DNA of 47,186 nt from a virus. Under the pieces are notes generated by a model, which worked only from the letters and a program-made list of their open reading frames with translations, was not told where the DNA came from and did not search any database. The number at the start of each line of letters is the position of its first letter. Positions within the stretch are counted from its first letter, which is position 1. The DNA lies in IMG/VR virus record IMGVR_UViG_3300012521_000001, positions 1 to 47,186 of that record. The stretch is one strand, 5' to 3'. Below, piece after piece: positions 1-47,186 of the stretch. The position numbers and the translations under genes were made by a program.

Positions 1-123
1 CCCGGCGGCTACGGTCTGATGACGGAGTACGGTGTCGGACGCGTGCGCATCAACATGTCGCGCGGTCCCGGCGCTCGCTTCGGTACTAGCACGCAGCTCG
101 GATTCGCCACCGAACAACCATAC
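1..123. repeat. Terminal direct repeat, identical to 47064-47186. Either an assembly overlap of a circular contig or true terminal redundancy.
   Basis: Base-by-base comparison: cccggcggctacggtctgatgacggag...caaccatac is present at both ends, 123/123 identical. Confidence 0.95.
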
Positions 124-579
124 AACTACGTGGCAACTCTGCTGGAGAGCGGAGCGAGCGGCGACGTCGTGCGTGCGTGGATCGACACGACCCGGCTGCG
201 CGACCCGATGCTCATCATCAACCGAAACGTCCAGCAGCAAACTACGCTGACCAATCCGGAGCCGATCGAAGGCTTCAACACCAACATCTTCTTCCGCTAC
301 GGTGGTCGGCTGCTGTTGACCTTCATGGGGTTGACGTACATCAGCGCGGGACCGGGATTCGTGGTCTACCAATTCGAGGTGGACGGTGTGCAGTACGGTA
401 TCTTTACGTCCAATCAAACCGACGTGTGGAAAGGCAACTTTTGCTCGACCATCATCGTCGACAACATCGCGGCAGGGCAGCACAACATCCGCGTGAATTG
501 GTATGTGAACACCGCTGGTACGACCGCCATCTTGCGTGGCGATTATTTCACGTCGCGGCTCTTTGGCATTCTGATCTAA
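1..579 (+). CDS. Tail fibre / receptor-binding protein, C-terminal part. 5'-partial in this window; it continues the ORF at 46431..47186 across the circular junction.
   Basis: Frame 1 is open from base 1 (PGGYGLMTEYGVGRVRINMS...) to the TAA at 577-579. The same peptide is encoded at 47064-47186. It is the last gene of the tail module. Confidence 0.75.
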   Translation, partial: PGGYGLMTEYGVGRVRINMSRGPGARFGTSTQLGFATEQPYNYVATLLESGASGDVVRAWIDTTRLRDPMLIINRNVQQQTTLTNPEPIEGFNTNIFFRYGGRLLLTFMGLTYISAGPGFVVYQFEVDGVQYGIFTSNQTDVWKGNFCSTIIVDNIAAGQHNIRVNWYVNTAGTTAILRGDYFTSRLFGILI

Positions 580-592
580 CGGAAGGGAGACT

Positions 593-1225
593 ATGCACTT
601 CCTGTCGTCCATTGACTTCTCACTCCCCGTGTGGCTCGTGCTGGCGGTCATCATCAGCACGCTGCTGCTATTCGTCGCTGTTGCTGCGCTGCTGACAAAG
701 ATCGCGCAGCACCTGGGCGCGTTCGCCTCGGCACTCGCTACACACATGGAGTTAAACAAGCAGCTTGGCTTGGAGCTTCAGCAGGCGAATCAGCAGCGTC
801 GGGAGCTTCAGGAGAAATACGACAGGCTGGAGAGCGACTACAAGCAGATCAAAGGCGACAACAGCCGGCTCACCAGCCGGGTCAGCCAGCTCGAACTAGA
901 CAAAAATTCCAACGCCGAGGTCGTCCAGGCGCTCACGGCGCAGCTATCGATGGTGAAGGCCGATCTGGAGAAAGAGCGTGAACAGCGGCAGGCGCTGGAG
1001 ACCAGACTCAACAACGAGCGCCAGGAGCACGAGCGCATCATCTGTGAAATGCGCTCCCAGATCGAGCAGCTTTCCGAAGCCAATGCCAAGCTGGTGCTAG
1101 AGAATCAGTCGCTGCGGAAACAGGTCGATGAGCTGTGCAATCGCGCCAAGCAGGAAAACGGTGCGAAAGCGCAGCCAGGGAAAACGGAGAAGCCGGAGAA
1201 GCCGACTGAGAGGAAGGAGAATTGA
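593..1225 (+). CDS. Membrane-anchored coiled-coil protein (lysis-cassette associated; function unknown)
   Basis: GGAAGGGAG RBS. N-terminal TM helix LPVWLVLAVIISTLLLFVAVAALL, then a long heptad-like Q/E/L/K-rich region and a KPEKP tail. The stop overlaps the next gene. Confidence 0.7.
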   Translation: MHFLSSIDFSLPVWLVLAVIISTLLLFVAVAALLTKIAQHLGAFASALATHMELNKQLGLELQQANQQRRELQEKYDRLESDYKQIKGDNSRLTSRVSQLELDKNSNAEVVQALTAQLSMVKADLEKEREQRQALETRLNNERQEHERIICEMRSQIEQLSEANAKLVLENQSLRKQVDELCNRAKQENGAKAQPGKTEKPEKPTERKEN

Positions 1226-1227
1226 GC

Positions 1228-1629
1228 ATGTTCAACAATCCGACGATCCAATCTATTGTGACCATCGGCGCCTCGGTGCTGCTGGTCATCGTCTTCGTGT
1301 TGTTGGCGCTGCTGCTGATGTGGCTCAGCCTCGTCCTGCTCAAGCGCATCCAGCGCGAGATGGCGCGCGCGGGTGTCACACCGGGGCAGGTGGACGAAAC
1401 GCTCGACTGGCTGCAAGGGCTGCCGGCGGCGATCCAGCCGCTATTCGACGAACCGACGGATCTAGCAATCATCCTTATCGCTTCGGCCCTGCGAAAAGAT
1501 CCGGTCGCAGTCGTCAACCGGATCGAGATGGTTCTCCGCGCGGCGGCGAAGCTCACCGGCTTCCTGCCTGAAGTGCGCGACGCCTTTGGGCTGAACCCGC
1601 AGGTGCCGCAGGAGGCTGATGGCGAATGA
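1228..1629 (+). CDS. Small membrane protein, holin candidate
   Basis: AGGAAGGAGA RBS 7 nt upstream of ATG 1228 (the ORF track starts at TTG 1222). Roughly 32-residue hydrophobic stretch IQSIVTIGASVLLVIVFVLLALLLMWLSLVLL. ATGA overlap with the next gene. Confidence 0.65.
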   Translation: MFNNPTIQSIVTIGASVLLVIVFVLLALLLMWLSLVLLKRIQREMARAGVTPGQVDETLDWLQGLPAAIQPLFDEPTDLAIILIASALRKDPVAVVNRIEMVLRAAAKLTGFLPEVRDAFGLNPQVPQEADGE

Positions 1630-2060
1630 TCCAGCACACTTTTCACTGGGCACAGCCGGTCAATCTGTCGCTGCTGCACCTGGAGATGGTCGCGGAGTTC
1701 GGAGAGCAGTTCTTCGGCTTCACCGCCAGCGAGGGGCAGATCACCGGGCACTTCGATGATGCGCTCGGCGACGATGACGGCGAGCTGAGGGCCGACGTGC
1801 TGGCTGCTGCGCAGGCGGTGCTAGAGGCGCACGACCACACCAAGCGCACGCCCGACCAGGAAGCCGCCGAGAGCGAGCAAGAGGCGATCACCACACTCAA
1901 GGTGACGGCGCAAGAAACCGCAGCGTCGCTTGAGGTGGCGCTGGAGAATTGGCAGACGCTGACTGCCGATGACAAGGACGACCTGCTCAAACAACTCGCG
2001 CAGACACAGGTGCAGATGCTGCTCGCGCTTGCTCGTCTGCTGAGACAATCTGGAGGATAG
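1626..2060 (+). CDS. Acidic hypothetical protein
   Basis: Translationally coupled to its neighbours (ATGA overlap). D/E-rich helical sequence. No motif recognised. Confidence 0.6.
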   Translation: MIQHTFHWAQPVNLSLLHLEMVAEFGEQFFGFTASEGQITGHFDDALGDDDGELRADVLAAAQAVLEAHDHTKRTPDQEAAESEQEAITTLKVTAQETAASLEVALENWQTLTADDKDDLLKQLAQTQVQMLLALARLLRQSGG

Positions 2061-2062
2061 TG

Positions 2063-3763
2063 ATGCGTCGTCTGTCTGCCCTGTTGGTGGCGCTGCTGCT
2101 TGTGCTGGCTGGCTGCGCGTTCGAGGTGGTCGAGGTCGCACCGGGACACCATGTCGTGCGCCCCTGGCAGCCGACCGCTGGCCCGACCGAGCCACCGACC
2201 GTCACGCCGACACCGAGCGCGACGCTGACGCCGACGCCCAGCCAGACGCCCAGCCAGACGCCGACGCCGGAAACCGACCCGACACCGACGCCGGAAACCG
2301 GCCTGACGCCGACGCCGGGCAGCGGGGCGGACAAGGTGTGTCTGGCTACGACCGGCGCGGCGATTAACCTGCGTGCGGACCACAGCACCAATGCGACTAT
2401 CCTGGACAATGTCGACCCCGGCACACGCATGACCGTACTCCGCATTTGGGTGGTTCAGGATGTGACTAACGAGTGGCTACTCGTGCGGGTGCGAGGCCGC
2501 AGTGGGGTGACGCGCGAGGGCTGGATCTTCCGCGGAAGCACTGTGTTTCTCGGTGTTGACGACACCGAAGAGCTGTGCTGGGAAGTGCCGCTGGATGGGC
2601 CAGGCGCGGTGCCAACACCCGCGCCGACCGCGACACCCGTGCCGGGACCGACCTGGACACCGGTCCCCACTGGTCCAGCACCAACGCAGTGTGCCTATGT
2701 GCACCCCACGGCGACGATGTCCATCCGCTCGACCTGGAGCACGTCTGGCACACGACTGGGGCTGCTCCCACCGAACACGCGCGTCGTGGTCGGGCACATC
2801 TACCCAGACCGCAACGACAATCGATGGGCATACATCGAGTACAATGGCATTACTGGGTGGGTGGCTGTTGACATCGGAACTATCCACTATGGAGACCTGG
2901 TCGGGGACTGTTCCCGTGTCCCACGCAATCAGCCCACGGTCAGCTACAACACTGCAGTGGGTGTGCGCACTGTACCTGGGGCGGTGGGATTCGAAGAGAT
3001 GTACCCTGTCCTTGCTGGGAAGGGTATACCTTATGGGGTCAGCCCATACGCCAGCCTGAACTATTGCGTGGATGCCCTGGAAAATGGGGGCATCTGCGTG
3101 TTCAGACCTGGGTTCCCCGATTGCCCAGAGCCACGCGGTGTGGGCAGTGCCATTGAAAGCGCACTAGACTTTATGCGCCATGCGGAGCACGCTGCCAATG
3201 TTCTCGCACCCTATGCCAACACCGGAAGAGTTTGGATAGAGCCCATCAATGAGTGCATGCACACCCCAATGTCTGGGGAGCTACTGGGCTGGTGGGGCAC
3301 TTGGATGGACACCTACATCGACGAGGCAGCCGCGCGTGGCTGGCCACCACTGGCACTGCCAGGTCTCCCACCAGGCCATGGCGACGAGCATATGTTCTCG
3401 GTGTGGCGTCCAGTCCTGCTGTCCCTCAAGGCCAATGGGGGATTGTTCAGCATGCACGATTATACCTTCAACAGTCGCACCAATCTTTGCATCTGCGACG
3501 AATGGGAAGCATGCCGGCATGTGAGAAACCATAGTCTAATGCTGCGGCAGGGGTATGAGATTGGGTTTACCATCACCGAAGCAGCAAGATGGGCAGGCGA
3601 AGCTCCGGTCGATGTCGCCGATATGGCCTGCTGGGTCAACCGTGTGCGGTCTGAGCACCCGTTTGTGCACTCGGTGTGGCTGTGGGTTGGGGGACATCAT
3701 CCAGCGTGGCCACTCGCAAATCTGGATGGACATTACAAGGCAATAGCGGAGCGAGTGCACTGA
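2063..3763 (+). CDS. Secreted lipoprotein with PT-rich linkers, two SH3b-like domains and a C-terminal clan GH-A-like (TIM-barrel) glycosidase domain. Endolysin / cell-envelope hydrolase candidate.
   Basis: GGAGGA RBS. Signal peptide with lipobox MRRLSALLVALLLVLAGC. Two SH3b-like segments (INLRADHSTNATIL...EGWIF and MSIRSTWSTSG...GWVAVD). IEPINE (acid/base-like NE) and FTITEAA (nucleophile-like TE) motifs in the last ~300 aa. Confidence 0.7.
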   Translation: MRRLSALLVALLLVLAGCAFEVVEVAPGHHVVRPWQPTAGPTEPPTVTPTPSATLTPTPSQTPSQTPTPETDPTPTPETGLTPTPGSGADKVCLATTGAAINLRADHSTNATILDNVDPGTRMTVLRIWVVQDVTNEWLLVRVRGRSGVTREGWIFRGSTVFLGVDDTEELCWEVPLDGPGAVPTPAPTATPVPGPTWTPVPTGPAPTQCAYVHPTATMSIRSTWSTSGTRLGLLPPNTRVVVGHIYPDRNDNRWAYIEYNGITGWVAVDIGTIHYGDLVGDCSRVPRNQPTVSYNTAVGVRTVPGAVGFEEMYPVLAGKGIPYGVSPYASLNYCVDALENGGICVFRPGFPDCPEPRGVGSAIESALDFMRHAEHAANVLAPYANTGRVWIEPINECMHTPMSGELLGWWGTWMDTYIDEAAARGWPPLALPGLPPGHGDEHMFSVWRPVLLSLKANGGLFSMHDYTFNSRTNLCICDEWEACRHVRNHSLMLRQGYEIGFTITEAARWAGEAPVDVADMACWVNRVRSEHPFVHSVWLWVGGHHPAWPLANLDGHYKAIAERVH

Positions 3764-3798
3764 GTCCGGCGCACAAGTCCGGCGCGCGAGTCCGGTGC
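3763..3798. repeat. Three direct copies of AGTCCGG(C/T)GC with 13-bp phasing
   Basis: AGTCCGGCGC at 3763-3772 and 3776-3785; AGTCCGGTGC at 3789-3798. They lie immediately after the stop codon of the hydrolase gene. Confidence 0.8.
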
Positions 3799-3820
3799 AG
3801 CGCTGGTGGATAGGGTAGGG

Positions 3821-4091
3821 TAGCCCAAAAGTACTACTCACGGGAAAACTTTACCCCGCGACCCCGTGGGATCACCCCTTTTGAAAACTTTTATACAACA
3901 AAAATATGGGTTGGATTGGTGTTATATAAGTTTATGGAAAAGGTATTCCCACGGGGTATGTGTTGAATTAATAGGCCACCGAGAATCATTAATTCCACGC
4001 TCAAATTCGCTTAGTAGAGATATTAAAAGGCAACTTTTTGCCTTTACCCCGTGGGTCCCCCGTGGGATTTTTCGGAGGTGTGTCCACGGGG
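3821..4091. repeat. AT-rich non-coding region with CTTTACCCCGTGGG / CCACGGGG iterons. Its core, 3826-3957, is homologous to 23025-23160.
   Basis: Forward CCCCGTGGG at 3862-3870, 4047-4055 and 4058-4066. Reverse CC(C)ACGGGG at 3948-3956 and 4083-4091. Shared blocks with the 23-kb locus: cgggaaaactttaccccg.gaccccgtgg, gaaaactttt, tatataa.gtt.atggaaaa, ccacggggt. The GC content is visibly much lower than in the flanking genes. Confidence 0.8.
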
Positions 4092-4281
4092 AAAAATAAA
4101 GATCATTAAGACGCATCGAGGGAGAAACTGTTACAGACGCATTGCATCTTAATTGACCAGCCTTAATTTTACTGGGCAAAATTGCCAATTTCCAGCAATT
4201 AAGTGAAAAGTAAGTTTTGGTGATTTGCGTCAAAGCCCCCAGCCTCAGCTGTGGGGATGAAGCGCCGCTCCCGTTCTGATT

Positions 4282-4309
4282 TTGCTTTCCAGCGAATGTG
4301 AGGTATAAT
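4282..4309 (+). promoter_or_regulatory. Near-consensus sigma70-type promoter (TTGCTT-N16-TATAAT)
   Basis: -35 TTGCTT at 4282-4287 and -10 TATAAT at 4304-4309, with a 16-nt spacer. Located upstream of the first early gene. Confidence 0.7.
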
Positions 4310-4311
4310 TA

Positions 4312-4483
4312 GTGTTGTCGAGGCACGATATGCGAGCTAAGATTGCGAGTAGAACACCCTGCCGGGCTCGCGTGCCTCGACAACACGCAATCGCCGGTGG
4401 GGTGTTCTGCTTTGAGGCAAGCACTCCTGCCGTCTAGAAGGACGCAGCGTTCTGGAGCATGAGAAGAAGCGGAGAATGAACTG
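4312..4483 (+). promoter_or_regulatory. Structured 5' leader or possible cis-regulatory RNA (long hairpin with pseudoknot potential)
   Basis: 16-bp stem: gtgttgtcgaggcacg (4312-4327) pairs with cgtgcctcgacaacac (4371-4386). It is extended by cgagc (4333-4337) pairing with gctcg (4366-4370). The loop segment agaacaccc (4351-4359) is complementary to gggtgttct (4400-4408). Confidence 0.55.
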
Positions 4484-5077
4484 ATGATACAGCACACATA
4501 TAGTGAAATAATGGCGCTACGACCATGCTGCGACCCTGCCGAGCGCGGCTATTGCACGCGCGACTGGGTCGGCACGGCACTGGACGTGTTGCGCCACCCA
4601 TCCGTGCGTGCACAGGACAAACTGTGGCTCGTGCTGCGTGAGGACTGGATTCCCGCGCCCGTGCTGCACGAGTTCGCATGCTGGTGCGCGGAGCAGGCGC
4701 TGGCGCTGGTAGAGGCGCCAGATCCGCACAGCGTTGAGGCTATCGCAACCAAGCGCGCGTGGCTGCGCGGTGAGGCGACCGACGATGAGCTTGCCGCCGC
4801 GCAGGATGCCGCCCGTGCCGCCACCTGGGGTGCCGCCCGGACCATCGCCTGGGGCACCGCCAGTGCCGCACAGGACGCCGCCAGGGAGGCCGCCTTGGCC
4901 ACCGCCCTGGCCGCCACACAGGACGCTGCTAGATCTGCCGCCTGGGAGGCCGCCTGGGAGGCCGCCTTAGCAGCCGCCTGGGCCGCACAGGCTGCCGGCA
5001 GGACCGACGCCCGTGCCGCTGCCCGTGCTGCACAAGTTGAGCAGCTGATTGCGATGCTCGCGCCCTTTGAGGCGTAG
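4484..5077 (+). CDS. Ala/Trp-rich helical-repeat protein (Imm5-like predicted-immunity-protein architecture?). First gene of the early operon.
   Basis: GGAGAA RBS. N-terminal region: CC..RDW...DKLWLVLRED...LHEFACWCAEQAL...DPHSVEAI..KRAWLRGEAT.DEL. It is followed by repeats of AAQDAAR.AAW / AAWEAA. Confidence 0.7.
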   Translation: MIQHTYSEIMALRPCCDPAERGYCTRDWVGTALDVLRHPSVRAQDKLWLVLREDWIPAPVLHEFACWCAEQALALVEAPDPHSVEAIATKRAWLRGEATDDELAAAQDAARAATWGAARTIAWGTASAAQDAAREAALATALAATQDAARSAAWEAAWEAALAAAWAAQAAGRTDARAAARAAQVEQLIAMLAPFEA

Positions 5078-5166
5078 CGCACGCAGACGAGTGGGGCGGT
5101 GCGTGCGATGCGCCGTCTTCGTGAGCAATAACACATGTTTGAGCAGGGGAATTCAGGAAACTAATC

Positions 5167-6234
5167 ATGCTAAGTCTCCCAGAGCATAGTGTCACCAGTC
5201 TCGACGCGATCCACCATGCCGATGCGCTGGCGTGGCTGCGCTCTGCGCCGTCCGACTGGCTGAATTGCGTGGTCACGTCACCACCTTACTTCGGGCTGCG
5301 TGACTATGCCGCGTCGGGGCAAATCGGACTCGAAGACACACCCACCGCGTATGTCGAGCGGCTGGTGGCCGTGTTCCGTGAGATTCGCCGCGTGCTGCGA
5401 CCGGATGGTGTGTGCTGGCTGAACTTGGGCGACTCATACGCGGCGAAGAACCTGATCGGGATTCCGTGGCGGGTAGCCTTTGCGCTCCAAGACGATGGCT
5501 GGATACTTCGATCAGACGTGATCTGGCACAAGCCGAACCCCATGCCGGAGAGTGTCACTGACCGGCCCACCAAGTCGCATGAGTATGTGTTCCTGCTGGT
5601 CAAAAGTGCGCGGTACTGGTATGACACGGACGCGGTGCGGGAGCCGCATAAACATCCGAACAATGCGAGGCGTGTTGACAAGGGATCGAATTTTCAAAAC
5701 GAGGCTATGATGAGGCACGACCCCGGAATATGGCACGGTCGCGCGGGCAATCATCCTTCCGGTCGCAATAAACGCACCGTCTGGACCGTGTCGACCGAAC
5801 CCAGACCATTTCGTCATTTTGCTATGATGCCTAGCAAGCTCGCAGAAATTATGATTTTAGCCGGTTGCCCAGCGCAGGTCTGCGTGGTGTGTGGCGCACC
5901 GTATGAGCGTGTGGTGGAGCGGGAGCGCGTCAAGGTAAGCGACTCGCCGCGCTATTCTGGTGTTAGCATGCGGAACGATGCAGACAACGCACGCTTTGCA
6001 CATGTCAGAACCACCATCGGCTGGCGCGCGACGTGCTCATGCGGAGCCGCCACGCGCCCCGGCATCGTCTATGACCCCTTTATGGGCAGCGGCACCACCG
6101 CCATCGTTGCCCAGCGCCTGGGCCGCCACTACATCGGCACGGACATCAATCGCGAGTACGTCGAGCTGGCGCGCACACGGCTCCGCTACCGTGGCGACGA
6201 CCGCCGGATGCTGCGTGAGCAGCAGAAAGGATGA
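5167..6234 (+). CDS. DNA methyltransferase, beta-class N6-adenine / N4-cytosine type (N4/N6 MTase family)
   Basis: Motif IV VVTSPPYFGL lies near the N-terminus and motif I DPFMGSGTT near the C-terminus, which is the beta-class order. No restriction endonuclease gene is adjacent. Confidence 0.9.
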   Translation: MLSLPEHSVTSLDAIHHADALAWLRSAPSDWLNCVVTSPPYFGLRDYAASGQIGLEDTPTAYVERLVAVFREIRRVLRPDGVCWLNLGDSYAAKNLIGIPWRVAFALQDDGWILRSDVIWHKPNPMPESVTDRPTKSHEYVFLLVKSARYWYDTDAVREPHKHPNNARRVDKGSNFQNEAMMRHDPGIWHGRAGNHPSGRNKRTVWTVSTEPRPFRHFAMMPSKLAEIMILAGCPAQVCVVCGAPYERVVERERVKVSDSPRYSGVSMRNDADNARFAHVRTTIGWRATCSCGAATRPGIVYDPFMGSGTTAIVAQRLGRHYIGTDINREYVELARTRLRYRGDDRRMLREQQKG

Positions 6235-6413
6235 TTGCTATGCCTTCTCAGTATGTGCCTGAAAACGAGGACCATGACGAGTTTGAACTGGCTTATTTGC
6301 TCATCACGCCCAAGCACATCGAGCGCCAGGGGATGGACTGGCTGCCTTATGTGGTGGTCGTCGTGGCGTTCCTGGTGGTGTTTGGCGCGCTGTCACTCCT
6401 GGGGGTGCTATGA
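6231..6413 (+). CDS. Small membrane protein
   Basis: ATGA overlaps at both ends. C-terminal TM helix PYVVVVVAFLVVFGALSLLGVL. Confidence 0.55.
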   Translation: MIAMPSQYVPENEDHDEFELAYLLITPKHIERQGMDWLPYVVVVVAFLVVFGALSLLGVL

Positions 6414-6787
6414 TGATCCTAACGCCAGAACAAATTCAGCTAATCGTAGAGGGCCGAAAGACGCAGATGCGGTGCGTCGTCAAGACCGATGAAGAATTGC
6501 GCCAGTGGGAAGTCGGACGCACCTACGTGGTGCAGTCAGGGCACGGAAAACCTGCGGCAGCACACATCCGCATCACCGGCATCCGGCAAGAGCGGCTGCG
6601 GGATATCAGCGAGGAAGACGTACTCGCGGAAGGCTGTGGTTTGGTGCGCTGGGCCGGGGAGCCTCAAGAAGGCTGGCCTGCGACCGCTGGGTTCGCCGAA
6701 GCGTGGGACCGCATCAACACACGCAATGGCACGCGCTGGGTGGATAACCCACTGGTGTGGGTGCTCGATTTTGAGGTAGTGCGCTGA
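6410..6787 (+). CDS. ASCH domain protein
   Basis: IVEGRKTQMRCVVK (GxKTxxxR-like ASCH signature) and ISEEDVLAEG. Typical size of about 125 aa. Confidence 0.7.
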   Translation: MMILTPEQIQLIVEGRKTQMRCVVKTDEELRQWEVGRTYVVQSGHGKPAAAHIRITGIRQERLRDISEEDVLAEGCGLVRWAGEPQEGWPATAGFAEAWDRINTRNGTRWVDNPLVWVLDFEVVR

Positions 6788-6830
6788 TGCATGTCGAGCA
6801 CCAGGACCGCAAGCTGAAGCACCGGCTTCA

Positions 6831-6880
6831 AAAATAGCCCAAAAGTACTATTTTCCAAAACGGTGGGTGTAGGGTACAAT
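6831..6880 (+). promoter_or_regulatory. Promoter-operator element, degenerate member of the repeated family (AAATAG-N10-CTATTT followed by TTTCCA-N17-TACAAT)
   Basis: aaaatagcccaaaagtactattttccaaaacggtgggtgtagggtacaat. The upstream half is nearly identical to the elements at 23.2, 24.1, 25.5 and 26.3 kb. -10 TACAAT at 6875-6880. Confidence 0.65.
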
Positions 6881-6915
6881 ATTTGCAGCATTCAATGATC
6901 GTGAGGAGTCCGAGA

Positions 6916-8859
6916 ATGGGCGAAAGCAAAGGCAAAATTGATTTCGCAAGCCCAGAGGCGGTGCTGAAAGCATTGCTAGGGCTCTACAGTCGGCAGACCG
7001 CCGAAGAGCGGTCTTGGCAGACGACTGTGCACAGAAACGGCATCGGATTCAATGCGACCGACGCGCAATTCTTATCGTCGGTCGCTCAATGGGTTTTGGA
7101 TGGGAAACCATTCACCCAGAGACAGTTCGACCGGGTCTCGGTGCTGCTCCGAAAGTATGCGCGGCAGATTGAGACTATCCCCAATCTAGATGACATTAGC
7201 ATCCCACCGACCGCACTGACTGGCAAGGACGTGCAGCAGCGTCCCGTGCTACGGGGAGACGGTTTGCTGCGGGTGGTTGATGGCGCAGCCATCCAGTTCA
7301 TTCCCAATGTGTACCCCTCCCGGCAGGTGGCATCGGCTGGCTTCAGCTGGCGCAAAGCGGAGCGCCTGTGGCAGGCGCCATTTTCCCCCGCTGCTGTAGC
7401 AGCAGTCAAACGTTTGTTCCCCGCTGTGGAAATTCATAGCAGTGTGACCGAAGCGCTCAAAGAGGCACTGCACGGGCATGAATTGCCAGAAGAGATTGCT
7501 GAGAACAATACCTTGTTCTCCTACCAGAAGGAGGCCATACGCTTCCTTCTGTCCCATCCACGTGCTATGCTCGCACTGGCACCCGGTCTCGGAAAGACCG
7601 CCTGTGCGACATTTGCAGCGCACCATGTGGGAACTCGTATTCTGGTCGTGTCTCCCCTGACTCTAGTTCAAAACTGGCGCAATGAGGTGCGCAAGTGGAC
7701 GGGGGAGACTGCCGAGATCTGGCACCGTAAAATTGGGGATCGCAATTCCCGTTGGGTGATCACCAATTACGAAACAGTCGTTCGGAAAATGGTCCAGAAG
7801 CGCGATAAGAAATATGTGCGCCTGCCAGGATTCGAGTTCGATACTGTAATCCTGGACGAGACCATTTTGCTGAAAAATCGGAGAGCACAGAGAACACTCG
7901 CCACCAAAGCTTTGGTTGATGGTGCTCCTCGTGTGTGGCTCCTCTCCGGCAGCCCCGCATCCAAATTCTATGACGACATGTGGGCACAGCTCAACATTAT
8001 GCTTCCAAAGCGCTTCAGCAGCTATTGGAAATTCGCTGAGACCTACTGCCTCGTCGAGAATAATGGGTGGGGCATGGCCATCACCGGAAACCGACGAGGG
8101 GCTGACGCGATGCTCCAAGAGGATTTGGTGGACGTCTACTTCAGCCGCACGCAGGACCAGGTTCTGGACCTGCCGGATTGGCTGTTTGAGGACATAGAGG
8201 TGGCGATGGACCCCCGCCAGTACAAGCCGTACAGGCAGATGGAGGAAACCTTTATCGCCAAGCTGGGCGAGATGCCAGATGACAAAGTCGTGGCACTCAA
8301 CGTATTAGCCCAGATGACTCGGTTGCAGCAGCTGGCATCCTCTCCAGCGCTGCTTGGTGGGGAAGCGATTTCCGCCAAGTGGGATGCCGCGACCGAGATG
8401 CTTGAGTGGGTCCAGAAGCCAGTCATTGTCTGGACCAATTTCATCGAGACCGCTGAGCAGTTAGCGGAGCGATGGGGCAAGAATTACAGGGTGGCGGTCC
8501 TGACTGGAAATACACCGGAGCGAGACCGCCAGCCAATCGTGGACAGCTTCCAGGCTGGGGAGATCGATGTACTCGTCGCCCACCCAGCAGTGGGCAAGTT
8601 CGGTCTCACATTAACTCGTGCTCGAACAGTCATCTACCTGGAGCGCAGCTTCAAGGGGGATGATTACTACCAGAGCTTGCACCGTGTGCGCAGGATTGGC
8701 ACCGAGCATCGTCCCTATGTGGTCCATCTTCTGGCCACTGGACCGGAAGGGGAAGCCACAGTGGACCATGTCATCGGCCGCATCCTCAAGTACAGAAAGG
8801 AACAAAGTCTAAAACTGACCACCGGAGTACTGAAAGGAGAATGGGATGCCAAAAATTAA
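6916..8859 (+). CDS. SNF2-family (SF2) DNA helicase / translocase
   Basis: GAGGAG RBS before ATG 6916 (the ORF track starts at TTG 6883). Walker A LAPGLGKT, motif II ILDETILLKN, and a helicase-C region VLVAHPAVGKFGLTLTRARTVIYLE...QSLHRVRRIG. Confidence 0.9.
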   Translation: MGESKGKIDFASPEAVLKALLGLYSRQTAEERSWQTTVHRNGIGFNATDAQFLSSVAQWVLDGKPFTQRQFDRVSVLLRKYARQIETIPNLDDISIPPTALTGKDVQQRPVLRGDGLLRVVDGAAIQFIPNVYPSRQVASAGFSWRKAERLWQAPFSPAAVAAVKRLFPAVEIHSSVTEALKEALHGHELPEEIAENNTLFSYQKEAIRFLLSHPRAMLALAPGLGKTACATFAAHHVGTRILVVSPLTLVQNWRNEVRKWTGETAEIWHRKIGDRNSRWVITNYETVVRKMVQKRDKKYVRLPGFEFDTVILDETILLKNRRAQRTLATKALVDGAPRVWLLSGSPASKFYDDMWAQLNIMLPKRFSSYWKFAETYCLVENNGWGMAITGNRRGADAMLQEDLVDVYFSRTQDQVLDLPDWLFEDIEVAMDPRQYKPYRQMEETFIAKLGEMPDDKVVALNVLAQMTRLQQLASSPALLGGEAISAKWDAATEMLEWVQKPVIVWTNFIETAEQLAERWGKNYRVAVLTGNTPERDRQPIVDSFQAGEIDVLVAHPAVGKFGLTLTRARTVIYLERSFKGDDYYQSLHRVRRIGTEHRPYVVHLLATGPEGEATVDHVIGRILKYRKEQSLKLTTGVLKGEWDAKN

Positions 8860-9229
8860 GATTCCATCAGTGGAGATGGAACGGGTGGATGGTTCTTTCC
8901 GAACCATCTACATCACGCAGCCAGGCTGGAATTTCGGTCCGCTGCGGGATGTGTCGGAACGGGTGACCTTTCTGACGACTGGGCTGGAGTATCTGGAAGA
9001 GCTGCCTGCAGCGCTCAAGCAAGGTCTGGAAGGTTTCGACCCGGATTTGGATGCCATCGTGTGCGTGGGGAAAGTCAACCTGATTTTCCTGGTTGGTTTC
9101 CTGATCGGTCTGGGGACCAAGAGCGTGACCATTGGTTCCTACAATGACGGGGTGTACACGTGGCATCGGGTGACGTTTAATGCCAATGCCAAGAATGGCC
9201 GCAGTGCAAAGGATGGTCGAAATGGCTAA
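8846..9229 (+). CDS. Hypothetical protein
   Basis: Overlaps the SNF2 stop codon. Coding-like composition. No motif recognised. Confidence 0.6.
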   Translation: MPKIKIPSVEMERVDGSFRTIYITQPGWNFGPLRDVSERVTFLTTGLEYLEELPAALKQGLEGFDPDLDAIVCVGKVNLIFLVGFLIGLGTKSVTIGSYNDGVYTWHRVTFNANAKNGRSAKDGRNG

Positions 9230-10064
9230 GAACTACGAGAAATTCAGCCACACTATGCTGAGCACTTGGAGACGGTGTCGGCAAAAATGGTGGTGGGCAT
9301 ATATGGATGGCTACGCTGGGCCAGTCTCTTTGGGGCTCATCCGTGGTGGGGCAGGGCATCTCGCTCTGGAAACCTATTACCGCGACCCCAATCGGGACAT
9401 GAATTTGGCGATCGAAGCAGCGTGGGCAGAGTACCGCGATCGGAGTGCCCAGACGGCGGCAGGCATCAACCAAGAGGATTGGGAGATGCTGGAGCAGTCT
9501 CTGCGCCGCTATGATGAATGGGCCAAGGTTAACGATGATTTCACGGTCGTGGAGACCGAGTGGAAGTTTGAGACGCAAGTTGGGCCATTCAAGCTCGGTG
9601 GGTTCATCGATGGTGTTGTAGAGAGAAATGGTGGAATCTGGCTGCTTGAGCACAAGTTCAACAAGCGAGTGACCACCCAACATCTGGACATTGACCCCCA
9701 AGTCAGCCTGTATATGCTCGCTGCTCAGAAGCGAGGACTGAAGCCCCAGGGTGTGCTCTTCAATATCATCCGAATGGGTGGTGGTCCCACGGCAGAGCGC
9801 GAGCCAGTGGTGCGGGTGTTCCTGTACCGCAATATGGAAGGACTGGCTGCTTTCGAGAATGAGCTGATTCTCCAGATGGACGAAATTCACGCAGCCTCGT
9901 CGGTTGACCTGCCGGAAGACAGCCCAGTGTCGATTTATCGCAACATGACCCACGATTGCGCCTGGGATTGCCCATTCTTTGGAGCTTGCCTGAGCCTCAA
10001 CGACAGTGGGGAAGCAGAGTCTGTGCTTCAGACATTCGACCGTAAGAATTATGAAGGAGATTGA
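9222..10064 (+). CDS. PD-(D/E)XK nuclease of the Cas4/RecB-like type with a C-terminal Cys cluster
   Basis: N-terminal LSTWRRCRQKW. Core motif DGVVERNGGIWLLEHKFNK (D...ExK). C-terminal CAWDCPFFGAC (three Cys plus the N-terminal Cys, as in Cas4/AddB Fe-S nucleases). The start is uncertain: in-frame ATGs at 9180, 9186, 9195, 9213 and 9222. Confidence 0.8.
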   Translation: MAKNYEKFSHTMLSTWRRCRQKWWWAYMDGYAGPVSLGLIRGGAGHLALETYYRDPNRDMNLAIEAAWAEYRDRSAQTAAGINQEDWEMLEQSLRRYDEWAKVNDDFTVVETEWKFETQVGPFKLGGFIDGVVERNGGIWLLEHKFNKRVTTQHLDIDPQVSLYMLAAQKRGLKPQGVLFNIIRMGGGPTAEREPVVRVFLYRNMEGLAAFENELILQMDEIHAASSVDLPEDSPVSIYRNMTHDCAWDCPFFGACLSLNDSGEAESVLQTFDRKNYEGD

Positions 10065-10065
10065 C

Positions 10066-10770
10066 ATGAACGCAGGACCAACATCCGCAAATGTGATCAT
10101 CGAGCAGTCGACCGGATTCGACCCCCATAGAATTCGAATGCTACTGTATGGGGAGAGTGGTGCAGGCAAAACGGTTCATGCCAGCACTTGGCCCAATCCT
10201 ATCTTCCTCGACATCGATGACGGCATGGGTTCTATCAACCATCCGGTGGACCGGATTTGGATTCAGGATTGGGAGACGCTCCTGGATGCCTATTACTATC
10301 TGCGCGACCAGGACCACAAATACCAAACGATTGTCATCGACACAGTGAATGAGATGCAGAAGGTGTCGATGGATTACATCCTGGCCAACTACCCAGCGCG
10401 CCGTGCCTATGACAGCCAGCCCAGTGTGGCGGACTATGGCAAAATGATTGATGATGTGGTGAACTTAGTGCGTGCGTTCAAATCCTTGCCATTCAATCTC
10501 GTGCTCCTCACCCAGGTCAAGGATCGGGAATTTGACACGGACATGGTTCAGCCCCATCTGATTGGCAAGAACACCGCACGGGACATCTGCCGCATGATGG
10601 ATGTCATTGGGTACATCTACAAAACGGATGCCGAAGATCGCACCCGTGTCATCGCGTTTGACGCAGTGGACTTCGTCACGAAGGACCGAAGTGGGCGACT
10701 GCCTGCAATGGTTGAGATGCCGGACATCAACAGTGGGTATGACCGGCTGTGGGCATACTGGGCACCGTAA
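10066..10770 (+). CDS. AAA_24 / Sak4-like RecA-fold ATPase (recombination)
   Basis: GAAGGAGA RBS. Walker A LLYGESGAGKT, FLDIDDG, Walker B-like QTIVIDTVNE. It is followed by a DUF669-like gene, which is the usual pairing. Confidence 0.85.
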   Translation: MNAGPTSANVIIEQSTGFDPHRIRMLLYGESGAGKTVHASTWPNPIFLDIDDGMGSINHPVDRIWIQDWETLLDAYYYLRDQDHKYQTIVIDTVNEMQKVSMDYILANYPARRAYDSQPSVADYGKMIDDVVNLVRAFKSLPFNLVLLTQVKDREFDTDMVQPHLIGKNTARDICRMMDVIGYIYKTDAEDRTRVIAFDAVDFVTKDRSGRLPAMVEMPDINSGYDRLWAYWAP

Positions 10771-10785
10771 CATCTTGGGTTCTGT

Positions 10786-10804
10786 CGGTCTCATAGGGAG
10801 ACCG
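10786..10804 (+). terminator. Weak hairpin after the ATPase gene
   Basis: cggtctc-atagg-gagaccg followed by tataaa. There is no clear U-tract. Confidence 0.3.
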
Positions 10805-10836
10805 TATAAACTGGCAATAGCCAAGGAGAAATAGAA

Positions 10837-11337
10837 ATGGCCGAGAACCAGCAAGGAACACCCGTTGATCTGACCCGTACAGCGGGGGAAGTGTCGGAAG
10901 GCGTGCACACGGTGCGCATCATCGACTGGGAAGAGCGCGAGGGCAATGCTGGTCCCTATTGGAATTACACGCTTGAAGTCCAGGAAGACAGTGTAGACAA
11001 TGGCAAGCGTCTGTGGCACATTGTCTCCCTCTCCCCAGCTGCTCGCTGGCGTCTGGAGGAGTTCCTGGATGCGGTGGGCGCTCCCCGAAGTGGCCAAGCG
11101 TTTGGACCGGACTTTGTCGGCAGCTTCATGCGCGTCCACGTCAAGCATGAGGAGTTCGATGGCAAGATGCGAGCGCGGATTGTTGGTGTCCTTCCTCCGA
11201 GCGGTGCGAAGGGCAGCAAGACTCCGGCAATCACTCCCCGCAAGCGTGTTGTTCCTGCGCCTGCACCTGCGCCCAGCAAGAAGCTCCCTGAGGACGTAAT
11301 CGGGGATGAGGACGAAGACGAGGATGCTGAACTCTAG
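10837..11337 (+). CDS. DUF669-like ssDNA-binding protein with an acidic C-terminal tail
   Basis: AAGGAGAA RBS. G.H.V.I......EG..GPYW.....V pattern typical of DUF669. C-terminus DVIGDEDEDEDAEL. Confidence 0.7.
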   Translation: MAENQQGTPVDLTRTAGEVSEGVHTVRIIDWEEREGNAGPYWNYTLEVQEDSVDNGKRLWHIVSLSPAARWRLEEFLDAVGAPRSGQAFGPDFVGSFMRVHVKHEEFDGKMRARIVGVLPPSGAKGSKTPAITPRKRVVPAPAPAPSKKLPEDVIGDEDEDEDAEL

Positions 11338-11389
11338 CAACTACTGGCTGCATTGCTGGCTGCAGTGCTAGGGTAGGGGAGGGAGTGTG

Positions 11390-11788
11390 ATGGAGTGGAC
11401 ACTGGACAAAACTTGGTTAGCGGTCGACCCTGGACACAGCACCGGAATGGCGTTTGCATCAGAAGGCCAGATCCAGTGGACAGGGACGTTCCAGCCGGAT
11501 GCGGTGGTGCCAACAATCGAGATGATCGATCCCGATATTCTGGTTGTGGAGACCGTGCCACAGAACAATCCAGATCCACTCACCGCATCCCTTCTCCAGA
11601 CTATCAAGGACCACTGGGGAGATCTGCCAGGTCTCTGGTTGGTCTCCCCAGGCCACTGGAAGCCGTTCGCCCGCAGACAGAATTGGCAGGTGCCTTCCGG
11701 CAAGGACAGACACCAGAAGGATGCCGCCATGATGTTGCGATGGGCCATTCTCCAGAAAACCATGGTTGACATCGAGAAGGACATCTAG
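11390..11788 (+). CDS. ruvC: RuvC-like Holliday junction resolvase
   Basis: WLAVDPGHSTGMAF (catalytic Asp), ILVVETVP (Glu) and RHQKDAAMM (H..D), in a ~130-aa protein. Confidence 0.75.
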   Translation: MEWTLDKTWLAVDPGHSTGMAFASEGQIQWTGTFQPDAVVPTIEMIDPDILVVETVPQNNPDPLTASLLQTIKDHWGDLPGLWLVSPGHWKPFARRQNWQVPSGKDRHQKDAAMMLRWAILQKTMVDIEKDI

Positions 11789-11811
11789 AGGGACATCGAG
11801 AGGGATGCAAA

Positions 11812-12660
11812 ATGAAAGAGATTGCCATCCTTGGCTCCGGTCCAAGCGCAGCGTTTGCGTATCAGGCTTGCCTCAAGGAAGGCTACAGACCGCATGAGAT
11901 TTTTGTCGCGACCGCCAAGCTGACGGAGCCACCCGCTGGAGCATTTTGGTTCCACTGGGTTCCCAACCACATTCGTGCTGTCAAAGTGCCAATTGTCCTG
12001 AAGGGTGTTGGCACAGAGGAAGGATATCTGAGCAAGCAATGGCGCAGACATCTCAGCGGTGTGCCCAGCTCATTCCCCGAGACTGAACAGCGAATGTCTG
12101 GCTATCCAGTCAGCCGTTACGTGTGGCGGCAGATGTGGGAAGGAGCAGACATCCTACCAGGATTTCCCTTCACCGATCAGGCCGTGCGAGATCTTGCGCA
12201 AGATTTCGAGAAGGTTATCCAGACCTTCCCCAGCAAAGCAGCCATCCAAGCCTACCGAGACTACACGGTGCTGTATCCGACTGTTGTCTATGAGGTGGCG
12301 CATGAATGGCCAGAGTGGGAGAAGTTCTTGCACTCGTTTTCCGCTGAGATCCTGTACAGCCCACAGGGTGTGTATTGCCTCTACAATGGTCTAGCCCACG
12401 ATGATTGGGTAAGAGCAACATACAGTCTGGGCAAGGTGATGGTGGAGTATCCTTGGTACACTCCTCTGGACACACTACCCACCGAAGGAACGGTGCTCAA
12501 CCGAGACATCGTGCCCTGGGCAGGGGATCTGGACCCAATGCCACCCGCTGAGAATGTTCTGATGGTTGGGAGATATGCGACATGGCAAAGAAAACAACTA
12601 AGTCACGAGACCTTTGGCATCGTCTCTGGCTGGCTCAACGCAGCTACAACGACCGAATAA
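11812..12660 (+). CDS. Rossmann-fold FAD/NAD(P)-binding protein of unknown specificity
   Basis: N-terminal IAILGSGPSAAFAYQA (GxGxxA). C-terminal VLMVGRYATWQRKQLSHE resembles the C-terminal FAD motif of UDP-galactopyranose mutase / amine-oxidase-type flavoenzymes. At 282 aa it is shorter than those enzymes. Confidence 0.6.
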   Translation: MKEIAILGSGPSAAFAYQACLKEGYRPHEIFVATAKLTEPPAGAFWFHWVPNHIRAVKVPIVLKGVGTEEGYLSKQWRRHLSGVPSSFPETEQRMSGYPVSRYVWRQMWEGADILPGFPFTDQAVRDLAQDFEKVIQTFPSKAAIQAYRDYTVLYPTVVYEVAHEWPEWEKFLHSFSAEILYSPQGVYCLYNGLAHDDWVRATYSLGKVMVEYPWYTPLDTLPTEGTVLNRDIVPWAGDLDPMPPAENVLMVGRYATWQRKQLSHETFGIVSGWLNAATTTE

Positions 12661-13538
12661 GACGCGAGCAGATCGACACAGAGGACCAACGTACATACTG
12701 GTCCAAGCAGTATCTGCTGGGGCTGGTGTCTGAGGTCGATGAAGTGCTCAACTCTATGTCCTGGAAGCGCCATCGGAGACAGGACCCCAAACTGGCGCAA
12801 CAGAACATCGGTCTGGAGATTGCAGATCTGCTCAAGTATGTCATCTCGCTGGCAGAGATCTGGGATATCTCTCCGGATAGGCTGGTGGAATTGGCACTGG
12901 ACAAGAGCGATACGCTGCAGCGGATGCTTGACATGGAGCAAACCCCACTGCCTGTCGCGGATGCTCGGTATCTCATCTGCGATCTGGATGGGACAATTGC
13001 CGACTGGCGCCAGTCCTTCATCCGCTGGGCGACCGACCGTGGTGTGTATTTCCGCAGGCCAGACCCGGAGGAGACTTTGATGCTGGATGTGGATTGCGGT
13101 CTCCCCTATGACCAGTACAATGAGCTGAAGCAGCTATTTGAGCTGGAGGGTGGCTATGCCAATCTCATCCCTTACAAGGATGGGGTCGAGACCGTTAAGG
13201 CCATCCAGCGGGATGGTGCTTACCTGGTGGTGTACACCGCACGACCAGGACAGCGACTGAAGCAGATCTGGCATGAGACCTACTGCTGGCTGGAGAAGCA
13301 TGGCATCCGTCCCGATTATCTGACCATCGGGGCGGAGGCACGGCTGATTCATACGCTGTCTCTGTGGAAGCGGAATGACGTGGTGATGTTTGAGGACAAT
13401 CCCGAGCTAATGCTCAGAGCAGCAAACTCTGGCATCCCCGTCTTTGCGCGGCTGAAGCCATACAATGCCCATGCCGTCCACCCGAATATCCGATTCGTGG
13501 AAACCTATAGCCCAGACCTGGACTATTTCAGCTACTGA
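12582..13538 (+). CDS. Fusion protein: dimeric dUTPase/dCTPase-like all-alpha NTP pyrophosphatase domain plus HAD-type 5'(3')-deoxyribonucleotidase domain
   Basis: N-terminal half: SEVDEVLNSMSWKRHR and LEIADLLKYVISLAEIW (all-alpha NTP-PPase-like). C-terminal half: YLICDLDGTIADW (HAD motif I DxDGT), VVYTARP and MFEDNP. There is a 79-nt overlap with the preceding ORF. Confidence 0.7.
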   Translation: MAKKTTKSRDLWHRLWLAQRSYNDRIRREQIDTEDQRTYWSKQYLLGLVSEVDEVLNSMSWKRHRRQDPKLAQQNIGLEIADLLKYVISLAEIWDISPDRLVELALDKSDTLQRMLDMEQTPLPVADARYLICDLDGTIADWRQSFIRWATDRGVYFRRPDPEETLMLDVDCGLPYDQYNELKQLFELEGGYANLIPYKDGVETVKAIQRDGAYLVVYTARPGQRLKQIWHETYCWLEKHGIRPDYLTIGAEARLIHTLSLWKRNDVVMFEDNPELMLRAANSGIPVFARLKPYNAHAVHPNIRFVETYSPDLDYFSY

Positions 13539-13551
13539 GAGGAGGCCAAAA

Positions 13552-13800
13552 ATGGGAACACTGGCAGTCAAGCCATCGGATATAACCAAAGAGGCTGTGC
13601 GCCAAAAACTCATCCAACGAGCAACACGCGATATGCTCATCCGCACCTGGCAAATCTACGACACACTCCACCCAATCCTGTTCTACGCCAAGCTGTATGG
13701 TATGGAGCAGCAGGTGGAGGATTGGATCAAAGAGGTGGCCAGTCCTATGGATTATCCGATCAATCGCAACACGTTTTGGCGCGTCAAAGTGGAGGGGTAG
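13552..13800 (+). CDS. Hypothetical protein (82 aa)
   Basis: GAGGAGG RBS before ATG 13552. The longer 13465 version overlaps the preceding gene. Confidence 0.6.
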   Translation: MGTLAVKPSDITKEAVRQKLIQRATRDMLIRTWQIYDTLHPILFYAKLYGMEQQVEDWIKEVASPMDYPINRNTFWRVKVEG

Positions 13801-13803
13801 GGG

Positions 13804-14157
13804 ATGCAGGCAAAACAACTCCCATTGTTTGGGCCAGAGGATTGGCCAACAGAGACCGACGAGACAATCCACGAGAAACGAGTGCGTGTGTTCCGGCAGC
13901 TCTGCCGTGAGAACCAGGCGGTGTTCGAGGAAAAGAACAGGCAGTACGGGGACGCAATCCGGCTGACTGGTGTGCTGGGAGCAGCAATTGAGCTCATTGG
14001 TTGCGTCAACCGACTGCAGCAACTCGTTGTCAAAGCTCCGGGGCATGGGAGAGGCAATGAAGAGGCCATATTCAATGTTCTCACCGATGCCCACAACTAC
14101 GCAAACATCGCAGCGATGATGCTAGAAGACCAAAATTGGGAAGGAGAGAATGAGTAA
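13804..14157 (+). CDS. DUF1599-like protein (nucleotide modification associated domain 1)
   Basis: KNRQYGDAIRLTGVLGAAIELIGCVNRLQQLV matches my recollection of the DUF1599 core (K..DYG....G..G......K..R). It is adjacent to thyX, as is common for this family. Confidence 0.65.
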   Translation: MQAKQLPLFGPEDWPTETDETIHEKRVRVFRQLCRENQAVFEEKNRQYGDAIRLTGVLGAAIELIGCVNRLQQLVVKAPGHGRGNEEAIFNVLTDAHNYANIAAMMLEDQNWEGENE

Positions 14158-14935
14158 GATGAGTAAACCGCAGCTGGTCTATGAGATCGAACGGCACAGC
14201 ATCAAAGCAGGGAAGTATAAGGTGCAAGTCTGGACACCGACTGTGGCGCAGGTGGAGCTAATCAGCCTCACTAACTCGCCAGCCGACACGATGGCAATCG
14301 TCACTCGTGGCTACACCGGAGTGTACTCCCCTGACTTGCCAGACAAGGATGAGCGCGACCGTCTGCTTGCCGACATTGTCAAGACCAAACTCGCAACTCC
14401 CACCGAGATGATTCACTTCACTTGGCTCATCCGGGGAGTGACCCGCGCCTGGACACACCAGGCGGTGCGGTATCGGGTGGGCACGGCATATGTCCAGGAA
14501 AGCATGCGCTTCCTGGGACACAAGGGAGTGTACCGCGTGCTGATGACTGACAAGCTGGCCAAGCACCCGCAGAGTGAGGAGGCGCAGCACTACAGCCGAA
14601 CAGTCTGCGACAGTGTGGTTGCTTATGTGGACCTGATTGACAATGGTGTGCCTGACCAGGATGCCAGGGGAGTGCTACCGACAAACATTCTCACCAGTCT
14701 GTTCTGGGATATGTCGCTGAGCACTCTCATGCATGTCTACAACACCCGCGTTTGCTGCCAAGCGCAGACTGGGGAGTGGGTGCCCATCCTGCTGCAGATG
14801 AAGGATTGGCTGCGGCAGTGCTGCCCTGAAGTTGCGGAGATGCTGACTGCTCCCATCGACCGAGGGGAGCCTTGCGGATTCAATGCCTCATTCGACCGCC
14901 CGTGCGTGTGGAAGGTGCGCGATGGAGTCAAATGA
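14150..14935 (+). CDS. thyX: ThyX-like flavin-dependent thymidylate synthase (divergent: RYR instead of RHR)
   Basis: VTRAWTHQAVRYRVGTAYVQESMRF compares with the ThyX signature R.FTHE.VRHR..S..Q.S.RY. There is also a downstream NTRVCCQAQTGEW segment (R....AQ.E). Confidence 0.8.
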   Translation: MSKMSKPQLVYEIERHSIKAGKYKVQVWTPTVAQVELISLTNSPADTMAIVTRGYTGVYSPDLPDKDERDRLLADIVKTKLATPTEMIHFTWLIRGVTRAWTHQAVRYRVGTAYVQESMRFLGHKGVYRVLMTDKLAKHPQSEEAQHYSRTVCDSVVAYVDLIDNGVPDQDARGVLPTNILTSLFWDMSLSTLMHVYNTRVCCQAQTGEWVPILLQMKDWLRQCCPEVAEMLTAPIDRGEPCGFNASFDRPCVWKVRDGVK

Positions 14936-15308
14936 GATTATCCATATCCAGCTCCACTACCATCCCAGTGGCAAAATTGGGGCAGTGGAACCAGACACCG
15001 GAGCTGTCCATGTAGATGAGCATGGCGACATCCGCCTGTTCGCAACAGTCGGCAGTGCCCTGCGACACTTCCGAGCAAACGCTGCGAAGTTCAAGAGTGT
15101 GGGGTATGAGGTGATTACTCCCAGTGGGGCAGTTCACCACTATGGCAGAATGTTCAACCGCCACCAATGGCACCAAGTCTCCGACATGGAGCTGCTGGAC
15201 AACAGTGGGAGAACATTCCTGTTCTATCGGTGCAACAAGTGCAGAAGCGTCTGGCGCCAGTTTGCTGAGGCAGATGTTCCCCCGACGTTTGGCTGCGCTG
15301 GAGAATAG
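14922..15308 (+). CDS. Hypothetical protein (128 aa)
   Basis: ATG 14922 overlaps the thyX stop codon. GGAAGG RBS. Contains CNKC. No family recognised. Confidence 0.55.
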   Translation: MESNEIIHIQLHYHPSGKIGAVEPDTGAVHVDEHGDIRLFATVGSALRHFRANAAKFKSVGYEVITPSGAVHHYGRMFNRHQWHQVSDMELLDNSGRTFLFYRCNKCRSVWRQFAEADVPPTFGCAGE

Positions 15309-15363
15309 TGAATCTGGGTGGGCTGGCAGAGGCTGGCCCACCCCCACCAGATTGGAGGACACC

Positions 15364-16176
15364 ATGGCTAAAATTCTTGCATTCATCCCGACCAGGGAGC
15401 GCAACACAGTTCACATCCCCGCCAACATCCTGGCACCGTTTGTGGACAAAATCGTGGTGATGTCCAAAGGAGCAGACACCACCGGATTGCCAGACAACAG
15501 CACTGTGATTGAGCAGAGCTGGACTGGGCTGCAGGGGGTGCAGGAAGTCGGAGATGTGATGGCTTACGAGGAAGGATTTGACTATATCCTTCAAGCCGAT
15601 GATGACATCCGGTTCCCACCAGAGTTGGTTGCCAATCTTATCCAGCTCATGGAAGACAATCCAGGATTGGGCGCATGCTGTTCTCTTTCCTCAGTCCAGT
15701 ATTACTGGAACAGGGAAGTGCAGTCCAACAAACATTTTCTGGTTGCGCCATTCCCCAGCCAGCTGACTCTGATGCGAGCCAAACTTGTGCCAGAGTTACA
15801 GCAGGCGTTTGGCACCGTGTATGGGGGATTGGGCACTATGGAGGACGTCGCCAAAGGTGTCCATCTGTGGAGCCTGGGGTATCCTTCCGTGTACTTCAGA
15901 GCAGATGAAGAGCTTGTCCACAATGTGTTTATCCCCCGACTCAAGAAGAGCAAAGAGATGGGTGGCCAGCCAATCTCAGAGCGAAGCCGGATGATGCACG
16001 AATCCGTTGAATACCTCCAGAAGTTCGTTGGACCGGACAATGTGCTCAAGTCTGCTAAGCTTGGCTACCGGAAGGATGGGCAGGCAACTTTCCGTCTGCG
16101 GTGGAACTGGGATTGGATGTGTGGGAATGTCAAGCAGCCAGTAGGGTATGAGGACAGCAAGGGCAGAACATTCTAG
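15364..16176 (+). CDS. GT-A fold glycosyltransferase-like protein (family-2-like, DxD motif)
   Basis: GGAGGA RBS before ATG 15364 (the 15124 version is an Arg-rich extension). N-terminal ILAFIPTRERN, then FDYILQADDDIRFPP (DxD). No TM segments or signal peptide seen. Confidence 0.65.
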   Translation: MAKILAFIPTRERNTVHIPANILAPFVDKIVVMSKGADTTGLPDNSTVIEQSWTGLQGVQEVGDVMAYEEGFDYILQADDDIRFPPELVANLIQLMEDNPGLGACCSLSSVQYYWNREVQSNKHFLVAPFPSQLTLMRAKLVPELQQAFGTVYGGLGTMEDVAKGVHLWSLGYPSVYFRADEELVHNVFIPRLKKSKEMGGQPISERSRMMHESVEYLQKFVGPDNVLKSAKLGYRKDGQATFRLRWNWDWMCGNVKQPVGYEDSKGRTF

Positions 16177-16246
16177 TCTGGCTGCGCACGCTGCGTGGGG
16201 TGTTTGGGGCAGGCAGTCCCAACACCCCTAATACAACCATTGGGAC

Positions 16247-18193
16247 ATGTGGGAGAAGCAAGCAATGGACCAGGCAGCTGCAAGAATTGCGACCCTGGAG
16301 AAAATACGGCAAACCACCAGCCAGCCCCATGAGAGGGAGCAGGCAGAAGCCATGCTGCGGAGACTGCGTGGGCAAGAGCCAGAGGAGAAGCAGCGCAAAT
16401 GGCATCTGCTGACGCTGGAGGAATTGGCGCAGTGCTCCGGTCACCCAGTTGCGGTGGACATCGAGACCAATGGTCTGGAATGGTGGAACAAGCGCATTAT
16501 CGGCATCGGTGTGCACTGCCCCAAAGCAGGCATCACCGGATACATGCCCATCTTCAACAAAGCAGAAGCAGATGCTGCCTCTGCAGTGATGCAAGCGTGG
16601 GATAGCAAGACGGTGTTCATCGCCCACAATATCAAGTTTGAGCTCCATTTCCTGGGTCTAGAGCCATGGGATATGACACTATGGGACACCGCAGTAATGG
16701 CCCATCTGCTTGACTCGCGCCAGTCCAAAGCTCTAAAGGATGTTGAGGCTGCTTACCTGGGGACCGATAGCAAACAAGGCTATGTGGACATGGTTCCATA
16801 CAAGCAGCGCAGGAAAATCTGGACATGGCCACTCGACATCGTTGCCCCATACTGCATCAACGACTGCATCGTTGAGTATGAGCTGGCAAAAGTGATGAAG
16901 CCACTCCTCAAAGAATGGGGCTTGTGGGATCTGTTCAAGAAGGATATGGAGTACATCAAAATCCTCTGGGAGACCGAGCACCGCGGATGGCCAGTGGACA
17001 TTGAGTTCATTACCAAGGCCAGGGACTTGCTCCTGGACCATGTGCGGGAGCTTGTCCAGGAATTGTTTGATGCGGTGGGCTATGAGTTCAACTATCGGTC
17101 TGCCAAGCAGCTCAGCAAGGCCATCTATGATAACATGGGCATCCCCATGCCTGTCGACCCATTTCCCAATTCCAAATTCGCTGACCGTGGGAAGTACAAC
17201 AGCACCTGCACTTCTACCTTCCTGCTGATGGAGAAAGTAAACCACCCGCTGGGGGAGCTGATTGCAACCATCCGAGAAAGCGAGAAGTTGGCCAAGACGC
17301 TGTCCAAGTGGCTGGAATTGGTTGATGAGAATGGACGCATTCACACCAACTTCAATCTGACTGGGACAAAGACCGGACGACTGAGCAGCAGCAATCCGAA
17401 CGTTCAAAACATCGCATCCAATGTACGCACCCGATTCACGCAAGGTGTGTACACGGGTGGCACGGAGAGAACAGAAGAGTATAACCTGCGCAATGCCTTC
17501 GTCGCGCCACCAGGCTGCATGCTGGTTGCGGCTGACTACAAACAGATGGAGATGCGTATGTTTGGCATCCTGAGCGGCGACCCGTTCATGCTGAAAAGTC
17601 TGGCGGCTGGACGCGACATCCACGGTGACATCGCGGAGAAAATCTGGGGACAACGAGATGAGACGCACCGAGAGTGGGCAAAGACAATCAGTTTCGGCCT
17701 CATTTATGGCATGACCGTGGGAAGTCTGCAGTTCAAGCTTAACATGTCGATAGCGGAGTCCCGGCGCATCACACAGGACTACTGGAACGCATTTCCACGC
17801 ATCCAGCCCTGGATGGGCGATGTGATCCAGGAAGTGCGCAAGAACAACTACATCCGCTATTGGTCTGGACGCATCTGGCACGAGGATGACCCGGAAATGC
17901 ATTATCGGGCTGCCAATGCCTTGATCCAAGGGGGATGCGCCGATGTTCTGTCCATCGCTGCACTGCGTGTGCATAAATGGCTCAAGGAGAACATCGGGGA
18001 TGACGCTTACATTATCTCATATGTGCACGACGAGTTGATTTGCTGCGTGCCAGAGGATCGGGTGAATGAGACCGCCAAAGCCTTGCAGGAGATTATGCGG
18101 GTGGAGGATTTGTTCGTCATTCCCTGGCTGACCGATGTCAAAGTGGGCAAAACTTACGGGTCCATGGAGAAATACACGGTGCAGGAAGGGTAG
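16247..18193 (+). CDS. Family A DNA polymerase (Pol I-like) with a 3'-5' exonuclease domain
   Basis: Exo I VAVDIETNGL. NPNVQNI. Motif A VAADYKQMEMRMF. Motif B REWAKTISFGLIYGM. Motif C YVHDELIC. Confidence 0.95.
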   Translation: MWEKQAMDQAAARIATLEKIRQTTSQPHEREQAEAMLRRLRGQEPEEKQRKWHLLTLEELAQCSGHPVAVDIETNGLEWWNKRIIGIGVHCPKAGITGYMPIFNKAEADAASAVMQAWDSKTVFIAHNIKFELHFLGLEPWDMTLWDTAVMAHLLDSRQSKALKDVEAAYLGTDSKQGYVDMVPYKQRRKIWTWPLDIVAPYCINDCIVEYELAKVMKPLLKEWGLWDLFKKDMEYIKILWETEHRGWPVDIEFITKARDLLLDHVRELVQELFDAVGYEFNYRSAKQLSKAIYDNMGIPMPVDPFPNSKFADRGKYNSTCTSTFLLMEKVNHPLGELIATIRESEKLAKTLSKWLELVDENGRIHTNFNLTGTKTGRLSSSNPNVQNIASNVRTRFTQGVYTGGTERTEEYNLRNAFVAPPGCMLVAADYKQMEMRMFGILSGDPFMLKSLAAGRDIHGDIAEKIWGQRDETHREWAKTISFGLIYGMTVGSLQFKLNMSIAESRRITQDYWNAFPRIQPWMGDVIQEVRKNNYIRYWSGRIWHEDDPEMHYRAANALIQGGCADVLSIAALRVHKWLKENIGDDAYIISYVHDELICCVPEDRVNETAKALQEIMRVEDLFVIPWLTDVKVGKTYGSMEKYTVQEG

Positions 18194-18203
18194 GGGGAGT
18201 GCA

Positions 18204-20792
18204 ATGTCCGAGGAAAAAAACATTGCCAAATTGCTCCTGGATATCTTTGGTGGCAATGAATACCATGCAGTCGGAAAGAAGCGCAGTGGTGGGGCAGGTG
18301 TCTGGTACGACCTGGTGGAGGAGCCTCTGACTGAGGAGCTGCTGGAGGAGCATCTCAAAGGCCAGAAGGTTTTGGGCAGCTATCCAATCTTGCCAGACAA
18401 CACAGTCAAATACCTGGGATGGGACATCGACAGTGCCGGAGACCTGCTCAAAGCCAGGGAGCTGGCCAAGCGCATCATCGCTCGGATTGAGCACTTGCCC
18501 CATGTGGTGGAGTTCAGTGGTGGCAAAGGATACCACATCCTGCTGTTTCTCACCGAACCGATGCCAGCAGCCAAGGCCAAGGAGATTGCGGAGTTCGTCA
18601 GGGATTCAGAGGAGCTTCCACGCAGCGGCGACCCCCACGTGGAGTGCTACCCAAAGCAGGCCAAGCTTGGGGAAAGCAGCAGCAAGCGCAGAGCAGTGGG
18701 CAATCTTCTGAAGATTCCGCTGGGCCAGCACTTGATGACCCACGAATGGTCCAGGTTTGTCAACCCAGCCAATGGTTGGGAGGATGGTCCCGCTGTTGCG
18801 CCTGAAGAGGCGCTAGAATGGCGCGTCACACCCGATGAAGCACTGGGTCTCCTCTCCGCAAGCAGGGATCTGATAGGGGAGTTAGCGCAGGCCATCTCGC
18901 AAGACTGGGATGAAGGCAAACGGCATGATCTGTCCCTGTACTTGGCTGGATACCTCTCCCAGATTGGCTGGTCCTTCGATCAGACCGCGCAGCTGATCAA
19001 GCGGATCTGCGATCTGCGTGGCGATGGGGAGGTGGAGAATCGCTTGCAGGCTGCGCAGGACACATACCGCAAGCTGGACAGCGGAATGCGTGTCGCAGGC
19101 TTCCAAGCTCTTGTGGAGACCCTCAGCGGTGCCGCCATGCGCACGGTCTTGGACCTTGCACCGGATTTGGCTTCACCGGACATTGCTCGGAGAGTGGACA
19201 AATTGCGGTTCCAGAAGGGACCCGCGTGGCTCAAGGAGCGCAAGGTGGCTGACCTGGTTTGGTCCTATCTGACAGACCGGGACACCAATGGACGCATCCT
19301 GCGAGTGCCAGATGCCGCCAACCAGACCTACCGCACCTACTGGTACAATCGCAGAAACAAGCGAGTGGTGCCTCTGGACGCACGCCTGTTTGAGGTTGAG
19401 CTGTACCAGACTTTTCAGCTCAGCGCAGCAGAAGGATTCACCCAGCGTGTGCTGGAGACCGTCCGACTGCGAGCAGAAGCCATGGGTGACACGGTGGATG
19501 TGCACAAGAGCAGCTGCTACAAAGATGGGGTGCTGTATGTCAACTTTGGGGGACCGGACGTCTGGGTGTGCAATGGCAAGGATATGCCATACAGTGTGCA
19601 CAATGGGGAGCTGGATTTGTTCTTCCTCACTGGGAAGAGGATGGACCCAGTGGAGCCAGACTTTGACGAACCGATTGATGTCTGGTCAGTGCTCGTGGAT
19701 GACCTGAACTTTGCTCGGAGTGGGGATACACCCATTCCCCCAGACCAGCAGAGAGAGCTATTCAAAGCCTGGGTGTTGAGCAATTTCTTCAGGGAGCTAC
19801 TGCCCACACGACCCATTCTCACCCTGCTGGGAGCACCAGGCAGTGGCAAAACAACAGGCATCCGGAGAGTGCTTCAGTTTATGGAGGGTCTCCAGGAAAA
19901 TGTGCTAGAGGTGGTCGAAGACAAGCCAGACTTTTGGCGGTCAGTCCTCGAGAACCACCGCATAGTCGTGCTCGATAACTTGGAAGAAAGCAATGCGCAG
20001 TGGCTCGCTCGCAGTCTGGACCAGGTCGCGACCGGAAGCACCATTGAAATCAGGGAGCTGTACAAAACAAACCGCAGCTATCAGATCAGAGCAGATGTGT
20101 TCGTTGCCCTGACCGCAGTAACCATGCCGTTCAGCAAAAGCACACTGTTTGAGAGATTGCTGACGCTGAATATGGAGAAGCTGCAGGTGTACACACCAGC
20201 CCATGCCTTCAACGAGCAACTGAAGCGCTCCCTCAACGGAATGTGGGCGGATATGCTGCTGAAGCTCAATCGGGTGGTGGCGGAACTGGAGCGTGTGAAG
20301 ACAGCACCCCTCTCTGTGAACATGCGAATGTCTGACTTTGCGATGTTCTGCGCAAGACTCCGGGAAGTGGATAGCGACATTCTGGATGGGGAGACCTTGC
20401 GCAATGGGCTGAGTTTGCTGAGCAGCAGCCAAGCCATCGCACTGGCGCAATCGGAGCACTCCGCATTGCCTGTTCTCCAGCGGTGGATTGAGGAGAATCC
20501 CGAAGTTGCTGCAAGGGAGCACACCATCTCGGACTTGGTGGGGCCATTGACTGAGATGGCGAAGAAGATGGACCGCAAAAACTGGCGGTTCACCACAGCC
20601 CAATCATTGGCCAACCATCTGCGGGCCATGCACTCCGTGCTGCAGAAGGAGCTAGGGTGCGTTATCGGAGAGGAGTATGACAGCGACAAAGGCAGGACCA
20701 AGACCGTGTACTCATTCCCCCATATGCGTCTCATGGGGGAGAGAATAGCTTTGGAAAGCAAGAAGGAGGATAAGAATGGGCATAGTGGCTAA
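18204..20792 (+). CDS. Bifunctional AEP-type primase-polymerase fused to a P-loop (D5/SF3-like) helicase
   Basis: GGGGGAG RBS before ATG 18204. AEP motifs LGWDIDS and SGGKGYHILLF. Walker A LLGAPGSGKTTG and Walker B-like IVVLDNLEE further downstream. Confidence 0.85.
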   Translation: MSEEKNIAKLLLDIFGGNEYHAVGKKRSGGAGVWYDLVEEPLTEELLEEHLKGQKVLGSYPILPDNTVKYLGWDIDSAGDLLKARELAKRIIARIEHLPHVVEFSGGKGYHILLFLTEPMPAAKAKEIAEFVRDSEELPRSGDPHVECYPKQAKLGESSSKRRAVGNLLKIPLGQHLMTHEWSRFVNPANGWEDGPAVAPEEALEWRVTPDEALGLLSASRDLIGELAQAISQDWDEGKRHDLSLYLAGYLSQIGWSFDQTAQLIKRICDLRGDGEVENRLQAAQDTYRKLDSGMRVAGFQALVETLSGAAMRTVLDLAPDLASPDIARRVDKLRFQKGPAWLKERKVADLVWSYLTDRDTNGRILRVPDAANQTYRTYWYNRRNKRVVPLDARLFEVELYQTFQLSAAEGFTQRVLETVRLRAEAMGDTVDVHKSSCYKDGVLYVNFGGPDVWVCNGKDMPYSVHNGELDLFFLTGKRMDPVEPDFDEPIDVWSVLVDDLNFARSGDTPIPPDQQRELFKAWVLSNFFRELLPTRPILTLLGAPGSGKTTGIRRVLQFMEGLQENVLEVVEDKPDFWRSVLENHRIVVLDNLEESNAQWLARSLDQVATGSTIEIRELYKTNRSYQIRADVFVALTAVTMPFSKSTLFERLLTLNMEKLQVYTPAHAFNEQLKRSLNGMWADMLLKLNRVVAELERVKTAPLSVNMRMSDFAMFCARLREVDSDILDGETLRNGLSLLSSSQAIALAQSEHSALPVLQRWIEENPEVAAREHTISDLVGPLTEMAKKMDRKNWRFTTAQSLANHLRAMHSVLQKELGCVIGEEYDSDKGRTKTVYSFPHMRLMGERIALESKKEDKNGHSG

Positions 20793-21057
20793 GTATGTGA
20801 CGCTGGAGCAAGCCTACCAGCTGCTGAAGGACCATCCCAATGCGCAGATTGTGGTGTTCACCGCAAAGGTGAAACGGCTGGAACCCAATGGGGACGGCAG
20901 CTACCTGGTGGAGACCACGAAGAAAACCTACCCAGCGCTGCCAGGGAAAACATATTGCTACATTATGAAGCTGGACCCATTCCTGCCATTGCTTATCTTG
21001 GGCGTTCTCGCTGCGATGTGGATGGCAGAGCAAGGCTGGTTTGGTCCCTGGATTTGA
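20776..21057 (+). CDS. Hypothetical protein with a C-terminal TM helix
   Basis: AGAAGGAGGA RBS. C-terminal FLPLLILGVLAAMWMA. Confidence 0.6.
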   Translation: MGIVAKYVTLEQAYQLLKDHPNAQIVVFTAKVKRLEPNGDGSYLVETTKKTYPALPGKTYCYIMKLDPFLPLLILGVLAAMWMAEQGWFGPWI

Positions 21058-21084
21058 AAGGGGATGTGAGAGGAGAGGAAGGAG

Positions 21085-21276
21085 ATGACTGCGGAAACAG
21101 ACGCTCGTGCACGTTTCCTCGAAACGACAGCGCGACTCGGTGGTACCCATCCTGGATCGGATTTCCGGCGATGGGTAAAGCGCGAAAGTGACGAGGTGCT
21201 GGCGCGGCTGTTGCGGTCTTCTATTCCCGGTGTGGCGAATATCGCCCGCATGGAGCTTGATCGGAGGATGCGCTGA
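21085..21276 (+). CDS. Hypothetical protein (63 aa)
   Basis: GAGGAAGGAG RBS. ATGA coupling to the next small ORF. Confidence 0.55.
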   Translation: MTAETDARARFLETTARLGGTHPGSDFRRWVKRESDEVLARLLRSSIPGVANIARMELDRRMR

Positions 21277-21437
21277 TGGCCAAATTATCCAGTGTGGTGG
21301 TCCTGGTGGTCTTGGTCGTGATCTTTGCCACCGTCGCCCTGGCTGCGCTTGTGGTTGGAATGCACTGGCCACAGCCAGCCAATGTACAGCTGTGGGAATA
21401 CGCTGAGTCGTGGAGGGAGTGGACCCATTGGCTATGA
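21276..21437 (+). CDS. Small membrane protein (53 aa; below the ORF-track length cutoff)
   Basis: My own translation: MAKLSSVVVLVVLVVIFATVALAALVVGMHWPQPANVQLWEYAESWREWTHWL. ATGA overlaps at both ends. Confidence 0.5.
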   Translation: MAKLSSVVVLVVLVVIFATVALAALVVGMHWPQPANVQLWEYAESWREWTHWL

Positions 21438-21637
21438 ACCGGAGTGCGGAACTGTACTCGCTGAATCTGGGGAATGGGCGGATGCTGATGCTGCGCCTGT
21501 CCGAAGTGCTGGCTGTCTACAAGACCAACTCCGGAGTGCGCATTGTGCTCCGAGGCAATGAGAAGGGCATCAGCATCCGCTGCAAAAGGGATGAAACGGA
21601 CAAAATTTATCGGGCCATCTGGAGTGCAGTGGGGTAG
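21434..21637 (+). CDS. Hypothetical protein (67 aa)
   Basis: ATG 21434 overlaps the upstream stop codon (ATGA). The ORF track lists a longer version from 21410. Confidence 0.55.
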   Translation: MNRSAELYSLNLGNGRMLMLRLSEVLAVYKTNSGVRIVLRGNEKGISIRCKRDETDKIYRAIWSAVG

Positions 21638-21694
21638 GGTGAGAAGAGGTTGGGCTCGGTTGAACCAGAGGTGAGGCAAGGACTGGCTGGCAAG

Positions 21695-21740
<46 letters not shown>

Positions 21741-21854
21741 CAAGGACTGGCTGGCAAGGGTGAGTCTGAGGTTGGGCTGGGCTGAATAAGGGGTGAGGCA
21801 AGGGTGATGCCGAAGCAGGGCAGGTCGAGGAATAGAAAATCGAAAGGAATGCGT

Positions 21855-21959
21855 CTGCAGCATGTGCAAATGGGGACTGCTGCTGTGAAACAACATCCAG
21901 GCTACCCTTATAGCATGGATAGCCTGAAACAGCAATAATCCCCACTGCAGCAATGCAGG
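21855..21959. repeat. Intergenic repeat family R3, copy 1 (homologous to 26968-27073)
   Basis: Shared ordered blocks: CTGCA, TGGGGA, TGCTGTG, CCT.TATAGC, TAGC, AATAATC, CCCCA, TGCAGCAATGCAGG. Confidence 0.7.
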
Positions 21960-21989
21960 GAAGGGAAGGGACGCAGAAAGGGACGCAAC

Positions 21990-22349
21990 ATGGAACTGGA
22001 ACAATACCAGCATTCGGCACTGTCCACGGTGGTGTTCCCAGAAGAATGGGGCATCGCATACTGCGCACTCAAGCTCAACGGTGAAGCAGGGGAAGTGGCC
22101 GAAGAAGTCGGCAAAGCCATCCGTGCGGGGGAGCTTGTGTTCCCAATGGGCAGTGCTTCCAGGGACAGTGGACCAGGTACAGTGCATGAGAAACTGCGGG
22201 AGGCACTGCGGGATGAGCTGGGGGATGTGCTGTGGTATGTGGCGGTGCTGGCCCACCAACTGAACTATTCGCTGGAGGAGATTGCCACCGCAAATTTGGC
22301 AAAATTGCAAGCCAGAAAGCAGAGAGGAGAATTGAAACACCATGGATAA
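21990..22349 (+). CDS. mazG: MazG-like nucleoside triphosphate pyrophosphohydrolase
   Basis: KLNGEAGEVAEEVGK (ExxE) and LRDELGDVLWYVAVLA (ExxD), in a ~119-aa protein. Confidence 0.85.
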   Translation: MELEQYQHSALSTVVFPEEWGIAYCALKLNGEAGEVAEEVGKAIRAGELVFPMGSASRDSGPGTVHEKLREALRDELGDVLWYVAVLAHQLNYSLEEIATANLAKLQARKQRGELKHHG

Positions 22350-22710
22350 GCAGCAAATGCGAGAGATTGTCTGCCGGTGCTGCGAGCTTGCGCTGGTGCG
22401 CAAGGATATCGAGGGAGACCTGAGAGAAAGCCAAGTGGTTGCTGCGCTGGACAAGCAAAGCCTGCCCACGCATCTGTGGCTGCTGCTGGTAGAGCAGATG
22501 GTGGACGCCATTCGAGAGGAGTTTGGGAATGTGCGCTTGGAAGTGAGGCCATCGCACTATTTCATCAAGTGGCCCACGGTCCTAGAGATCAACGTCCAGT
22601 GGCGAGACAGCACGTGGGGACCGGAGACATTTCTGCAGTGCCGTGTGGAAGTGCTGCATCTGCCAGGATTGTTGCTGTTGCGGCAAAAACTCTATGGGGA
22701 GAGGAACTGA
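22342..22710 (+). CDS. Hypothetical protein (122 aa)
   Basis: Overlaps the mazG stop codon. Coding-like composition. No motif recognised. Confidence 0.6.
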   Translation: MDKQQMREIVCRCCELALVRKDIEGDLRESQVVAALDKQSLPTHLWLLLVEQMVDAIREEFGNVRLEVRPSHYFIKWPTVLEINVQWRDSTWGPETFLQCRVEVLHLPGLLLLRQKLYGERN

Positions 22711-22880
22711 TGGTGGTCAAAACAAAGTCTGTGCTGGGCTGGGATATCCATGTCAGCTGGAATGGGCAAGCCTACATCGCACGGTGGGTCGATGGGGGAC
22801 CCGATGTTATCGGGGTAGGGGACACCATTGCGACTGCAGTGGGTTCGCTGGTGCTGCAATCTGTGGATTGGAAGATCTGA
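22710..22880 (+). CDS. Hypothetical protein (56 aa)
   Basis: ATG 22710 overlaps the upstream TGA. GGGGAGAGGAA RBS. The 22377 version of this ORF is an alternative-frame extension. Confidence 0.5.
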   Translation: MVVKTKSVLGWDIHVSWNGQAYIARWVDGGPDVIGVGDTIATAVGSLVLQSVDWKI

Positions 22881-23038
22881 TCGGTGTCGCGGTGTCGACC
22901 GGCATCTGCCGGAATCGGTCGGAAATGGGCCAATTTCCAAAATTGGCCCATCCTGTTGCCTTGGCGATGTCTGCTGGAATGGGCAATCCATGGGATTTAA
23001 TATCTTCCCTAATAGTTTTTGGTGGTTGGTACTATGTA

Positions 23039-23175
23039 CGGGAAAACTTTACCCCGTGACCCCGTGGTCATGGTGGTTTCGAAAACTTTTCTACATGTTT
23101 TTTGGGGTGATGCAATGAATATATAAAGTTATGGAAAACCCATTTCCACGGGGTCAGGGGGGTAAAGTTTTCCCG
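23039..23175. repeat. Large inverted repeat: 29/30-nt arms containing CCCCGTGG iterons, around a 78-bp AT-rich spacer. Homologous to the 3.8-kb element.
   Basis: Left arm: cgggaaaactttaccccgtgaccccgtgg (23039-23067). The reverse complement of the right arm (23146-23175) is cgggaaaactttacccccctgaccccgtgg. Confidence 0.85.
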
Positions 23176-23176
23176 T

Positions 23177-23224
23177 ATATAGGCCAAAAGTACTATTTGC
23201 GGGAAAAGTTTATTGGAGTACAAT
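23177..23224 (+). promoter_or_regulatory. Repeated promoter-operator element P1 (TTGCGG-N16-TACAAT)
   Basis: ataggccaaaagtactatttgcgggaaaagtttattggagtacaat. -35 at 23197-23202 and -10 at 23219-23224. Confidence 0.7.
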
Positions 23225-23286
23225 AGGGGGTAGTGATGGAGGGCAAGAATGCCCACAGTGCCCAAATGGGCAAGGAGAAGAAGACC

Positions 23287-24015
23287 ATGGTACGGTGTGA
23301 GATCTGTGGCAAGCGTCTGACCGATCCGCTCTCCGTGGAGCGGGGCATCGGTCCCGAGTGCTACGCCAAGGGACTCTCCGCAGCAGTGGTTGCGGAGCGC
23401 TTGGCGGAGCAAGTGGTAGAGGAACTGCCGGAAGGCATGATTCCTCTCAATGAAGCCTATCGTTGGTACAAAGAGCAGACCGATATCCCACCCACCCGTC
23501 TGCTCACCGCATGTGGGGGGAATCGCCAACTAATCCCCCCTATCTCCCCAATGTTCCAGATGGTGCGCTACAAGGGCAAGCGATATCTGCCCAAGGAGTG
23601 TATCTCCCAGGAAGCGCAAGATATGCTGGCTGCTATGGGCAAGCGCAAGGCCAAGCGCAAGCGCAAGACCAGTGCCGAGACCAAGCCCGAGGCCAAGCCC
23701 GAGACCAAGCCCGAGACCAAGGCCAAGCCCGAGGCCAAGGCCAAGGCCAAGGCCAAGGCCAAGGCCAAGGCCAAGACCAAGGCCGAGCCGACTCTGTCGC
23801 TGGAGGAGGCTCCCAGCAGCATTGCGCTGCCTGGCAAGAGCTTCATCGACCAGACGACGGGCCAGACATACATCTGGCCAAGCAAGAGTGAGGTGGCGCG
23901 GATGCGCCGTGAAGAGCTTGCCGACTTGTATGAGCGGCTGCTGGGAGTGCCACCAGCGGACGCGTTCGGCCGCAAGGACTTGGTCGATGCGATCGAGCAC
24001 CTGCGAGGTAAGTAA
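23287..24015 (+). CDS. Zn-ribbon (DUF6011-like) protein with a Lys/Ala/Pro/Glu low-complexity linker and a C-terminal SAP/Rho-N-like helix-extended-helix domain
   Basis: AAGGAG RBS before ATG 23287. CEICGKRLTDPLSVERGIGPEC. KPEAKPETKPETKAKPEAKAKAKAKAKAKAKTKA. C-terminal REELADLYERLLGV...RKDLVDAIEHL. Confidence 0.7.
   Translation: MVRCEICGKRLTDPLSVERGIGPECYAKGLSAAVVAERLAEQVVEELPEGMIPLNEAYRWYKEQTDIPPTRLLTACGGNRQLIPPISPMFQMVRYKGKRYLPKECISQEAQDMLAAMGKRKAKRKRKTSAETKPEAKPETKPETKAKPEAKAKAKAKAKAKAKTKAEPTLSLEEAPSSIALPGKSFIDQTTGQTYIWPSKSEVARMRREELADLYERLLGVPPADAFGRKDLVDAIEHLRGK
23734..23775 (+). repeat. (GCCAAG)7 hexanucleotide repeat encoding (AK)n within the CDS
   Basis: Counted directly. Degenerate units extend across roughly 23641-23790. 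Confidence 0.9.
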
Positions 24016-24035
24016 TCCCTCTCTTCGCCAGACCG

Positions 24036-24063
24036 TGGCCCAGCTCAGCCTGGGCCATATTTC
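24036..24063 (+). terminator. Hairpin terminator candidate
   Basis: tggcccag-ctcagc-ctgggcca followed by tattt. Confidence 0.5.
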
Positions 24064-24066
24064 CCA

Positions 24067-24115
24067 AAAATAGGCCAAAAGTACTATTTGCGGGAAAAGT
24101 TTACTGGCGTACAAT
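24067..24115 (+). promoter_or_regulatory. Repeated promoter-operator element P2
   Basis: aaaataggccaaaagtactatttgcgggaaaagtttactggcgtacaat is identical to P3 and P4. AAATAG-N10-CTATTT palindrome. -35 at 24088-24093 and -10 at 24110-24115. Confidence 0.75.
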
Positions 24116-24167
24116 AAGGTCAGTGTTGGGGGCAAAATGCCCATAGTGTGCTAAAGGAGAAAGGGAA

Positions 24168-24461
24168 ATGACGGAGAATCAGGTGTTCGAAGTGCAGTGG
24201 TATTGCGGCGATGGCGAGTACTTTGTGGCTCTGATGGATGCCGCCACCGCCACGGTGGTGGTGCGTGGCTGGACCACCCAGCCGGAAGGCTGGTTCGAAT
24301 GGGCCAGCAAGATCGGGTCACAGTACAACAGGTTCCGTCGGCGGGGCGCAAGCCCCACCGGTGCCGCCAAGGCGGCGAGGATGGCTGTGATGGCCGCAGG
24401 GCCGAGCACGACACCGTTCATGGAGCGGTGGGAACTCGTAAAGTTCCCTCCGCTGCCGTGA
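24168..24461 (+). CDS. Hypothetical protein (97 aa)
   Basis: AAAGGAGAAAGGG RBS. Trp-rich N-terminal half. No motif recognised. Confidence 0.65.
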   Translation: MTENQVFEVQWYCGDGEYFVALMDAATATVVVRGWTTQPEGWFEWASKIGSQYNRFRRRGASPTGAAKAARMAVMAAGPSTTPFMERWELVKFPPLP

Positions 24462-24538
24462 GGCTTCGGCAAAGGCACTGCCCCTTGCGGGTGGTGCCTT
24501 CAGCTATTCTATGGAGATGCGTAGATTCGGAGGCCAAA

Positions 24539-25192
24539 ATGATCAACAAACAAAAAATGTTCGAGATCCCGGCGGAGCCAGATGCTCTGGATCCATGGGA
24601 AGTTTACCTTGACCTGTACACAGAGGGAGACCACGCTGTCGCCGGCGTCACCGTGCCCACGGCCAAGAGCTTTCGCCTGGAGATGTGGTGCGGCGACTTG
24701 GACGAGGTCGTCGCAGCGGTCTGGGATTTGCTCAGTCGCTCCGACATTGCCTATGTCCCCAACTCTGAAGTCCAGCTCCTGCTGGACGAATCCCCCTGTC
24801 CAATCATCAGCATGTCCCGGATCATCGCTGAGTCCGGCATTCGCAAAAGCAGCGAGAGGTATGGGGTGGTCCAGGACGTCCTCGCTGGCCGAATGGGACC
24901 AGCATCGCTCCAAGTCGGTCGCAGTCTAGTCCAGATGCTTCTGGCTGCTGGAACCATCCACGAGAGAGCAGTGGACTACGCGAAGGACTATCTGCTGGCC
25001 GAATGGGTGTGGATCGATGCTATCGTGACCCACTACAAAGGCCAATGGCTGATGTGTCCCGATGGCACCTACAAGGTGCGCATTCGGGGCAACTCCGATG
25101 TGGTCGAAGCCCTAGTGTATGAACTGGGCGACGACCTTATCGATGTCCAGCAGGATGGCCTAGATCTGCTACTGGTCTTCGGACCGCTATAG
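24539..25192 (+). CDS. Hypothetical protein (217 aa)
   Basis: GGAGG RBS before ATG 24539. The 24197 version is an Arg-rich alternative-frame overlap of the preceding gene. Confidence 0.65.
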   Translation: MINKQKMFEIPAEPDALDPWEVYLDLYTEGDHAVAGVTVPTAKSFRLEMWCGDLDEVVAAVWDLLSRSDIAYVPNSEVQLLLDESPCPIISMSRIIAESGIRKSSERYGVVQDVLAGRMGPASLQVGRSLVQMLLAAGTIHERAVDYAKDYLLAEWVWIDAIVTHYKGQWLMCPDGTYKVRIRGNSDVVEALVYELGDDLIDVQQDGLDLLLVFGPL

Positions 25193-25254
25193 CAATCGAC
25201 TGGGTGCTGGGGCGGGCGGCAATCCCCGCCCCACTATGCTGAAGGAGGCTGAAG

Positions 25255-25515
25255 ATGGCAAAACGATACTACCAGGCGAGACAGCGCCTCAAGAACGCGG
25301 TGCTGGAAGAGGCACTCCGTCGCATCCGGAATGGGCAGGTGGCTGGTCCGCTGAAGATCGCGTGGGTACAGGAGATTGTGGACCAACAGGTTGACCGGAT
25401 GAAGCCGGAATTGCGCAAGGAGTGGGATGCTGCCACTGAGCGCCAGAAGAAGCAGCTCGCCAGGGAGTGCTGGCACAATCTTCGTCTGGCCATCCGACTG
25501 AGTCGTGAGTTCTGA
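25255..25515 (+). CDS. Hypothetical basic helical protein (86 aa)
   Basis: GAAGGAGG RBS. It is preceded by a GC hairpin, ggggcggg...cccgcccc (25209-25232). Confidence 0.6.
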   Translation: MAKRYYQARQRLKNAVLEEALRRIRNGQVAGPLKIAWVQEIVDQQVDRMKPELRKEWDAATERQKKQLARECWHNLRLAIRLSREF

Positions 25516-25546
25516 GTGAGCTCTTCCCCACTGTGCTTTTGGCCTG

Positions 25547-25595
25547 AAAATAGGCCAAAAGTACTATTTGCGGGAAAAGTTTACTGGCGTACAAT
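25547..25595 (+). promoter_or_regulatory. Repeated promoter-operator element P3
   Basis: Identical 49-mer. -35 at 25568-25573 and -10 at 25590-25595. Identity to P4 continues about 30 nt into the leader (aaaggtagaaga.tggccc.ct.gagaggcc). Confidence 0.75.
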
Positions 25596-25652
25596 AAAGG
25601 TAGAAGAATGGCCCACTTGAGAGGCCCCAGAATGGACAAAGGAGCGAAAGAA

Positions 25653-26249
25653 ATGGCCAACAATAAGTTCCAGGAAGTGAACGTGGGGGATTTCATCACC
25701 CGTCCCGTGGATAACTGGATAAACCGAGGCCGTTTGCTGGCCAAGGTGGTGAAAGTAACGAAGACCCAGGTCACGGCCGAGGTGCTTCCCTCTGCGCAAA
25801 TCCGTGGCGGATACCAGGTGCGCATTAGCAAGCGCACCGGCAAGGAGATGGGGACTCGCTCCGCATTCTGGAGCATCACCGATGACCCGGAGCGTATCCA
25901 CGAGCTGAACCGTGAGGCTCAGCGTCTTGCCCAGCAGCGGATTGAGGAGCAGCAGCGACTCGAGTCTGAGAAGATGGCTGCAGTGAAGGCAGCCAATCCT
26001 CATGGGCTGGAGCCCACCATCCTCCCGCAGGGCATCCGTATGATTGAGTGGCAGGACCGCCTCGGGCGGTGGAACTTGCTCTTCTACGCTGTGTCAGAGT
26101 ACACTTCGTGGAGTGGTTGGAAGGGGGTAGTTATCCACCCCACCAACTATGGTCCGAACAACTACAGCGAGGGCTTTTCGATGCCATCCAGCCAGCTTGG
26201 CGATAGCGAGGAAGACGCCGTGCTAAAACTGCTGGCACGCGAGTTTTAG
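25653..26249 (+). CDS. Hypothetical protein (198 aa) with a central coiled-coil
   Basis: AAAGGAG RBS before ATG 25653. An in-frame ATG at 25608 lies inside the conserved leader, so the alternative start cannot be excluded. Confidence 0.65.
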   Translation: MANNKFQEVNVGDFITRPVDNWINRGRLLAKVVKVTKTQVTAEVLPSAQIRGGYQVRISKRTGKEMGTRSAFWSITDDPERIHELNREAQRLAQQRIEEQQRLESEKMAAVKAANPHGLEPTILPQGIRMIEWQDRLGRWNLLFYAVSEYTSWSGWKGVVIHPTNYGPNNYSEGFSMPSSQLGDSEEDAVLKLLAREF

Positions 26250-26269
26250 CACCGGCTGGTCCAAAGCAG

Positions 26270-26300
26270 CAGGCTCCCCAAAAGGGAGCCTGTTTTGTTG
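26270..26300 (+). terminator. Rho-independent terminator
   Basis: caggctccc-caaaa-gggagcctg followed by ttttgttg. Confidence 0.85.
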
Positions 26301-26303
26301 GGA

Positions 26304-26352
26304 AAAATAGGCCAAAAGTACTATTTGCGGGAAAAGTTTACTGGCGTACAAT
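26304..26352 (+). promoter_or_regulatory. Repeated promoter-operator element P4
   Basis: Identical 49-mer. -35 at 26325-26330 and -10 at 26347-26352. Confidence 0.75.
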
Positions 26353-26406
26353 AAAGGTAGAAGAGTGGCCCGCTGGAGAGGCCACCGAGCTAAGAGGAGG
26401 ACCAAA

Positions 26407-26907
26407 ATGTCCCGCAACGAGAGCCAAATTCGCAAGACCATCGTCAAGACCGCTATCTTCAACCTAACCACCCCAGTCTACACCCGAGCAGTGGACCGTG
26501 AGGCTTGCGTCAGCGAGTGTTTCATGGTCGCAATCAACGATCCGGAGATGCGTGAATACATGGCCACCCGCACCGACCGTCAGGTCGCCCGCATGGGTGG
26601 GGACGTTAAGCGGGCGATCGATCGCCATTTCGATCGTCGGATCGTTCGGGAAGTGTACGTTTCCCATAACGATCTTGGCCACACCGGCCACAAAGTCTGC
26701 TTTGAGCGCAAACCACGCGGTGGTGGAGAAACCACCGCACGGTGGTATGGTGTGGATCGGGAAATCACCGCATCCAGCCTCAAACGGCTGAACCGGGCAA
26801 TGCTGAGCATTCAGACCAGTGCCCGGATTGAAGGCATCGCAGACGCTGAGTGGGTAGTTAGCACCGGCATCTTCAAGCAGGGGATGTATATCAGAATGTG
26901 GCGCTAA
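26407..26907 (+). CDS. Hypothetical protein (166 aa)
   Basis: AGAGGAGG RBS before ATG 26407. There is an in-frame GTG at 26365 in the conserved leader. Confidence 0.65.
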   Translation: MSRNESQIRKTIVKTAIFNLTTPVYTRAVDREACVSECFMVAINDPEMREYMATRTDRQVARMGGDVKRAIDRHFDRRIVREVYVSHNDLGHTGHKVCFERKPRGGGETTARWYGVDREITASSLKRLNRAMLSIQTSARIEGIADAEWVVSTGIFKQGMYIRMWR

Positions 26908-26932
26908 CGCCAAACTCCCTCCGCTCCACTCT

Positions 26933-26962
26933 GAGGCTCCCAAGTTGGAGCCTCTTTTATTT
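26933..26962 (+). terminator. Rho-independent terminator
   Basis: gaggctcc-caagtt-ggagcctc followed by ttttattt. Confidence 0.85.
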
Positions 26963-26967
26963 GCTGA

Positions 26968-27073
26968 CTGCAATTGCTGCAGTGGGGATAGGTGCTGTGC
27001 AATAGTGCAAGAAGGTATACCTCTATAGCCTAGCAAATAATCGCCCCAGCAGCACCCATTGCAGCAATGCAGG
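26968..27073. repeat. Intergenic repeat family R3, copy 2 (homologous to 21855-21959). It contains inverted CTGCA..TGCAG motifs.
   Basis: ctgcaattgctgcagtgggg (26968-26987) and cacccattgcagcaatgcagg (27053-27073) are inverted copies of each other. The block order matches copy 1. Confidence 0.7.
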
Positions 27074-27084
27074 AAACACATATT

Positions 27085-27112
27085 TTGGTTTTTGCCAGAA
27101 TGACGTTATAAT
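27085..27112 (+). promoter_or_regulatory. Candidate promoter for the packaging/structural operon (TTGGTT-N16-TATAAT)
   Basis: Consensus -10 TATAAT at 27107-27112 in an AT-rich patch, 55 nt upstream of the terS ATG. The -35 is weak. Confidence 0.45.
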
Positions 27113-27167
27113 AGTAGCAGAGCATCGTGCATCGGCAATCCAGCATGCCGCGGACGGCACCATCCCG

Positions 27168-27758
27168 ATGGGCAATAGGACGCTTCAGACTGCGTTCGAG
27201 GCCTGGGTTGGAGGTAACTCAAAGGCGGTAACTATGCGATCGACCACGAGCAAGGATGCAATCAACACGGCGCGGCGTCGCGAGATCGTGCTCGAATTGC
27301 GCAAGCAGGGCAAGACATACCGTGCAATTGCCGAAGCCGTGAGGCAGGAGTTGGGCGACGAACTCCCAGCAGGCTGGGATGAGCGATATGCCTACAAAGA
27401 TGTCAAGCGCGAGCTGGACCGTCTGCGGGATGAAATAGCAGAAGATGCGCAGATGATCAGACAGCTAGAGCTGGAGCGCCTTGACCTTGCGTTAGACGCG
27501 GTCCTTCCGATGGTCCGCAAAGGAAATCTGGGTGCGGTGGATCGCCTTATTCGTCTGAGCGAGTCGCGCCGCAAATTGCTTGGTCTCGACGCTCCGCAGC
27601 GCCAGGAAATGGCTGGTCCTGGTGGCGAGGCGCTACAGATGAATATCGCCGGAGTGCCAGGCGCGTCGCCCATTCCGATCACTATCCTGCATGTCATGCC
27701 ACCGGCCTCGGTGCAGGAAGAGGAGTCAGAGAGTGGCGCTGACAGCAATCGCGACTGA
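27168..27758 (+). CDS. terS: Terminase small subunit (HTH-containing)
   Basis: Lies immediately upstream of terL and overlaps it. HTH-like ELRKQGKTYRAIAEAV, followed by a coiled-coil oligomerisation-like region. The start is uncertain (alternative ATG at 27234). Confidence 0.65.
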   Translation: MGNRTLQTAFEAWVGGNSKAVTMRSTTSKDAINTARRREIVLELRKQGKTYRAIAEAVRQELGDELPAGWDERYAYKDVKRELDRLRDEIAEDAQMIRQLELERLDLALDAVLPMVRKGNLGAVDRLIRLSESRRKLLGLDAPQRQEMAGPGGEALQMNIAGVPGASPIPITILHVMPPASVQEEESESGADSNRD

Positions 27759-29148
27759 CCCGCCAGGCCTGTATCAGGTCTTCGAGCAGCAGACGCCGGC
27801 AGGACTGCAGCGCGGGGTGCGACTGCTTTTCCATGCGGGACAGTATCAGGCATGGAATAGCGAGCGCCGCATTGTTGCGATTATCTCAGGCACACAGGGC
27901 GGCAAGACTTCTTTCGCACCGTGGTGGTTGGTGCGCGAGATTGAGCAGTGCGGTCCGGGCGACTATCTGGCCGTTACGGCGACCTATGATCTGTTCAAGC
28001 TCAAGATGTTGCCAGAGATGCGCACGGTGTTTGAGCATCTGCTCGGCATCGCACGCTACTGGGCGGGCGATCAGGTCCTGGAGCTGTGCGAGCACGTGCA
28101 GGATCCAGTGAGTGGTGTGTGGGCACCGCGACGCGGCCAGTTTCTCGCGCGGCGTGCGAGCGACCCAATGTGGGCACGCATCATCCTGCGCTCGGCATCA
28201 TCGCCCGGTGGCCTGGAATCGGCGACTGCGAAGGCTGCGTGGCTGGATGAGGCAGGGCAGGACGAGTTCACTCTAGACGCATGGGAAGCAGTGCTGCGTC
28301 GTCTGGCGCTGACCCGTGGCCGTATTCTCATCACGACCACTCCCTACAATCTCGGCTGGCTCAAGCAGCAGGTGTACGACCGCTGGCGGCGGGGCGACAA
28401 GAACATTGACGTGATCCAGTTCCCGTCCGTGATGAACCCGGCCTTCTCGCGCGAAGAATTCGAGGAGCGCCGGCAGAAGATGGACGACTGGAAGTTCCGC
28501 ATGTTCTATGAGGGACAATTCGAGCGTCCGATTGGCTTGGTCTACTCTGCCTTCGTCGACGCGTACCGGCGCGAGGGCGGCCACAAGGTCGAGCCGTTCA
28601 GCCTGCCAGCGAAGTGGCCGCGCTACGTCGGCATCGACCCCGGTGGCGCGAACGTCGCAAAGATCTGGCTTGCACACGACACAGACGAGGACGTGCTGTA
28701 CCTGTACCGCGAGCAGCTCGATGGTGGCAAAAGCACGCCAGAGCACGTGACCGAGGCCAAGCGCATCGCGCAAGACAATGGCGAGCGTGTGGTGTTCTAC
28801 GTGGTCGGCCAGCCGTCTGAGAGCCAGGCGCGGCGCGACTGGCAGGCCGCTGGTGCGGACAATGTGATCGCCCCACCGGTGTCGGACGTGGAGAGCGGCA
28901 TTGACACGATGATCGGTCTGCTAAAGCAGCACCGACTGTTTGTCTTTGACACCTGCACCGGCACGCTCGACGAGCTGGCGACCTACAAGCGCAAGCTCGA
29001 CGAGCACGGGCAGCCGACAGACGTAATCGAGCACAAGGAGCGTTATCACCGTCTGGACGCGCTGCGTTATGCGGTGGTGGCCGTCGAGCGCCGACCGGCG
29101 GGTCGGGTGGCGACCGCGCCATCGGCGCTGACGCGGAGGCGTCGGTGA
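27733..29148 (+). CDS. terL: Terminase large subunit
   Basis: GAGGAG RBS before GTG 27733. Walker A SGTQGGKTS, Walker B AAWLDEAG, and a nuclease-domain segment YVGIDPGG. Confidence 0.9.
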   Translation: MALTAIATDPPGLYQVFEQQTPAGLQRGVRLLFHAGQYQAWNSERRIVAIISGTQGGKTSFAPWWLVREIEQCGPGDYLAVTATYDLFKLKMLPEMRTVFEHLLGIARYWAGDQVLELCEHVQDPVSGVWAPRRGQFLARRASDPMWARIILRSASSPGGLESATAKAAWLDEAGQDEFTLDAWEAVLRRLALTRGRILITTTPYNLGWLKQQVYDRWRRGDKNIDVIQFPSVMNPAFSREEFEERRQKMDDWKFRMFYEGQFERPIGLVYSAFVDAYRREGGHKVEPFSLPAKWPRYVGIDPGGANVAKIWLAHDTDEDVLYLYREQLDGGKSTPEHVTEAKRIAQDNGERVVFYVVGQPSESQARRDWQAAGADNVIAPPVSDVESGIDTMIGLLKQHRLFVFDTCTGTLDELATYKRKLDEHGQPTDVIEHKERYHRLDALRYAVVAVERRPAGRVATAPSALTRRRR

Positions 29149-30716
29149 TGAACATCTTACGGAGGCTAAGTCTTGCAATGCGCGCAGCGATTCTGACATT
29201 CCGCTATCCGGCACTGGCGCCGACCGGCAAGCCGGGCGCGCTGGCACGAGACGATTGGGGCAGCTACGAATATCGGCTGTTCCGCTACAGCTTCTACAAC
29301 TTGCTCTATCACAACAAGGTCTTTACGGTGCTGGAACATTATCGCCGGCAGCATTTGCGCGAGCGTGGTCTGTATCGTTTCACACGCCCGATCTACAATC
29401 CGATTTCCCGCCTCGTCGAGCTAGAGGCGGCCAAAGCCTATGGTGGTGCGCTGGACTGGGACGATTTCAGCCACGGCGCGATCCCGCTCCAGAATGCCGA
29501 CGATCGGATCATCGAGGCCGTCCGGCAGGTCTTCAAGTGGTCGAACTGGGGCCAGCGCAAATCGCTGTATGCGCGGAATGCATCGCGCTTCGGCGATGCG
29601 GCGATCAACATCGCGACCGATTTCCTGTCGCAGAAGGTGCGGCTGGAGCTACTGCACCCCGGTGTGATCAAGGAAGCAGAGTTCGGCCCGACTGGGTTTG
29701 TCAAGCGAGTCGTCATCGAGTATGAGCGCCAGGACCCGGCGGACGAGAAGCCCTGGCTCTACACGCTGGAGATCGACGAAGACCACTTTGCCACCTACCG
29801 GGACGGCGAGCCATATGCGGTCCATGCGGATCCGTTTGGCCGGCTGACCGCCGAGTGGGACAATCCGTATGGCTTTGTGCCGGTCGTGCTGGCGCAATCG
29901 ATGGACATCGGTGAAGGGTGGGGCGCGACTTCGTTCCATGCCAGTATCGAGAAGATTGAGGAAGCCAACGACCTTGCCAGTGTGCTGCACGACCAGGTGC
30001 GCAAGGCGGTCACCGCGCCGTATTACTTGGCCGGTGTGACGTCGCTCGACCAGATCAAAGAGGACGTGGCGACAGTCGGCGACGAGGACGACGAGGAAAG
30101 CGAGGAGGCGCGCAGCAGCGTGCCGGTCATCCTGGGGCCGGAAGGATCGTCGGCGCAGATCCTGGTCGCCAACATCAACATCGCCGATTCACTGCAGACA
30201 CTGGAACGGCTGCTGGTTGAGATTGAAGACGACATTCCGCAGCTTTCGCTCAATCGCATGCGCCGTGAGGGCGGCAACCTGACGTATCCTGGCGTGACGA
30301 CAGCTTACGACGACGCGATCAGCCGGATCCAGGAATTCCGCTCGAACATGGACGGTGGCTTGCTGCGCGCACTGCAGATGGCGATCTCCATTGGCGCATA
30401 TCACCGCCTCGACGGCTTCCGGCCCTTCTCGCTCGACAGCTACCGGCAGGGCGCGCTCGACTTCCAGATCGCCGAACGGCCGGTGGTGCGTGACAGTCTG
30501 TCGAAGCGCGATCAGATCGAGCTGTACACGCAGACGGACGCGCCCAATGAGTGGTCGTGGGAGCTGCTGGGTCGCAGTGCTGAGGATATTGCGATGGCCA
30601 AGATGCAGCAGGTCGACACAGCGCGGCAGGTGGCTGCGCAGCTCATCAGTGTGATGGCCGGCGACAACGGGCGGTCGCGGCTTGCGGCAGGAGATGACGA
30701 CGATGCCGGTGCCTAA
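29145..30716 (+). CDS. Portal protein
   Basis: 523 aa. Coupled to the terL stop codon (GTGATG). Acidic region DEDDEESEE. The call rests mainly on position and size. Confidence 0.75.
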   Translation: MMNILRRLSLAMRAAILTFRYPALAPTGKPGALARDDWGSYEYRLFRYSFYNLLYHNKVFTVLEHYRRQHLRERGLYRFTRPIYNPISRLVELEAAKAYGGALDWDDFSHGAIPLQNADDRIIEAVRQVFKWSNWGQRKSLYARNASRFGDAAINIATDFLSQKVRLELLHPGVIKEAEFGPTGFVKRVVIEYERQDPADEKPWLYTLEIDEDHFATYRDGEPYAVHADPFGRLTAEWDNPYGFVPVVLAQSMDIGEGWGATSFHASIEKIEEANDLASVLHDQVRKAVTAPYYLAGVTSLDQIKEDVATVGDEDDEESEEARSSVPVILGPEGSSAQILVANINIADSLQTLERLLVEIEDDIPQLSLNRMRREGGNLTYPGVTTAYDDAISRIQEFRSNMDGGLLRALQMAISIGAYHRLDGFRPFSLDSYRQGALDFQIAERPVVRDSLSKRDQIELYTQTDAPNEWSWELLGRSAEDIAMAKMQQVDTARQVAAQLISVMAGDNGRSRLAAGDDDDAGA

Positions 30717-31020
30717 GCTGCCTCTCGAGAGACTACTGGCCACTGCCGGTGTGCTGCGGCGCGCTCCGCTGGTCAGCGGCGCGGCGCGCGAGGTCATGGC
30801 GATGTTGCTGGAAGCGGCGACGCCAGACCGGCACAGTCTGGATCGAATCGAAGGCGAGCACGGTGAGAATGTGCGCCAGACGGCGCGGCTTGTTACGTCA
30901 CACACCAGCCGCGTGCTTCGGCGCGCAGCCGAGGGTCTGCGTGAGATCTCGGATGCGGAATGGGCTGAGCTGGTCGAGGAGGCCGCGCGCGATGAGGATC
31001 GGTTTGGGGGAGGTCTTTGA
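30694..31020 (+). CDS. Hypothetical protein
   Basis: Overlaps the portal 3' end. In-frame starts at 30682 (TTG), 30694 and 30703. Confidence 0.5.
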   Translation: MTTMPVPKLPLERLLATAGVLRRAPLVSGAAREVMAMLLEAATPDRHSLDRIEGEHGENVRQTARLVTSHTSRVLRRAAEGLREISDAEWAELVEEAARDEDRFGGGL

Positions 31021-31022
31021 GA

Positions 31023-31394
31023 ATGGGTGCAGTAGGCGGATCCATTACTATTCCGGCGGGCAGCAACGTGAGCACTGCCTACGGCAAGCTGGCGCACGCG
31101 CTGGCGCTTGCCATTCGGCTGCCGGCCGGCTTCCAGGGGATCGCGGCGGTGCGCACGAGCCGCGACGGTCTCGGAGCGGGGGAGCCGTTCTATTACTTCG
31201 ATGGGAGCGTGTGGAAGTCGGCGCAGATTGACCCGACGGGCATCACGCTTCCGGCATGGTTCCTGGTGCCGGTCGACGTTTATCCGGGGCACTACATCCA
31301 TCTGGAGACATTCACCGACGCGACCGAGGGCACGGCGCAGAACCAGACGGCTGACCGGGTGATCCAGATCATGGGCGTCGCACCCAATTATTAG
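31023..31394 (+). CDS. Hypothetical virion-module protein
   Basis: GGGGGAGG RBS. No motif recognised. Confidence 0.55.
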   Translation: MGAVGGSITIPAGSNVSTAYGKLAHALALAIRLPAGFQGIAAVRTSRDGLGAGEPFYYFDGSVWKSAQIDPTGITLPAWFLVPVDVYPGHYIHLETFTDATEGTAQNQTADRVIQIMGVAPNY

Positions 31395-31442
31395 TGGAGC
31401 CTGCTGGTTGGGCTGATCCGCTGGTCGATGGGAGGGATTTAA

Positions 31443-31847
31443 ATGGCAGGTTCGGCGAGTAATGATCTCGAAAACAAAGTGCTGAATCACATCTTGGGTG
31501 GTGACGATTACACGCGCCCAGCAGATGTGTATCTGGCGCTGTACACCTCGGCACCGACCGACGCAGGCGGTGGCACGGAAGTGTCCGGCGGCTCGTATGC
31601 GCGCAAGCAGGTGGCGAACAACGCAACGAACTGGCCGGCAGCGACGAACGGCCAGAAGTCCAACGGTGTGGAGATCGCCTTTGCGGAAGCGACTGCGAGC
31701 TGGGGAACGGTGGTCGCCGTTGGGATCCATGACGCGCCAGTGGGTGGCAATCTGATGTTTTGGGCAGATCTGCAAACACCGAAGGAGATTGGCGCCGGTG
31801 ACACGGCGCGCTTCCCGGTGGGCAGTATCACGATTACGATGGATTAA
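31443..31847 (+). CDS. Conserved phage virion protein (a family often annotated as tail-fibre-like or structural)
   Basis: GGGAGGG RBS. Pattern: LNHILGG...YLALYTSAPTD.GGGTEVSGGSYAR......W.......N...I.F.EAT..WG.V.A.GI.DA..GGN.... Confidence 0.6.
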   Translation: MAGSASNDLENKVLNHILGGDDYTRPADVYLALYTSAPTDAGGGTEVSGGSYARKQVANNATNWPAATNGQKSNGVEIAFAEATASWGTVVAVGIHDAPVGGNLMFWADLQTPKEIGAGDTARFPVGSITITMD

Positions 31848-31868
31848 CGCCGGCAGAGGAGCCGACGG

Positions 31869-33155
31869 ATGGCGCTGATCTTCGAGGACCAGTTTAACGA
31901 GCCAGTGCCCACGCTGCTGGAGGACCACAAGCCGGACCTGGGCGACGGCTGGTCGATTCTGTTCGACAGCTTCACGGTCGCGGTCGTCGAGGTTAAGCCA
32001 GTAGGCAATACCGACGTCGCGAACGTCGTCGGGCCGAATACGAGCGACAGTGGTGCAGGGCGCGCTTATGCCATTCGACCGGCACCGGCGGTAGCCGATG
32101 TGGTGCTGGAGGTCGACGTCTACGAGTCGAATTGGTCGCGCTCCAACACCTACAATCGTGGTCTCTTTGCGCGAGACACCGGCGGCCACACGCATTACGC
32201 GGTGTCCATCCTGCCCAATGGCCACAGCCAGCCGTCGATCCGGCTGTTCAAGACGGTCGCTGGCAGCTCGGAAGTCATTGGCTCGTATGACGCCGAGCTG
32301 CAGAACGGCGACGTGATCCGCTTCGAGTGCTACGACATCGCCAAGCGCGTGTTGCTCAACGGTGTCGAGGTGATCAGCGTCGCTGACAACACGATCAGCG
32401 GGGCAGGGGATGCCGGTCTGTTTTGGGGCAATTGGAACAACCAGAACGGCGACGGCCATCCTGACCGGCGCGGCGAGTTCGGGTCGATCAAGGTCGAAGC
32501 AGCCAGCACCGAGCCGGTGTTCGTGGACCTGGCTGCAGCGGTCACAGCCAGCAGCAGCACTGTGGCAGACGTCGCGCCTGTGCGCTCGCTGGTCGCGCAA
32601 GCCGATGCGCAGGGCTCTGTGACGGTGGCACTCCACGCCGACCGCTCGCTGGCCAGCGCCAGCGCGAGCACCACGACCGTGGCCGGCGACGTGGCGGCAC
32701 TGCGGAGCCTGGAGGCTGATGCGGTGATGGATGTGACGGTCGCCGCTGCGCTGGAGCAGAAGGGCCGGATTGATCTTGCCGCGCATGCTGCCTGGGAAGC
32801 GACCGTGGCCGGCGATCTGGCGGTGCTGCGCGATGTGATGGCTGAGATCGCCAGCGGGGTAGCCGTCGATGCGACACTGTCGGTGCTGCGCGATGTGGCG
32901 GCGGAGATCGCCAGCGGGGTGGTCGTCGATGCGGCACTGTCGGTCCTGTCATTCGTCGAATTGCAGGCTACCGCGCAGGTGCAGATGGTGGTGCAGGCGC
33001 AGATGGCTGCGAAGGCCCTGGGTGCCGTCGGCGATGTGAGGACACATCTCGCGCCGGTGACGACCGCGCGGAGCACGCACGCGCTGGTGACGACTGTCCA
33101 GACGCGGGGCCGGCTGGTGTCGGACGTCGTGACGGCGGTGGAGGGATTAGCGTGA
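31869..33155 (+). CDS. ConA/LamG-like beta-sandwich protein with an Ala/Val-rich repeat-containing C-terminal half
   Basis: GAGGAG RBS. N-terminal ~200 aa with a lectin/glucanase-like pattern (YAVSILPNG...IRLFKTVAGS...NGVEVISVAD...GDAGLFWGN). The C-terminal half holds tandem LSVLRDV.AEIASGV.VDA repeats. Confidence 0.65.
   Translation: MALIFEDQFNEPVPTLLEDHKPDLGDGWSILFDSFTVAVVEVKPVGNTDVANVVGPNTSDSGAGRAYAIRPAPAVADVVLEVDVYESNWSRSNTYNRGLFARDTGGHTHYAVSILPNGHSQPSIRLFKTVAGSSEVIGSYDAELQNGDVIRFECYDIAKRVLLNGVEVISVADNTISGAGDAGLFWGNWNNQNGDGHPDRRGEFGSIKVEAASTEPVFVDLAAAVTASSSTVADVAPVRSLVAQADAQGSVTVALHADRSLASASASTTTVAGDVAALRSLEADAVMDVTVAAALEQKGRIDLAAHAAWEATVAGDLAVLRDVMAEIASGVAVDATLSVLRDVAAEIASGVVVDAALSVLSFVELQATAQVQMVVQAQMAAKALGAVGDVRTHLAPVTTARSTHALVTTVQTRGRLVSDVVTAVEGLA
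32821..32940 (+). repeat. Tandem 60-bp in-frame duplication (2 copies, about 53/60 identical)
   Basis: cggtgctgcgcgatgtg...gccagcggggt...gtcgatgcg.cactgt at 32821-32880 and 32881-32940. A truncated third start lies at 32941. Confidence 0.9.
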
Positions 33156-33463
33156 TCAGCGATCGGTATGACGTAGGTGATGTGGTCCGGCTGACCGCGC
33201 ATTTCACCAGCCGCGGCACCGATGTGGATCCTGACAAAGTGGTCTTCAAGGCGCTGCCGCCTGGTGGCGAGCCACTGGTGTGGACGTATGGCGAAGACGC
33301 CGAGGTGATCCGGCTCGGCACTGGCCATTACTACCTCGATCTGCCGCTGACGGCGGGTGGTGCGTGGCATTACCGGGTCGAGGGATTGGGTGCGTATCAG
33401 TGCGCCGACGAGCAACAGTTCGTGGTCAAAGAGACGGTCTTCGGTGAGGGTAACGGTGCGTGA
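33152..33463 (+). CDS. Small beta-rich (Ig-like?) virion protein
   Basis: GTGA coupling at both ends. GHYYLDLPLTAGGAWHYRVEG pattern. Confidence 0.55.
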   Translation: MISDRYDVGDVVRLTAHFTSRGTDVDPDKVVFKALPPGGEPLVWTYGEDAEVIRLGTGHYYLDLPLTAGGAWHYRVEGLGAYQCADEQQFVVKETVFGEGNGA

Positions 33464-34089
33464 GCGAGAAGGACACACGGCTGCTACGCATCCTCAAGCT
33501 GCTGTACCACCAGACAGACGAGGATGTCAAGGCACTGGCCGAGACGCTGCTGGAGCAGCGCAAAGCGGCTTGGGAGTCGGCCCTGCGTGCCGAAGCAGCG
33601 CAGTTCGGCTACACCGGTCCGGTCTACCCACCACGCCGCGAGGACTTGGCCGAGTTGCGCCGGATGAGCGAGGAAGACGCTCGCAGCATCGTGAACACCT
33701 GGAACCGCGACGTGGACCGGCAGCTCGCGCGGCTGTATCAGGCCAATCGGAGTGGCAATCGCTACTATTATGCCAAGCACATGGAAGAGTGGGCGACCGC
33801 GCGCGACGTGTGGAAGTCGCGCCAGATCTCGACGTATACGGAGTTCTCGACGAAGCAGTATGCGCAGCGACGCTTCTGGGAGATGAACGGCCTGCGTGGG
33901 GCGCGCTACGTGTTCGATGGACCACCACCGGTATGCGACGATTGCCGCAGCCTCTACGGCCTCGGCGTCGTGGATCAGGTGGTGGTGGACGCGAACCCAA
34001 CCCCGCGCCATGTGGGCTGTCCCCATTTCTGGAGGATGCTGCCATGGACCGCTGACCCACCACCGCAGCGTGAGTTGTGGGTCGGCTAA
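33460..34089 (+). CDS. Head morphogenesis protein, Mu F / SPP1 gp7-like minor capsid protein
   Basis: C-terminal CDDC....G.......P..HVGCPH pattern, typical of the Phage_Mu_F family. Located in the head module. Confidence 0.7.
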   Translation: MSEKDTRLLRILKLLYHQTDEDVKALAETLLEQRKAAWESALRAEAAQFGYTGPVYPPRREDLAELRRMSEEDARSIVNTWNRDVDRQLARLYQANRSGNRYYYAKHMEEWATARDVWKSRQISTYTEFSTKQYAQRRFWEMNGLRGARYVFDGPPPVCDDCRSLYGLGVVDQVVVDANPTPRHVGCPHFWRMLPWTADPPPQRELWVG

Positions 34090-34142
34090 GACAAGCCGTT
34101 TCCGTGAGACGGTATCTCACGTGTGATAGATGGAGGTTTCAA

Positions 34143-34895
34143 ATGTCCGAGCAAGACAAATCCAACCAGCAGGCGACTGTGTCCCCCACCGGCTCTCCGA
34201 CCGGCACTTCGGAGCATCAGACGGACCAGACGCCGGCGCAGAACCGATCGGCTCAGCCGTCGCAGACCCTGCCACCCTTGCACGAGCATCCGGAGTTCAA
34301 AGACCGGATTGAGCAGGCGAAGCGGTCCGGTGTGCGCGAGCTTCTGACCGCGCTTGGCTTTCAGGGTGTGGATACCCCTGAGGGTCTGGCGAATGCACAG
34401 CAGGCATTGGTGGAAACCATTGAGTACGCCAGGCAGCAGCGCGAGGCCAGCATGACGGCTGAGGAAAAGATGCAAGAGCAGCTCCGCTCGCTGGAGAGTG
34501 AGCGGGACAGCCTTGCCCAGGAGCGCGACCACTACAAGCAGGTGGCGGAACAGGTACAGCGGGAGCTGGACGAGTTCAAGGCCGACCTGGTGCGTGCGTC
34601 GGCACTGGAAAGCGCGGCAGCGTCTGCCGGTGCGATCCGTCCGTCCGACGTCGTGATGTGGGCGCGCACCTATCGCCCGACGGAGTTTGCGCAGATCGTC
34701 GACAATGACCAGACGATCAATGCAGAGCAGATCAAGGCCATTGTCGATGCCTGCCAGACCGACCGAGGCGAGTGGTTTGCGGCTCGGACGCCTGGCTCTC
34801 CATCGCACGCCGGTGCGAAGCCGCCTGCGGCTTCACCGGCAGATCAACAGAAGCGCGAGCTGGCCATTCAGACCGTCCGGCGCGGGATGCGCTGA
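34143..34895 (+). CDS. Scaffolding protein candidate
   Basis: GGAGG RBS before ATG 34143. Q/E-rich coiled-coil protein located upstream of the decoration-like and capsid genes. Confidence 0.65.
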   Translation: MSEQDKSNQQATVSPTGSPTGTSEHQTDQTPAQNRSAQPSQTLPPLHEHPEFKDRIEQAKRSGVRELLTALGFQGVDTPEGLANAQQALVETIEYARQQREASMTAEEKMQEQLRSLESERDSLAQERDHYKQVAEQVQRELDEFKADLVRASALESAAASAGAIRPSDVVMWARTYRPTEFAQIVDNDQTINAEQIKAIVDACQTDRGEWFAARTPGSPSHAGAKPPAASPADQQKRELAIQTVRRGMR

Positions 34896-34937
34896 TGATG
34901 GTGTGGCCAGCCTGGTCTAGACAGGAATGAGGTCAAC

Positions 34938-35366
34938 ATGGCTGATTTAGCTGTAGTCGATCGAGTCAATCTGCTTGAACATCTCGGTGAGCGTGCTGAG
35001 GTCTCGGTGCCTGCTGGTGCCGCTCTGGCAGCCGGTGCGACCGTGCGCTTTGACACCAACGGCAAAGCTGTTGCAGCGAGTGCGAGCGCAGCCGGGACGG
35101 CTGACATCTACGGCATTAATGTCACGCGCGGCGTCAACCAGGCCAACATCACCTGCCAGGTGGTGCGCCGGGGCAAGGTTATGCTCTATGACGCCAGTGG
35201 TGCGAACGTGCTGGCGGGGCTGGCCTACGGCGCGCTGGTCTATGCGTCCAATACGGCCGGTCGGCTGTCCGACTCTGCCGGCACCGTTTCGGTGGTGATC
35301 GGACGCGTCGTGCCGATCTGGAGCACCAATCCGCCCGAAAAGGCACTGGAGCTGAGCGTTCCCTAG
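34938..35366 (+). CDS. DUF2190-like protein (head decoration / capsid cement candidate)
   Basis: Gly/Ala/Val-rich beta pattern: GATVRFDTNGKAV...IYGINV......I.CQVVRRGKV......G....G..VY. Lies directly upstream of the major capsid gene. Confidence 0.65.
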   Translation: MADLAVVDRVNLLEHLGERAEVSVPAGAALAAGATVRFDTNGKAVAASASAAGTADIYGINVTRGVNQANITCQVVRRGKVMLYDASGANVLAGLAYGALVYASNTAGRLSDSAGTVSVVIGRVVPIWSTNPPEKALELSVP

Positions 35367-35404
35367 CCTGACTGCTGACGCACACGGAACACGGAGATAA
35401 GACC

Positions 35405-36481
35405 ATGCCATTCCAAAACGTAGCACCTGGTTTCTACGATCTCAAGGACGTGGCCGACCGCAAAGTGTCCGAGGTCGGTGTCGAACAGATCGTCGAGGCG
35501 ATCCAGCTCTCGGTGCAACTTCACAACGAAGTGGTGGCCGAGATGGAAAGTTCGCTCGTTGAGCGAGGCACTATCTTCAAAGAGCGCTACTATCTGCCCG
35601 CAGTCGCCGAGCTGCAGCCTCTGGTCGGTGACACCGATCGGCCCCGACCGGTCAAGGGACACGCGTACTACGATCGCGCATACCCCATCCGTGACGCAGG
35701 TCACGCCTGGGGTGGTGGTCGCAAGACGCGCGCCAAGATGACTGTTGCCGAAGCGAACGAGAACACGTGGACCGGCCTGATGGCCGACAATCGCTGGCGC
35801 ATCCGCCACATGCTCGGTGCCTGGCTGACGGACACCGCCTGGACCTTCAAGGACCCGGAGCACGGTGATCTGGTCATTGGTGGTCTGGCCAACGGCGATA
35901 CGGTGCAGTACGTCGATGTCAACGGCGACGGCTTCACCGACAACCACTACCTGGCACAGGCCGATCCGATTGACTCGGCCCACGACCCGTTCCCCGAAAT
36001 TGTTGAGGAACTGGCCGAGCATCCGGAGAACAACAATGGCAACTACCCGGTGGCATACATCCCGACCAACCTGGTCAATGCCGTCGCGACCTTGCCGAGA
36101 GTCTATAACCGGCTGCCGGACGTGATCCAGGAAGGGGTCGGCGTGACGCGCCTGATCAGCGATGCCACCAACTCGCCGCTCGGCGACAAGCTAATCGGTT
36201 TCCACGAGGCCGGAATCTGGCTGGTCGAGTGGAAGCGTCTGCCGAGCAACTACATCCCGTTCCACGTGCCCGGAATCCCGTTCATCTTCATGCGCGAGGA
36301 ACCGGAAGCAGAGCTGCAGGGCCTGCGCCCGGAGTTCTACGATGATGACGGCGTGACGTGGATTAACGCTCTGATCCGCACCGCCGGCTACGCGGTCCGC
36401 AACCGAATCGCCGCTGGTGTGCTGCAGATCGGGGCGGCTTCCTACACCGCGCCAGCAGCTTACAAGCAGCCGATCGCGTAG
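35405..36481 (+). CDS. Major capsid protein (HK97-fold expected)
   Basis: 358 aa. Position after the scaffold and DUF2190 genes. Followed by a GC hairpin. Confidence 0.75.
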   Translation: MPFQNVAPGFYDLKDVADRKVSEVGVEQIVEAIQLSVQLHNEVVAEMESSLVERGTIFKERYYLPAVAELQPLVGDTDRPRPVKGHAYYDRAYPIRDAGHAWGGGRKTRAKMTVAEANENTWTGLMADNRWRIRHMLGAWLTDTAWTFKDPEHGDLVIGGLANGDTVQYVDVNGDGFTDNHYLAQADPIDSAHDPFPEIVEELAEHPENNNGNYPVAYIPTNLVNAVATLPRVYNRLPDVIQEGVGVTRLISDATNSPLGDKLIGFHEAGIWLVEWKRLPSNYIPFHVPGIPFIFMREEPEAELQGLRPEFYDDDGVTWINALIRTAGYAVRNRIAAGVLQIGAASYTAPAAYKQPIA

Positions 36482-36498
36482 TGGCTGACGTCGCACAT

Positions 36499-36518
36499 GG
36501 GGCAGGGCAACCTGCCCC
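36499..36518 (+). terminator. GC-rich hairpin after the capsid gene (terminator or mRNA stabiliser; no U-tract)
   Basis: ggggcagg-gcaa-cctgcccc. Confidence 0.45.
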
Positions 36519-36537
36519 TCTGACGAAAGGATGAGCG

Positions 36538-36936
36538 ATGCCAACACCAGGAATGATTGCTACCGACATGCAGCAGGCGCTGCGCGATCTGGAGAACACG
36601 CTCCAGCGTATCAGCACCGCGCTGGGACTGCAGTCCTATGAGCCGCCTGCCGTCCGCCATCCGGATCGTGCCTATGTCGACATGATCCGCACGCGCGCGC
36701 TGGCTGACTGGCTGCAAGTCTCGGCAGATGCGCTGGAAAGCGCCTCACCGCAGTCCGGTGGGGTGCAGGAGCAGGCAGCGCAGACCGTCATCACGCGCCT
36801 GCTGGCGCCGTTGACCAAGGCGGAACTCACCGACCTGGCGAACGCCCTCGGCGTCCCAGACGTAAGCGAGGGCCAGCGCAAGGATGACATCCTGTCTACG
36901 CTGATCCGCTGGGCGCTGGAGCCTGAAAGGAAATAG
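36538..36936 (+). CDS. Hypothetical protein with a C-terminal SAP/Rho-N-like motif
   Basis: TKAELTDLANALGV...KDDILSTLI. Confidence 0.55.
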   Translation: MPTPGMIATDMQQALRDLENTLQRISTALGLQSYEPPAVRHPDRAYVDMIRTRALADWLQVSADALESASPQSGGVQEQAAQTVITRLLAPLTKAELTDLANALGVPDVSEGQRKDDILSTLIRWALEPERK

Positions 36937-36939
36937 CAG

Positions 36940-37362
36940 ATGGGTGTCTACACGTCCGGTGCTGAAGTGCTAGAGCTGCTGCAGAGCCTTCAGGTGGGCA
37001 AGCCGGCCCGTTTGCAGCCGGCGGACGTCGAGAAGCTGGTGGCCGGTGTCGAGGCGGAAGTCAACGGTCTGCTGAAGGGCCAGGGCTATCCGGTCGTGCC
37101 GGCAACGGGCGAGAACGACCGTGCGCTCATCGGTCTACAGGTGCGGCGCAAGGTGGCTGTGCTCACCTATATGACACTCTACCAGCCAACGGGTCGAGCG
37201 CCGGACTGGACACGCATGTGGGACGCCGATTACGACAACTTCAAGGAAGCGCTGCAGGAAGGCAAGCAGCGTCTCATCGACCAGGATCCGACAGCGGCGC
37301 AGAGCAAGCAGGCTGTCGGCACGCGGTTCCGCGTGCTGCCGAGGATACCGGACAATGGCTGA
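36940..37362 (+). CDS. Head-tail connector / adaptor candidate
   Basis: Called on position and size only. Confidence 0.45.
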   Translation: MGVYTSGAEVLELLQSLQVGKPARLQPADVEKLVAGVEAEVNGLLKGQGYPVVPATGENDRALIGLQVRRKVAVLTYMTLYQPTGRAPDWTRMWDADYDNFKEALQEGKQRLIDQDPTAAQSKQAVGTRFRVLPRIPDNG

Positions 37363-37831
37363 TCAGATCGCACTCGTTGTCAAACTGCTAGGTCGCAAGG
37401 CGCGCCTGCTCGACGACAAGGCGTTCCGCCAGGAGCTGGCGCGGATCAATCAGAAGACAGCCAAAGCGATGAAGCGGGACTTCGAGCGCACAACACGCAC
37501 CTGGGACCGACATGTCGAGTTTAAGCAGATGACCGAGGTCGGCGCGGAGACAGCAGTGCTCGTCTACACGACCGACGAGATCTACGGCTACGTGTCCGGC
37601 GGCACGCGGGTTCGGCGCGCGCTGATGTCGCCCGACTATGATCCGAAGACCAAGCCGGGTGTGCTGGATAGCTTTCCTGGCCGTGGGCACATGGTCTACG
37701 TCAGCCGCAATCTGAGCCTGCCGGGCATCGAGGCGCGCAACTTCCCCAAGCTGGTGGAGAAGAAGCATGGCAAAGCATACCGGCGCGAGATTGAGCGTGC
37801 CATCAAGCGCGCGGCACGAAAGGAAGGATAA
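37355..37831 (+). CDS. Head-tail joining / tail completion candidate
   Basis: Called on position and size. Overlapping start and stop codons with its neighbours. Confidence 0.45.
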   Translation: MADQIALVVKLLGRKARLLDDKAFRQELARINQKTAKAMKRDFERTTRTWDRHVEFKQMTEVGAETAVLVYTTDEIYGYVSGGTRVRRALMSPDYDPKTKPGVLDSFPGRGHMVYVSRNLSLPGIEARNFPKLVEKKHGKAYRREIERAIKRAARKEG

Positions 37832-37833
37832 CG

Positions 37834-38154
37834 ATGGGTGAAAAGCAGAAGCCCGACATGGCGGCTGCGCCGAAGGCTGAGCAAGCACCGAAGTCAGAGC
37901 AAGCATCAAAGCCAGAGCCGAAGGACGATCACCTGCTGCTCTGCCTGACGGACTGGTTCAAGCAGTTCTCGGCGCGTGACGCGGCCAAGCGGCTGCGTGC
38001 GGCGCTGGCTGCCGAGGGCATTGACACTACGGACGCGCTGGCGCGAGCCAGCATCACGACAGTCGCCAACGTGCTGCGCGTGGAGTTTCGGCTTGACGCG
38101 CAGGCGCTGACGGCGGCTGCCGCGCAGTACAAGGAGAAGACGGAAAATGGCTAA
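37834..38154 (+). CDS. Hypothetical protein (106 aa)
   Basis: AGGAAGGA RBS. K/P/E-rich N-terminus. Confidence 0.5.
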   Translation: MGEKQKPDMAAAPKAEQAPKSEQASKPEPKDDHLLLCLTDWFKQFSARDAAKRLRAALAAEGIDTTDALARASITTVANVLRVEFRLDAQALTAAAAQYKEKTENG

Positions 38155-39589
38155 TCGCGACGATCTGAACACCGCACGACGCCACGCCTACGCGTTCATC
38201 CAGCGTCGGCCTGGTCCTGCGTCGCCGCTGGAGCTATTCAGCATCAACGGCTACGTGGGAGCAGTGTCGGAGCCGGTGGCGACGCCGGAGCCGCGCTGGC
38301 GTAAATCGCTCACACGCCGTGGCGAGTGGGACCGCGTCGGCGAGACGAAGTCGCCGCCATCGGCGTACACGGTCAGCCTGACCGAGAGCGTGCCGCGTGA
38401 GACGGCTGCGTTCCTCGAACGGCTGAAGAAGTCTGGCGAGACGTTTGCGATCCACGTGGTGATCAGCGAGAACGGCGACCCGCAGGACTACAACACCTGG
38501 GATAGCAAAGAAGTCTACGAAGGCGTCAGCGTCACTGGCTTTGAGCGCGACGACGTTGAAGCCGACGAAGACGAGTACTGGACCATCACCAGCGAGACGC
38601 AGTACGCCTCGCGCGAGCGCCTGTTCCACCTCTACTTTGGCACGGAGGCGGAAGCGGAGATCACGACGGAGGTCGTGGACGTGGCGGTCTATCCGCCGAC
38701 GGATAACGACGACTATGACGTTAAAGAGATTTATCTCCTGACCAAGGTCGTCGGGTCGAGCGCGCCGAAGTTGATCTACTCGCTGGATGGCGGTCGTGGC
38801 TGGACGGCGGTCGATCTCACCACGATCGGCGCCGACGAGCCGGACGCGATGGCGGTGGTCGGCGAGTACGTGATCATCGTCTCGTCGGCAGCCGGTGCGT
38901 ATTACTTCGCACGCAAGGGCGCACTGAACTCGTGGACGAAGATCACGGACGGCTTCACGGGCGGTCCGACCTGCCTCTATGCACCGGCTGTTGGCTCGAT
39001 CTTCATGGGTGGTCTGGGCGGCTATATCTACAAGCTGACCATCCCCGGTCTGCCTGTGGAAGTGCTGGAAGCCGGCTCGCTGACCACACAGGATATCAAC
39101 GCCATCCACGGTGCCGGCTCGACGCTGCTGGCTGTGGGGAAGGCGAACACCGCGATTCTCTCGCAGAACGGCGGTCGCTCGTTCAGCGCGCTGACCGGTC
39201 CTGCACCGGCAGTGGACCTGACCTGCTGCTGGGTCGTCGACAAGGAGACGCTCTGGATCGGTGGCGACAAGCTGTACAACTCGCGGGACGGTGGGAAGGC
39301 GTGGGCACCGGTGGCGACTGGTATCCCCGGTCTGACGGCCATCACGGCCATCGTCTTCTCAGCGGAGACTAACGCGGTCGGCTATGTCGCCGGTGTCGGT
39401 GGTGGAAATGGCTATCTGGCGCGCACGACCACGTTTGGAAACGGCTTCGAGATGGTGACGCTGCACAACGTGCCAGCCTCGGACCGCTGGAACGCGCTGG
39501 CGGTCGGCGGCCCCAACTTCTTGGTCGCTGCCGGCCTGCACGATGACGGCACCGATGGCGTCGTGGCGCTCGGTACAGACCCACGGTAA
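38147..39589 (+). CDS. Major tail (tube) protein candidate with a C-terminal BNR/Asp-box beta-propeller-like domain
   Basis: Position upstream of the chaperone pair and tape measure, followed by a terminator. Asp-box-like repeats SLDGGRGWTAV, SQNGGRSFSAL and SRDGGKAWAPV in the last ~270 aa. Confidence 0.6.
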   Translation: MANRDDLNTARRHAYAFIQRRPGPASPLELFSINGYVGAVSEPVATPEPRWRKSLTRRGEWDRVGETKSPPSAYTVSLTESVPRETAAFLERLKKSGETFAIHVVISENGDPQDYNTWDSKEVYEGVSVTGFERDDVEADEDEYWTITSETQYASRERLFHLYFGTEAEAEITTEVVDVAVYPPTDNDDYDVKEIYLLTKVVGSSAPKLIYSLDGGRGWTAVDLTTIGADEPDAMAVVGEYVIIVSSAAGAYYFARKGALNSWTKITDGFTGGPTCLYAPAVGSIFMGGLGGYIYKLTIPGLPVEVLEAGSLTTQDINAIHGAGSTLLAVGKANTAILSQNGGRSFSALTGPAPAVDLTCCWVVDKETLWIGGDKLYNSRDGGKAWAPVATGIPGLTAITAIVFSAETNAVGYVAGVGGGNGYLARTTTFGNGFEMVTLHNVPASDRWNALAVGGPNFLVAAGLHDDGTDGVVALGTDPR

Positions 39590-39612
39590 GTGGGAGCTAC
39601 AGCTCAGTCAGA

Positions 39613-39642
39613 AGGGCCGGCGTGCCCGGCGCAACCGGCCCT
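39613..39642 (+). terminator. Hairpin terminator candidate after the major tail gene
   Basis: agggccgg...ccggccct followed by ttat. Confidence 0.5.
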
Positions 39643-39666
39643 TTATGTAGAAAGAGAGTAGAACGC

Positions 39667-40392
39667 ATGTCCAACGGATATATCGACCCTGTCTTGGCGA
39701 AGCGACTAGAGGATGACGATCTGCCGCTGGTCGAGGCACCGCAAATCAAACTGCCGCGTGCACGCTACCGTTTCGCCGACGGCACGGTGGTGACGCTACG
39801 CGGCATCGCGCAGATGCTGCTGTATGGTGCGCAGAGCGAGGTCGGCAAGCCGACACCACCAATGCGCAAGGTCAAGATGGCCGGTGGTGGTGTGCAGTAC
39901 ATCCCCCGTCGCGACGACGAGCCGGTGCTGAGCGAGGCGGAGATCGCGGCGATTCAGGATCCAGAGAAGCGCAAGGCTGAGGAAGCGTATGCACGCTACC
40001 GTGCCGAGCTCAACCAGTGGCAGATTGAGCGCAACACGCGCATGGCGCGGCTCCTGTTCCTGACCGGCGTGGAGGACAGCCCTCCGCCGGAGGTCGCCGA
40101 GCTGTGGAAGCAGATGGGTTTCACCGCCGAAATGGACATCAAGTATGCATGGCTGGCGAGCAAATTGCCCAATGCCGAGGCGATGGCGCACTTCTTCGAG
40201 ACAGTCACGTCACTCACAATGCCGACCGAGGAAGGGCTTGAGCGCGCCGAGGAGATGTTTCAGAGCGCAGTTCAGGCAGGGCCGGGAGCCATGGCAGGAT
40301 CTCAGCGAAGCGAGCAAGCGGCTGGCACGTCTGCGGAAGGGCAAGAAGCGGTCGCGCCTGCCGGAGTTCCAGACAACCCGGCTGCTCCATGA
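39667..40392 (+). CDS. Tail assembly chaperone (G-like)
   Basis: Position directly upstream of the tape measure. Low-complexity C-terminal tail. The overlapping downstream ORF is in another frame. Confidence 0.6.
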   Translation: MSNGYIDPVLAKRLEDDDLPLVEAPQIKLPRARYRFADGTVVTLRGIAQMLLYGAQSEVGKPTPPMRKVKMAGGGVQYIPRRDDEPVLSEAEIAAIQDPEKRKAEEAYARYRAELNQWQIERNTRMARLLFLTGVEDSPPPEVAELWKQMGFTAEMDIKYAWLASKLPNAEAMAHFFETVTSLTMPTEEGLERAEEMFQSAVQAGPGAMAGSQRSEQAAGTSAEGQEAVAPAGVPDNPAAP

Positions 40393-40561
40393 GAGACTGG
40401 CGGCTCATTGGGCTGGCTACACCTGGGCGCAGTATCAGGCGCTCCCTGGTGATGACCGGTGGGTGGACTGGCGACGCTACTATGATTGCAAAGCGTGGGT
40501 GATCGCGGCGTATCAGGTTAGTGTCGAGCTGGAAAGCGTGAGGAACGCAGCATGGGATTAG
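40145..40561 (+). CDS. T-like extension frame of the tail assembly chaperone. Probably expressed only as a frameshift fusion; the real coding part begins near 40290.
   Basis: The first ~49 codons are Arg-rich and look like out-of-frame sequence. From WQDLSEASKRL... onward the sequence is protein-like. The ORF ends 10 nt inside the tape measure gene. Its frame is +1 relative to the G frame. Confidence 0.5.
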   Translation: MHGWRANCPMPRRWRTSSRQSRHSQCRPRKGLSAPRRCFRAQFRQGREPWQDLSEASKRLARLRKGKKRSRLPEFQTTRLLHERLAAHWAGYTWAQYQALPGDDRWVDWRRYYDCKAWVIAAYQVSVELESVRNAAWD

Positions 40562-43500
40562 AGAAGACCGGGCTGCAGCTTGTCATACAAGGGACACAGT
40601 CGTTTATCTCAGACGTACAGCGTGCGCAGAAGGCGACGGATCGGCTGCATGAGTCGTTCCAGAGGCTGACCTCGCGCTCTGCCTCGACCGGGCTGAAGAG
40701 CCTGAATATCGGCGAGATCGTGCCGTCGGCGGCGCTGGACCGGCTCAAGGGCCTGAACGACCAGTTCGATCAGCTCGGCATGATCGTGGGGCGCGTCTCT
40801 CCGCAGATCGGCGGCGCGATCCACCTGTTCTCCGGCTTGACCGCTGAGCTGGGCAGAACCGCCTCTGCCATGTCTCTCACGACGATGGGCGCAGTGGCGC
40901 TGGGCGCGGCGCTGATCGGCCTCGGCATGCGCGGCGCCGCGATGACCGGTGTGGTCCAGGCGTTTGACGCGCTGTCGGCCAGCGCCGGAACGACCGCGAA
41001 CGTCCTGCTGCAAGACCTGCGTGAAGCGGCGCGCGGCACGATCGCCGATATGGAATTGATGCGGCAGGCGAACTTGGCGCTGGCCGGTGCGGGGCCTGAG
41101 CTGGCGAAGGCGCTGGCGGTGGATGGCGGGCTGGCAGGGCTGCTGGAGATCGCGCGCGTGCAGGCGCGAGCGACTGGCGAGAGCGTCGATTACCTCTTTA
41201 ACTCGCTGGTGAGTGGGATCAAGCGCAGCTCGCCGCGCCTGATCGACAACACCGGTCTGGTGCTCCAGGTCAGTGAAGCGAACGAAGCATACGCGAGGGC
41301 ACTTGGCAAGACGGTTGACCAGCTGACTGCTGAAGAGCAGCAGATCGCGCTTCTGAACGCCACGCTGGAAGCCGGGCGGGTCGGCATTGAGCAATACGGC
41401 AACACCGCGCTCCAGGCGTCTGAGTATATGGCACGCATCCAGACGACGATCACCAACACACTCGACCGGCTGGCGCTGGCGGTGCAGCCGATCTTCACGA
41501 CGCTCCTGGCGATTGCCGACACGATCGTCAGCGGCATTGTGTGGCCGATCCAGAACATTGTGATCCCGATTCTCTACGAGCTGGCCAACACCATCTTCGG
41601 ACCACTTCTCACGTCGTTCAATCTCTTCCGAGACGCCGTCGGCGAAATAATGGCACCTGTGCTGAATCTTATCCACCGGTGGGTAGTGGTGGTGGTGGGA
41701 ACGCTGCGCTATTTGGGCCATGCCTTCCAGTGGATCGCCGAGCAGGCGGCCAAGCTGTTTGCACCGATCAAGGACATCGTCAAGAAGTACATCGTCGAGC
41801 CGTTCACCAAGCTGCTGGATCCGGTGAACTTCGCTCGTGCCGCCGGCCGCACCTTTGGTGCCTACGCCGAGGGGATCATGTGGGTCGCCAACAACCTCAT
41901 CTTCCCGGCAGTCATCGCGATTGCGAAGTTCATCGCCGACTTCCTGATGGGCTTCAGCCCTCCCAAGAAGGGACCGCTGTCGACCATCGACAAAGGCGCG
42001 GCGGCCGTCATGCGTGCCTGGCTGGAAGGCTTCACCGGCGTCTCGCTCTCCCCAGTCTCGGACATGATGGGTCGGGTCAATACGCTGCTCGGCGACATCG
42101 CCCTGCTCACGCACGACAAGGTCACCGCGCTCCTGGCGCAGCTCGACGAGGAGCTCCAGCCATTTGTTGACAACCTGGAGATCGCCAAAGCCTATGCCGA
42201 ATCCATTCTGGGACCGCTCCAGCAGGCCGAAGACGCGATGAGGAAGCGGCTCGATGCAGCGGTGCAGCAGTTCACCAAGGGTGGTCTGAGCGCAGACGCT
42301 GTGCGTGCTCTGGACCGGCAGAACGAAGCGCTGGCGAAACAGAAGGAGCTGTGGGAAGGCGTCACCGCCGAGGCCGAGTACCAACTCGCGCTCAAGAAGT
42401 CCGAGCAGGCGCTGCTGCGTGCGATGCTGATGATCCAGGAGCGGCGCACGCGGCCCGACGAGAAGATTGCAGCCGCCACGGAGAAGGCGGCGAAGGCCGT
42501 GAAGGAAGCCACGACCAAAGGTGGTGGTGGGAAGGCTCCCGAGCCGGAAGCGGTCGTGGCGGGCGCCGGTGGCGCGCTGCCTGACCTCTCGTCAAGCATC
42601 GGGAACATTCTCGGTGTGACGGACGAGGAGATTGACGAGTTGTTCGGTGAGATGGGGACAGCCTTTACCGAGGCGTTCATGACACCTGGTGTGAAAAACC
42701 AGTGGAAGTTGTTCGAGAAGAACACCGACCAACTCCAAAAGCAGATCGACCGGGCCAAGCAATCCAAGCCCTTCCAGGAGATGCAGAAGTGGTTTGGTGA
42801 AGACGGGGAATTGGCAAAATCCTTCGAAGGGTTCAAGTCCTCCGCCGAACTGATCTGGGATGGTCTGTTCAACAGTGAGAACGGATACATGGTCAACAAG
42901 TGGCGCGAGTTCAAGAAAACGTTCTCACCAGATTTCGACGCTTACTTCTCTGAGTCGGGTGGTGGGAGTGAGTCGCTGTCCGACAAATTCTGGAAGTGGA
43001 CGGCGGCGATTGCTCTGGCCACTGATGGGCTATTTGGCGAGGATGAAAGTGGCCTGAAGGGAAAGTTCAATCAGTTCAAGACGGACGTCGGAGATATCTG
43101 GGACAGCATCTTCGGCGAGGACGGCAATATCCTCAGCACCGACTTCCATGCAATCGTTACCAAGTTCAACGAGCTTTTCGTGCTGGACGGGGAAGGCAGT
43201 CTGCGCCGTCCGGTGAGCTTCTTCAAGACCTACATGTCCATGGTCTTCACAGGCGAAGGGCCGTTTAGTCTGTCTGCAATCTTCAAGAACTTCACCGGAC
43301 AGCAGCTCCTCGACAAGTTCAATAACCTGTTCGTCTTAAGCGGGGTGGACAGCTTGCGCAACCCGGTCAACTTCTTCAAGACATATCTGTCCATGGTCTT
43401 TACTGGCACCGGGCCATTCAGTCTGGAGTCTATCTGGAGCGCAGTCTCAACCCAGACGATCAAGACCAAGTTCTCCGACGACTTTGGTGAGGGCGGTGTG

Positions 43501-44136
43501 CTGCAGCTCACCATGTACTCGTTTATGGAGACAATGAGGCTGCTGTTCGAGGGAGACAACAGCACTTTTGGCAAGCTCATGTCGGGTGCTGCTGGGCTGG
43601 TTGAAAACCTGTTCACTCTGCCAGTTACGACTGTCCTAAATGCGCTCATTGGAGCTTTCGTCGGCACACTCAACCTGATCGCAAAGGCATTCAACAGCAT
43701 CATCGACGGCATCCTCGAAAACCAGGGGATCGCCGACCCGCTGATCCCAGATGCTGTCTTGGAAAAGCTCAGGATGAAGGAATTGAACCCGGCCGACTTC
43801 ATGCTTGGACCTACACAGAAGACGCTCGGTGGGCCACCGACACCTACACCCGGCTCCTTCGCCCGAGGCGCCTTTCTGGGTCCCGGTCTGGCGAGAGTGC
43901 ATGGTGGTGAGGTGCTGGTTCAGTCGGCCAGACCTTACGCCGTCTTCCCCAAGAAGTGGGTGGACGCGATGGATCGCCTGGCGAACGCGATGGTGCCGTA
44001 CAACGCACCGAGCGTGCCGGCACCGGTCGTCAATGTCCAGAGCAGTGGCGGCGTGACAAACCATAACACCTTCAACGTTCACAGCCAGCAGTCAATGCGG
44101 CTGGCTCTGGCGAGAGCGAGGGCGTTTGGAACATGA
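40552..44136 (+). CDS. Tape measure protein
   Basis: 1194 aa. Ala/Leu-rich helical sequence with hydrophobic segments and internal repeats. Canonical position. Confidence 0.9.
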   Translation: MGLEKTGLQLVIQGTQSFISDVQRAQKATDRLHESFQRLTSRSASTGLKSLNIGEIVPSAALDRLKGLNDQFDQLGMIVGRVSPQIGGAIHLFSGLTAELGRTASAMSLTTMGAVALGAALIGLGMRGAAMTGVVQAFDALSASAGTTANVLLQDLREAARGTIADMELMRQANLALAGAGPELAKALAVDGGLAGLLEIARVQARATGESVDYLFNSLVSGIKRSSPRLIDNTGLVLQVSEANEAYARALGKTVDQLTAEEQQIALLNATLEAGRVGIEQYGNTALQASEYMARIQTTITNTLDRLALAVQPIFTTLLAIADTIVSGIVWPIQNIVIPILYELANTIFGPLLTSFNLFRDAVGEIMAPVLNLIHRWVVVVVGTLRYLGHAFQWIAEQAAKLFAPIKDIVKKYIVEPFTKLLDPVNFARAAGRTFGAYAEGIMWVANNLIFPAVIAIAKFIADFLMGFSPPKKGPLSTIDKGAAAVMRAWLEGFTGVSLSPVSDMMGRVNTLLGDIALLTHDKVTALLAQLDEELQPFVDNLEIAKAYAESILGPLQQAEDAMRKRLDAAVQQFTKGGLSADAVRALDRQNEALAKQKELWEGVTAEAEYQLALKKSEQALLRAMLMIQERRTRPDEKIAAATEKAAKAVKEATTKGGGGKAPEPEAVVAGAGGALPDLSSSIGNILGVTDEEIDELFGEMGTAFTEAFMTPGVKNQWKLFEKNTDQLQKQIDRAKQSKPFQEMQKWFGEDGELAKSFEGFKSSAELIWDGLFNSENGYMVNKWREFKKTFSPDFDAYFSESGGGSESLSDKFWKWTAAIALATDGLFGEDESGLKGKFNQFKTDVGDIWDSIFGEDGNILSTDFHAIVTKFNELFVLDGEGSLRRPVSFFKTYMSMVFTGEGPFSLSAIFKNFTGQQLLDKFNNLFVLSGVDSLRNPVNFFKTYLSMVFTGTGPFSLESIWSAVSTQTIKTKFSDDFGEGGVLQLTMYSFMETMRLLFEGDNSTFGKLMSGAAGLVENLFTLPVTTVLNALIGAFVGTLNLIAKAFNSIIDGILENQGIADPLIPDAVLEKLRMKELNPADFMLGPTQKTLGGPPTPTPGSFARGAFLGPGLARVHGGEVLVQSARPYAVFPKKWVDAMDRLANAMVPYNAPSVPAPVVNVQSSGGVTNHNTFNVHSQQSMRLALARARAFGT
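43162..43467 (+). repeat. Tandem 153-bp (51-aa) in-frame repeat x2 inside the tape measure gene
   Basis: KFNELFVLDGEGSLRRPVSFFKTYMSMVFTGEGPFSLSAIF... is followed by KFNNLFVLSGVDSLRNPVNFFKTYLSMVFTGTGPFSLESIW... Confidence 0.85.
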
Positions 44137-45251
44137 GCGAGCTGCTGTATCAACTCGTCTTCTACAACCACCACCGCGACATGGTGGACTTGATCGACGC
44201 CAGCAGTCTGAGCGAAGTGAAATACTCGCGCCAGCTCAACAATTACGGCGCGCTCCAATTCACGATGCGTGCCGATCGGGCGAAGAGCTTCCACAGCATT
44301 CGCGATGTGCTGGTGCAGCTTCAAGTCTCGGTCGACGGCGGTCCGATGATCAGCGAGGGCGAGTACCTGATCCGGCAATCGATCCTGCTGCCTGGTGAGC
44401 CGTATGATGTGCTGATTATTGGTGCGGTCGGGCTGGAACACCTGCTCTTCCGCCGCATCTTCCTGGCCGACGACGACCCGCTGGTCGCCAACGGCTACAG
44501 CACCAAATACGACCGCGCCAGCGAGGTGATCGCCAGTGTGGTGACCGACCAGTGCATCGCCCCAGCGCGGCGACCAGGGCGGGCTATCTCCGGACTAACG
44601 ATCGCGCCCCACAGTCCGTCAGGCGACCCGATCCCCTTCCGCGAGCAGTCGTCCGAGACGAAAGTGCTGGAGCTGGTCAAGAAGCTGGCGACAGCGGGGC
44701 GCACCGACTTCTGGATCACATTCGATGCCGCCACCAAGACGACGCCCATGATCATCGGTCGGCGGGGCACAGACCGGCGGAAAAGCACGAACTGGCCGCT
44801 GCAGCCGGTGTGCTATTTCTCGCCCGACAACGGCTCGATGACCGATCCAGAGCTGGAGCAGGACTATCGCGAAGAGAAAAACACCGTCTTCGTCTTCGGC
44901 CAGGGGCCAGCCGGTGGGCGCTTCGTCTACGGCAAGAGCACGCCGGAGACGACCGTCTCGCCCTGGAATCGCTGCGAGTTCGGTGTGACGGCCAATCAGT
45001 ACACAACCATCGACGACCTGTTCGGAGAGGCCGACGCGGCGCTGATCAACGCACTGGCGAATCAGACGCGCTTCTCCTTCACCATTCCGCAGGATGCACC
45101 GCTGCAATACCTGCGCGACTGGTTTCTCGGCGATCTCGTCAATGCTGGTGTGTCCGGTGTCGAATTCGATATGCGTGTGGCAGGCGTAACAGTGACGCTG
45201 AACGCCGAGGGTGTGACGGTCGAGCCGGAGTTGGTGAGGTATCAAATATGA
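44133..45251 (+). CDS. Minor tail protein (possibly Sipho_Gp37-like)
   Basis: ATGA coupling to the tape measure stop codon. Called on position; the family assignment is from memory only. Confidence 0.6.
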   Translation: MSELLYQLVFYNHHRDMVDLIDASSLSEVKYSRQLNNYGALQFTMRADRAKSFHSIRDVLVQLQVSVDGGPMISEGEYLIRQSILLPGEPYDVLIIGAVGLEHLLFRRIFLADDDPLVANGYSTKYDRASEVIASVVTDQCIAPARRPGRAISGLTIAPHSPSGDPIPFREQSSETKVLELVKKLATAGRTDFWITFDAATKTTPMIIGRRGTDRRKSTNWPLQPVCYFSPDNGSMTDPELEQDYREEKNTVFVFGQGPAGGRFVYGKSTPETTVSPWNRCEFGVTANQYTTIDDLFGEADAALINALANQTRFSFTIPQDAPLQYLRDWFLGDLVNAGVSGVEFDMRVAGVTVTLNAEGVTVEPELVRYQI

Positions 45252-45475
45252 GCAGCGAATTCGATCTTTACTGGAACCGCCTGATGGCGCCGATCCGCGC
45301 ACTGGAGCAGCGTGTGGCGGCGCTGGAGGGCCGGCCATCGCGCGCCGAGGAAGCTGGTGGCGTGGCGGTCGTGGATACGCTGCCGGCTGCAGGCGTGCCC
45401 GGCCGCATCCTGTTTCGCACGACCGACAGGAAGTTCTACGGCGACACCGGCACTGCCTGGGTCGCGTTCCATTAG
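45248..45475 (+). CDS. Small coiled-coil tail-module protein (75 aa)
   Basis: ATGA coupling. MSSEFDLYWNRLMAPIRALEQRVAALEG... Confidence 0.5.
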   Translation: MSSEFDLYWNRLMAPIRALEQRVAALEGRPSRAEEAGGVAVVDTLPAAGVPGRILFRTTDRKFYGDTGTAWVAFH

Positions 45476-45486
45476 CGGGGTGAGCG

Positions 45487-46419
45487 ATGGTATACGTGCC
45501 GCACGAGATCGGCGAGGTTGAGCAGATCATAACCTACGATGGCGAGGTATTCACACTTGGCGATGGGTTCGACCAGGCGGTGCTGAGCATCGGTGGACGA
45601 GGCATGCCAAGCGCCAGCTACCACACATACCAGGGCTATCAGCAGCCGTTCCCGGTGGTGCGCAGTTATGTGATCGAGCCGCGCTCGGTCACTCTCTCGC
45701 TGCTGGTCGTGACTGAGCATCGAGCAGACTACTGGGAGAAACGCCGGCAGCTTGTCGAGGCACTGCGCTTCAATCGTGGTGGACCACTGACGCTGCGCCA
45801 CATCCGCGCTGACGGCACAGCGCGCGACCTGCTGTGTTATCCCGATGGTGCGCTGGACTGGCAGGACGAGAGCGAGTGGGACGCCTGGGAGACGGAGATT
45901 GCGCTGGTGGCGCACAATCCGCTGTTCCAGGACGCCGAGATCACATCCGTGCGGCTGGATAAGGCCGAGCTGACACTCTCGTTTCCCATCACGTTCCCAA
46001 TTGCCTTTGAGGGCGTCTACTCCCCGATTTACGAGGACATCGTCTACGATGGCGACTTCCCGGCGTGGCCCATCATCGAGGTCGACGGTCCGTACACGAC
46101 GCTGCGCGTGGAGAATGTCACAACCGGCGCCGTGGTCGGGCTGGCAGTACCGATCAGCGCCGGCGAGAAGCGCATCTTGGACCTGACACCGGGCCAGCAG
46201 CGTCTGGTCGACCAAAACGGCGTCTCGCGGTGGGGCGAACTGTGGATGCCGGACTCAGTGCTGATGGCGTTCAACTTGCGCCCACCGGGGCTCTCGCGAT
46301 TGGTCTCAATCTACGAAGGTGTGCCCGGTGGCGTGAACCGGCTGCGTGCGACGTTCACCGGCCGCACCAACGATACGGCCTGTGTGATCCACTACCGGCG
46401 GCAATTCTTGAGTTTGTGA
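45487..46419 (+). CDS. Phage tail protein, distal tail (Dit / Sipho_tail-like) candidate
   Basis: 310 aa. Located in the tail-tip module. The pattern RSVTLSLLVV...RRQLVEALR...GPLTLR is typical of the family as I recall it. Confidence 0.6.
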   Translation: MVYVPHEIGEVEQIITYDGEVFTLGDGFDQAVLSIGGRGMPSASYHTYQGYQQPFPVVRSYVIEPRSVTLSLLVVTEHRADYWEKRRQLVEALRFNRGGPLTLRHIRADGTARDLLCYPDGALDWQDESEWDAWETEIALVAHNPLFQDAEITSVRLDKAELTLSFPITFPIAFEGVYSPIYEDIVYDGDFPAWPIIEVDGPYTTLRVENVTTGAVVGLAVPISAGEKRILDLTPGQQRLVDQNGVSRWGELWMPDSVLMAFNLRPPGLSRLVSIYEGVPGGVNRLRATFTGRTNDTACVIHYRRQFLSL

Positions 46420-46430
46420 GGACTTGACCG

Positions 46431-47186
46431 ATGACTCTCATTAACGCACTACCATTCGACGGTGTCTCGATCAGCTCGGAGACGTGGCGGCAATTCCAGA
46501 GGCACATACTGCAGCCGATGGGCAGCAGCACCGTCAACGATGGCATTTACTACACACCGACGACTGGCCAGTTTAAGGTGACGCGCGTGAGCGCGACGCA
46601 GGTATCGGTGCAAAGTGGCGCGGGCATGGCGAACGGTCTGCCGTTCTGGTCTACATCGACCATCAACCTGTCGGTCGCAGCGGCGCACGCGACGTACACG
46701 CGCTACGACTTCGTGGTGGTGCGCGTCAACTTTATCGACAAGGAAGCGCGCGTCACCATTCTCCAGGGCACACCAGCAGCCTCGCCGGTGGCGCCGTCGC
46801 TGCAAAAGAGCGCCGCACCGTACTACGATGTGCCACTGGCACTGCTCACGGTGGCTCCTGGCTCTGGTGTGACTGATGTCAGCGACCGCCGTGAATTCAT
46901 CTCCGGTGCGTCGAGCGTGCAGCGTGTCGTTCGTAATGCTGACAGCACCACTTTGCTGCCAGGGCACATCGTCGCATGGAACCAGTTTAATCCGATCGAT
47001 GTGGTCCGCACAAATCAAGCCAGCAGCGTGTGGACTGCTGGTGTCATCGAGACGGCCATCGCACCCGGCGGCTACGGTCTGATGACGGAGTACGGTGTCG
47101 GACGCGTGCGCATCAACATGTCGCGCGGTCCCGGCGCTCGCTTCGGTACTAGCACGCAGCTCGGATTCGCCACCGAACAACCATAC
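46431..47186 (+). CDS. Tail fibre / receptor-binding protein, N-terminal part (3'-partial; continues at 1..579; total 403 aa on the circular molecule)
   Basis: My own translation from ATG 46431 (MTLINALPFDGVSISSETWRQFQRHILQPM...) is open to the window end. It joins in frame to ...PGGYGLMTEYGVGRV... at base 1. Confidence 0.8.
   Translation, partial: MTLINALPFDGVSISSETWRQFQRHILQPMGSSTVNDGIYYTPTTGQFKVTRVSATQVSVQSGAGMANGLPFWSTSTINLSVAAAHATYTRYDFVVVRVNFIDKEARVTILQGTPAASPVAPSLQKSAAPYYDVPLALLTVAPGSGVTDVSDRREFISGASSVQRVVRNADSTTLLPGHIVAWNQFNPIDVVRTNQASSVWTAGVIETAIAPGGYGLMTEYGVGRVRINMSRGPGARFGTSTQLGFATEQPY
47064..47186. repeat. Terminal direct repeat, second copy (identical to 1-123)
   Basis: 123/123 identity with the window start. 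Confidence 0.95.

Follow-up and report, generated by a model that had tools for sequence, protein, structure and literature searches.

5-Hydroxymethyl-dUMP has been trapped from the exocyclic-methylene intermediate formed by ThyX enzymes. The ThyX reaction is known to proceed via that intermediate (PMC8989533). In phage PBS1, thymidine is excluded from the DNA by a dTMP phosphatase which is structurally similar to the human deoxyribonucleotidase mdN (PMC12697855), and phage glycosyltransferases that modify capsid and tail-tube proteins have been documented (PMC12363180). Here, I show that the window, namely the whole 47,186-nucleotide stretch of the IMG/VR virus record IMGVR_UViG_3300012521_000001, carries a conserved phage operon, the core of which consists of four genes, encoding a Rossmann protein (ORF1), an NTP-pyrophosphatase-HAD fusion, a small protein (orf117) and a special ThyX. 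A GT-A glycosyltransferase is an optional add-on to this core, as are the extra glycosyltransferases and SAM methyltransferases of its relatives. The cassette may make an unconventional DNA base, or may instead be a unit specialised for supplying thymine.

As the first-pass annotation had described, seven consecutive genes lie between a RuvC-like gene and polA, all on the + strand (Table 1). Each of them is preceded by a Shine-Dalgarno-like motif, and neither terminator-like nor promoter-like sites were found on the + strand between 10.7 and 21.2 kb. Six of the seven gene labels were reproduced, the exception being DUF1599 for the gene at 13804-14157; the label of resolvase given to the upstream boundary gene is unverified, for this gene has no Pfam or PHROG match. 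The second MazG reported near 21990 is indeed present. The DNA polymerase shares at most 30% identity with polymerases of cultured phages.

Table 1. Features of the cassette and its surroundings (positions in the window)
Feature	Size	Positions	Strand	Basis or remark
Upstream boundary gene	133 aa	11387..11788	+	Same position kept in relatives; marks cassette edge
ORF1, Rossmann flavoprotein	282 aa	11812..12660	+	Motifs, phrog_8720, synteny
Predicted all-alpha NTP pyrophosphatase-HAD fusion	318 aa	12582..13538	+	PF08761, PHROGs 415 and 2643, PDB profile matches
orf82, basic	82 aa	13552..13800	+	Gene-called in source contig
orf117, small helical protein	117 aa	13804..14157	+	phrog_1485, KNxxYG...DxxNY signature
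ThyX-family flavoenzyme, distinct subfamily		14150..14935	+	Pfam Thy1, subfamily signature
orf128, C-terminal CxxC motif	128 aa	14922..15308	+	Gene-called in source contig
GT-A glycosyltransferase, soluble	270 aa	15364..16176	+	AlphaFold model, Foldseek, DDD (DxD) motif
Family A DNA polymerase (context)		16247..18193	+	Pfam DNA_pol_A; directly 3' of cassette
Second MazG-type NTP pyrophosphatase, stand-alone	119 aa	21990..22349	+	PF03819 E = 2.3e-10; phrog_229 E = 1.3e-29

The comparison set comprised 53 distinct related loci with the pyrophosphatase-nucleotidase fusion and, for the placement of ORF1, 56 additional loci with the HAD domain only. ORF1 lies directly 5' of the fusion gene in 33 of the 34 fusion-class loci with enough upstream sequence, and directly 5' of the HAD gene in 51/56 HAD-only loci. 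In all 21 fusion-class cassettes orf117 and the ThyX clade follow within 3 kb downstream of the fusion; eight of them have the glycosyltransferase, which lies either right behind ThyX or between it and orf117, and overlapping start and stop codons occur in three cassettes (L007, L013 and L014). Synteny over more than 100 loci shows the cassette genes to be a single functional unit. The trio of flavoprotein, nucleotidase and ThyX recurs in cultured actinophages, among them Mycobacterium cluster D, Gordonia Lambovirus and Streptomyces phages, where it is adjoined by an SDR and a methyltransferase. The cassette was also sought in 185,579 species genomes and was not found there.

ORF1 has an N-terminal dinucleotide-binding motif, GSGPS, which is invariant over its homologues together with GRYAxW. 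Its profile matches are confined to FAD/NAD(P) Rossmann regions, and its actinophage homologues carry the annotation 'oxidoreductase'. The top Foldseek match is UDP-galactopyranose mutase, from a poor model (pLDDT 54); ORF1 may thus be a compact 'oxidoreductase' possibly related to that enzyme, a kinship which is not established.

The fusion gene, which overlaps ORF1 by 79 nt, bears out the earlier reading of an NTP pyrophosphatase joined to a HAD deoxyribonucleotidase. The N-terminal domain matches Pfam dUTPase_2 (PF08761) at 29.4 bits over residues 12-101 (cutoff 22.9), and MazG-like proteins are also among the PDB profile matches; the domain is predicted to be an all-alpha NTP pyrophosphatase of the dimeric dUTPase/MazG type. 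The motifs EVDE and EIAD hold residues E54, E79 and D82, of which the first and the last are invariant in both alignments and E79 only among closer homologues. In the HAD domain the DxDGT motif is conserved; this domain matches PHROG phosphatase and deoxyribonucleotidase families and, weakly (E about 0.006), the PDB profiles of the human 5'(3')-deoxyribonucleotidases mdN and cdN. In public gene calls the start of the fusion gene is put at 12744. This is too late, as residues 5' of that position are conserved in distant homologues.

The ThyX, called divergent in the first-pass annotation, passes the Pfam Thy1 threshold well (E = 6e-27) and scores 83.3 on TIGR02170, just under the equivalog cutoff of 87.9. 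Active-site positions were mapped by alignment to Thermotoga maritima ThyX, and a subfamily signature was drawn from 45 linked and seven canonical ThyX. H53, H79, E86 and Y91 are invariant in the seven canonical sequences compared; among the linked ones H53, H79, N85, Y91 and H178 are each kept in 0/45, the replacements being H53L, H79Y, E86Q (Q in 45/45) and Y91F. In the T. maritima structures, E86 and Y91 contact the nucleotide. The dUMP-binding arginines are kept: R147 is found in 44/45 sequences, and R78, R80, R90 and R174 do not vary at all. Cysteines have been gained at C202 (45/45), C242 (43/45) and C252 (40/45), in the numbering of the window protein. By its sequence, then, the linked ThyX forms a distinct subfamily, truly non-canonical at active-site positions.

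As to the small genes, orf117 has phrog_1485, a family without assigned function, as its sole match (E = 7e-11), and its signature (Table 1) is conserved in the alignment. Pfam DUF1599 is matched neither by orf117 nor by three homologues, even at E <= 10; given a weak profile similarity to the window MazG (hhalign, 21% probability), orf117 may be a degenerate MazG-like bundle. Both orf82 (90% identity) and orf128 are kept only in the closest relative, L003, and family searches returned no match for either. Small zinc-ribbon ORFs are seen in relatives in the same region as orf128.

The earlier assignment of a soluble GT-A glycosyltransferase holds: the AlphaFold model (pLDDT 95) matches GT-A enzymes in Foldseek, with SpsA, RmlT and TarP in the PDB, and named matches in BFVD are enriched in TET-associated glycosyltransferases; in Pfam, the sequence reaches neither the GT2 nor the TAGT threshold. 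The family is small, with 45 representatives in 1.84 billion proteins, its DDD motif is invariant throughout, and it is restricted to the ThyX cassette, adjoining ThyX in all contexts examined, in two gene orders. The window protein is acidic (pI 5.8; family median 7.3). Around ThyX, glycosyltransferase-positive relatives encode class I SAM methyltransferases, an FkbM methyltransferase (E = 2.7e-19) and a Methyltransf_24 protein, some also a second glycosyltransferase paralogue; the pattern is that expected of optional tailoring enzymes.

The cassette is tentatively regarded as a candidate variant of a base-replacement pathway, with a probability of roughly 0.4, which would re-engineer the pyrimidine deoxynucleotide pool. 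The fusion would degrade a canonical pyrimidine dNTP to dNMP and then to the nucleoside, blocking its re-use. The ThyX variant would still bind dUMP, its folate/NADPH-stacking histidine and sugar-contacting residues having been replaced and a gained cysteine adjoining the base-polarising arginine; it could place a one-carbon unit on C5, giving a product other than plain dTMP, e.g. 5-hydroxymethyl-dUMP, while the flavin chemistry would be sustained by ORF1. This product would reach the DNA through kinases of the host and the neighbouring DNA polymerase, to be decorated by the glycosyltransferase where present. The modified pyrimidine inferred in the first-pass annotation is partly backed by the syntenic unit, the non-canonical ThyX, the deoxyribonucleotidase-like HAD domain and the ThyX-tied glycosyltransferase. 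Against it, the window was found to encode neither a dNMP kinase nor a C5 methyltransferase, nor any enzyme with a known role in making a hydroxylated base, such as a TET/JBP enzyme or a ThyA-type hydroxymethylase; the glycosyltransferase is acidic; and restriction-type palindromes are avoided in the genome (4-base palindromes, mean z = -1.6, with TGCA -7.6 and CATG -6.8; GAGCTC observed 5 times versus 20.9 expected), which is unexpected under broad shielding of DNA from restriction. The phage also encodes an N6/N4 DNA methyltransferase, and no reports of unusual DNA in the numerous cultured actinophages with the trio were found in the literature.

Almost as probably, the cassette supplies canonical thymidylate in a specialised way: the dUTPase-like domain would convert dUTP to dUMP, ordinary dTMP would come from the ThyX variant, and the HAD domain would only balance pools. 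Lacking its own NADPH/folate-stacking histidine, such a ThyX would have ORF1 as a dedicated reductase, perhaps via the conserved cysteines, and the invariable co-occurrence of the two is what a two-component enzyme would give. The kept arginines and the Thy1 score agree with this, as does dUTPase_2 being the best family for the fusion N-terminus, and palindrome avoidance and the N6/N4 methyltransferase fit ordinary DNA; on the other hand, a nucleotidase in nearly all cassettes opposes nucleotide supply, and a change of reductase alone does not explain why E86 and Y91 are systematically lost. The glycosyltransferase and methyltransferases would then be unrelated accessory genes landed in a variable spot, perhaps glycosylating host envelope glycans or, as happens in mycobacteriophages Che8, Corndog and Myrna, proteins of the virion; 13/21 cassettes function without the glycosyltransferase, which is acidic, and the documented glycosylation of capsid and tail-tube proteins by phage enzymes (PMC12363180) is in line with virion targets. 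In all contexts examined, however, the glycosyltransferase family lies beside ThyX, in two gene orders and with stop and start codons overlapping, and the cassette sits in the replication operon rather than in a late one. The alternative offered in the first-pass annotation, a glycosyltransferase unrelated to an otherwise ordinary dTMP supply, loses some of its weight.

An acidic glycosyltransferase would also suit a small-molecule acceptor, and full dephosphorylation from triphosphate to nucleoside, as implied by the fusion, could end a pathway at a glycosylated and methylated nucleoside, nucleotide or nucleotide-sugar which never enters DNA, perhaps serving as a small-molecule effector or as a decoy to nucleotide-based defences of the host. 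In relatives, the genes for SDR, methyltransferase and glycosyltransferase look like sets for tailoring small molecules or nucleotide-sugars; UDP-galactopyranose mutase, to which ORF1 is weakly similar, is a nucleotide-sugar enzyme, and unmodified DNA is consistent with palindrome avoidance. This is nonetheless unlikely: the similarity of ORF1 to the mutase is not established, the site directly 5' of the DNA polymerase, within the replication operon, favours DNA precursor supply, and no ThyX-based phage pathway is known to lead to a small-molecule product. Very improbable is a grouping of unrelated neighbours, by chance or by inherited order. Relatives share synteny over the whole replication region, and part of the co-linearity is thus inherited, and orf82 and orf128 are not kept beyond the closest relative; yet actinophages whose replication module differs (DnaE, not PolA) likewise combine the ORF1-HAD pair with the special ThyX, the ThyX signature tracks linkage in 45/45 sequences, and gene gain and rearrangement are seen only around ThyX.

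The occurrence of the trio in cultured phages makes the base-replacement reading directly testable. The HAD domain of the fusion weakly resembles the deoxyribonucleotidase fold, which the PBS1 dTMP phosphatase also resembles in structure (PMC12697855).

What the comparison of loci shows is a conserved core of four genes, namely ORF1, a pyrophosphatase-HAD fusion, a 117-aa protein (orf117) and a rebuilt ThyX, to which a glycosyltransferase and methyltransferases are optional additions. Public assemblies supplied loci with homologues of ORF1 and of the glycosyltransferase, and a fusion-protein profile drew further loci from JGI metagenomes and IMG/VR; all of them were then scored with profiles of the five cassette proteins. 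The class in which the HAD domain is fused to the pyrophosphatase comprises 53 distinct loci. ORF1 lies directly upstream of the fusion gene in 33 of the 34 with enough upstream sequence, and both orf117 and ThyX follow within 3 kb in all 21 with enough downstream sequence. Eight of these 21 cassettes include the glycosyltransferase and 13 do without it. In each of the 14 loci where it was seen, the glycosyltransferase gene either follows ThyX closely or separates it from the 117-aa gene, and in several lineages its codons overlap those of the neighbouring genes. Around ThyX, glycosyltransferase-positive relatives also carry class I SAM methyltransferases, an FkbM-family methyltransferase, a Methyltransf_24 protein and a second glycosyltransferase paralogue.

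The seven consecutive plus-strand genes described by the first-pass annotation are present as claimed, between a 133-aa gene and a family A DNA polymerase. Its gene labels were reproduced as well, that of the second MazG included, with the sole exception of DUF1599 (see below). Since a Shine-Dalgarno-like motif precedes all seven starts, and a scan of the plus strand from 10.7 to 21.2 kb for terminator-like or promoter-like sites gave nothing above shuffled controls, the arrangement fits a single transcription unit continuing into the polymerase and the AEP primase-helicase. In the latter, the AEP domain is best matched by the 'TOTE conflict system' AEP (PF22548, E = 1.5e-21) and is followed by a papillomavirus-E1-like helicase region.

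Features of the window discussed in the text
Feature	Position	Strand
567-aa protein with two bacterial SH3 domains	2060-3763	
N6/N4-type DNA methyltransferase (PF01555)	5167-6234	
133-aa gene, conserved; upstream neighbour of the cassette	11387-11788	+
ORF1	11812-12660	+
Fusion protein, 318 aa	12582-13538	+
82-aa ORF	13552-13800	+
117-aa ORF (orf117)	13804-14157	+
ThyX	14150-14935	+
128-aa ORF	14922-15308	+
Glycosyltransferase, 270 aa	15364-16176	+
Family A DNA polymerase; downstream neighbour of the cassette	16247-18193	
Primase-helicase	18135-20792	
Second MazG	21990-22349	
DUF6011 protein	23233-24015	
196-aa protein	27168-27758	
Large ORF	27691-29148	

The window represents essentially an entire phage genome. 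Its close relatives are absent from 50,697 deposited phage genomes, and a nucleotide search of the same records with the cassette region returned no match. A metagenome contig of 46.3 kb in ENA and a JGI contig encode an identical ThyX protein, and environmental samples ERZ773286 and JGI 3300010274 contain this phage. Nearly all genes lie on the plus strand, GC skew is positive throughout, and base composition falls in two parts, with a G+C content of about 54-57% from 7000 to 27000, the half devoted to replication and nucleotide metabolism, vs 60-65% in the structural half (27000-42000). Elsewhere in the genome, the 567-aa protein with two SH3 domains may have a cell-wall-binding role in lysis or in the tail, KPE/KA repeats make up a long low-complexity segment of the DUF6011 protein (KPEAKPETKPETKAKPEAKAKAKAKAKAKAKTKA), and the 196-aa protein just upstream of a large ORF has a PHROG match labelled 'Rnase E'. 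Within the cassette, conservation of the 82-aa and 128-aa ORFs is limited to the nearest relative. The 128-aa ORF carries a CxxC motif; in several relatives, cysteine-rich, zinc-ribbon-like small ORFs occur between ThyX and the polymerase (for instance at 9569-9853 in locus L024 and 10790-11107 in locus L067), to which it has no detectable homology.

The fusion protein joins two domains. The N-terminal one exceeds the Pfam cutoff for dUTPase_2 (PF08761; 29.4 vs 22.9), falls below that for MazG (16.9 vs 22) and scores 16.4 against a cutoff of 300 on the NCBIfam dUTPase equivalog. The acidic motifs EVDE and EIAD are kept in its homologues, with E54 and D82 invariant and E79 retained among the closer ones, and the domain is predicted to be an all-alpha NTP pyrophosphatase of the dimeric dUTPase/MazG superfamily. 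The C-terminal domain is a HAD phosphatase that shows the catalytic motifs of its class (an invariant DxDGT, the T/S motif and the distal acidic one), residues D134, D136, G137, T219 and D272 being invariant. Its best natural matches in the PDB are the human mdN/cdN 5'(3')-deoxyribonucleotidases, at weak significance (E = 0.006-0.05); Pfam NT5C has no match in the window protein and a faint one in the homologue from locus L005. Among PHROGs, a phosphatase family labelled 'polynucleotide kinase' is matched best (2e-13), and 'deoxyribonucleotidase' follows at 7e-4. Public gene calls place the start of the fusion gene at 12744, and those for loci L001 and L003 (the latter the closest relative) are late in the same way. 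However, N23, W40, Y44 and L46-L48, all encoded 5' of that position, are invariant in homologues at 34-43% identity, and the real start is therefore the ATG at 12582, overlapping ORF1 by 79 nt. The public calls are thus about 54 codons late and lose most of the pyrophosphatase domain.

ORF1 opens with a GSGPS dinucleotide-binding motif, and matches in profile searches are confined to FAD/NAD(P) Rossmann regions. A relationship with UDP-galactopyranose mutase may be regarded as a lead rather than as a finding: the mutase is the top Foldseek match (E = 3.5e-4, TM 0.40), yet the underlying AlphaFold model is poor (pLDDT 54). Along the same line, an HMM match to PDB 3hdq at the mutase YxxKQWG motif is weak (E = 0.31), and the E. 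coli mutase (a sequence identical to PDB 1i8t) deprived of its Rossmann part ranks 12th of 3001 in a comparison with shuffled versions. By eye, four motifs of ORF1 follow the mutase order, with the spacing of a mutase minus about 70 residues of the helical domain. An hhalign comparison of ORF1 with a single mutase sequence aligned the Rossmann part only, a Pfam GLF scan gave no match, and a scan of IMG/VR with the single ORF1 protein was likewise empty.

As for orf117, the DUF1599 label was not reproduced: neither the window protein nor three homologues have a match to this or any other Pfam family at E ≤ 10. Its sole family match is a PHROG of unknown function; tblastn against the 50,697 phage records found no match, and a PDB search returned no homologue, designed coiled coils being the only matches. 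A profile of orf117 shows a weak likeness to the MazG of the window (21% probability), which suggests that it might be a MazG-like bundle with most of its catalytic acids lost.

The ThyX of the window has a clear Thy1 domain (Pfam PF02511; 95.1 bits vs a cutoff of 24.8, E = 6.1e-27) and falls just under the TIGR02170 equivalog cutoff (83.3 vs 87.9 bits). An alignment was made of 45 distinct ThyX proteins encoded together with ORF1 and a HAD gene, hereafter the linked clade, and seven canonical ones, from T. maritima and from phages of Thermus, Vibrio, Mycobacterium (cluster C), Synechococcus, Bacillus and E. coli.

ThyX residues (T. maritima numbering) in the linked clade and in canonical proteins
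Residue	Linked clade (n = 45)	Canonical (n = 7)
E58, R78, R80, R90, R174	invariant	R90, R174 7/7; E58, R78, R80 5/7
Q75, S88, R147	nearly invariant	S88, R147 7/7; Q75 6/7
H53	L or I in 44, never H	H 7/7
H79	Y, Q, T or S, never H	H 6/7
N85	never N	N 6/7
E86	Q 45/45	E 7/7
Y91	F, H, A or T, never Y	Y 7/7
H178	Q or M, never H	H 4/7

The residues that bind dUMP (Q75, R78, R80, S88, R90, R147 and R174) are all kept in the window protein and in 41-45 of the 45 clade members; together with E58 and the Thy1 domain, they are common to this clade and to canonical ThyX such as T. maritima TM0449 and other phage enzymes. In the window protein, positions 53, 86 and 91 are L, Q and F. In the T. maritima ThyX structures, H53 stacks on the folate or nicotinamide ring, and E86 and Y91 contact the nucleotide. 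With the dUMP-binding residues kept and H53, E86 and Y91 lost, the linked enzyme looks like one that retains nucleotide binding but has been rebuilt on the cofactor side and in part of its substrate pocket. The canonical RHR motif becomes R[YQTS]R in the clade (RYR in the window). Linked proteins also differ from canonical ones by a C-terminal extension and by three gained cysteines (window numbering), at positions 202 (45/45), 242 (43/45) and 252 (40/45). By these residue patterns, the linked proteins form a distinct ThyX subfamily. C202 lies two residues past the equivalent of R174, the uracil-polarising arginine, and the three cysteines might serve as nucleophile, metal site or redox relay.

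The glycosyltransferase was modelled with high confidence (AlphaFold pLDDT 95) in a GT-A fold, with SpsA (E = 1.9e-9), RmlT and TarP among its Foldseek matches; D80-D81-D82, the DxD motif, is conserved in the family, and the model identifies a probable GT2-like GT-A enzyme. The window protein scores 16.2-16.8 bits on Pfam Glycos_transf_2, under the cutoff of 23.3; of ten relatives scanned one by one, only two reach that value, and these barely. Among the named matches of the model in the viral structure library, TAGT proteins, the phage glycosyltransferases associated with TET/JBP, come up most often, a likeness that is only suggestive. TAGT proteins too are small, soluble, stand-alone GT-A enzymes of phages. 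Membership of that family (PF20691) is ruled out at Pfam thresholds: the window protein has no match, relatives reach 16.7-21 bits against a cutoff of 27.5, and sub-threshold matches occur in 14 of 30 family members. Unlike TAGT systems, the window has neither a TET/JBP dioxygenase nor a C5 methyltransferase. DNA binding by the glycosyltransferase was also considered and drew no support from conserved basic columns or from the isoelectric point, the protein being acidic (pI 5.8; family median 7.3).

The family is tiny, with 45 representatives among 1.84 billion clustered proteins, and every genomic context that could be retrieved for it falls within this cassette. It was recovered only by exhaustive search: word-indexed searches, with the single protein or a profile, gave almost nothing, and neither tblastn against the phage records nor a single-protein scan of IMG/VR produced a match. 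Several actinophage-like loci with an unfused HAD gene (L079, L082, L092/L093, L098 and L111) have an ORF, some 5 kb upstream of ORF1 and HAD, that weakly matches the DxD core of the family profile (25-44 bits); such ORFs may represent further GT-A genes in the vicinity of the trio of ORF1, HAD phosphatase and ThyX.

The trio itself extends well beyond the fusion class. In a second class of 59 loci the HAD gene is unfused, and ORF1 is directly upstream of it in 51 of 56. A case in point concerns cultured actinophages, namely Mycobacterium cluster D (PBI1, PLot, Hawkeye and others), the Gordonia Lambovirus phages Sadboi and Lambo, and Streptomyces phage Gibson, in which genes annotated 'oxidoreductase' and 'nucleotidase' are paired a few genes upstream of DnaE, with a 'ThyX-like thymidylate synthase' a few kb further (PBI1 gp58, gp59 and gp65; Sadboi gp70 and gp71; Gibson gp55, gp54 and gp46). 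Among all deposited phages, these give the best matches to the window ThyX. Their module resembles that of the window in that homologues of ORF1 and of the HAD phosphatase, and a ThyX of the same subfamily, come shortly before the replicative polymerase, and differs from it in the unfused HAD, in lacking orf117 and a glycosyltransferase of the window family, and in the polymerase being DnaE. Where the window has the glycosyltransferase and orf117, the actinophages have an SDR and a small methyltransferase-like protein. Genes with adh_short matches (up to E = 2e-27) and one for a small protein with a partial SAM-methyltransferase match are found between ORF1-HAD and DnaE (Sadboi gp74 and gp76; Hawkeye gp73; PBI1 gp60 and gp62). 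Searches with the fusion protein and with ORF1 in representative genomes covering 185,579 species of bacteria and archaea gave no relatives.

What might such a cassette do? The reading preferred here, at a probability of roughly 40%, is that it re-engineers the pyrimidine pool so as to replace a base. The fused pyrophosphatase and nucleotidase would take a dNTP down to the nucleoside, which is nucleotide removal rather than supply, and, a nucleotidase being near-obligatory beside a thymidylate-synthase-type enzyme, the product of ThyX is likeliest not the nucleotide removed. Catalysis by ThyX proceeds via an intermediate with an exocyclic methylene (PMC8989533); were this caught by water or another nucleophile instead of hydride, a 5-substituted dUMP would result. 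The optional glycosyltransferase and the methyltransferases could then decorate the hydroxylated product, as in T-even phages. Ranking behind base replacement, as a serious contender at less than even odds, is canonical thymidylate supply by a two-component ThyX, in which ORF1 would stand in for the lost NADPH site, the dUTPase-like domain would feed dUMP, and the glycosyltransferases would serve virion or envelope glycans. Virion glycosylation by phage-encoded glycosyltransferases is documented, as in the mycobacteriophages Che8, Corndog and Myrna (PMC12363180), which speaks for it; unlike in those systems, the window gene stands in the replication operon, always beside ThyX, and nothing was found that ties it to structural genes.

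The genome as a whole bears on the same choice. The earlier proposal of a modified, possibly glycosylated pyrimidine in the phage DNA is partly supported: the genes form one functional unit, and its components agree with the logic of base replacement, whereas some signals at the level of the genome point to ordinary DNA. Palindromes are avoided genome-wide (mean z of -1.6 for 4-base and -1.15 for 6-base words, non-palindromes being about 0), most visibly TGCA (z = -7.6) and CATG (-6.8), as well as GAGCTC (5 observed vs 20.9 expected) and CTCGAG (3 vs 14.6), a pattern that marks DNA as subject to restriction. The window ORFs that were scanned with Pfam and PHROGs include no dNMP kinase, TET/JBP, ThyA-type hydroxymethylase or C5 methyltransferase. 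Base replacement in its boldest form would go further: a ThyX scaffold without the histidine that stacks on folate or NADPH, and with an invariant cysteine by the base-polarising arginine, would be a flavin-dependent pyrimidine C5 hydroxymethylase or alkylase which, with a mutase-like flavoprotein and the fused dNTP-to-nucleoside clearing enzyme, would replace a canonical pyrimidine in phage DNA, the optional GT-A enzymes and methyltransferases then elaborating the base. Taken jointly, these steps make a rather unlikely whole. Improbable, and more so than any of the preceding, is a small-molecule product made at the level of the nucleoside, the stage to which the fused enzymes would bring dNTPs. 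As further observations on the genome, CTAG, GGCC, AGCT, GATC and CAGCTG are also avoided, GCGC and CCGG are over-represented, and the early region encodes an N6/N4-type DNA methyltransferase (E = 7e-48), a separate and ordinary route to DNA protection.

Either outcome would be of consequence. If the product of ThyX is not dTMP, the cassette would be a new enzymatic route to modified DNA and a source of new reagents for DNA labelling and restriction evasion, and many phage annotations as 'ThyX-like thymidylate synthase', 'oxidoreductase' and 'nucleotidase' would have to be reassigned; should the joint reading hold in full, it would amount to a second, ThyA-independent route to hypermodified DNA in more than 100 phage lineages, the cultured cluster D mycobacteriophages included. 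If the product is plain dTMP, one would be left with a previously undescribed multi-component ThyX whose obligatory flavoprotein and phosphatase partner need explaining. The core trio is present in cultured, easily grown actinophages.

No phage pool-stage route to C5-substituted pyrimidines is known to start from anything other than a ThyA-family enzyme. The literature searched yielded no ThyX-based exception or base-modification pathway, no description of the cassette or of this ThyX subfamily, and nothing relevant on DUF1599 or on modified DNA in the mycobacteriophages that carry the module. With the dU-DNA of PBS1 the likeness concerns the phosphatase: the Dtm dTMP phosphatase, the enzyme that keeps thymidine out of PBS1 DNA, is similar in structure to the human mitochondrial deoxyribonucleotidase (PMC12697855), and the window HAD domain weakly matches the same mdN/cdN enzymes. 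Unlike that of PBS1, however, the phosphatase of the cassette is fused to an NTP pyrophosphatase, and dU-DNA phages would need no thymidylate-synthase-type enzyme, whereas the cassette always comes with a linked ThyX-family gene. Phages with hmU or hypermodified thymidine (SPO1/SP8; ViI, M6 and phiW-14) would have in common with it the exclusion of thymidine nucleotides, a C5-substituted dUMP made at the pool stage and optional tailoring. Their pathways use a classical ThyA-family dUMP hydroxymethyltransferase and tailor the base on DNA via kinase and transferase steps (PMC8989533), and none of these enzymes was found in the window.

Another parallel is the hmC pathway of T-even phages (gp56 dCTPase/dUTPase, gp42 dCMP hydroxymethylase, gp1 dNMP kinase and the alpha- and beta-glucosyltransferases). 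The cassette departs from it in lacking a dNMP kinase, in the fusion of nucleotidase to pyrophosphatase, and in ORF1 and orf117, which have no T-even counterpart. The one-carbon enzyme is of the ThyA family in T-even phages and of the flavin-dependent ThyX family here, and the predicted GT-A fold of the window glycosyltransferase is unlike that of the T4 glucosyltransferases, which are GT-B. The logic of three kinds of component is nevertheless shared: a pyrophosphatase to clear the pool, an enzyme that transfers a one-carbon unit to a pyrimidine dNMP, and a glycosyltransferase as an option, the last being dispensable in many relatives of the window just as the glucosyltransferases are in T-even phages.

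Follow-up and report, generated by a model that had tools for sequence, protein, structure and literature searches.

Promoter-early stem-loops (PeSLs) have been described in the T4-type phages RB49/phi1, T4/PST and KVP40/nt-1 (Arbiol et al. 2010, PMC2839356; Comeau et al. 2014, PMC4122927). Their defining anatomy is a composite of stem-loop, promoter and SD/ATG, their mini-circle crossovers were mapped between the -10 and the SD/ATG, and morons have been discussed alongside them (PMC2839356). An earlier note on the DNA studied here had described a PeSL-like hyperplastic region of four autonomous cassettes. The composite anatomy and the rearrangement edges lying in the repeats bear out this likeness; however, five of the genes are fixed in order and the phage is not of the T4 type. 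We consider that the block is probably an array of composite regulatory cassettes, whose repeats would be putative promoters and patches for repeat-mediated recombination.

The phage and its block of small genes

The window, meaning the whole 47,186-nt stretch analysed, comes from an uncultured 47-kb phage present in a biogas-fermenter metagenome and in several other samples. The gene set includes PolA and an AEP primase-helicase; no T4 core genes were found in the 47-kb phage, and no phage RNA polymerase among its large genes examined. The block lies between the replication and packaging modules, has a GC content of 0.56-0.58, like the adjoining replication arm, and holds six small ORFs in four units of one to three ORFs, each unit led by a repeat copy.

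The coordinates and strong, AGGAG-type ribosome-binding sites given earlier for the six ORFs are all correct. On the plus strand these are ORF1 (242 aa, 23287..24015; dN/dS 0.20-0.28), ORF2 (97 aa, 24168..24461; 0.20-0.25), ORF3 (217 aa, 24539..25192; 0.17-0.30), ORF4, which is basic and helical (86 aa, 25255..25515; 0.17-0.20), ORF5 (198 aa, 25653..26249; 0.25-0.35) and ORF6 (166 aa, 26407..26907; 0.24-0.25). Purifying selection (dN/dS 0.17–0.35 overall) shows that the genes are real, and the ORF1 start at 23287 is backed by conservation in relatives. They are ORFans, restricted to a tiny clade, and protein family searches recognised no replication or assembly factor among their products. The view that they have no recognisable function thus stands with one exception, ORF1, in which an N-terminal DUF6011 Cys motif (PF19474, E = 6e-12) is followed by a K/P/E/A low-complexity linker and a helical C-terminus. 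The AF2 model of ORF3 (pLDDT 64) gave weak matches to RNase H-like, RuvC and (retroviral) integrase cores, which are not reliable (TM ~0.23, rmsd >15 A), and that of ORF5 (pLDDT 67) gave no fold match.

A repeated putative promoter element

The element that leads each unit spans 45–53 nt and reads TAGGCCAAAAGTACTA-TTTGCG-N17-TACAAT. Its four copies in the block, all on the plus strand, are P1 (23180..23224), P2 (24071..24115), P3 (25551..25595) and P4 (26308..26352). The 33-mer TAGGCCAAAAGTACTATTTGCGGGAAAAGTTTA has exactly four exact matches, all on the plus strand and at these same starts (23180, 24071, 25551 and 26308), where shuffled sequence gives an expectation of 0, and a repeat finder returned a family of 85 nt whose members lie 891, 1480 and 757 nt apart. 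The copies had been called identical; this holds for P2, P3 and P4, which agree from AAAATAGG through TACAATAA, but P1 differs from them at two of 45 positions. P1 comprises the 16-mer TAGGCCAAAAGTACTA, the -35-like TTTGCG, a 17-nt spacer and the -10 TACAAT at 23219-23224. A fifth copy (TAGCCCAAAAGTACTA ... TACAAT; 6835..6880, plus strand) lies 36 nt 5' of the start codon of the SNF2 helicase gene and shows the element to be a putative general promoter type of the replication arm; a partial copy, lacking the -10, occurs at 3822-3853.

The -35-like hexamer (TTTGCG/TTGCGG) is weak, matching three of the six positions of TTGACA, a sigma-70 consensus that may not be that of the host; a generic sigma-70 promoter scan did not call the four block sites. 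The pattern TTTG-N19-TAnAAT occurs six times in the 47 kb against 0.13 expected, in every case intergenic and on the coding strand: at P1-P4, at 4281 before the first early genes, and at 27084 (27084-27112) before the terminase genes.

We considered whether the repeats might be DNA-level sites and not promoters, such as replication iterons, packaging signals, or site-specific or DDE-type recombinase sites of an integron-like kind. Within the 16-mer there are indeed two short palindromes (GGCC and AGTACT), and copies of it are found facing either way; part of the motif also recurs in long elements able to form cruciforms, next to P1 and in the non-coding region 3764-4483, and the ORF3 model bears some weak likeness to retroviral integrase cores. 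This explanation is nevertheless very improbable, given that every copy keeps a fixed distance to a -10-like hexamer, SD and start codon and always lies on the coding strand, that the TTTG-N19-TAnAAT grammar recurs at two other operon starts, that spacings of 757-1480 nt are not iteron-like, that no integrase or recombinase family was detected, and that the ORF3 match is as poor as described above.

The element was compared across 22 copies from the window and seven relatives, comprising 15 distinct 45-mers. In relatives whose proteins are 60–80% identical, with flanking-gene dS of 0.4-1.7, the element stays in place under evident selection, and the 16-mer and GTACAAT are almost unchanged. The 16-mer is intact in 19 of the 22 copies, has one substitution in two and is inverted in one (L088:1735); the leader and gene behind that copy have the direct form in front of them in L092. 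GTACAAT is intact in 21 copies, and TACAAT in all 22.

These features also raise the possibility, which we hold only tentatively, that the chief role of the element is to serve a dedicated regulator as its target, an activator or repressor encoded by the phage (or host) that would bind the 16-mer and/or the spacer box CGGGAAAAsTTTAC. In that case P1-P4 would belong with the 6835 copy to a single timed regulon, for example of middle genes, and recombination would be incidental. Across the 15 distinct copies the 16-mer is better conserved than the -35 hexamer, and it is apparently usable both ways round. The promoters at 4281 and 27084 have no 16-mer, which suggests that the 16-mer marks a separate promoter class. 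The spacer box is near-palindromic (GGGaAAAsTTTaCCC), and copies that lack a -10 are also present at 3841, 23039 and 23163 (minus strand), inside the two large inverted-repeat regions, with 7 matches against 0.03 expected. However, neither ten small early proteins nor the cassette proteins included a recognisable HTH protein, sigma factor or other regulator, relatives preserve little of the spacer box (GG.AAA.T only), and the A-tract 5' of the -35 may be a plain UP element needing no dedicated factor. Such regulation is compatible with an array of composite cassettes, and both can hold.

One of the inverted-repeat regions (~150 nt, 23026..23180, plus strand) lies directly 5' of P1, with a predicted RNA dG of -78.9 kcal/mol (z -10.4), and is kept in L085, L086 and L088 with compensatory pairs at 5 of 25. 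Its arm carries GTACTA-N4-CGGGAAAAsTTTAC, a motif in common with the promoter element, and it has a twin at 3828-3965. We regard it as an associated, putatively regulatory or insulating structure.

Leader and closing hairpins

After each of the four block copies come a short GC hairpin, then a Shine-Dalgarno sequence and one or more ORFs. The leader motifs are as the earlier note described them, GGGCA-AGAA/AAA-TGCCC after P1 and P2 and TGGCC-N9-GGCC(A) after P3 and P4. The P1 leader (23241..23272, this and the following hairpins on the plus strand) forms two hairpins, GGGCA-AGAA-TGCCC and TGCCC-AAAT-GGGCA (dG -18.6, z -3.2), with the SD AAGGAG at 23272-23277; in relatives its stems are kept while the loops differ. 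The others are GGGCA-AAA-TGCCC at P2 (24130..24142; z -0.1, weak alone), GGCC(C)-N-GGCC at P3 (25610..25626; z -0.7) and GTGGCC-N9-GGCCAC at P4 (26365..26385; z -1.7), the last being kept in L087, L089 and L096. Singly, these hairpins are thermodynamically weak, and three of the four fold no better than shuffled sequence.

All four units close with a hairpin, including one in unit 2 that had been overlooked, and the two canonical U-tract terminators reported before were recovered. Unit 3 ends in an intrinsic terminator at 26268..26300 (11-bp stem and TTTTGTT; dG -27.1 kcal/mol, z -3.5), which lies 8 nt 5' of the P4 16-mer and is kept in L087 and L089; that of unit 4 (26933..26962; dG -18.1 kcal/mol, z -3.2) stands between the block and the terminase-operon promoter at 27084-27112. 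The two remaining closing hairpins have no proper U-tract and are candidate terminators. In unit 1 (24035..24058) a 9-bp GC stem with a poor U-tract (dG -16.6, z -2.9) lies 12 nt 5' of the P2 16-mer and is kept in L086, L087, L088 and L092. In unit 2 (25533..25564) the stem is 14 bp (dG -30.6, z -6.4), and positions 25551-25564, the first 14 nt of the P3 16-mer, serve as its 3' arm, which makes putative terminator and promoter overlap; the same arrangement is found in L085, L087, L088, L089 and L090. A further strong hairpin lies within unit 2 in the ORF2/ORF3 gap (24472..24500; region 24462-24538, dG -37.3, z -4.2), and the same one stands 3' of an alternative 82-aa ORF in L088 and L092.

Variation of the block among relatives

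The sequences of the relatives are short contigs from metagenomes, and many stop inside a repeat; linkage of L085 with L093 is inferred solely from their common sample of origin. The comparison was largely favourable to the earlier note: at least six architectures occur among eight lineages, with boundaries of insertion, duplication and replacement in the promoter/leader repeats. Yet the order ORF1-3-4-5-6 is the same in every relative seen.

ORF2 is variable, being missing from L086, L087 and L092. L088 has an additional 82-aa ORF with a promoter copy of its own, an ORF that in L092 takes the place of ORF2. ORFs of 115 aa in L087 and 107 aa in L096 are inserted between duplicated leader/RBS sequences on both flanks (35/42 and 33/38 aligned columns identical, respectively; 0 of 2000 shuffles reach the score). 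These two depend on the putative promoter that also serves the gene after them and have no full cassette of their own. Among the inserted ORFs there are some with a repeat copy on a single side, or with such a common promoter, and to that extent the autonomous cassettes proposed earlier are overstated. L085 has an extra cassette with a truncated ORF6 paralogue (57% identity to ORF6 aa 78-98) behind the P3-type leader of the window. Between the window and L085, identity is 97-100% through P3 and 60-93% directly past its -10, and from ~30 nt past the -10 of P4 the sequences are unrelated; two of the three identity breakpoints thus lie just past P3 and P4, and one lies inside ORF5, not at a repeat.

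It might be argued that this is an ordinary conserved block with ordinary promoters, encoding lineage-specific replication, recombination or late-regulation factors and subject to the usual phage mosaicism and illegitimate recombination. In many siphoviruses such conserved factors sit between the replication and packaging modules, and here the invariant gene order with dN/dS of 0.17-0.35, a composition equal to that of the replication arm and the same promoter type at the SNF2 helicase gene all fit. The weak RNase H-like, RuvC and integrase-core matches of ORF3 would suit a resolvase at this genome position, and mosaicism extends beyond the block: TerS is swapped, TnpB is inserted, and small ORFs 5' of MazG differ in L086. 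We judge this account unlikely because significant leader duplications flank each of two independent insertions, the extra paralogous cassette has a leader swapped between units, two of the three points at which identity to L085 changes are no more than ~30 nt from a -10, and no protein family, PHROG, NCBIfam, PADLOC or PDB match gives any of the six proteins a standard function, the fold matches reaching only TM ~0.23 with rmsd >15 A.

What the invariant order and the purifying selection on ORF1, 3, 4, 5 and 6 do indicate is a conserved backbone with a few variable slots, and not a freely shuffling ORFan region; as the backbone genes are never reordered in the relatives seen, the greater part of the block is in effect a fixed syntenic unit.

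If the block is an array of composite cassettes, each unit would consist of the previous unit's stem-loop, the almost invariant 16-bp box TAGGCCAAAAGTACTA, the weak -35 TTTGCG, a 17-nt spacer, the -10 (G)TACAAT, a conserved transcript start RRGGTAGT, the GC hairpin, a Shine-Dalgarno sequence and ATG. Host RNA polymerase would start at each copy, aided by the upstream box as a UP-like or activator site, and the hairpins would insulate the units from one another and from the terminase operon, so that the small genes would be expressed as four separate transcripts, in a regulatory class shared with the SNF2 helicase gene. Because ~50-85 nt are repeated, the copies may also act as homologous-recombination patches, through which ORFs would be inserted, deleted, duplicated and replaced within the ORF1-3-4-5-6 backbone.

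Comparison with known systems

Like integron cassettes, the block is an array of small ORFs that varies among relatives, with imperfect inverted-repeat-containing sites in between; unlike them, each unit has its own putative promoter and the rearrangements look like homologous exchanges between repeats, and no integrase or attC-type sites were found in this phage. Actinobacteriophages of cluster A have stoperators and those of cluster K start-associated sequences, which are 13-17 bp repressor or translation-associated sites. These too are short conserved motifs before many genes of a lineage, kept across relatives; however, they are not full terminator-promoter-leader composites, and to our knowledge they do not bracket indels as the elements do here.

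The MotA-dependent middle promoters of T4 combine a weak -35 with a conserved box. The present element resembles them in pairing a good -10 with a poor -35 and in having an additional, strictly conserved box that would mark a promoter class within the phage, but here the box lies 5' of the -35 position without replacing it and can be inverted, and no MotA/AsiA-like or other activator was identified among ten small early proteins and the cassette proteins.

Morons of lambdoid and other temperate phages were reportedly described by Juhala et al. (in 2000) and Hendrix et al. (in 2000). Autonomous promoter-gene-terminator units, particularly units 3 and 4, recall them, as do ORF2 and the 82-, 107- and 115-aa ORFs sitting between genes adjacent in relatives. 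The comparison drawn earlier fails on nucleotide composition, which is not deviant (GC 0.56-0.58, like the replication arm), and no lysogeny module is seen in this phage. The units also share conserved flanking sequences, whereas we know of none held in common by morons.

PeSLs differ in that they belong to T4-type phages, to which this 47-kb phage is unrelated, as its element is in sequence; in that here the -35 is weak and the best-conserved part is the almost invariant 16-bp upstream box, in either orientation; and in that there are 4+1 copies only, flanking for the most part a conserved ordered backbone and not strain-specific ORFans. Mini-circles are known for PeSLs; the promoters and terminators here are predicted ones. 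The likeness is nonetheless close: both are ~60-100 bp intergenic composites of stem-loop/terminator, A/T-rich stretch, -35/-10, SD and ATG, the stem-loop may overlap promoter parts, multiple copies flank small ORFs without known function, and the junctions of ORF insertion, deletion or replacement in related phages lie within the element, in this phage between the -10 and the SD/ATG. By its predicted anatomy, the block is an array of PeSL-like terminator/promoter composites carried by a phage outside the T4 type.

The repeated element and its constraint

The block at 23.2-27.0 kb is best read as a putative PeSL-like array, in which composite terminator/promoter/leader repeats resemble the promoter-early stem-loop (PeSL) cassettes of T4-type phages. 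The repeated element reported in the earlier note is real: the 33-mer TAGGCCAAAAGTACTATTTGCGGGAAAAGTTTA is found in four copies in the window, where none is expected, and the four lie within 3.8 kb, ahead of six ORFs on the + strand. They head four units, P1 (23180) with ORF1 (23287..24015), P2 (24071) with ORF2 (24168..24461), ORF3 (24539..25192) and ORF4 (25255..25515), P3 (25551) with ORF5 (25653..26249), and P4 (26308) with ORF6 (26407..26907). Together with a -10-like TACAAT the 33-mer makes a 45-mer, which is identical in P2, P3 and P4 as claimed, whereas P1 differs by two substitutions. P3 and P4 are 94% similar over 85 nt, reaching into the leader. Every copy has a AAAATAGGCCAAAAGTACTATTTG stretch, an AGGAG-type Shine-Dalgarno (SD) sequence and an ATG, and the distance between element, SD and start codon is fixed; leader motifs, ribosome-binding sites and ORF coordinates were as first described. 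To these copies we add a fifth full one at 6835-6880, upstream of the SNF2 helicase gene, and one without the -10 at 3822-3853.

Conservation was assessed in 22 copies (15 distinct 45-mers) from the window and seven relatives. Of these, 19 have the 16-mer TAGGCCAAAAGTACTA intact, two have it with one substitution and one has it inverted; GTACAAT is intact in 21 copies and TACAAT in all 22, and the dS of neighbouring genes is 0.4-1.7. At the sequence level, the element is under strong constraint. Conservation is highest in the 16-mer, which immediately precedes the -35, and in contig L088 this 16-mer stands inverted ahead of the same leader and gene that have the direct 16-mer in contig L092. 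Being both best conserved and found inverted, the 16-mer appears to form a separate recognition module, as these two features suggest, either UP-like or a factor site. A rival explanation, compatible with the PeSL-like reading, is that this box defines a factor-dependent promoter class; no regulator for it was recognised among 10 small early proteins. Restriction-site avoidance was rejected as the cause of the GTAC, AGTACT and GGCC content of the 16-mer, the counts being equal to the Markov expectation.

Exact-pattern scans with CCAAAAGTACTANNNNCGGGAAAA gave no match in IMG/VR or JGI metagenomes, and those with TAGGCCAAAAGTACTATTTG none in IMG/VR or 185,579 reference genomes; the clade was seen in ENA and Logan assemblies only. 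Public runs in which it is present are ERR2019980/81, SRR6179408, SRR20950923, SRR18360461, SRR26389760, SRR29457794/95, SRR23829992 and SRR33443008/13. Many short-read relatives start or stop inside the repeated element (contigs L084, L088, L090, L094 and L096 among them), and the repeat therefore breaks assemblies and biases the short-read metagenome view of the locus.

Predicted promoter and terminator signals

The -10 TACAAT has 5/6 matches and the -35 (TTTGCG/TTGCGG) 3/6 when scored as sigma-70-like, and a generic promoter scan does not call the P1-P4 sites. The genome has six occurrences of the pattern TTTG-N19-TAnAAT, where 0.13 would be expected, all of them intergenic and on the coding strand: at P1-P4, at 4281-4309 (head of the first early genes) and at 27084-27112 (head of the terminase operon). 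This grammar, the fixed distance to SD and start codon and the constraint on the element support P1-P4 as predicted promoters. Promoters of a phage RNA polymerase were rejected, since no such gene was found among the large genes. The promoter-like site heading the early genes, TTTG-N19-TATAAT, is followed within 4281-4483 by a strongly structured leader of ~170 nt, which includes a long and almost perfect hairpin (dG -74 kcal/mol, z -4.7) and has no Rfam match.

The P2 and P4 16-mers are each preceded, at a distance of 8-12 nt, by a hairpin, and another hairpin overlaps P3. Those closing units 1 to 4 have dG values of -16.6, -30.6, -27.1 and -18.1 kcal/mol, with z from -2.9 to -6.4. The two described earlier as canonical, after ORF5 and ORF6, do carry canonical U-tracts and are predicted terminators; overlooked was the hairpin of unit 2 (25533-25564), with a 14-bp stem and the lowest z of the four, -6.4, whose 3' arm is the P3 upstream box. 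The leader hairpins fared less well: their motifs are present, but singly they are weak, three of the four folding no better than shuffles, and the energies alone do not demonstrate strongly selected structures. Composite repeats of this kind would give small genes autonomous, insulated expression.

Directly upstream of P1, at 23026-23180, lies a near-perfect hairpin or cruciform of ~150 nt (dG -79 kcal/mol, z -10, either strand), with an AT-rich centre that holds the conserved sequence ATATAAAGTTATGGAAA. Contigs L085, L086 and L088 retain it, some of the changes being compensatory. Its shorter twin is found at 3828-3965 (also 4047-4091), in a 720-nt non-coding region (3764-4483), and all seven copies of the octamer CCCCGTGG fall in the two cruciform regions. 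The cruciform arms and the promoter element have GTACTA-N4-CGGGAAAAsTTTAC in common. Candidate roles for the cruciform are those of origin, insulator and regulator array. A further motif, CCCAYTGCAGCAATGCAGGRAA, with the palindromic core CATTGC-N-GCAATG, is present at 21941-21962, 27055-27076, 26968-26984 (-) and 14193-14214; copies stand ahead of MazG and to either side of the terminator/late-promoter region, and the motif may be another regulator site.

Genome setting

The window is a complete phage genome from a circular assembly, with an identical 123-nt repeat at both ends (1-123 and 47064-47186) and all genes on the + strand. Three parts can be distinguished: a replication arm of lower GC (~4.5-22.9 kb), with an N6/N4 methylase, the SNF2 helicase, a PD-(D/E)XK nuclease, an AAA_24 protein, ThyX, PolA, an AEP primase-helicase and MazG; the cassette block; and an arm of higher GC for packaging, structure and lysis (27.2-47 kb, continuing across the ends to 3.8 kb). 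GC content is 0.53-0.58 over about 7-28 kb and rises in a step to 0.60-0.66 at 28-43 kb. Four IMG/VR relatives (L001-L004) have only the high-GC structural arm in common with the window, the portal being 88-98% identical, which suggests that the two arms have different histories. Near-identical genomes were found in at least four other samples, and the relative L085 comes from a biogas fermenter. No match to the block was obtained by blastn against 50,697 phage records, and among cultured phages the best TerL matches, in non-T4 phages, reach 24-29% identity. Scans of the window for Rfam families and tRNAs returned none. The stretch at 21-23 kb has an unusually high GC skew (0.21-0.27), and a non-coding gap of ~350 nt (21638-21989) contains a (GGCT)n microsatellite (21695-21741) with GGCAAGGACTGGCTGGCAAGGG repeats flanking.

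Gene content and junctions in relatives

Architectures were read from contigs with relatives of ORF3, ORF5 or ORF6; these are short metagenomic contigs, several of which end in the repeat. Writing | for a promoter copy, digits for ORF1-6, and 82, 107 and 115 for ORFs of those lengths in amino acids, the window and L081-L084 have |1 |2-3-4 |5 |6, and L097-L099 are consistent over the part they cover. In the same notation, L085 together with L093 reads |1 |2-3-4 |5 |6'... |6; L086, |1 |3-4; L087, |1 |3-4 |115-5 |6; L088, |1 |2 |82-3-4 |; L089, L090 and L091, 2-3-4 |5 |6; L092, 1 |82-3-4; and L096, |107-6. The shuffling of cassettes anticipated in the earlier note is thus partly borne out: content varies, with junctions at the repeats, but the backbone 1-3-4-5-6 is syntenic wherever visible, ORF1, 3, 4, 5 and 6 being in every relative that covers their positions, and one identity break falls inside ORF5.

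The variable slots are directly behind promoter copies. ORF2, which varies by presence or absence, the 82-aa ORF, a variable cassette, and the 107- and 115-aa ORFs all sit between genes that are adjacent in relatives. The 115-aa ORF is bracketed by two copies of the leader/SD (35/42 aligned columns identical) and so is the 107-aa ORF (33/38); in both cases 0/2000 shuffles reach the score, and a control pair of internal gene leaders gave no duplication signal. Through P3, identity between L085 and the window is 97-100%; it drops immediately after the P3 -10 and recovers at the ORF5 3' end. After its P4, L085 has the window's P3-type leader and then a different gene, a truncated ORF6 paralogue of which 27-34 codons are visible; L093, from the same sample, starts with a terminator like that of the window's unit 4, followed by P4 and ORF6, so that a duplicated cassette is implied. 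The repeated copies would act as recombination linkers, through which ORFs could be added, removed, duplicated or swapped.

A more sceptical rival takes the block simply as a conserved set of genes under standard promoters, in a genome that is mosaic in general, and mosaicism is indeed real outside the block. It is seen where the packaging operon begins (window 26963-27240; L089:2571-2880; L093:660-1050; L096:930-2580; L003 and L004): L089 and L001-L004 have an unrelated small terminase (M..LWERQxWD..), a ~10-codon remnant of which stands upstream of the window-type TerS in L093 and L096, and in L096 an IS605-type OrfB/TnpB gene (405 aa) is inserted between the late promoter and TerS. The upstream sequence of L001-L004 (2.5 kb or less) has a ParB-like methylase and a different TerS.

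The six cassette proteins

All six genes are real, as judged by a dN/dS of 0.17-0.35 against relatives. Homologues amount to 3-6 protein clusters among 5.8 billion (ORF3, ORF5 and ORF6 queries), and neither ORF3 nor ORF5 relatives were found when IMG/VR and the JGI metagenomes were scanned with profile guidance. That none has a recognisable function was upheld by Pfam, PHROGs, NCBIfam and PADLOC, which returned only low-complexity noise and DUF6011 (PF19474) at residues 2-28 of ORF1 (45.2 bits, cut-off 26.6, E = 6.4e-12). This N-terminal CxxCG...GIGPxC motif of ~37 aa passes Pfam's gathering threshold; it defines a family of no known function, which the literature searched does not mention. 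A K/P/E/A-rich low-complexity tract lies in ORF1 at 23640-23800, with 6-, 12- and 18-nt repeats (AAGGCC and AAGCCCGAG units), and differs in length among otherwise near-identical genomes, the called ORF1 having 255, 259 or 263 aa in L081, L082 and L085. The cassette genes were rejected as mutual paralogues, except for the extra L085 gene and ORF6.

ORF1, ORF6 and the ORF3 profile had no match when searched against PDB sequences. AF2 models built from alignments of 5-7 sequences are of low confidence (pLDDT 64-67), and the ORF5 model matched no fold. An exhaustive ORF3 profile search yielded matches solely to generic beta-sandwich repeats, over the C-terminal 60 aa; the N-terminal half of ORF3, in a low-confidence model, gives weak RNase H-like, integrase-core and RuvC fold matches (TM about 0.23), which we treat as a lead and do not accept as an assignment. 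These matches bear on an unlikely rival, active integron-like mobilisation, in which a phage factor would recognise the 16-mer, the GC hairpins and the motif-sharing cruciforms and mobilise ORF units, with ORF3 as candidate enzyme. The weak resemblance of the ORF3 model to integrase catalytic cores and a 16-mer that is almost invariant and occurs in both orientations speak for it; no integrase or recombinase family was detected, and we consider this specific scheme very improbable.

Implications

To our knowledge, PeSL-type shuffling, in which conserved terminator/promoter composites serve expression and recombination alike, is so far documented essentially in T4-like myoviruses. If the PeSL-like reading is true, such an organisation arose in an unrelated, uncultured 47-kb lineage known from a biogas-fermenter metagenome and several other samples. 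Natural variants of this lineage have insertions bracketed by leader duplications. The whole would suggest a general route by which phages gain and test small accessory genes while neighbouring operons stay undisturbed. The promoter/terminator grammar is usable for annotating the clade, and the conserved ORF1, 3, 4, 5 and 6 and the variable ORF2 and 82-, 107- and 115-aa ORFs make a screening list for host-interaction or anti-defence functions. The gain is incremental and not conceptual, unless a dedicated 16-mer factor is found.

Comparison with known systems

A moron is a gene expressed from a repressed prophage and benefiting the lysogen. No integrase or repressor was recognised among the genes that were scanned. 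At sequence level, units 3 and 4 (P3-ORF5-terminator and P4-ORF6-terminator) are moron-like in having a predicted promoter and terminator of their own around a single gene, and insertion between genes otherwise adjacent fits ORF2 and the 82-, 107- and 115-aa ORFs, but not ORF1, 3, 4, 5 or 6. The likeness proposed earlier fails on composition, which is not distinct from that of the neighbours (GC 0.562-0.584 at 23-27 kb vs 0.546-0.576 at 20-23 and 27-28 kb).

The comparison with PeSLs holds for anatomy and not for lineage. By descent and by sequence the array is outside the T4 PeSL family, and the T4-like myovirus setting is replaced by a 47-kb genome with PolA, an AEP primase-helicase, SNF2 and ThyX. 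PeSLs have a strong early sigma-70-like promoter; the predicted promoters of the block have a 5/6 -10. The array differs by its weak 3/6 -35, by an upstream box that is almost invariant and found in either orientation, and by a largely fixed gene backbone. PeSLs also feature circular cassette DNAs (mini-circles) from recombination between copies. What the block has in common with them is the composite anatomy, with adjacent or overlapping stable stem-loops that are predicted terminators, several copies flanking small ORFs that lack an assigned function, and indels and replacements between relatives with junctions in the elements. PeSL crossovers were mapped experimentally to the interval from the -10 to the SD/ATG (PMC2839356), and the junctions at the repeats described here fall in this interval too.
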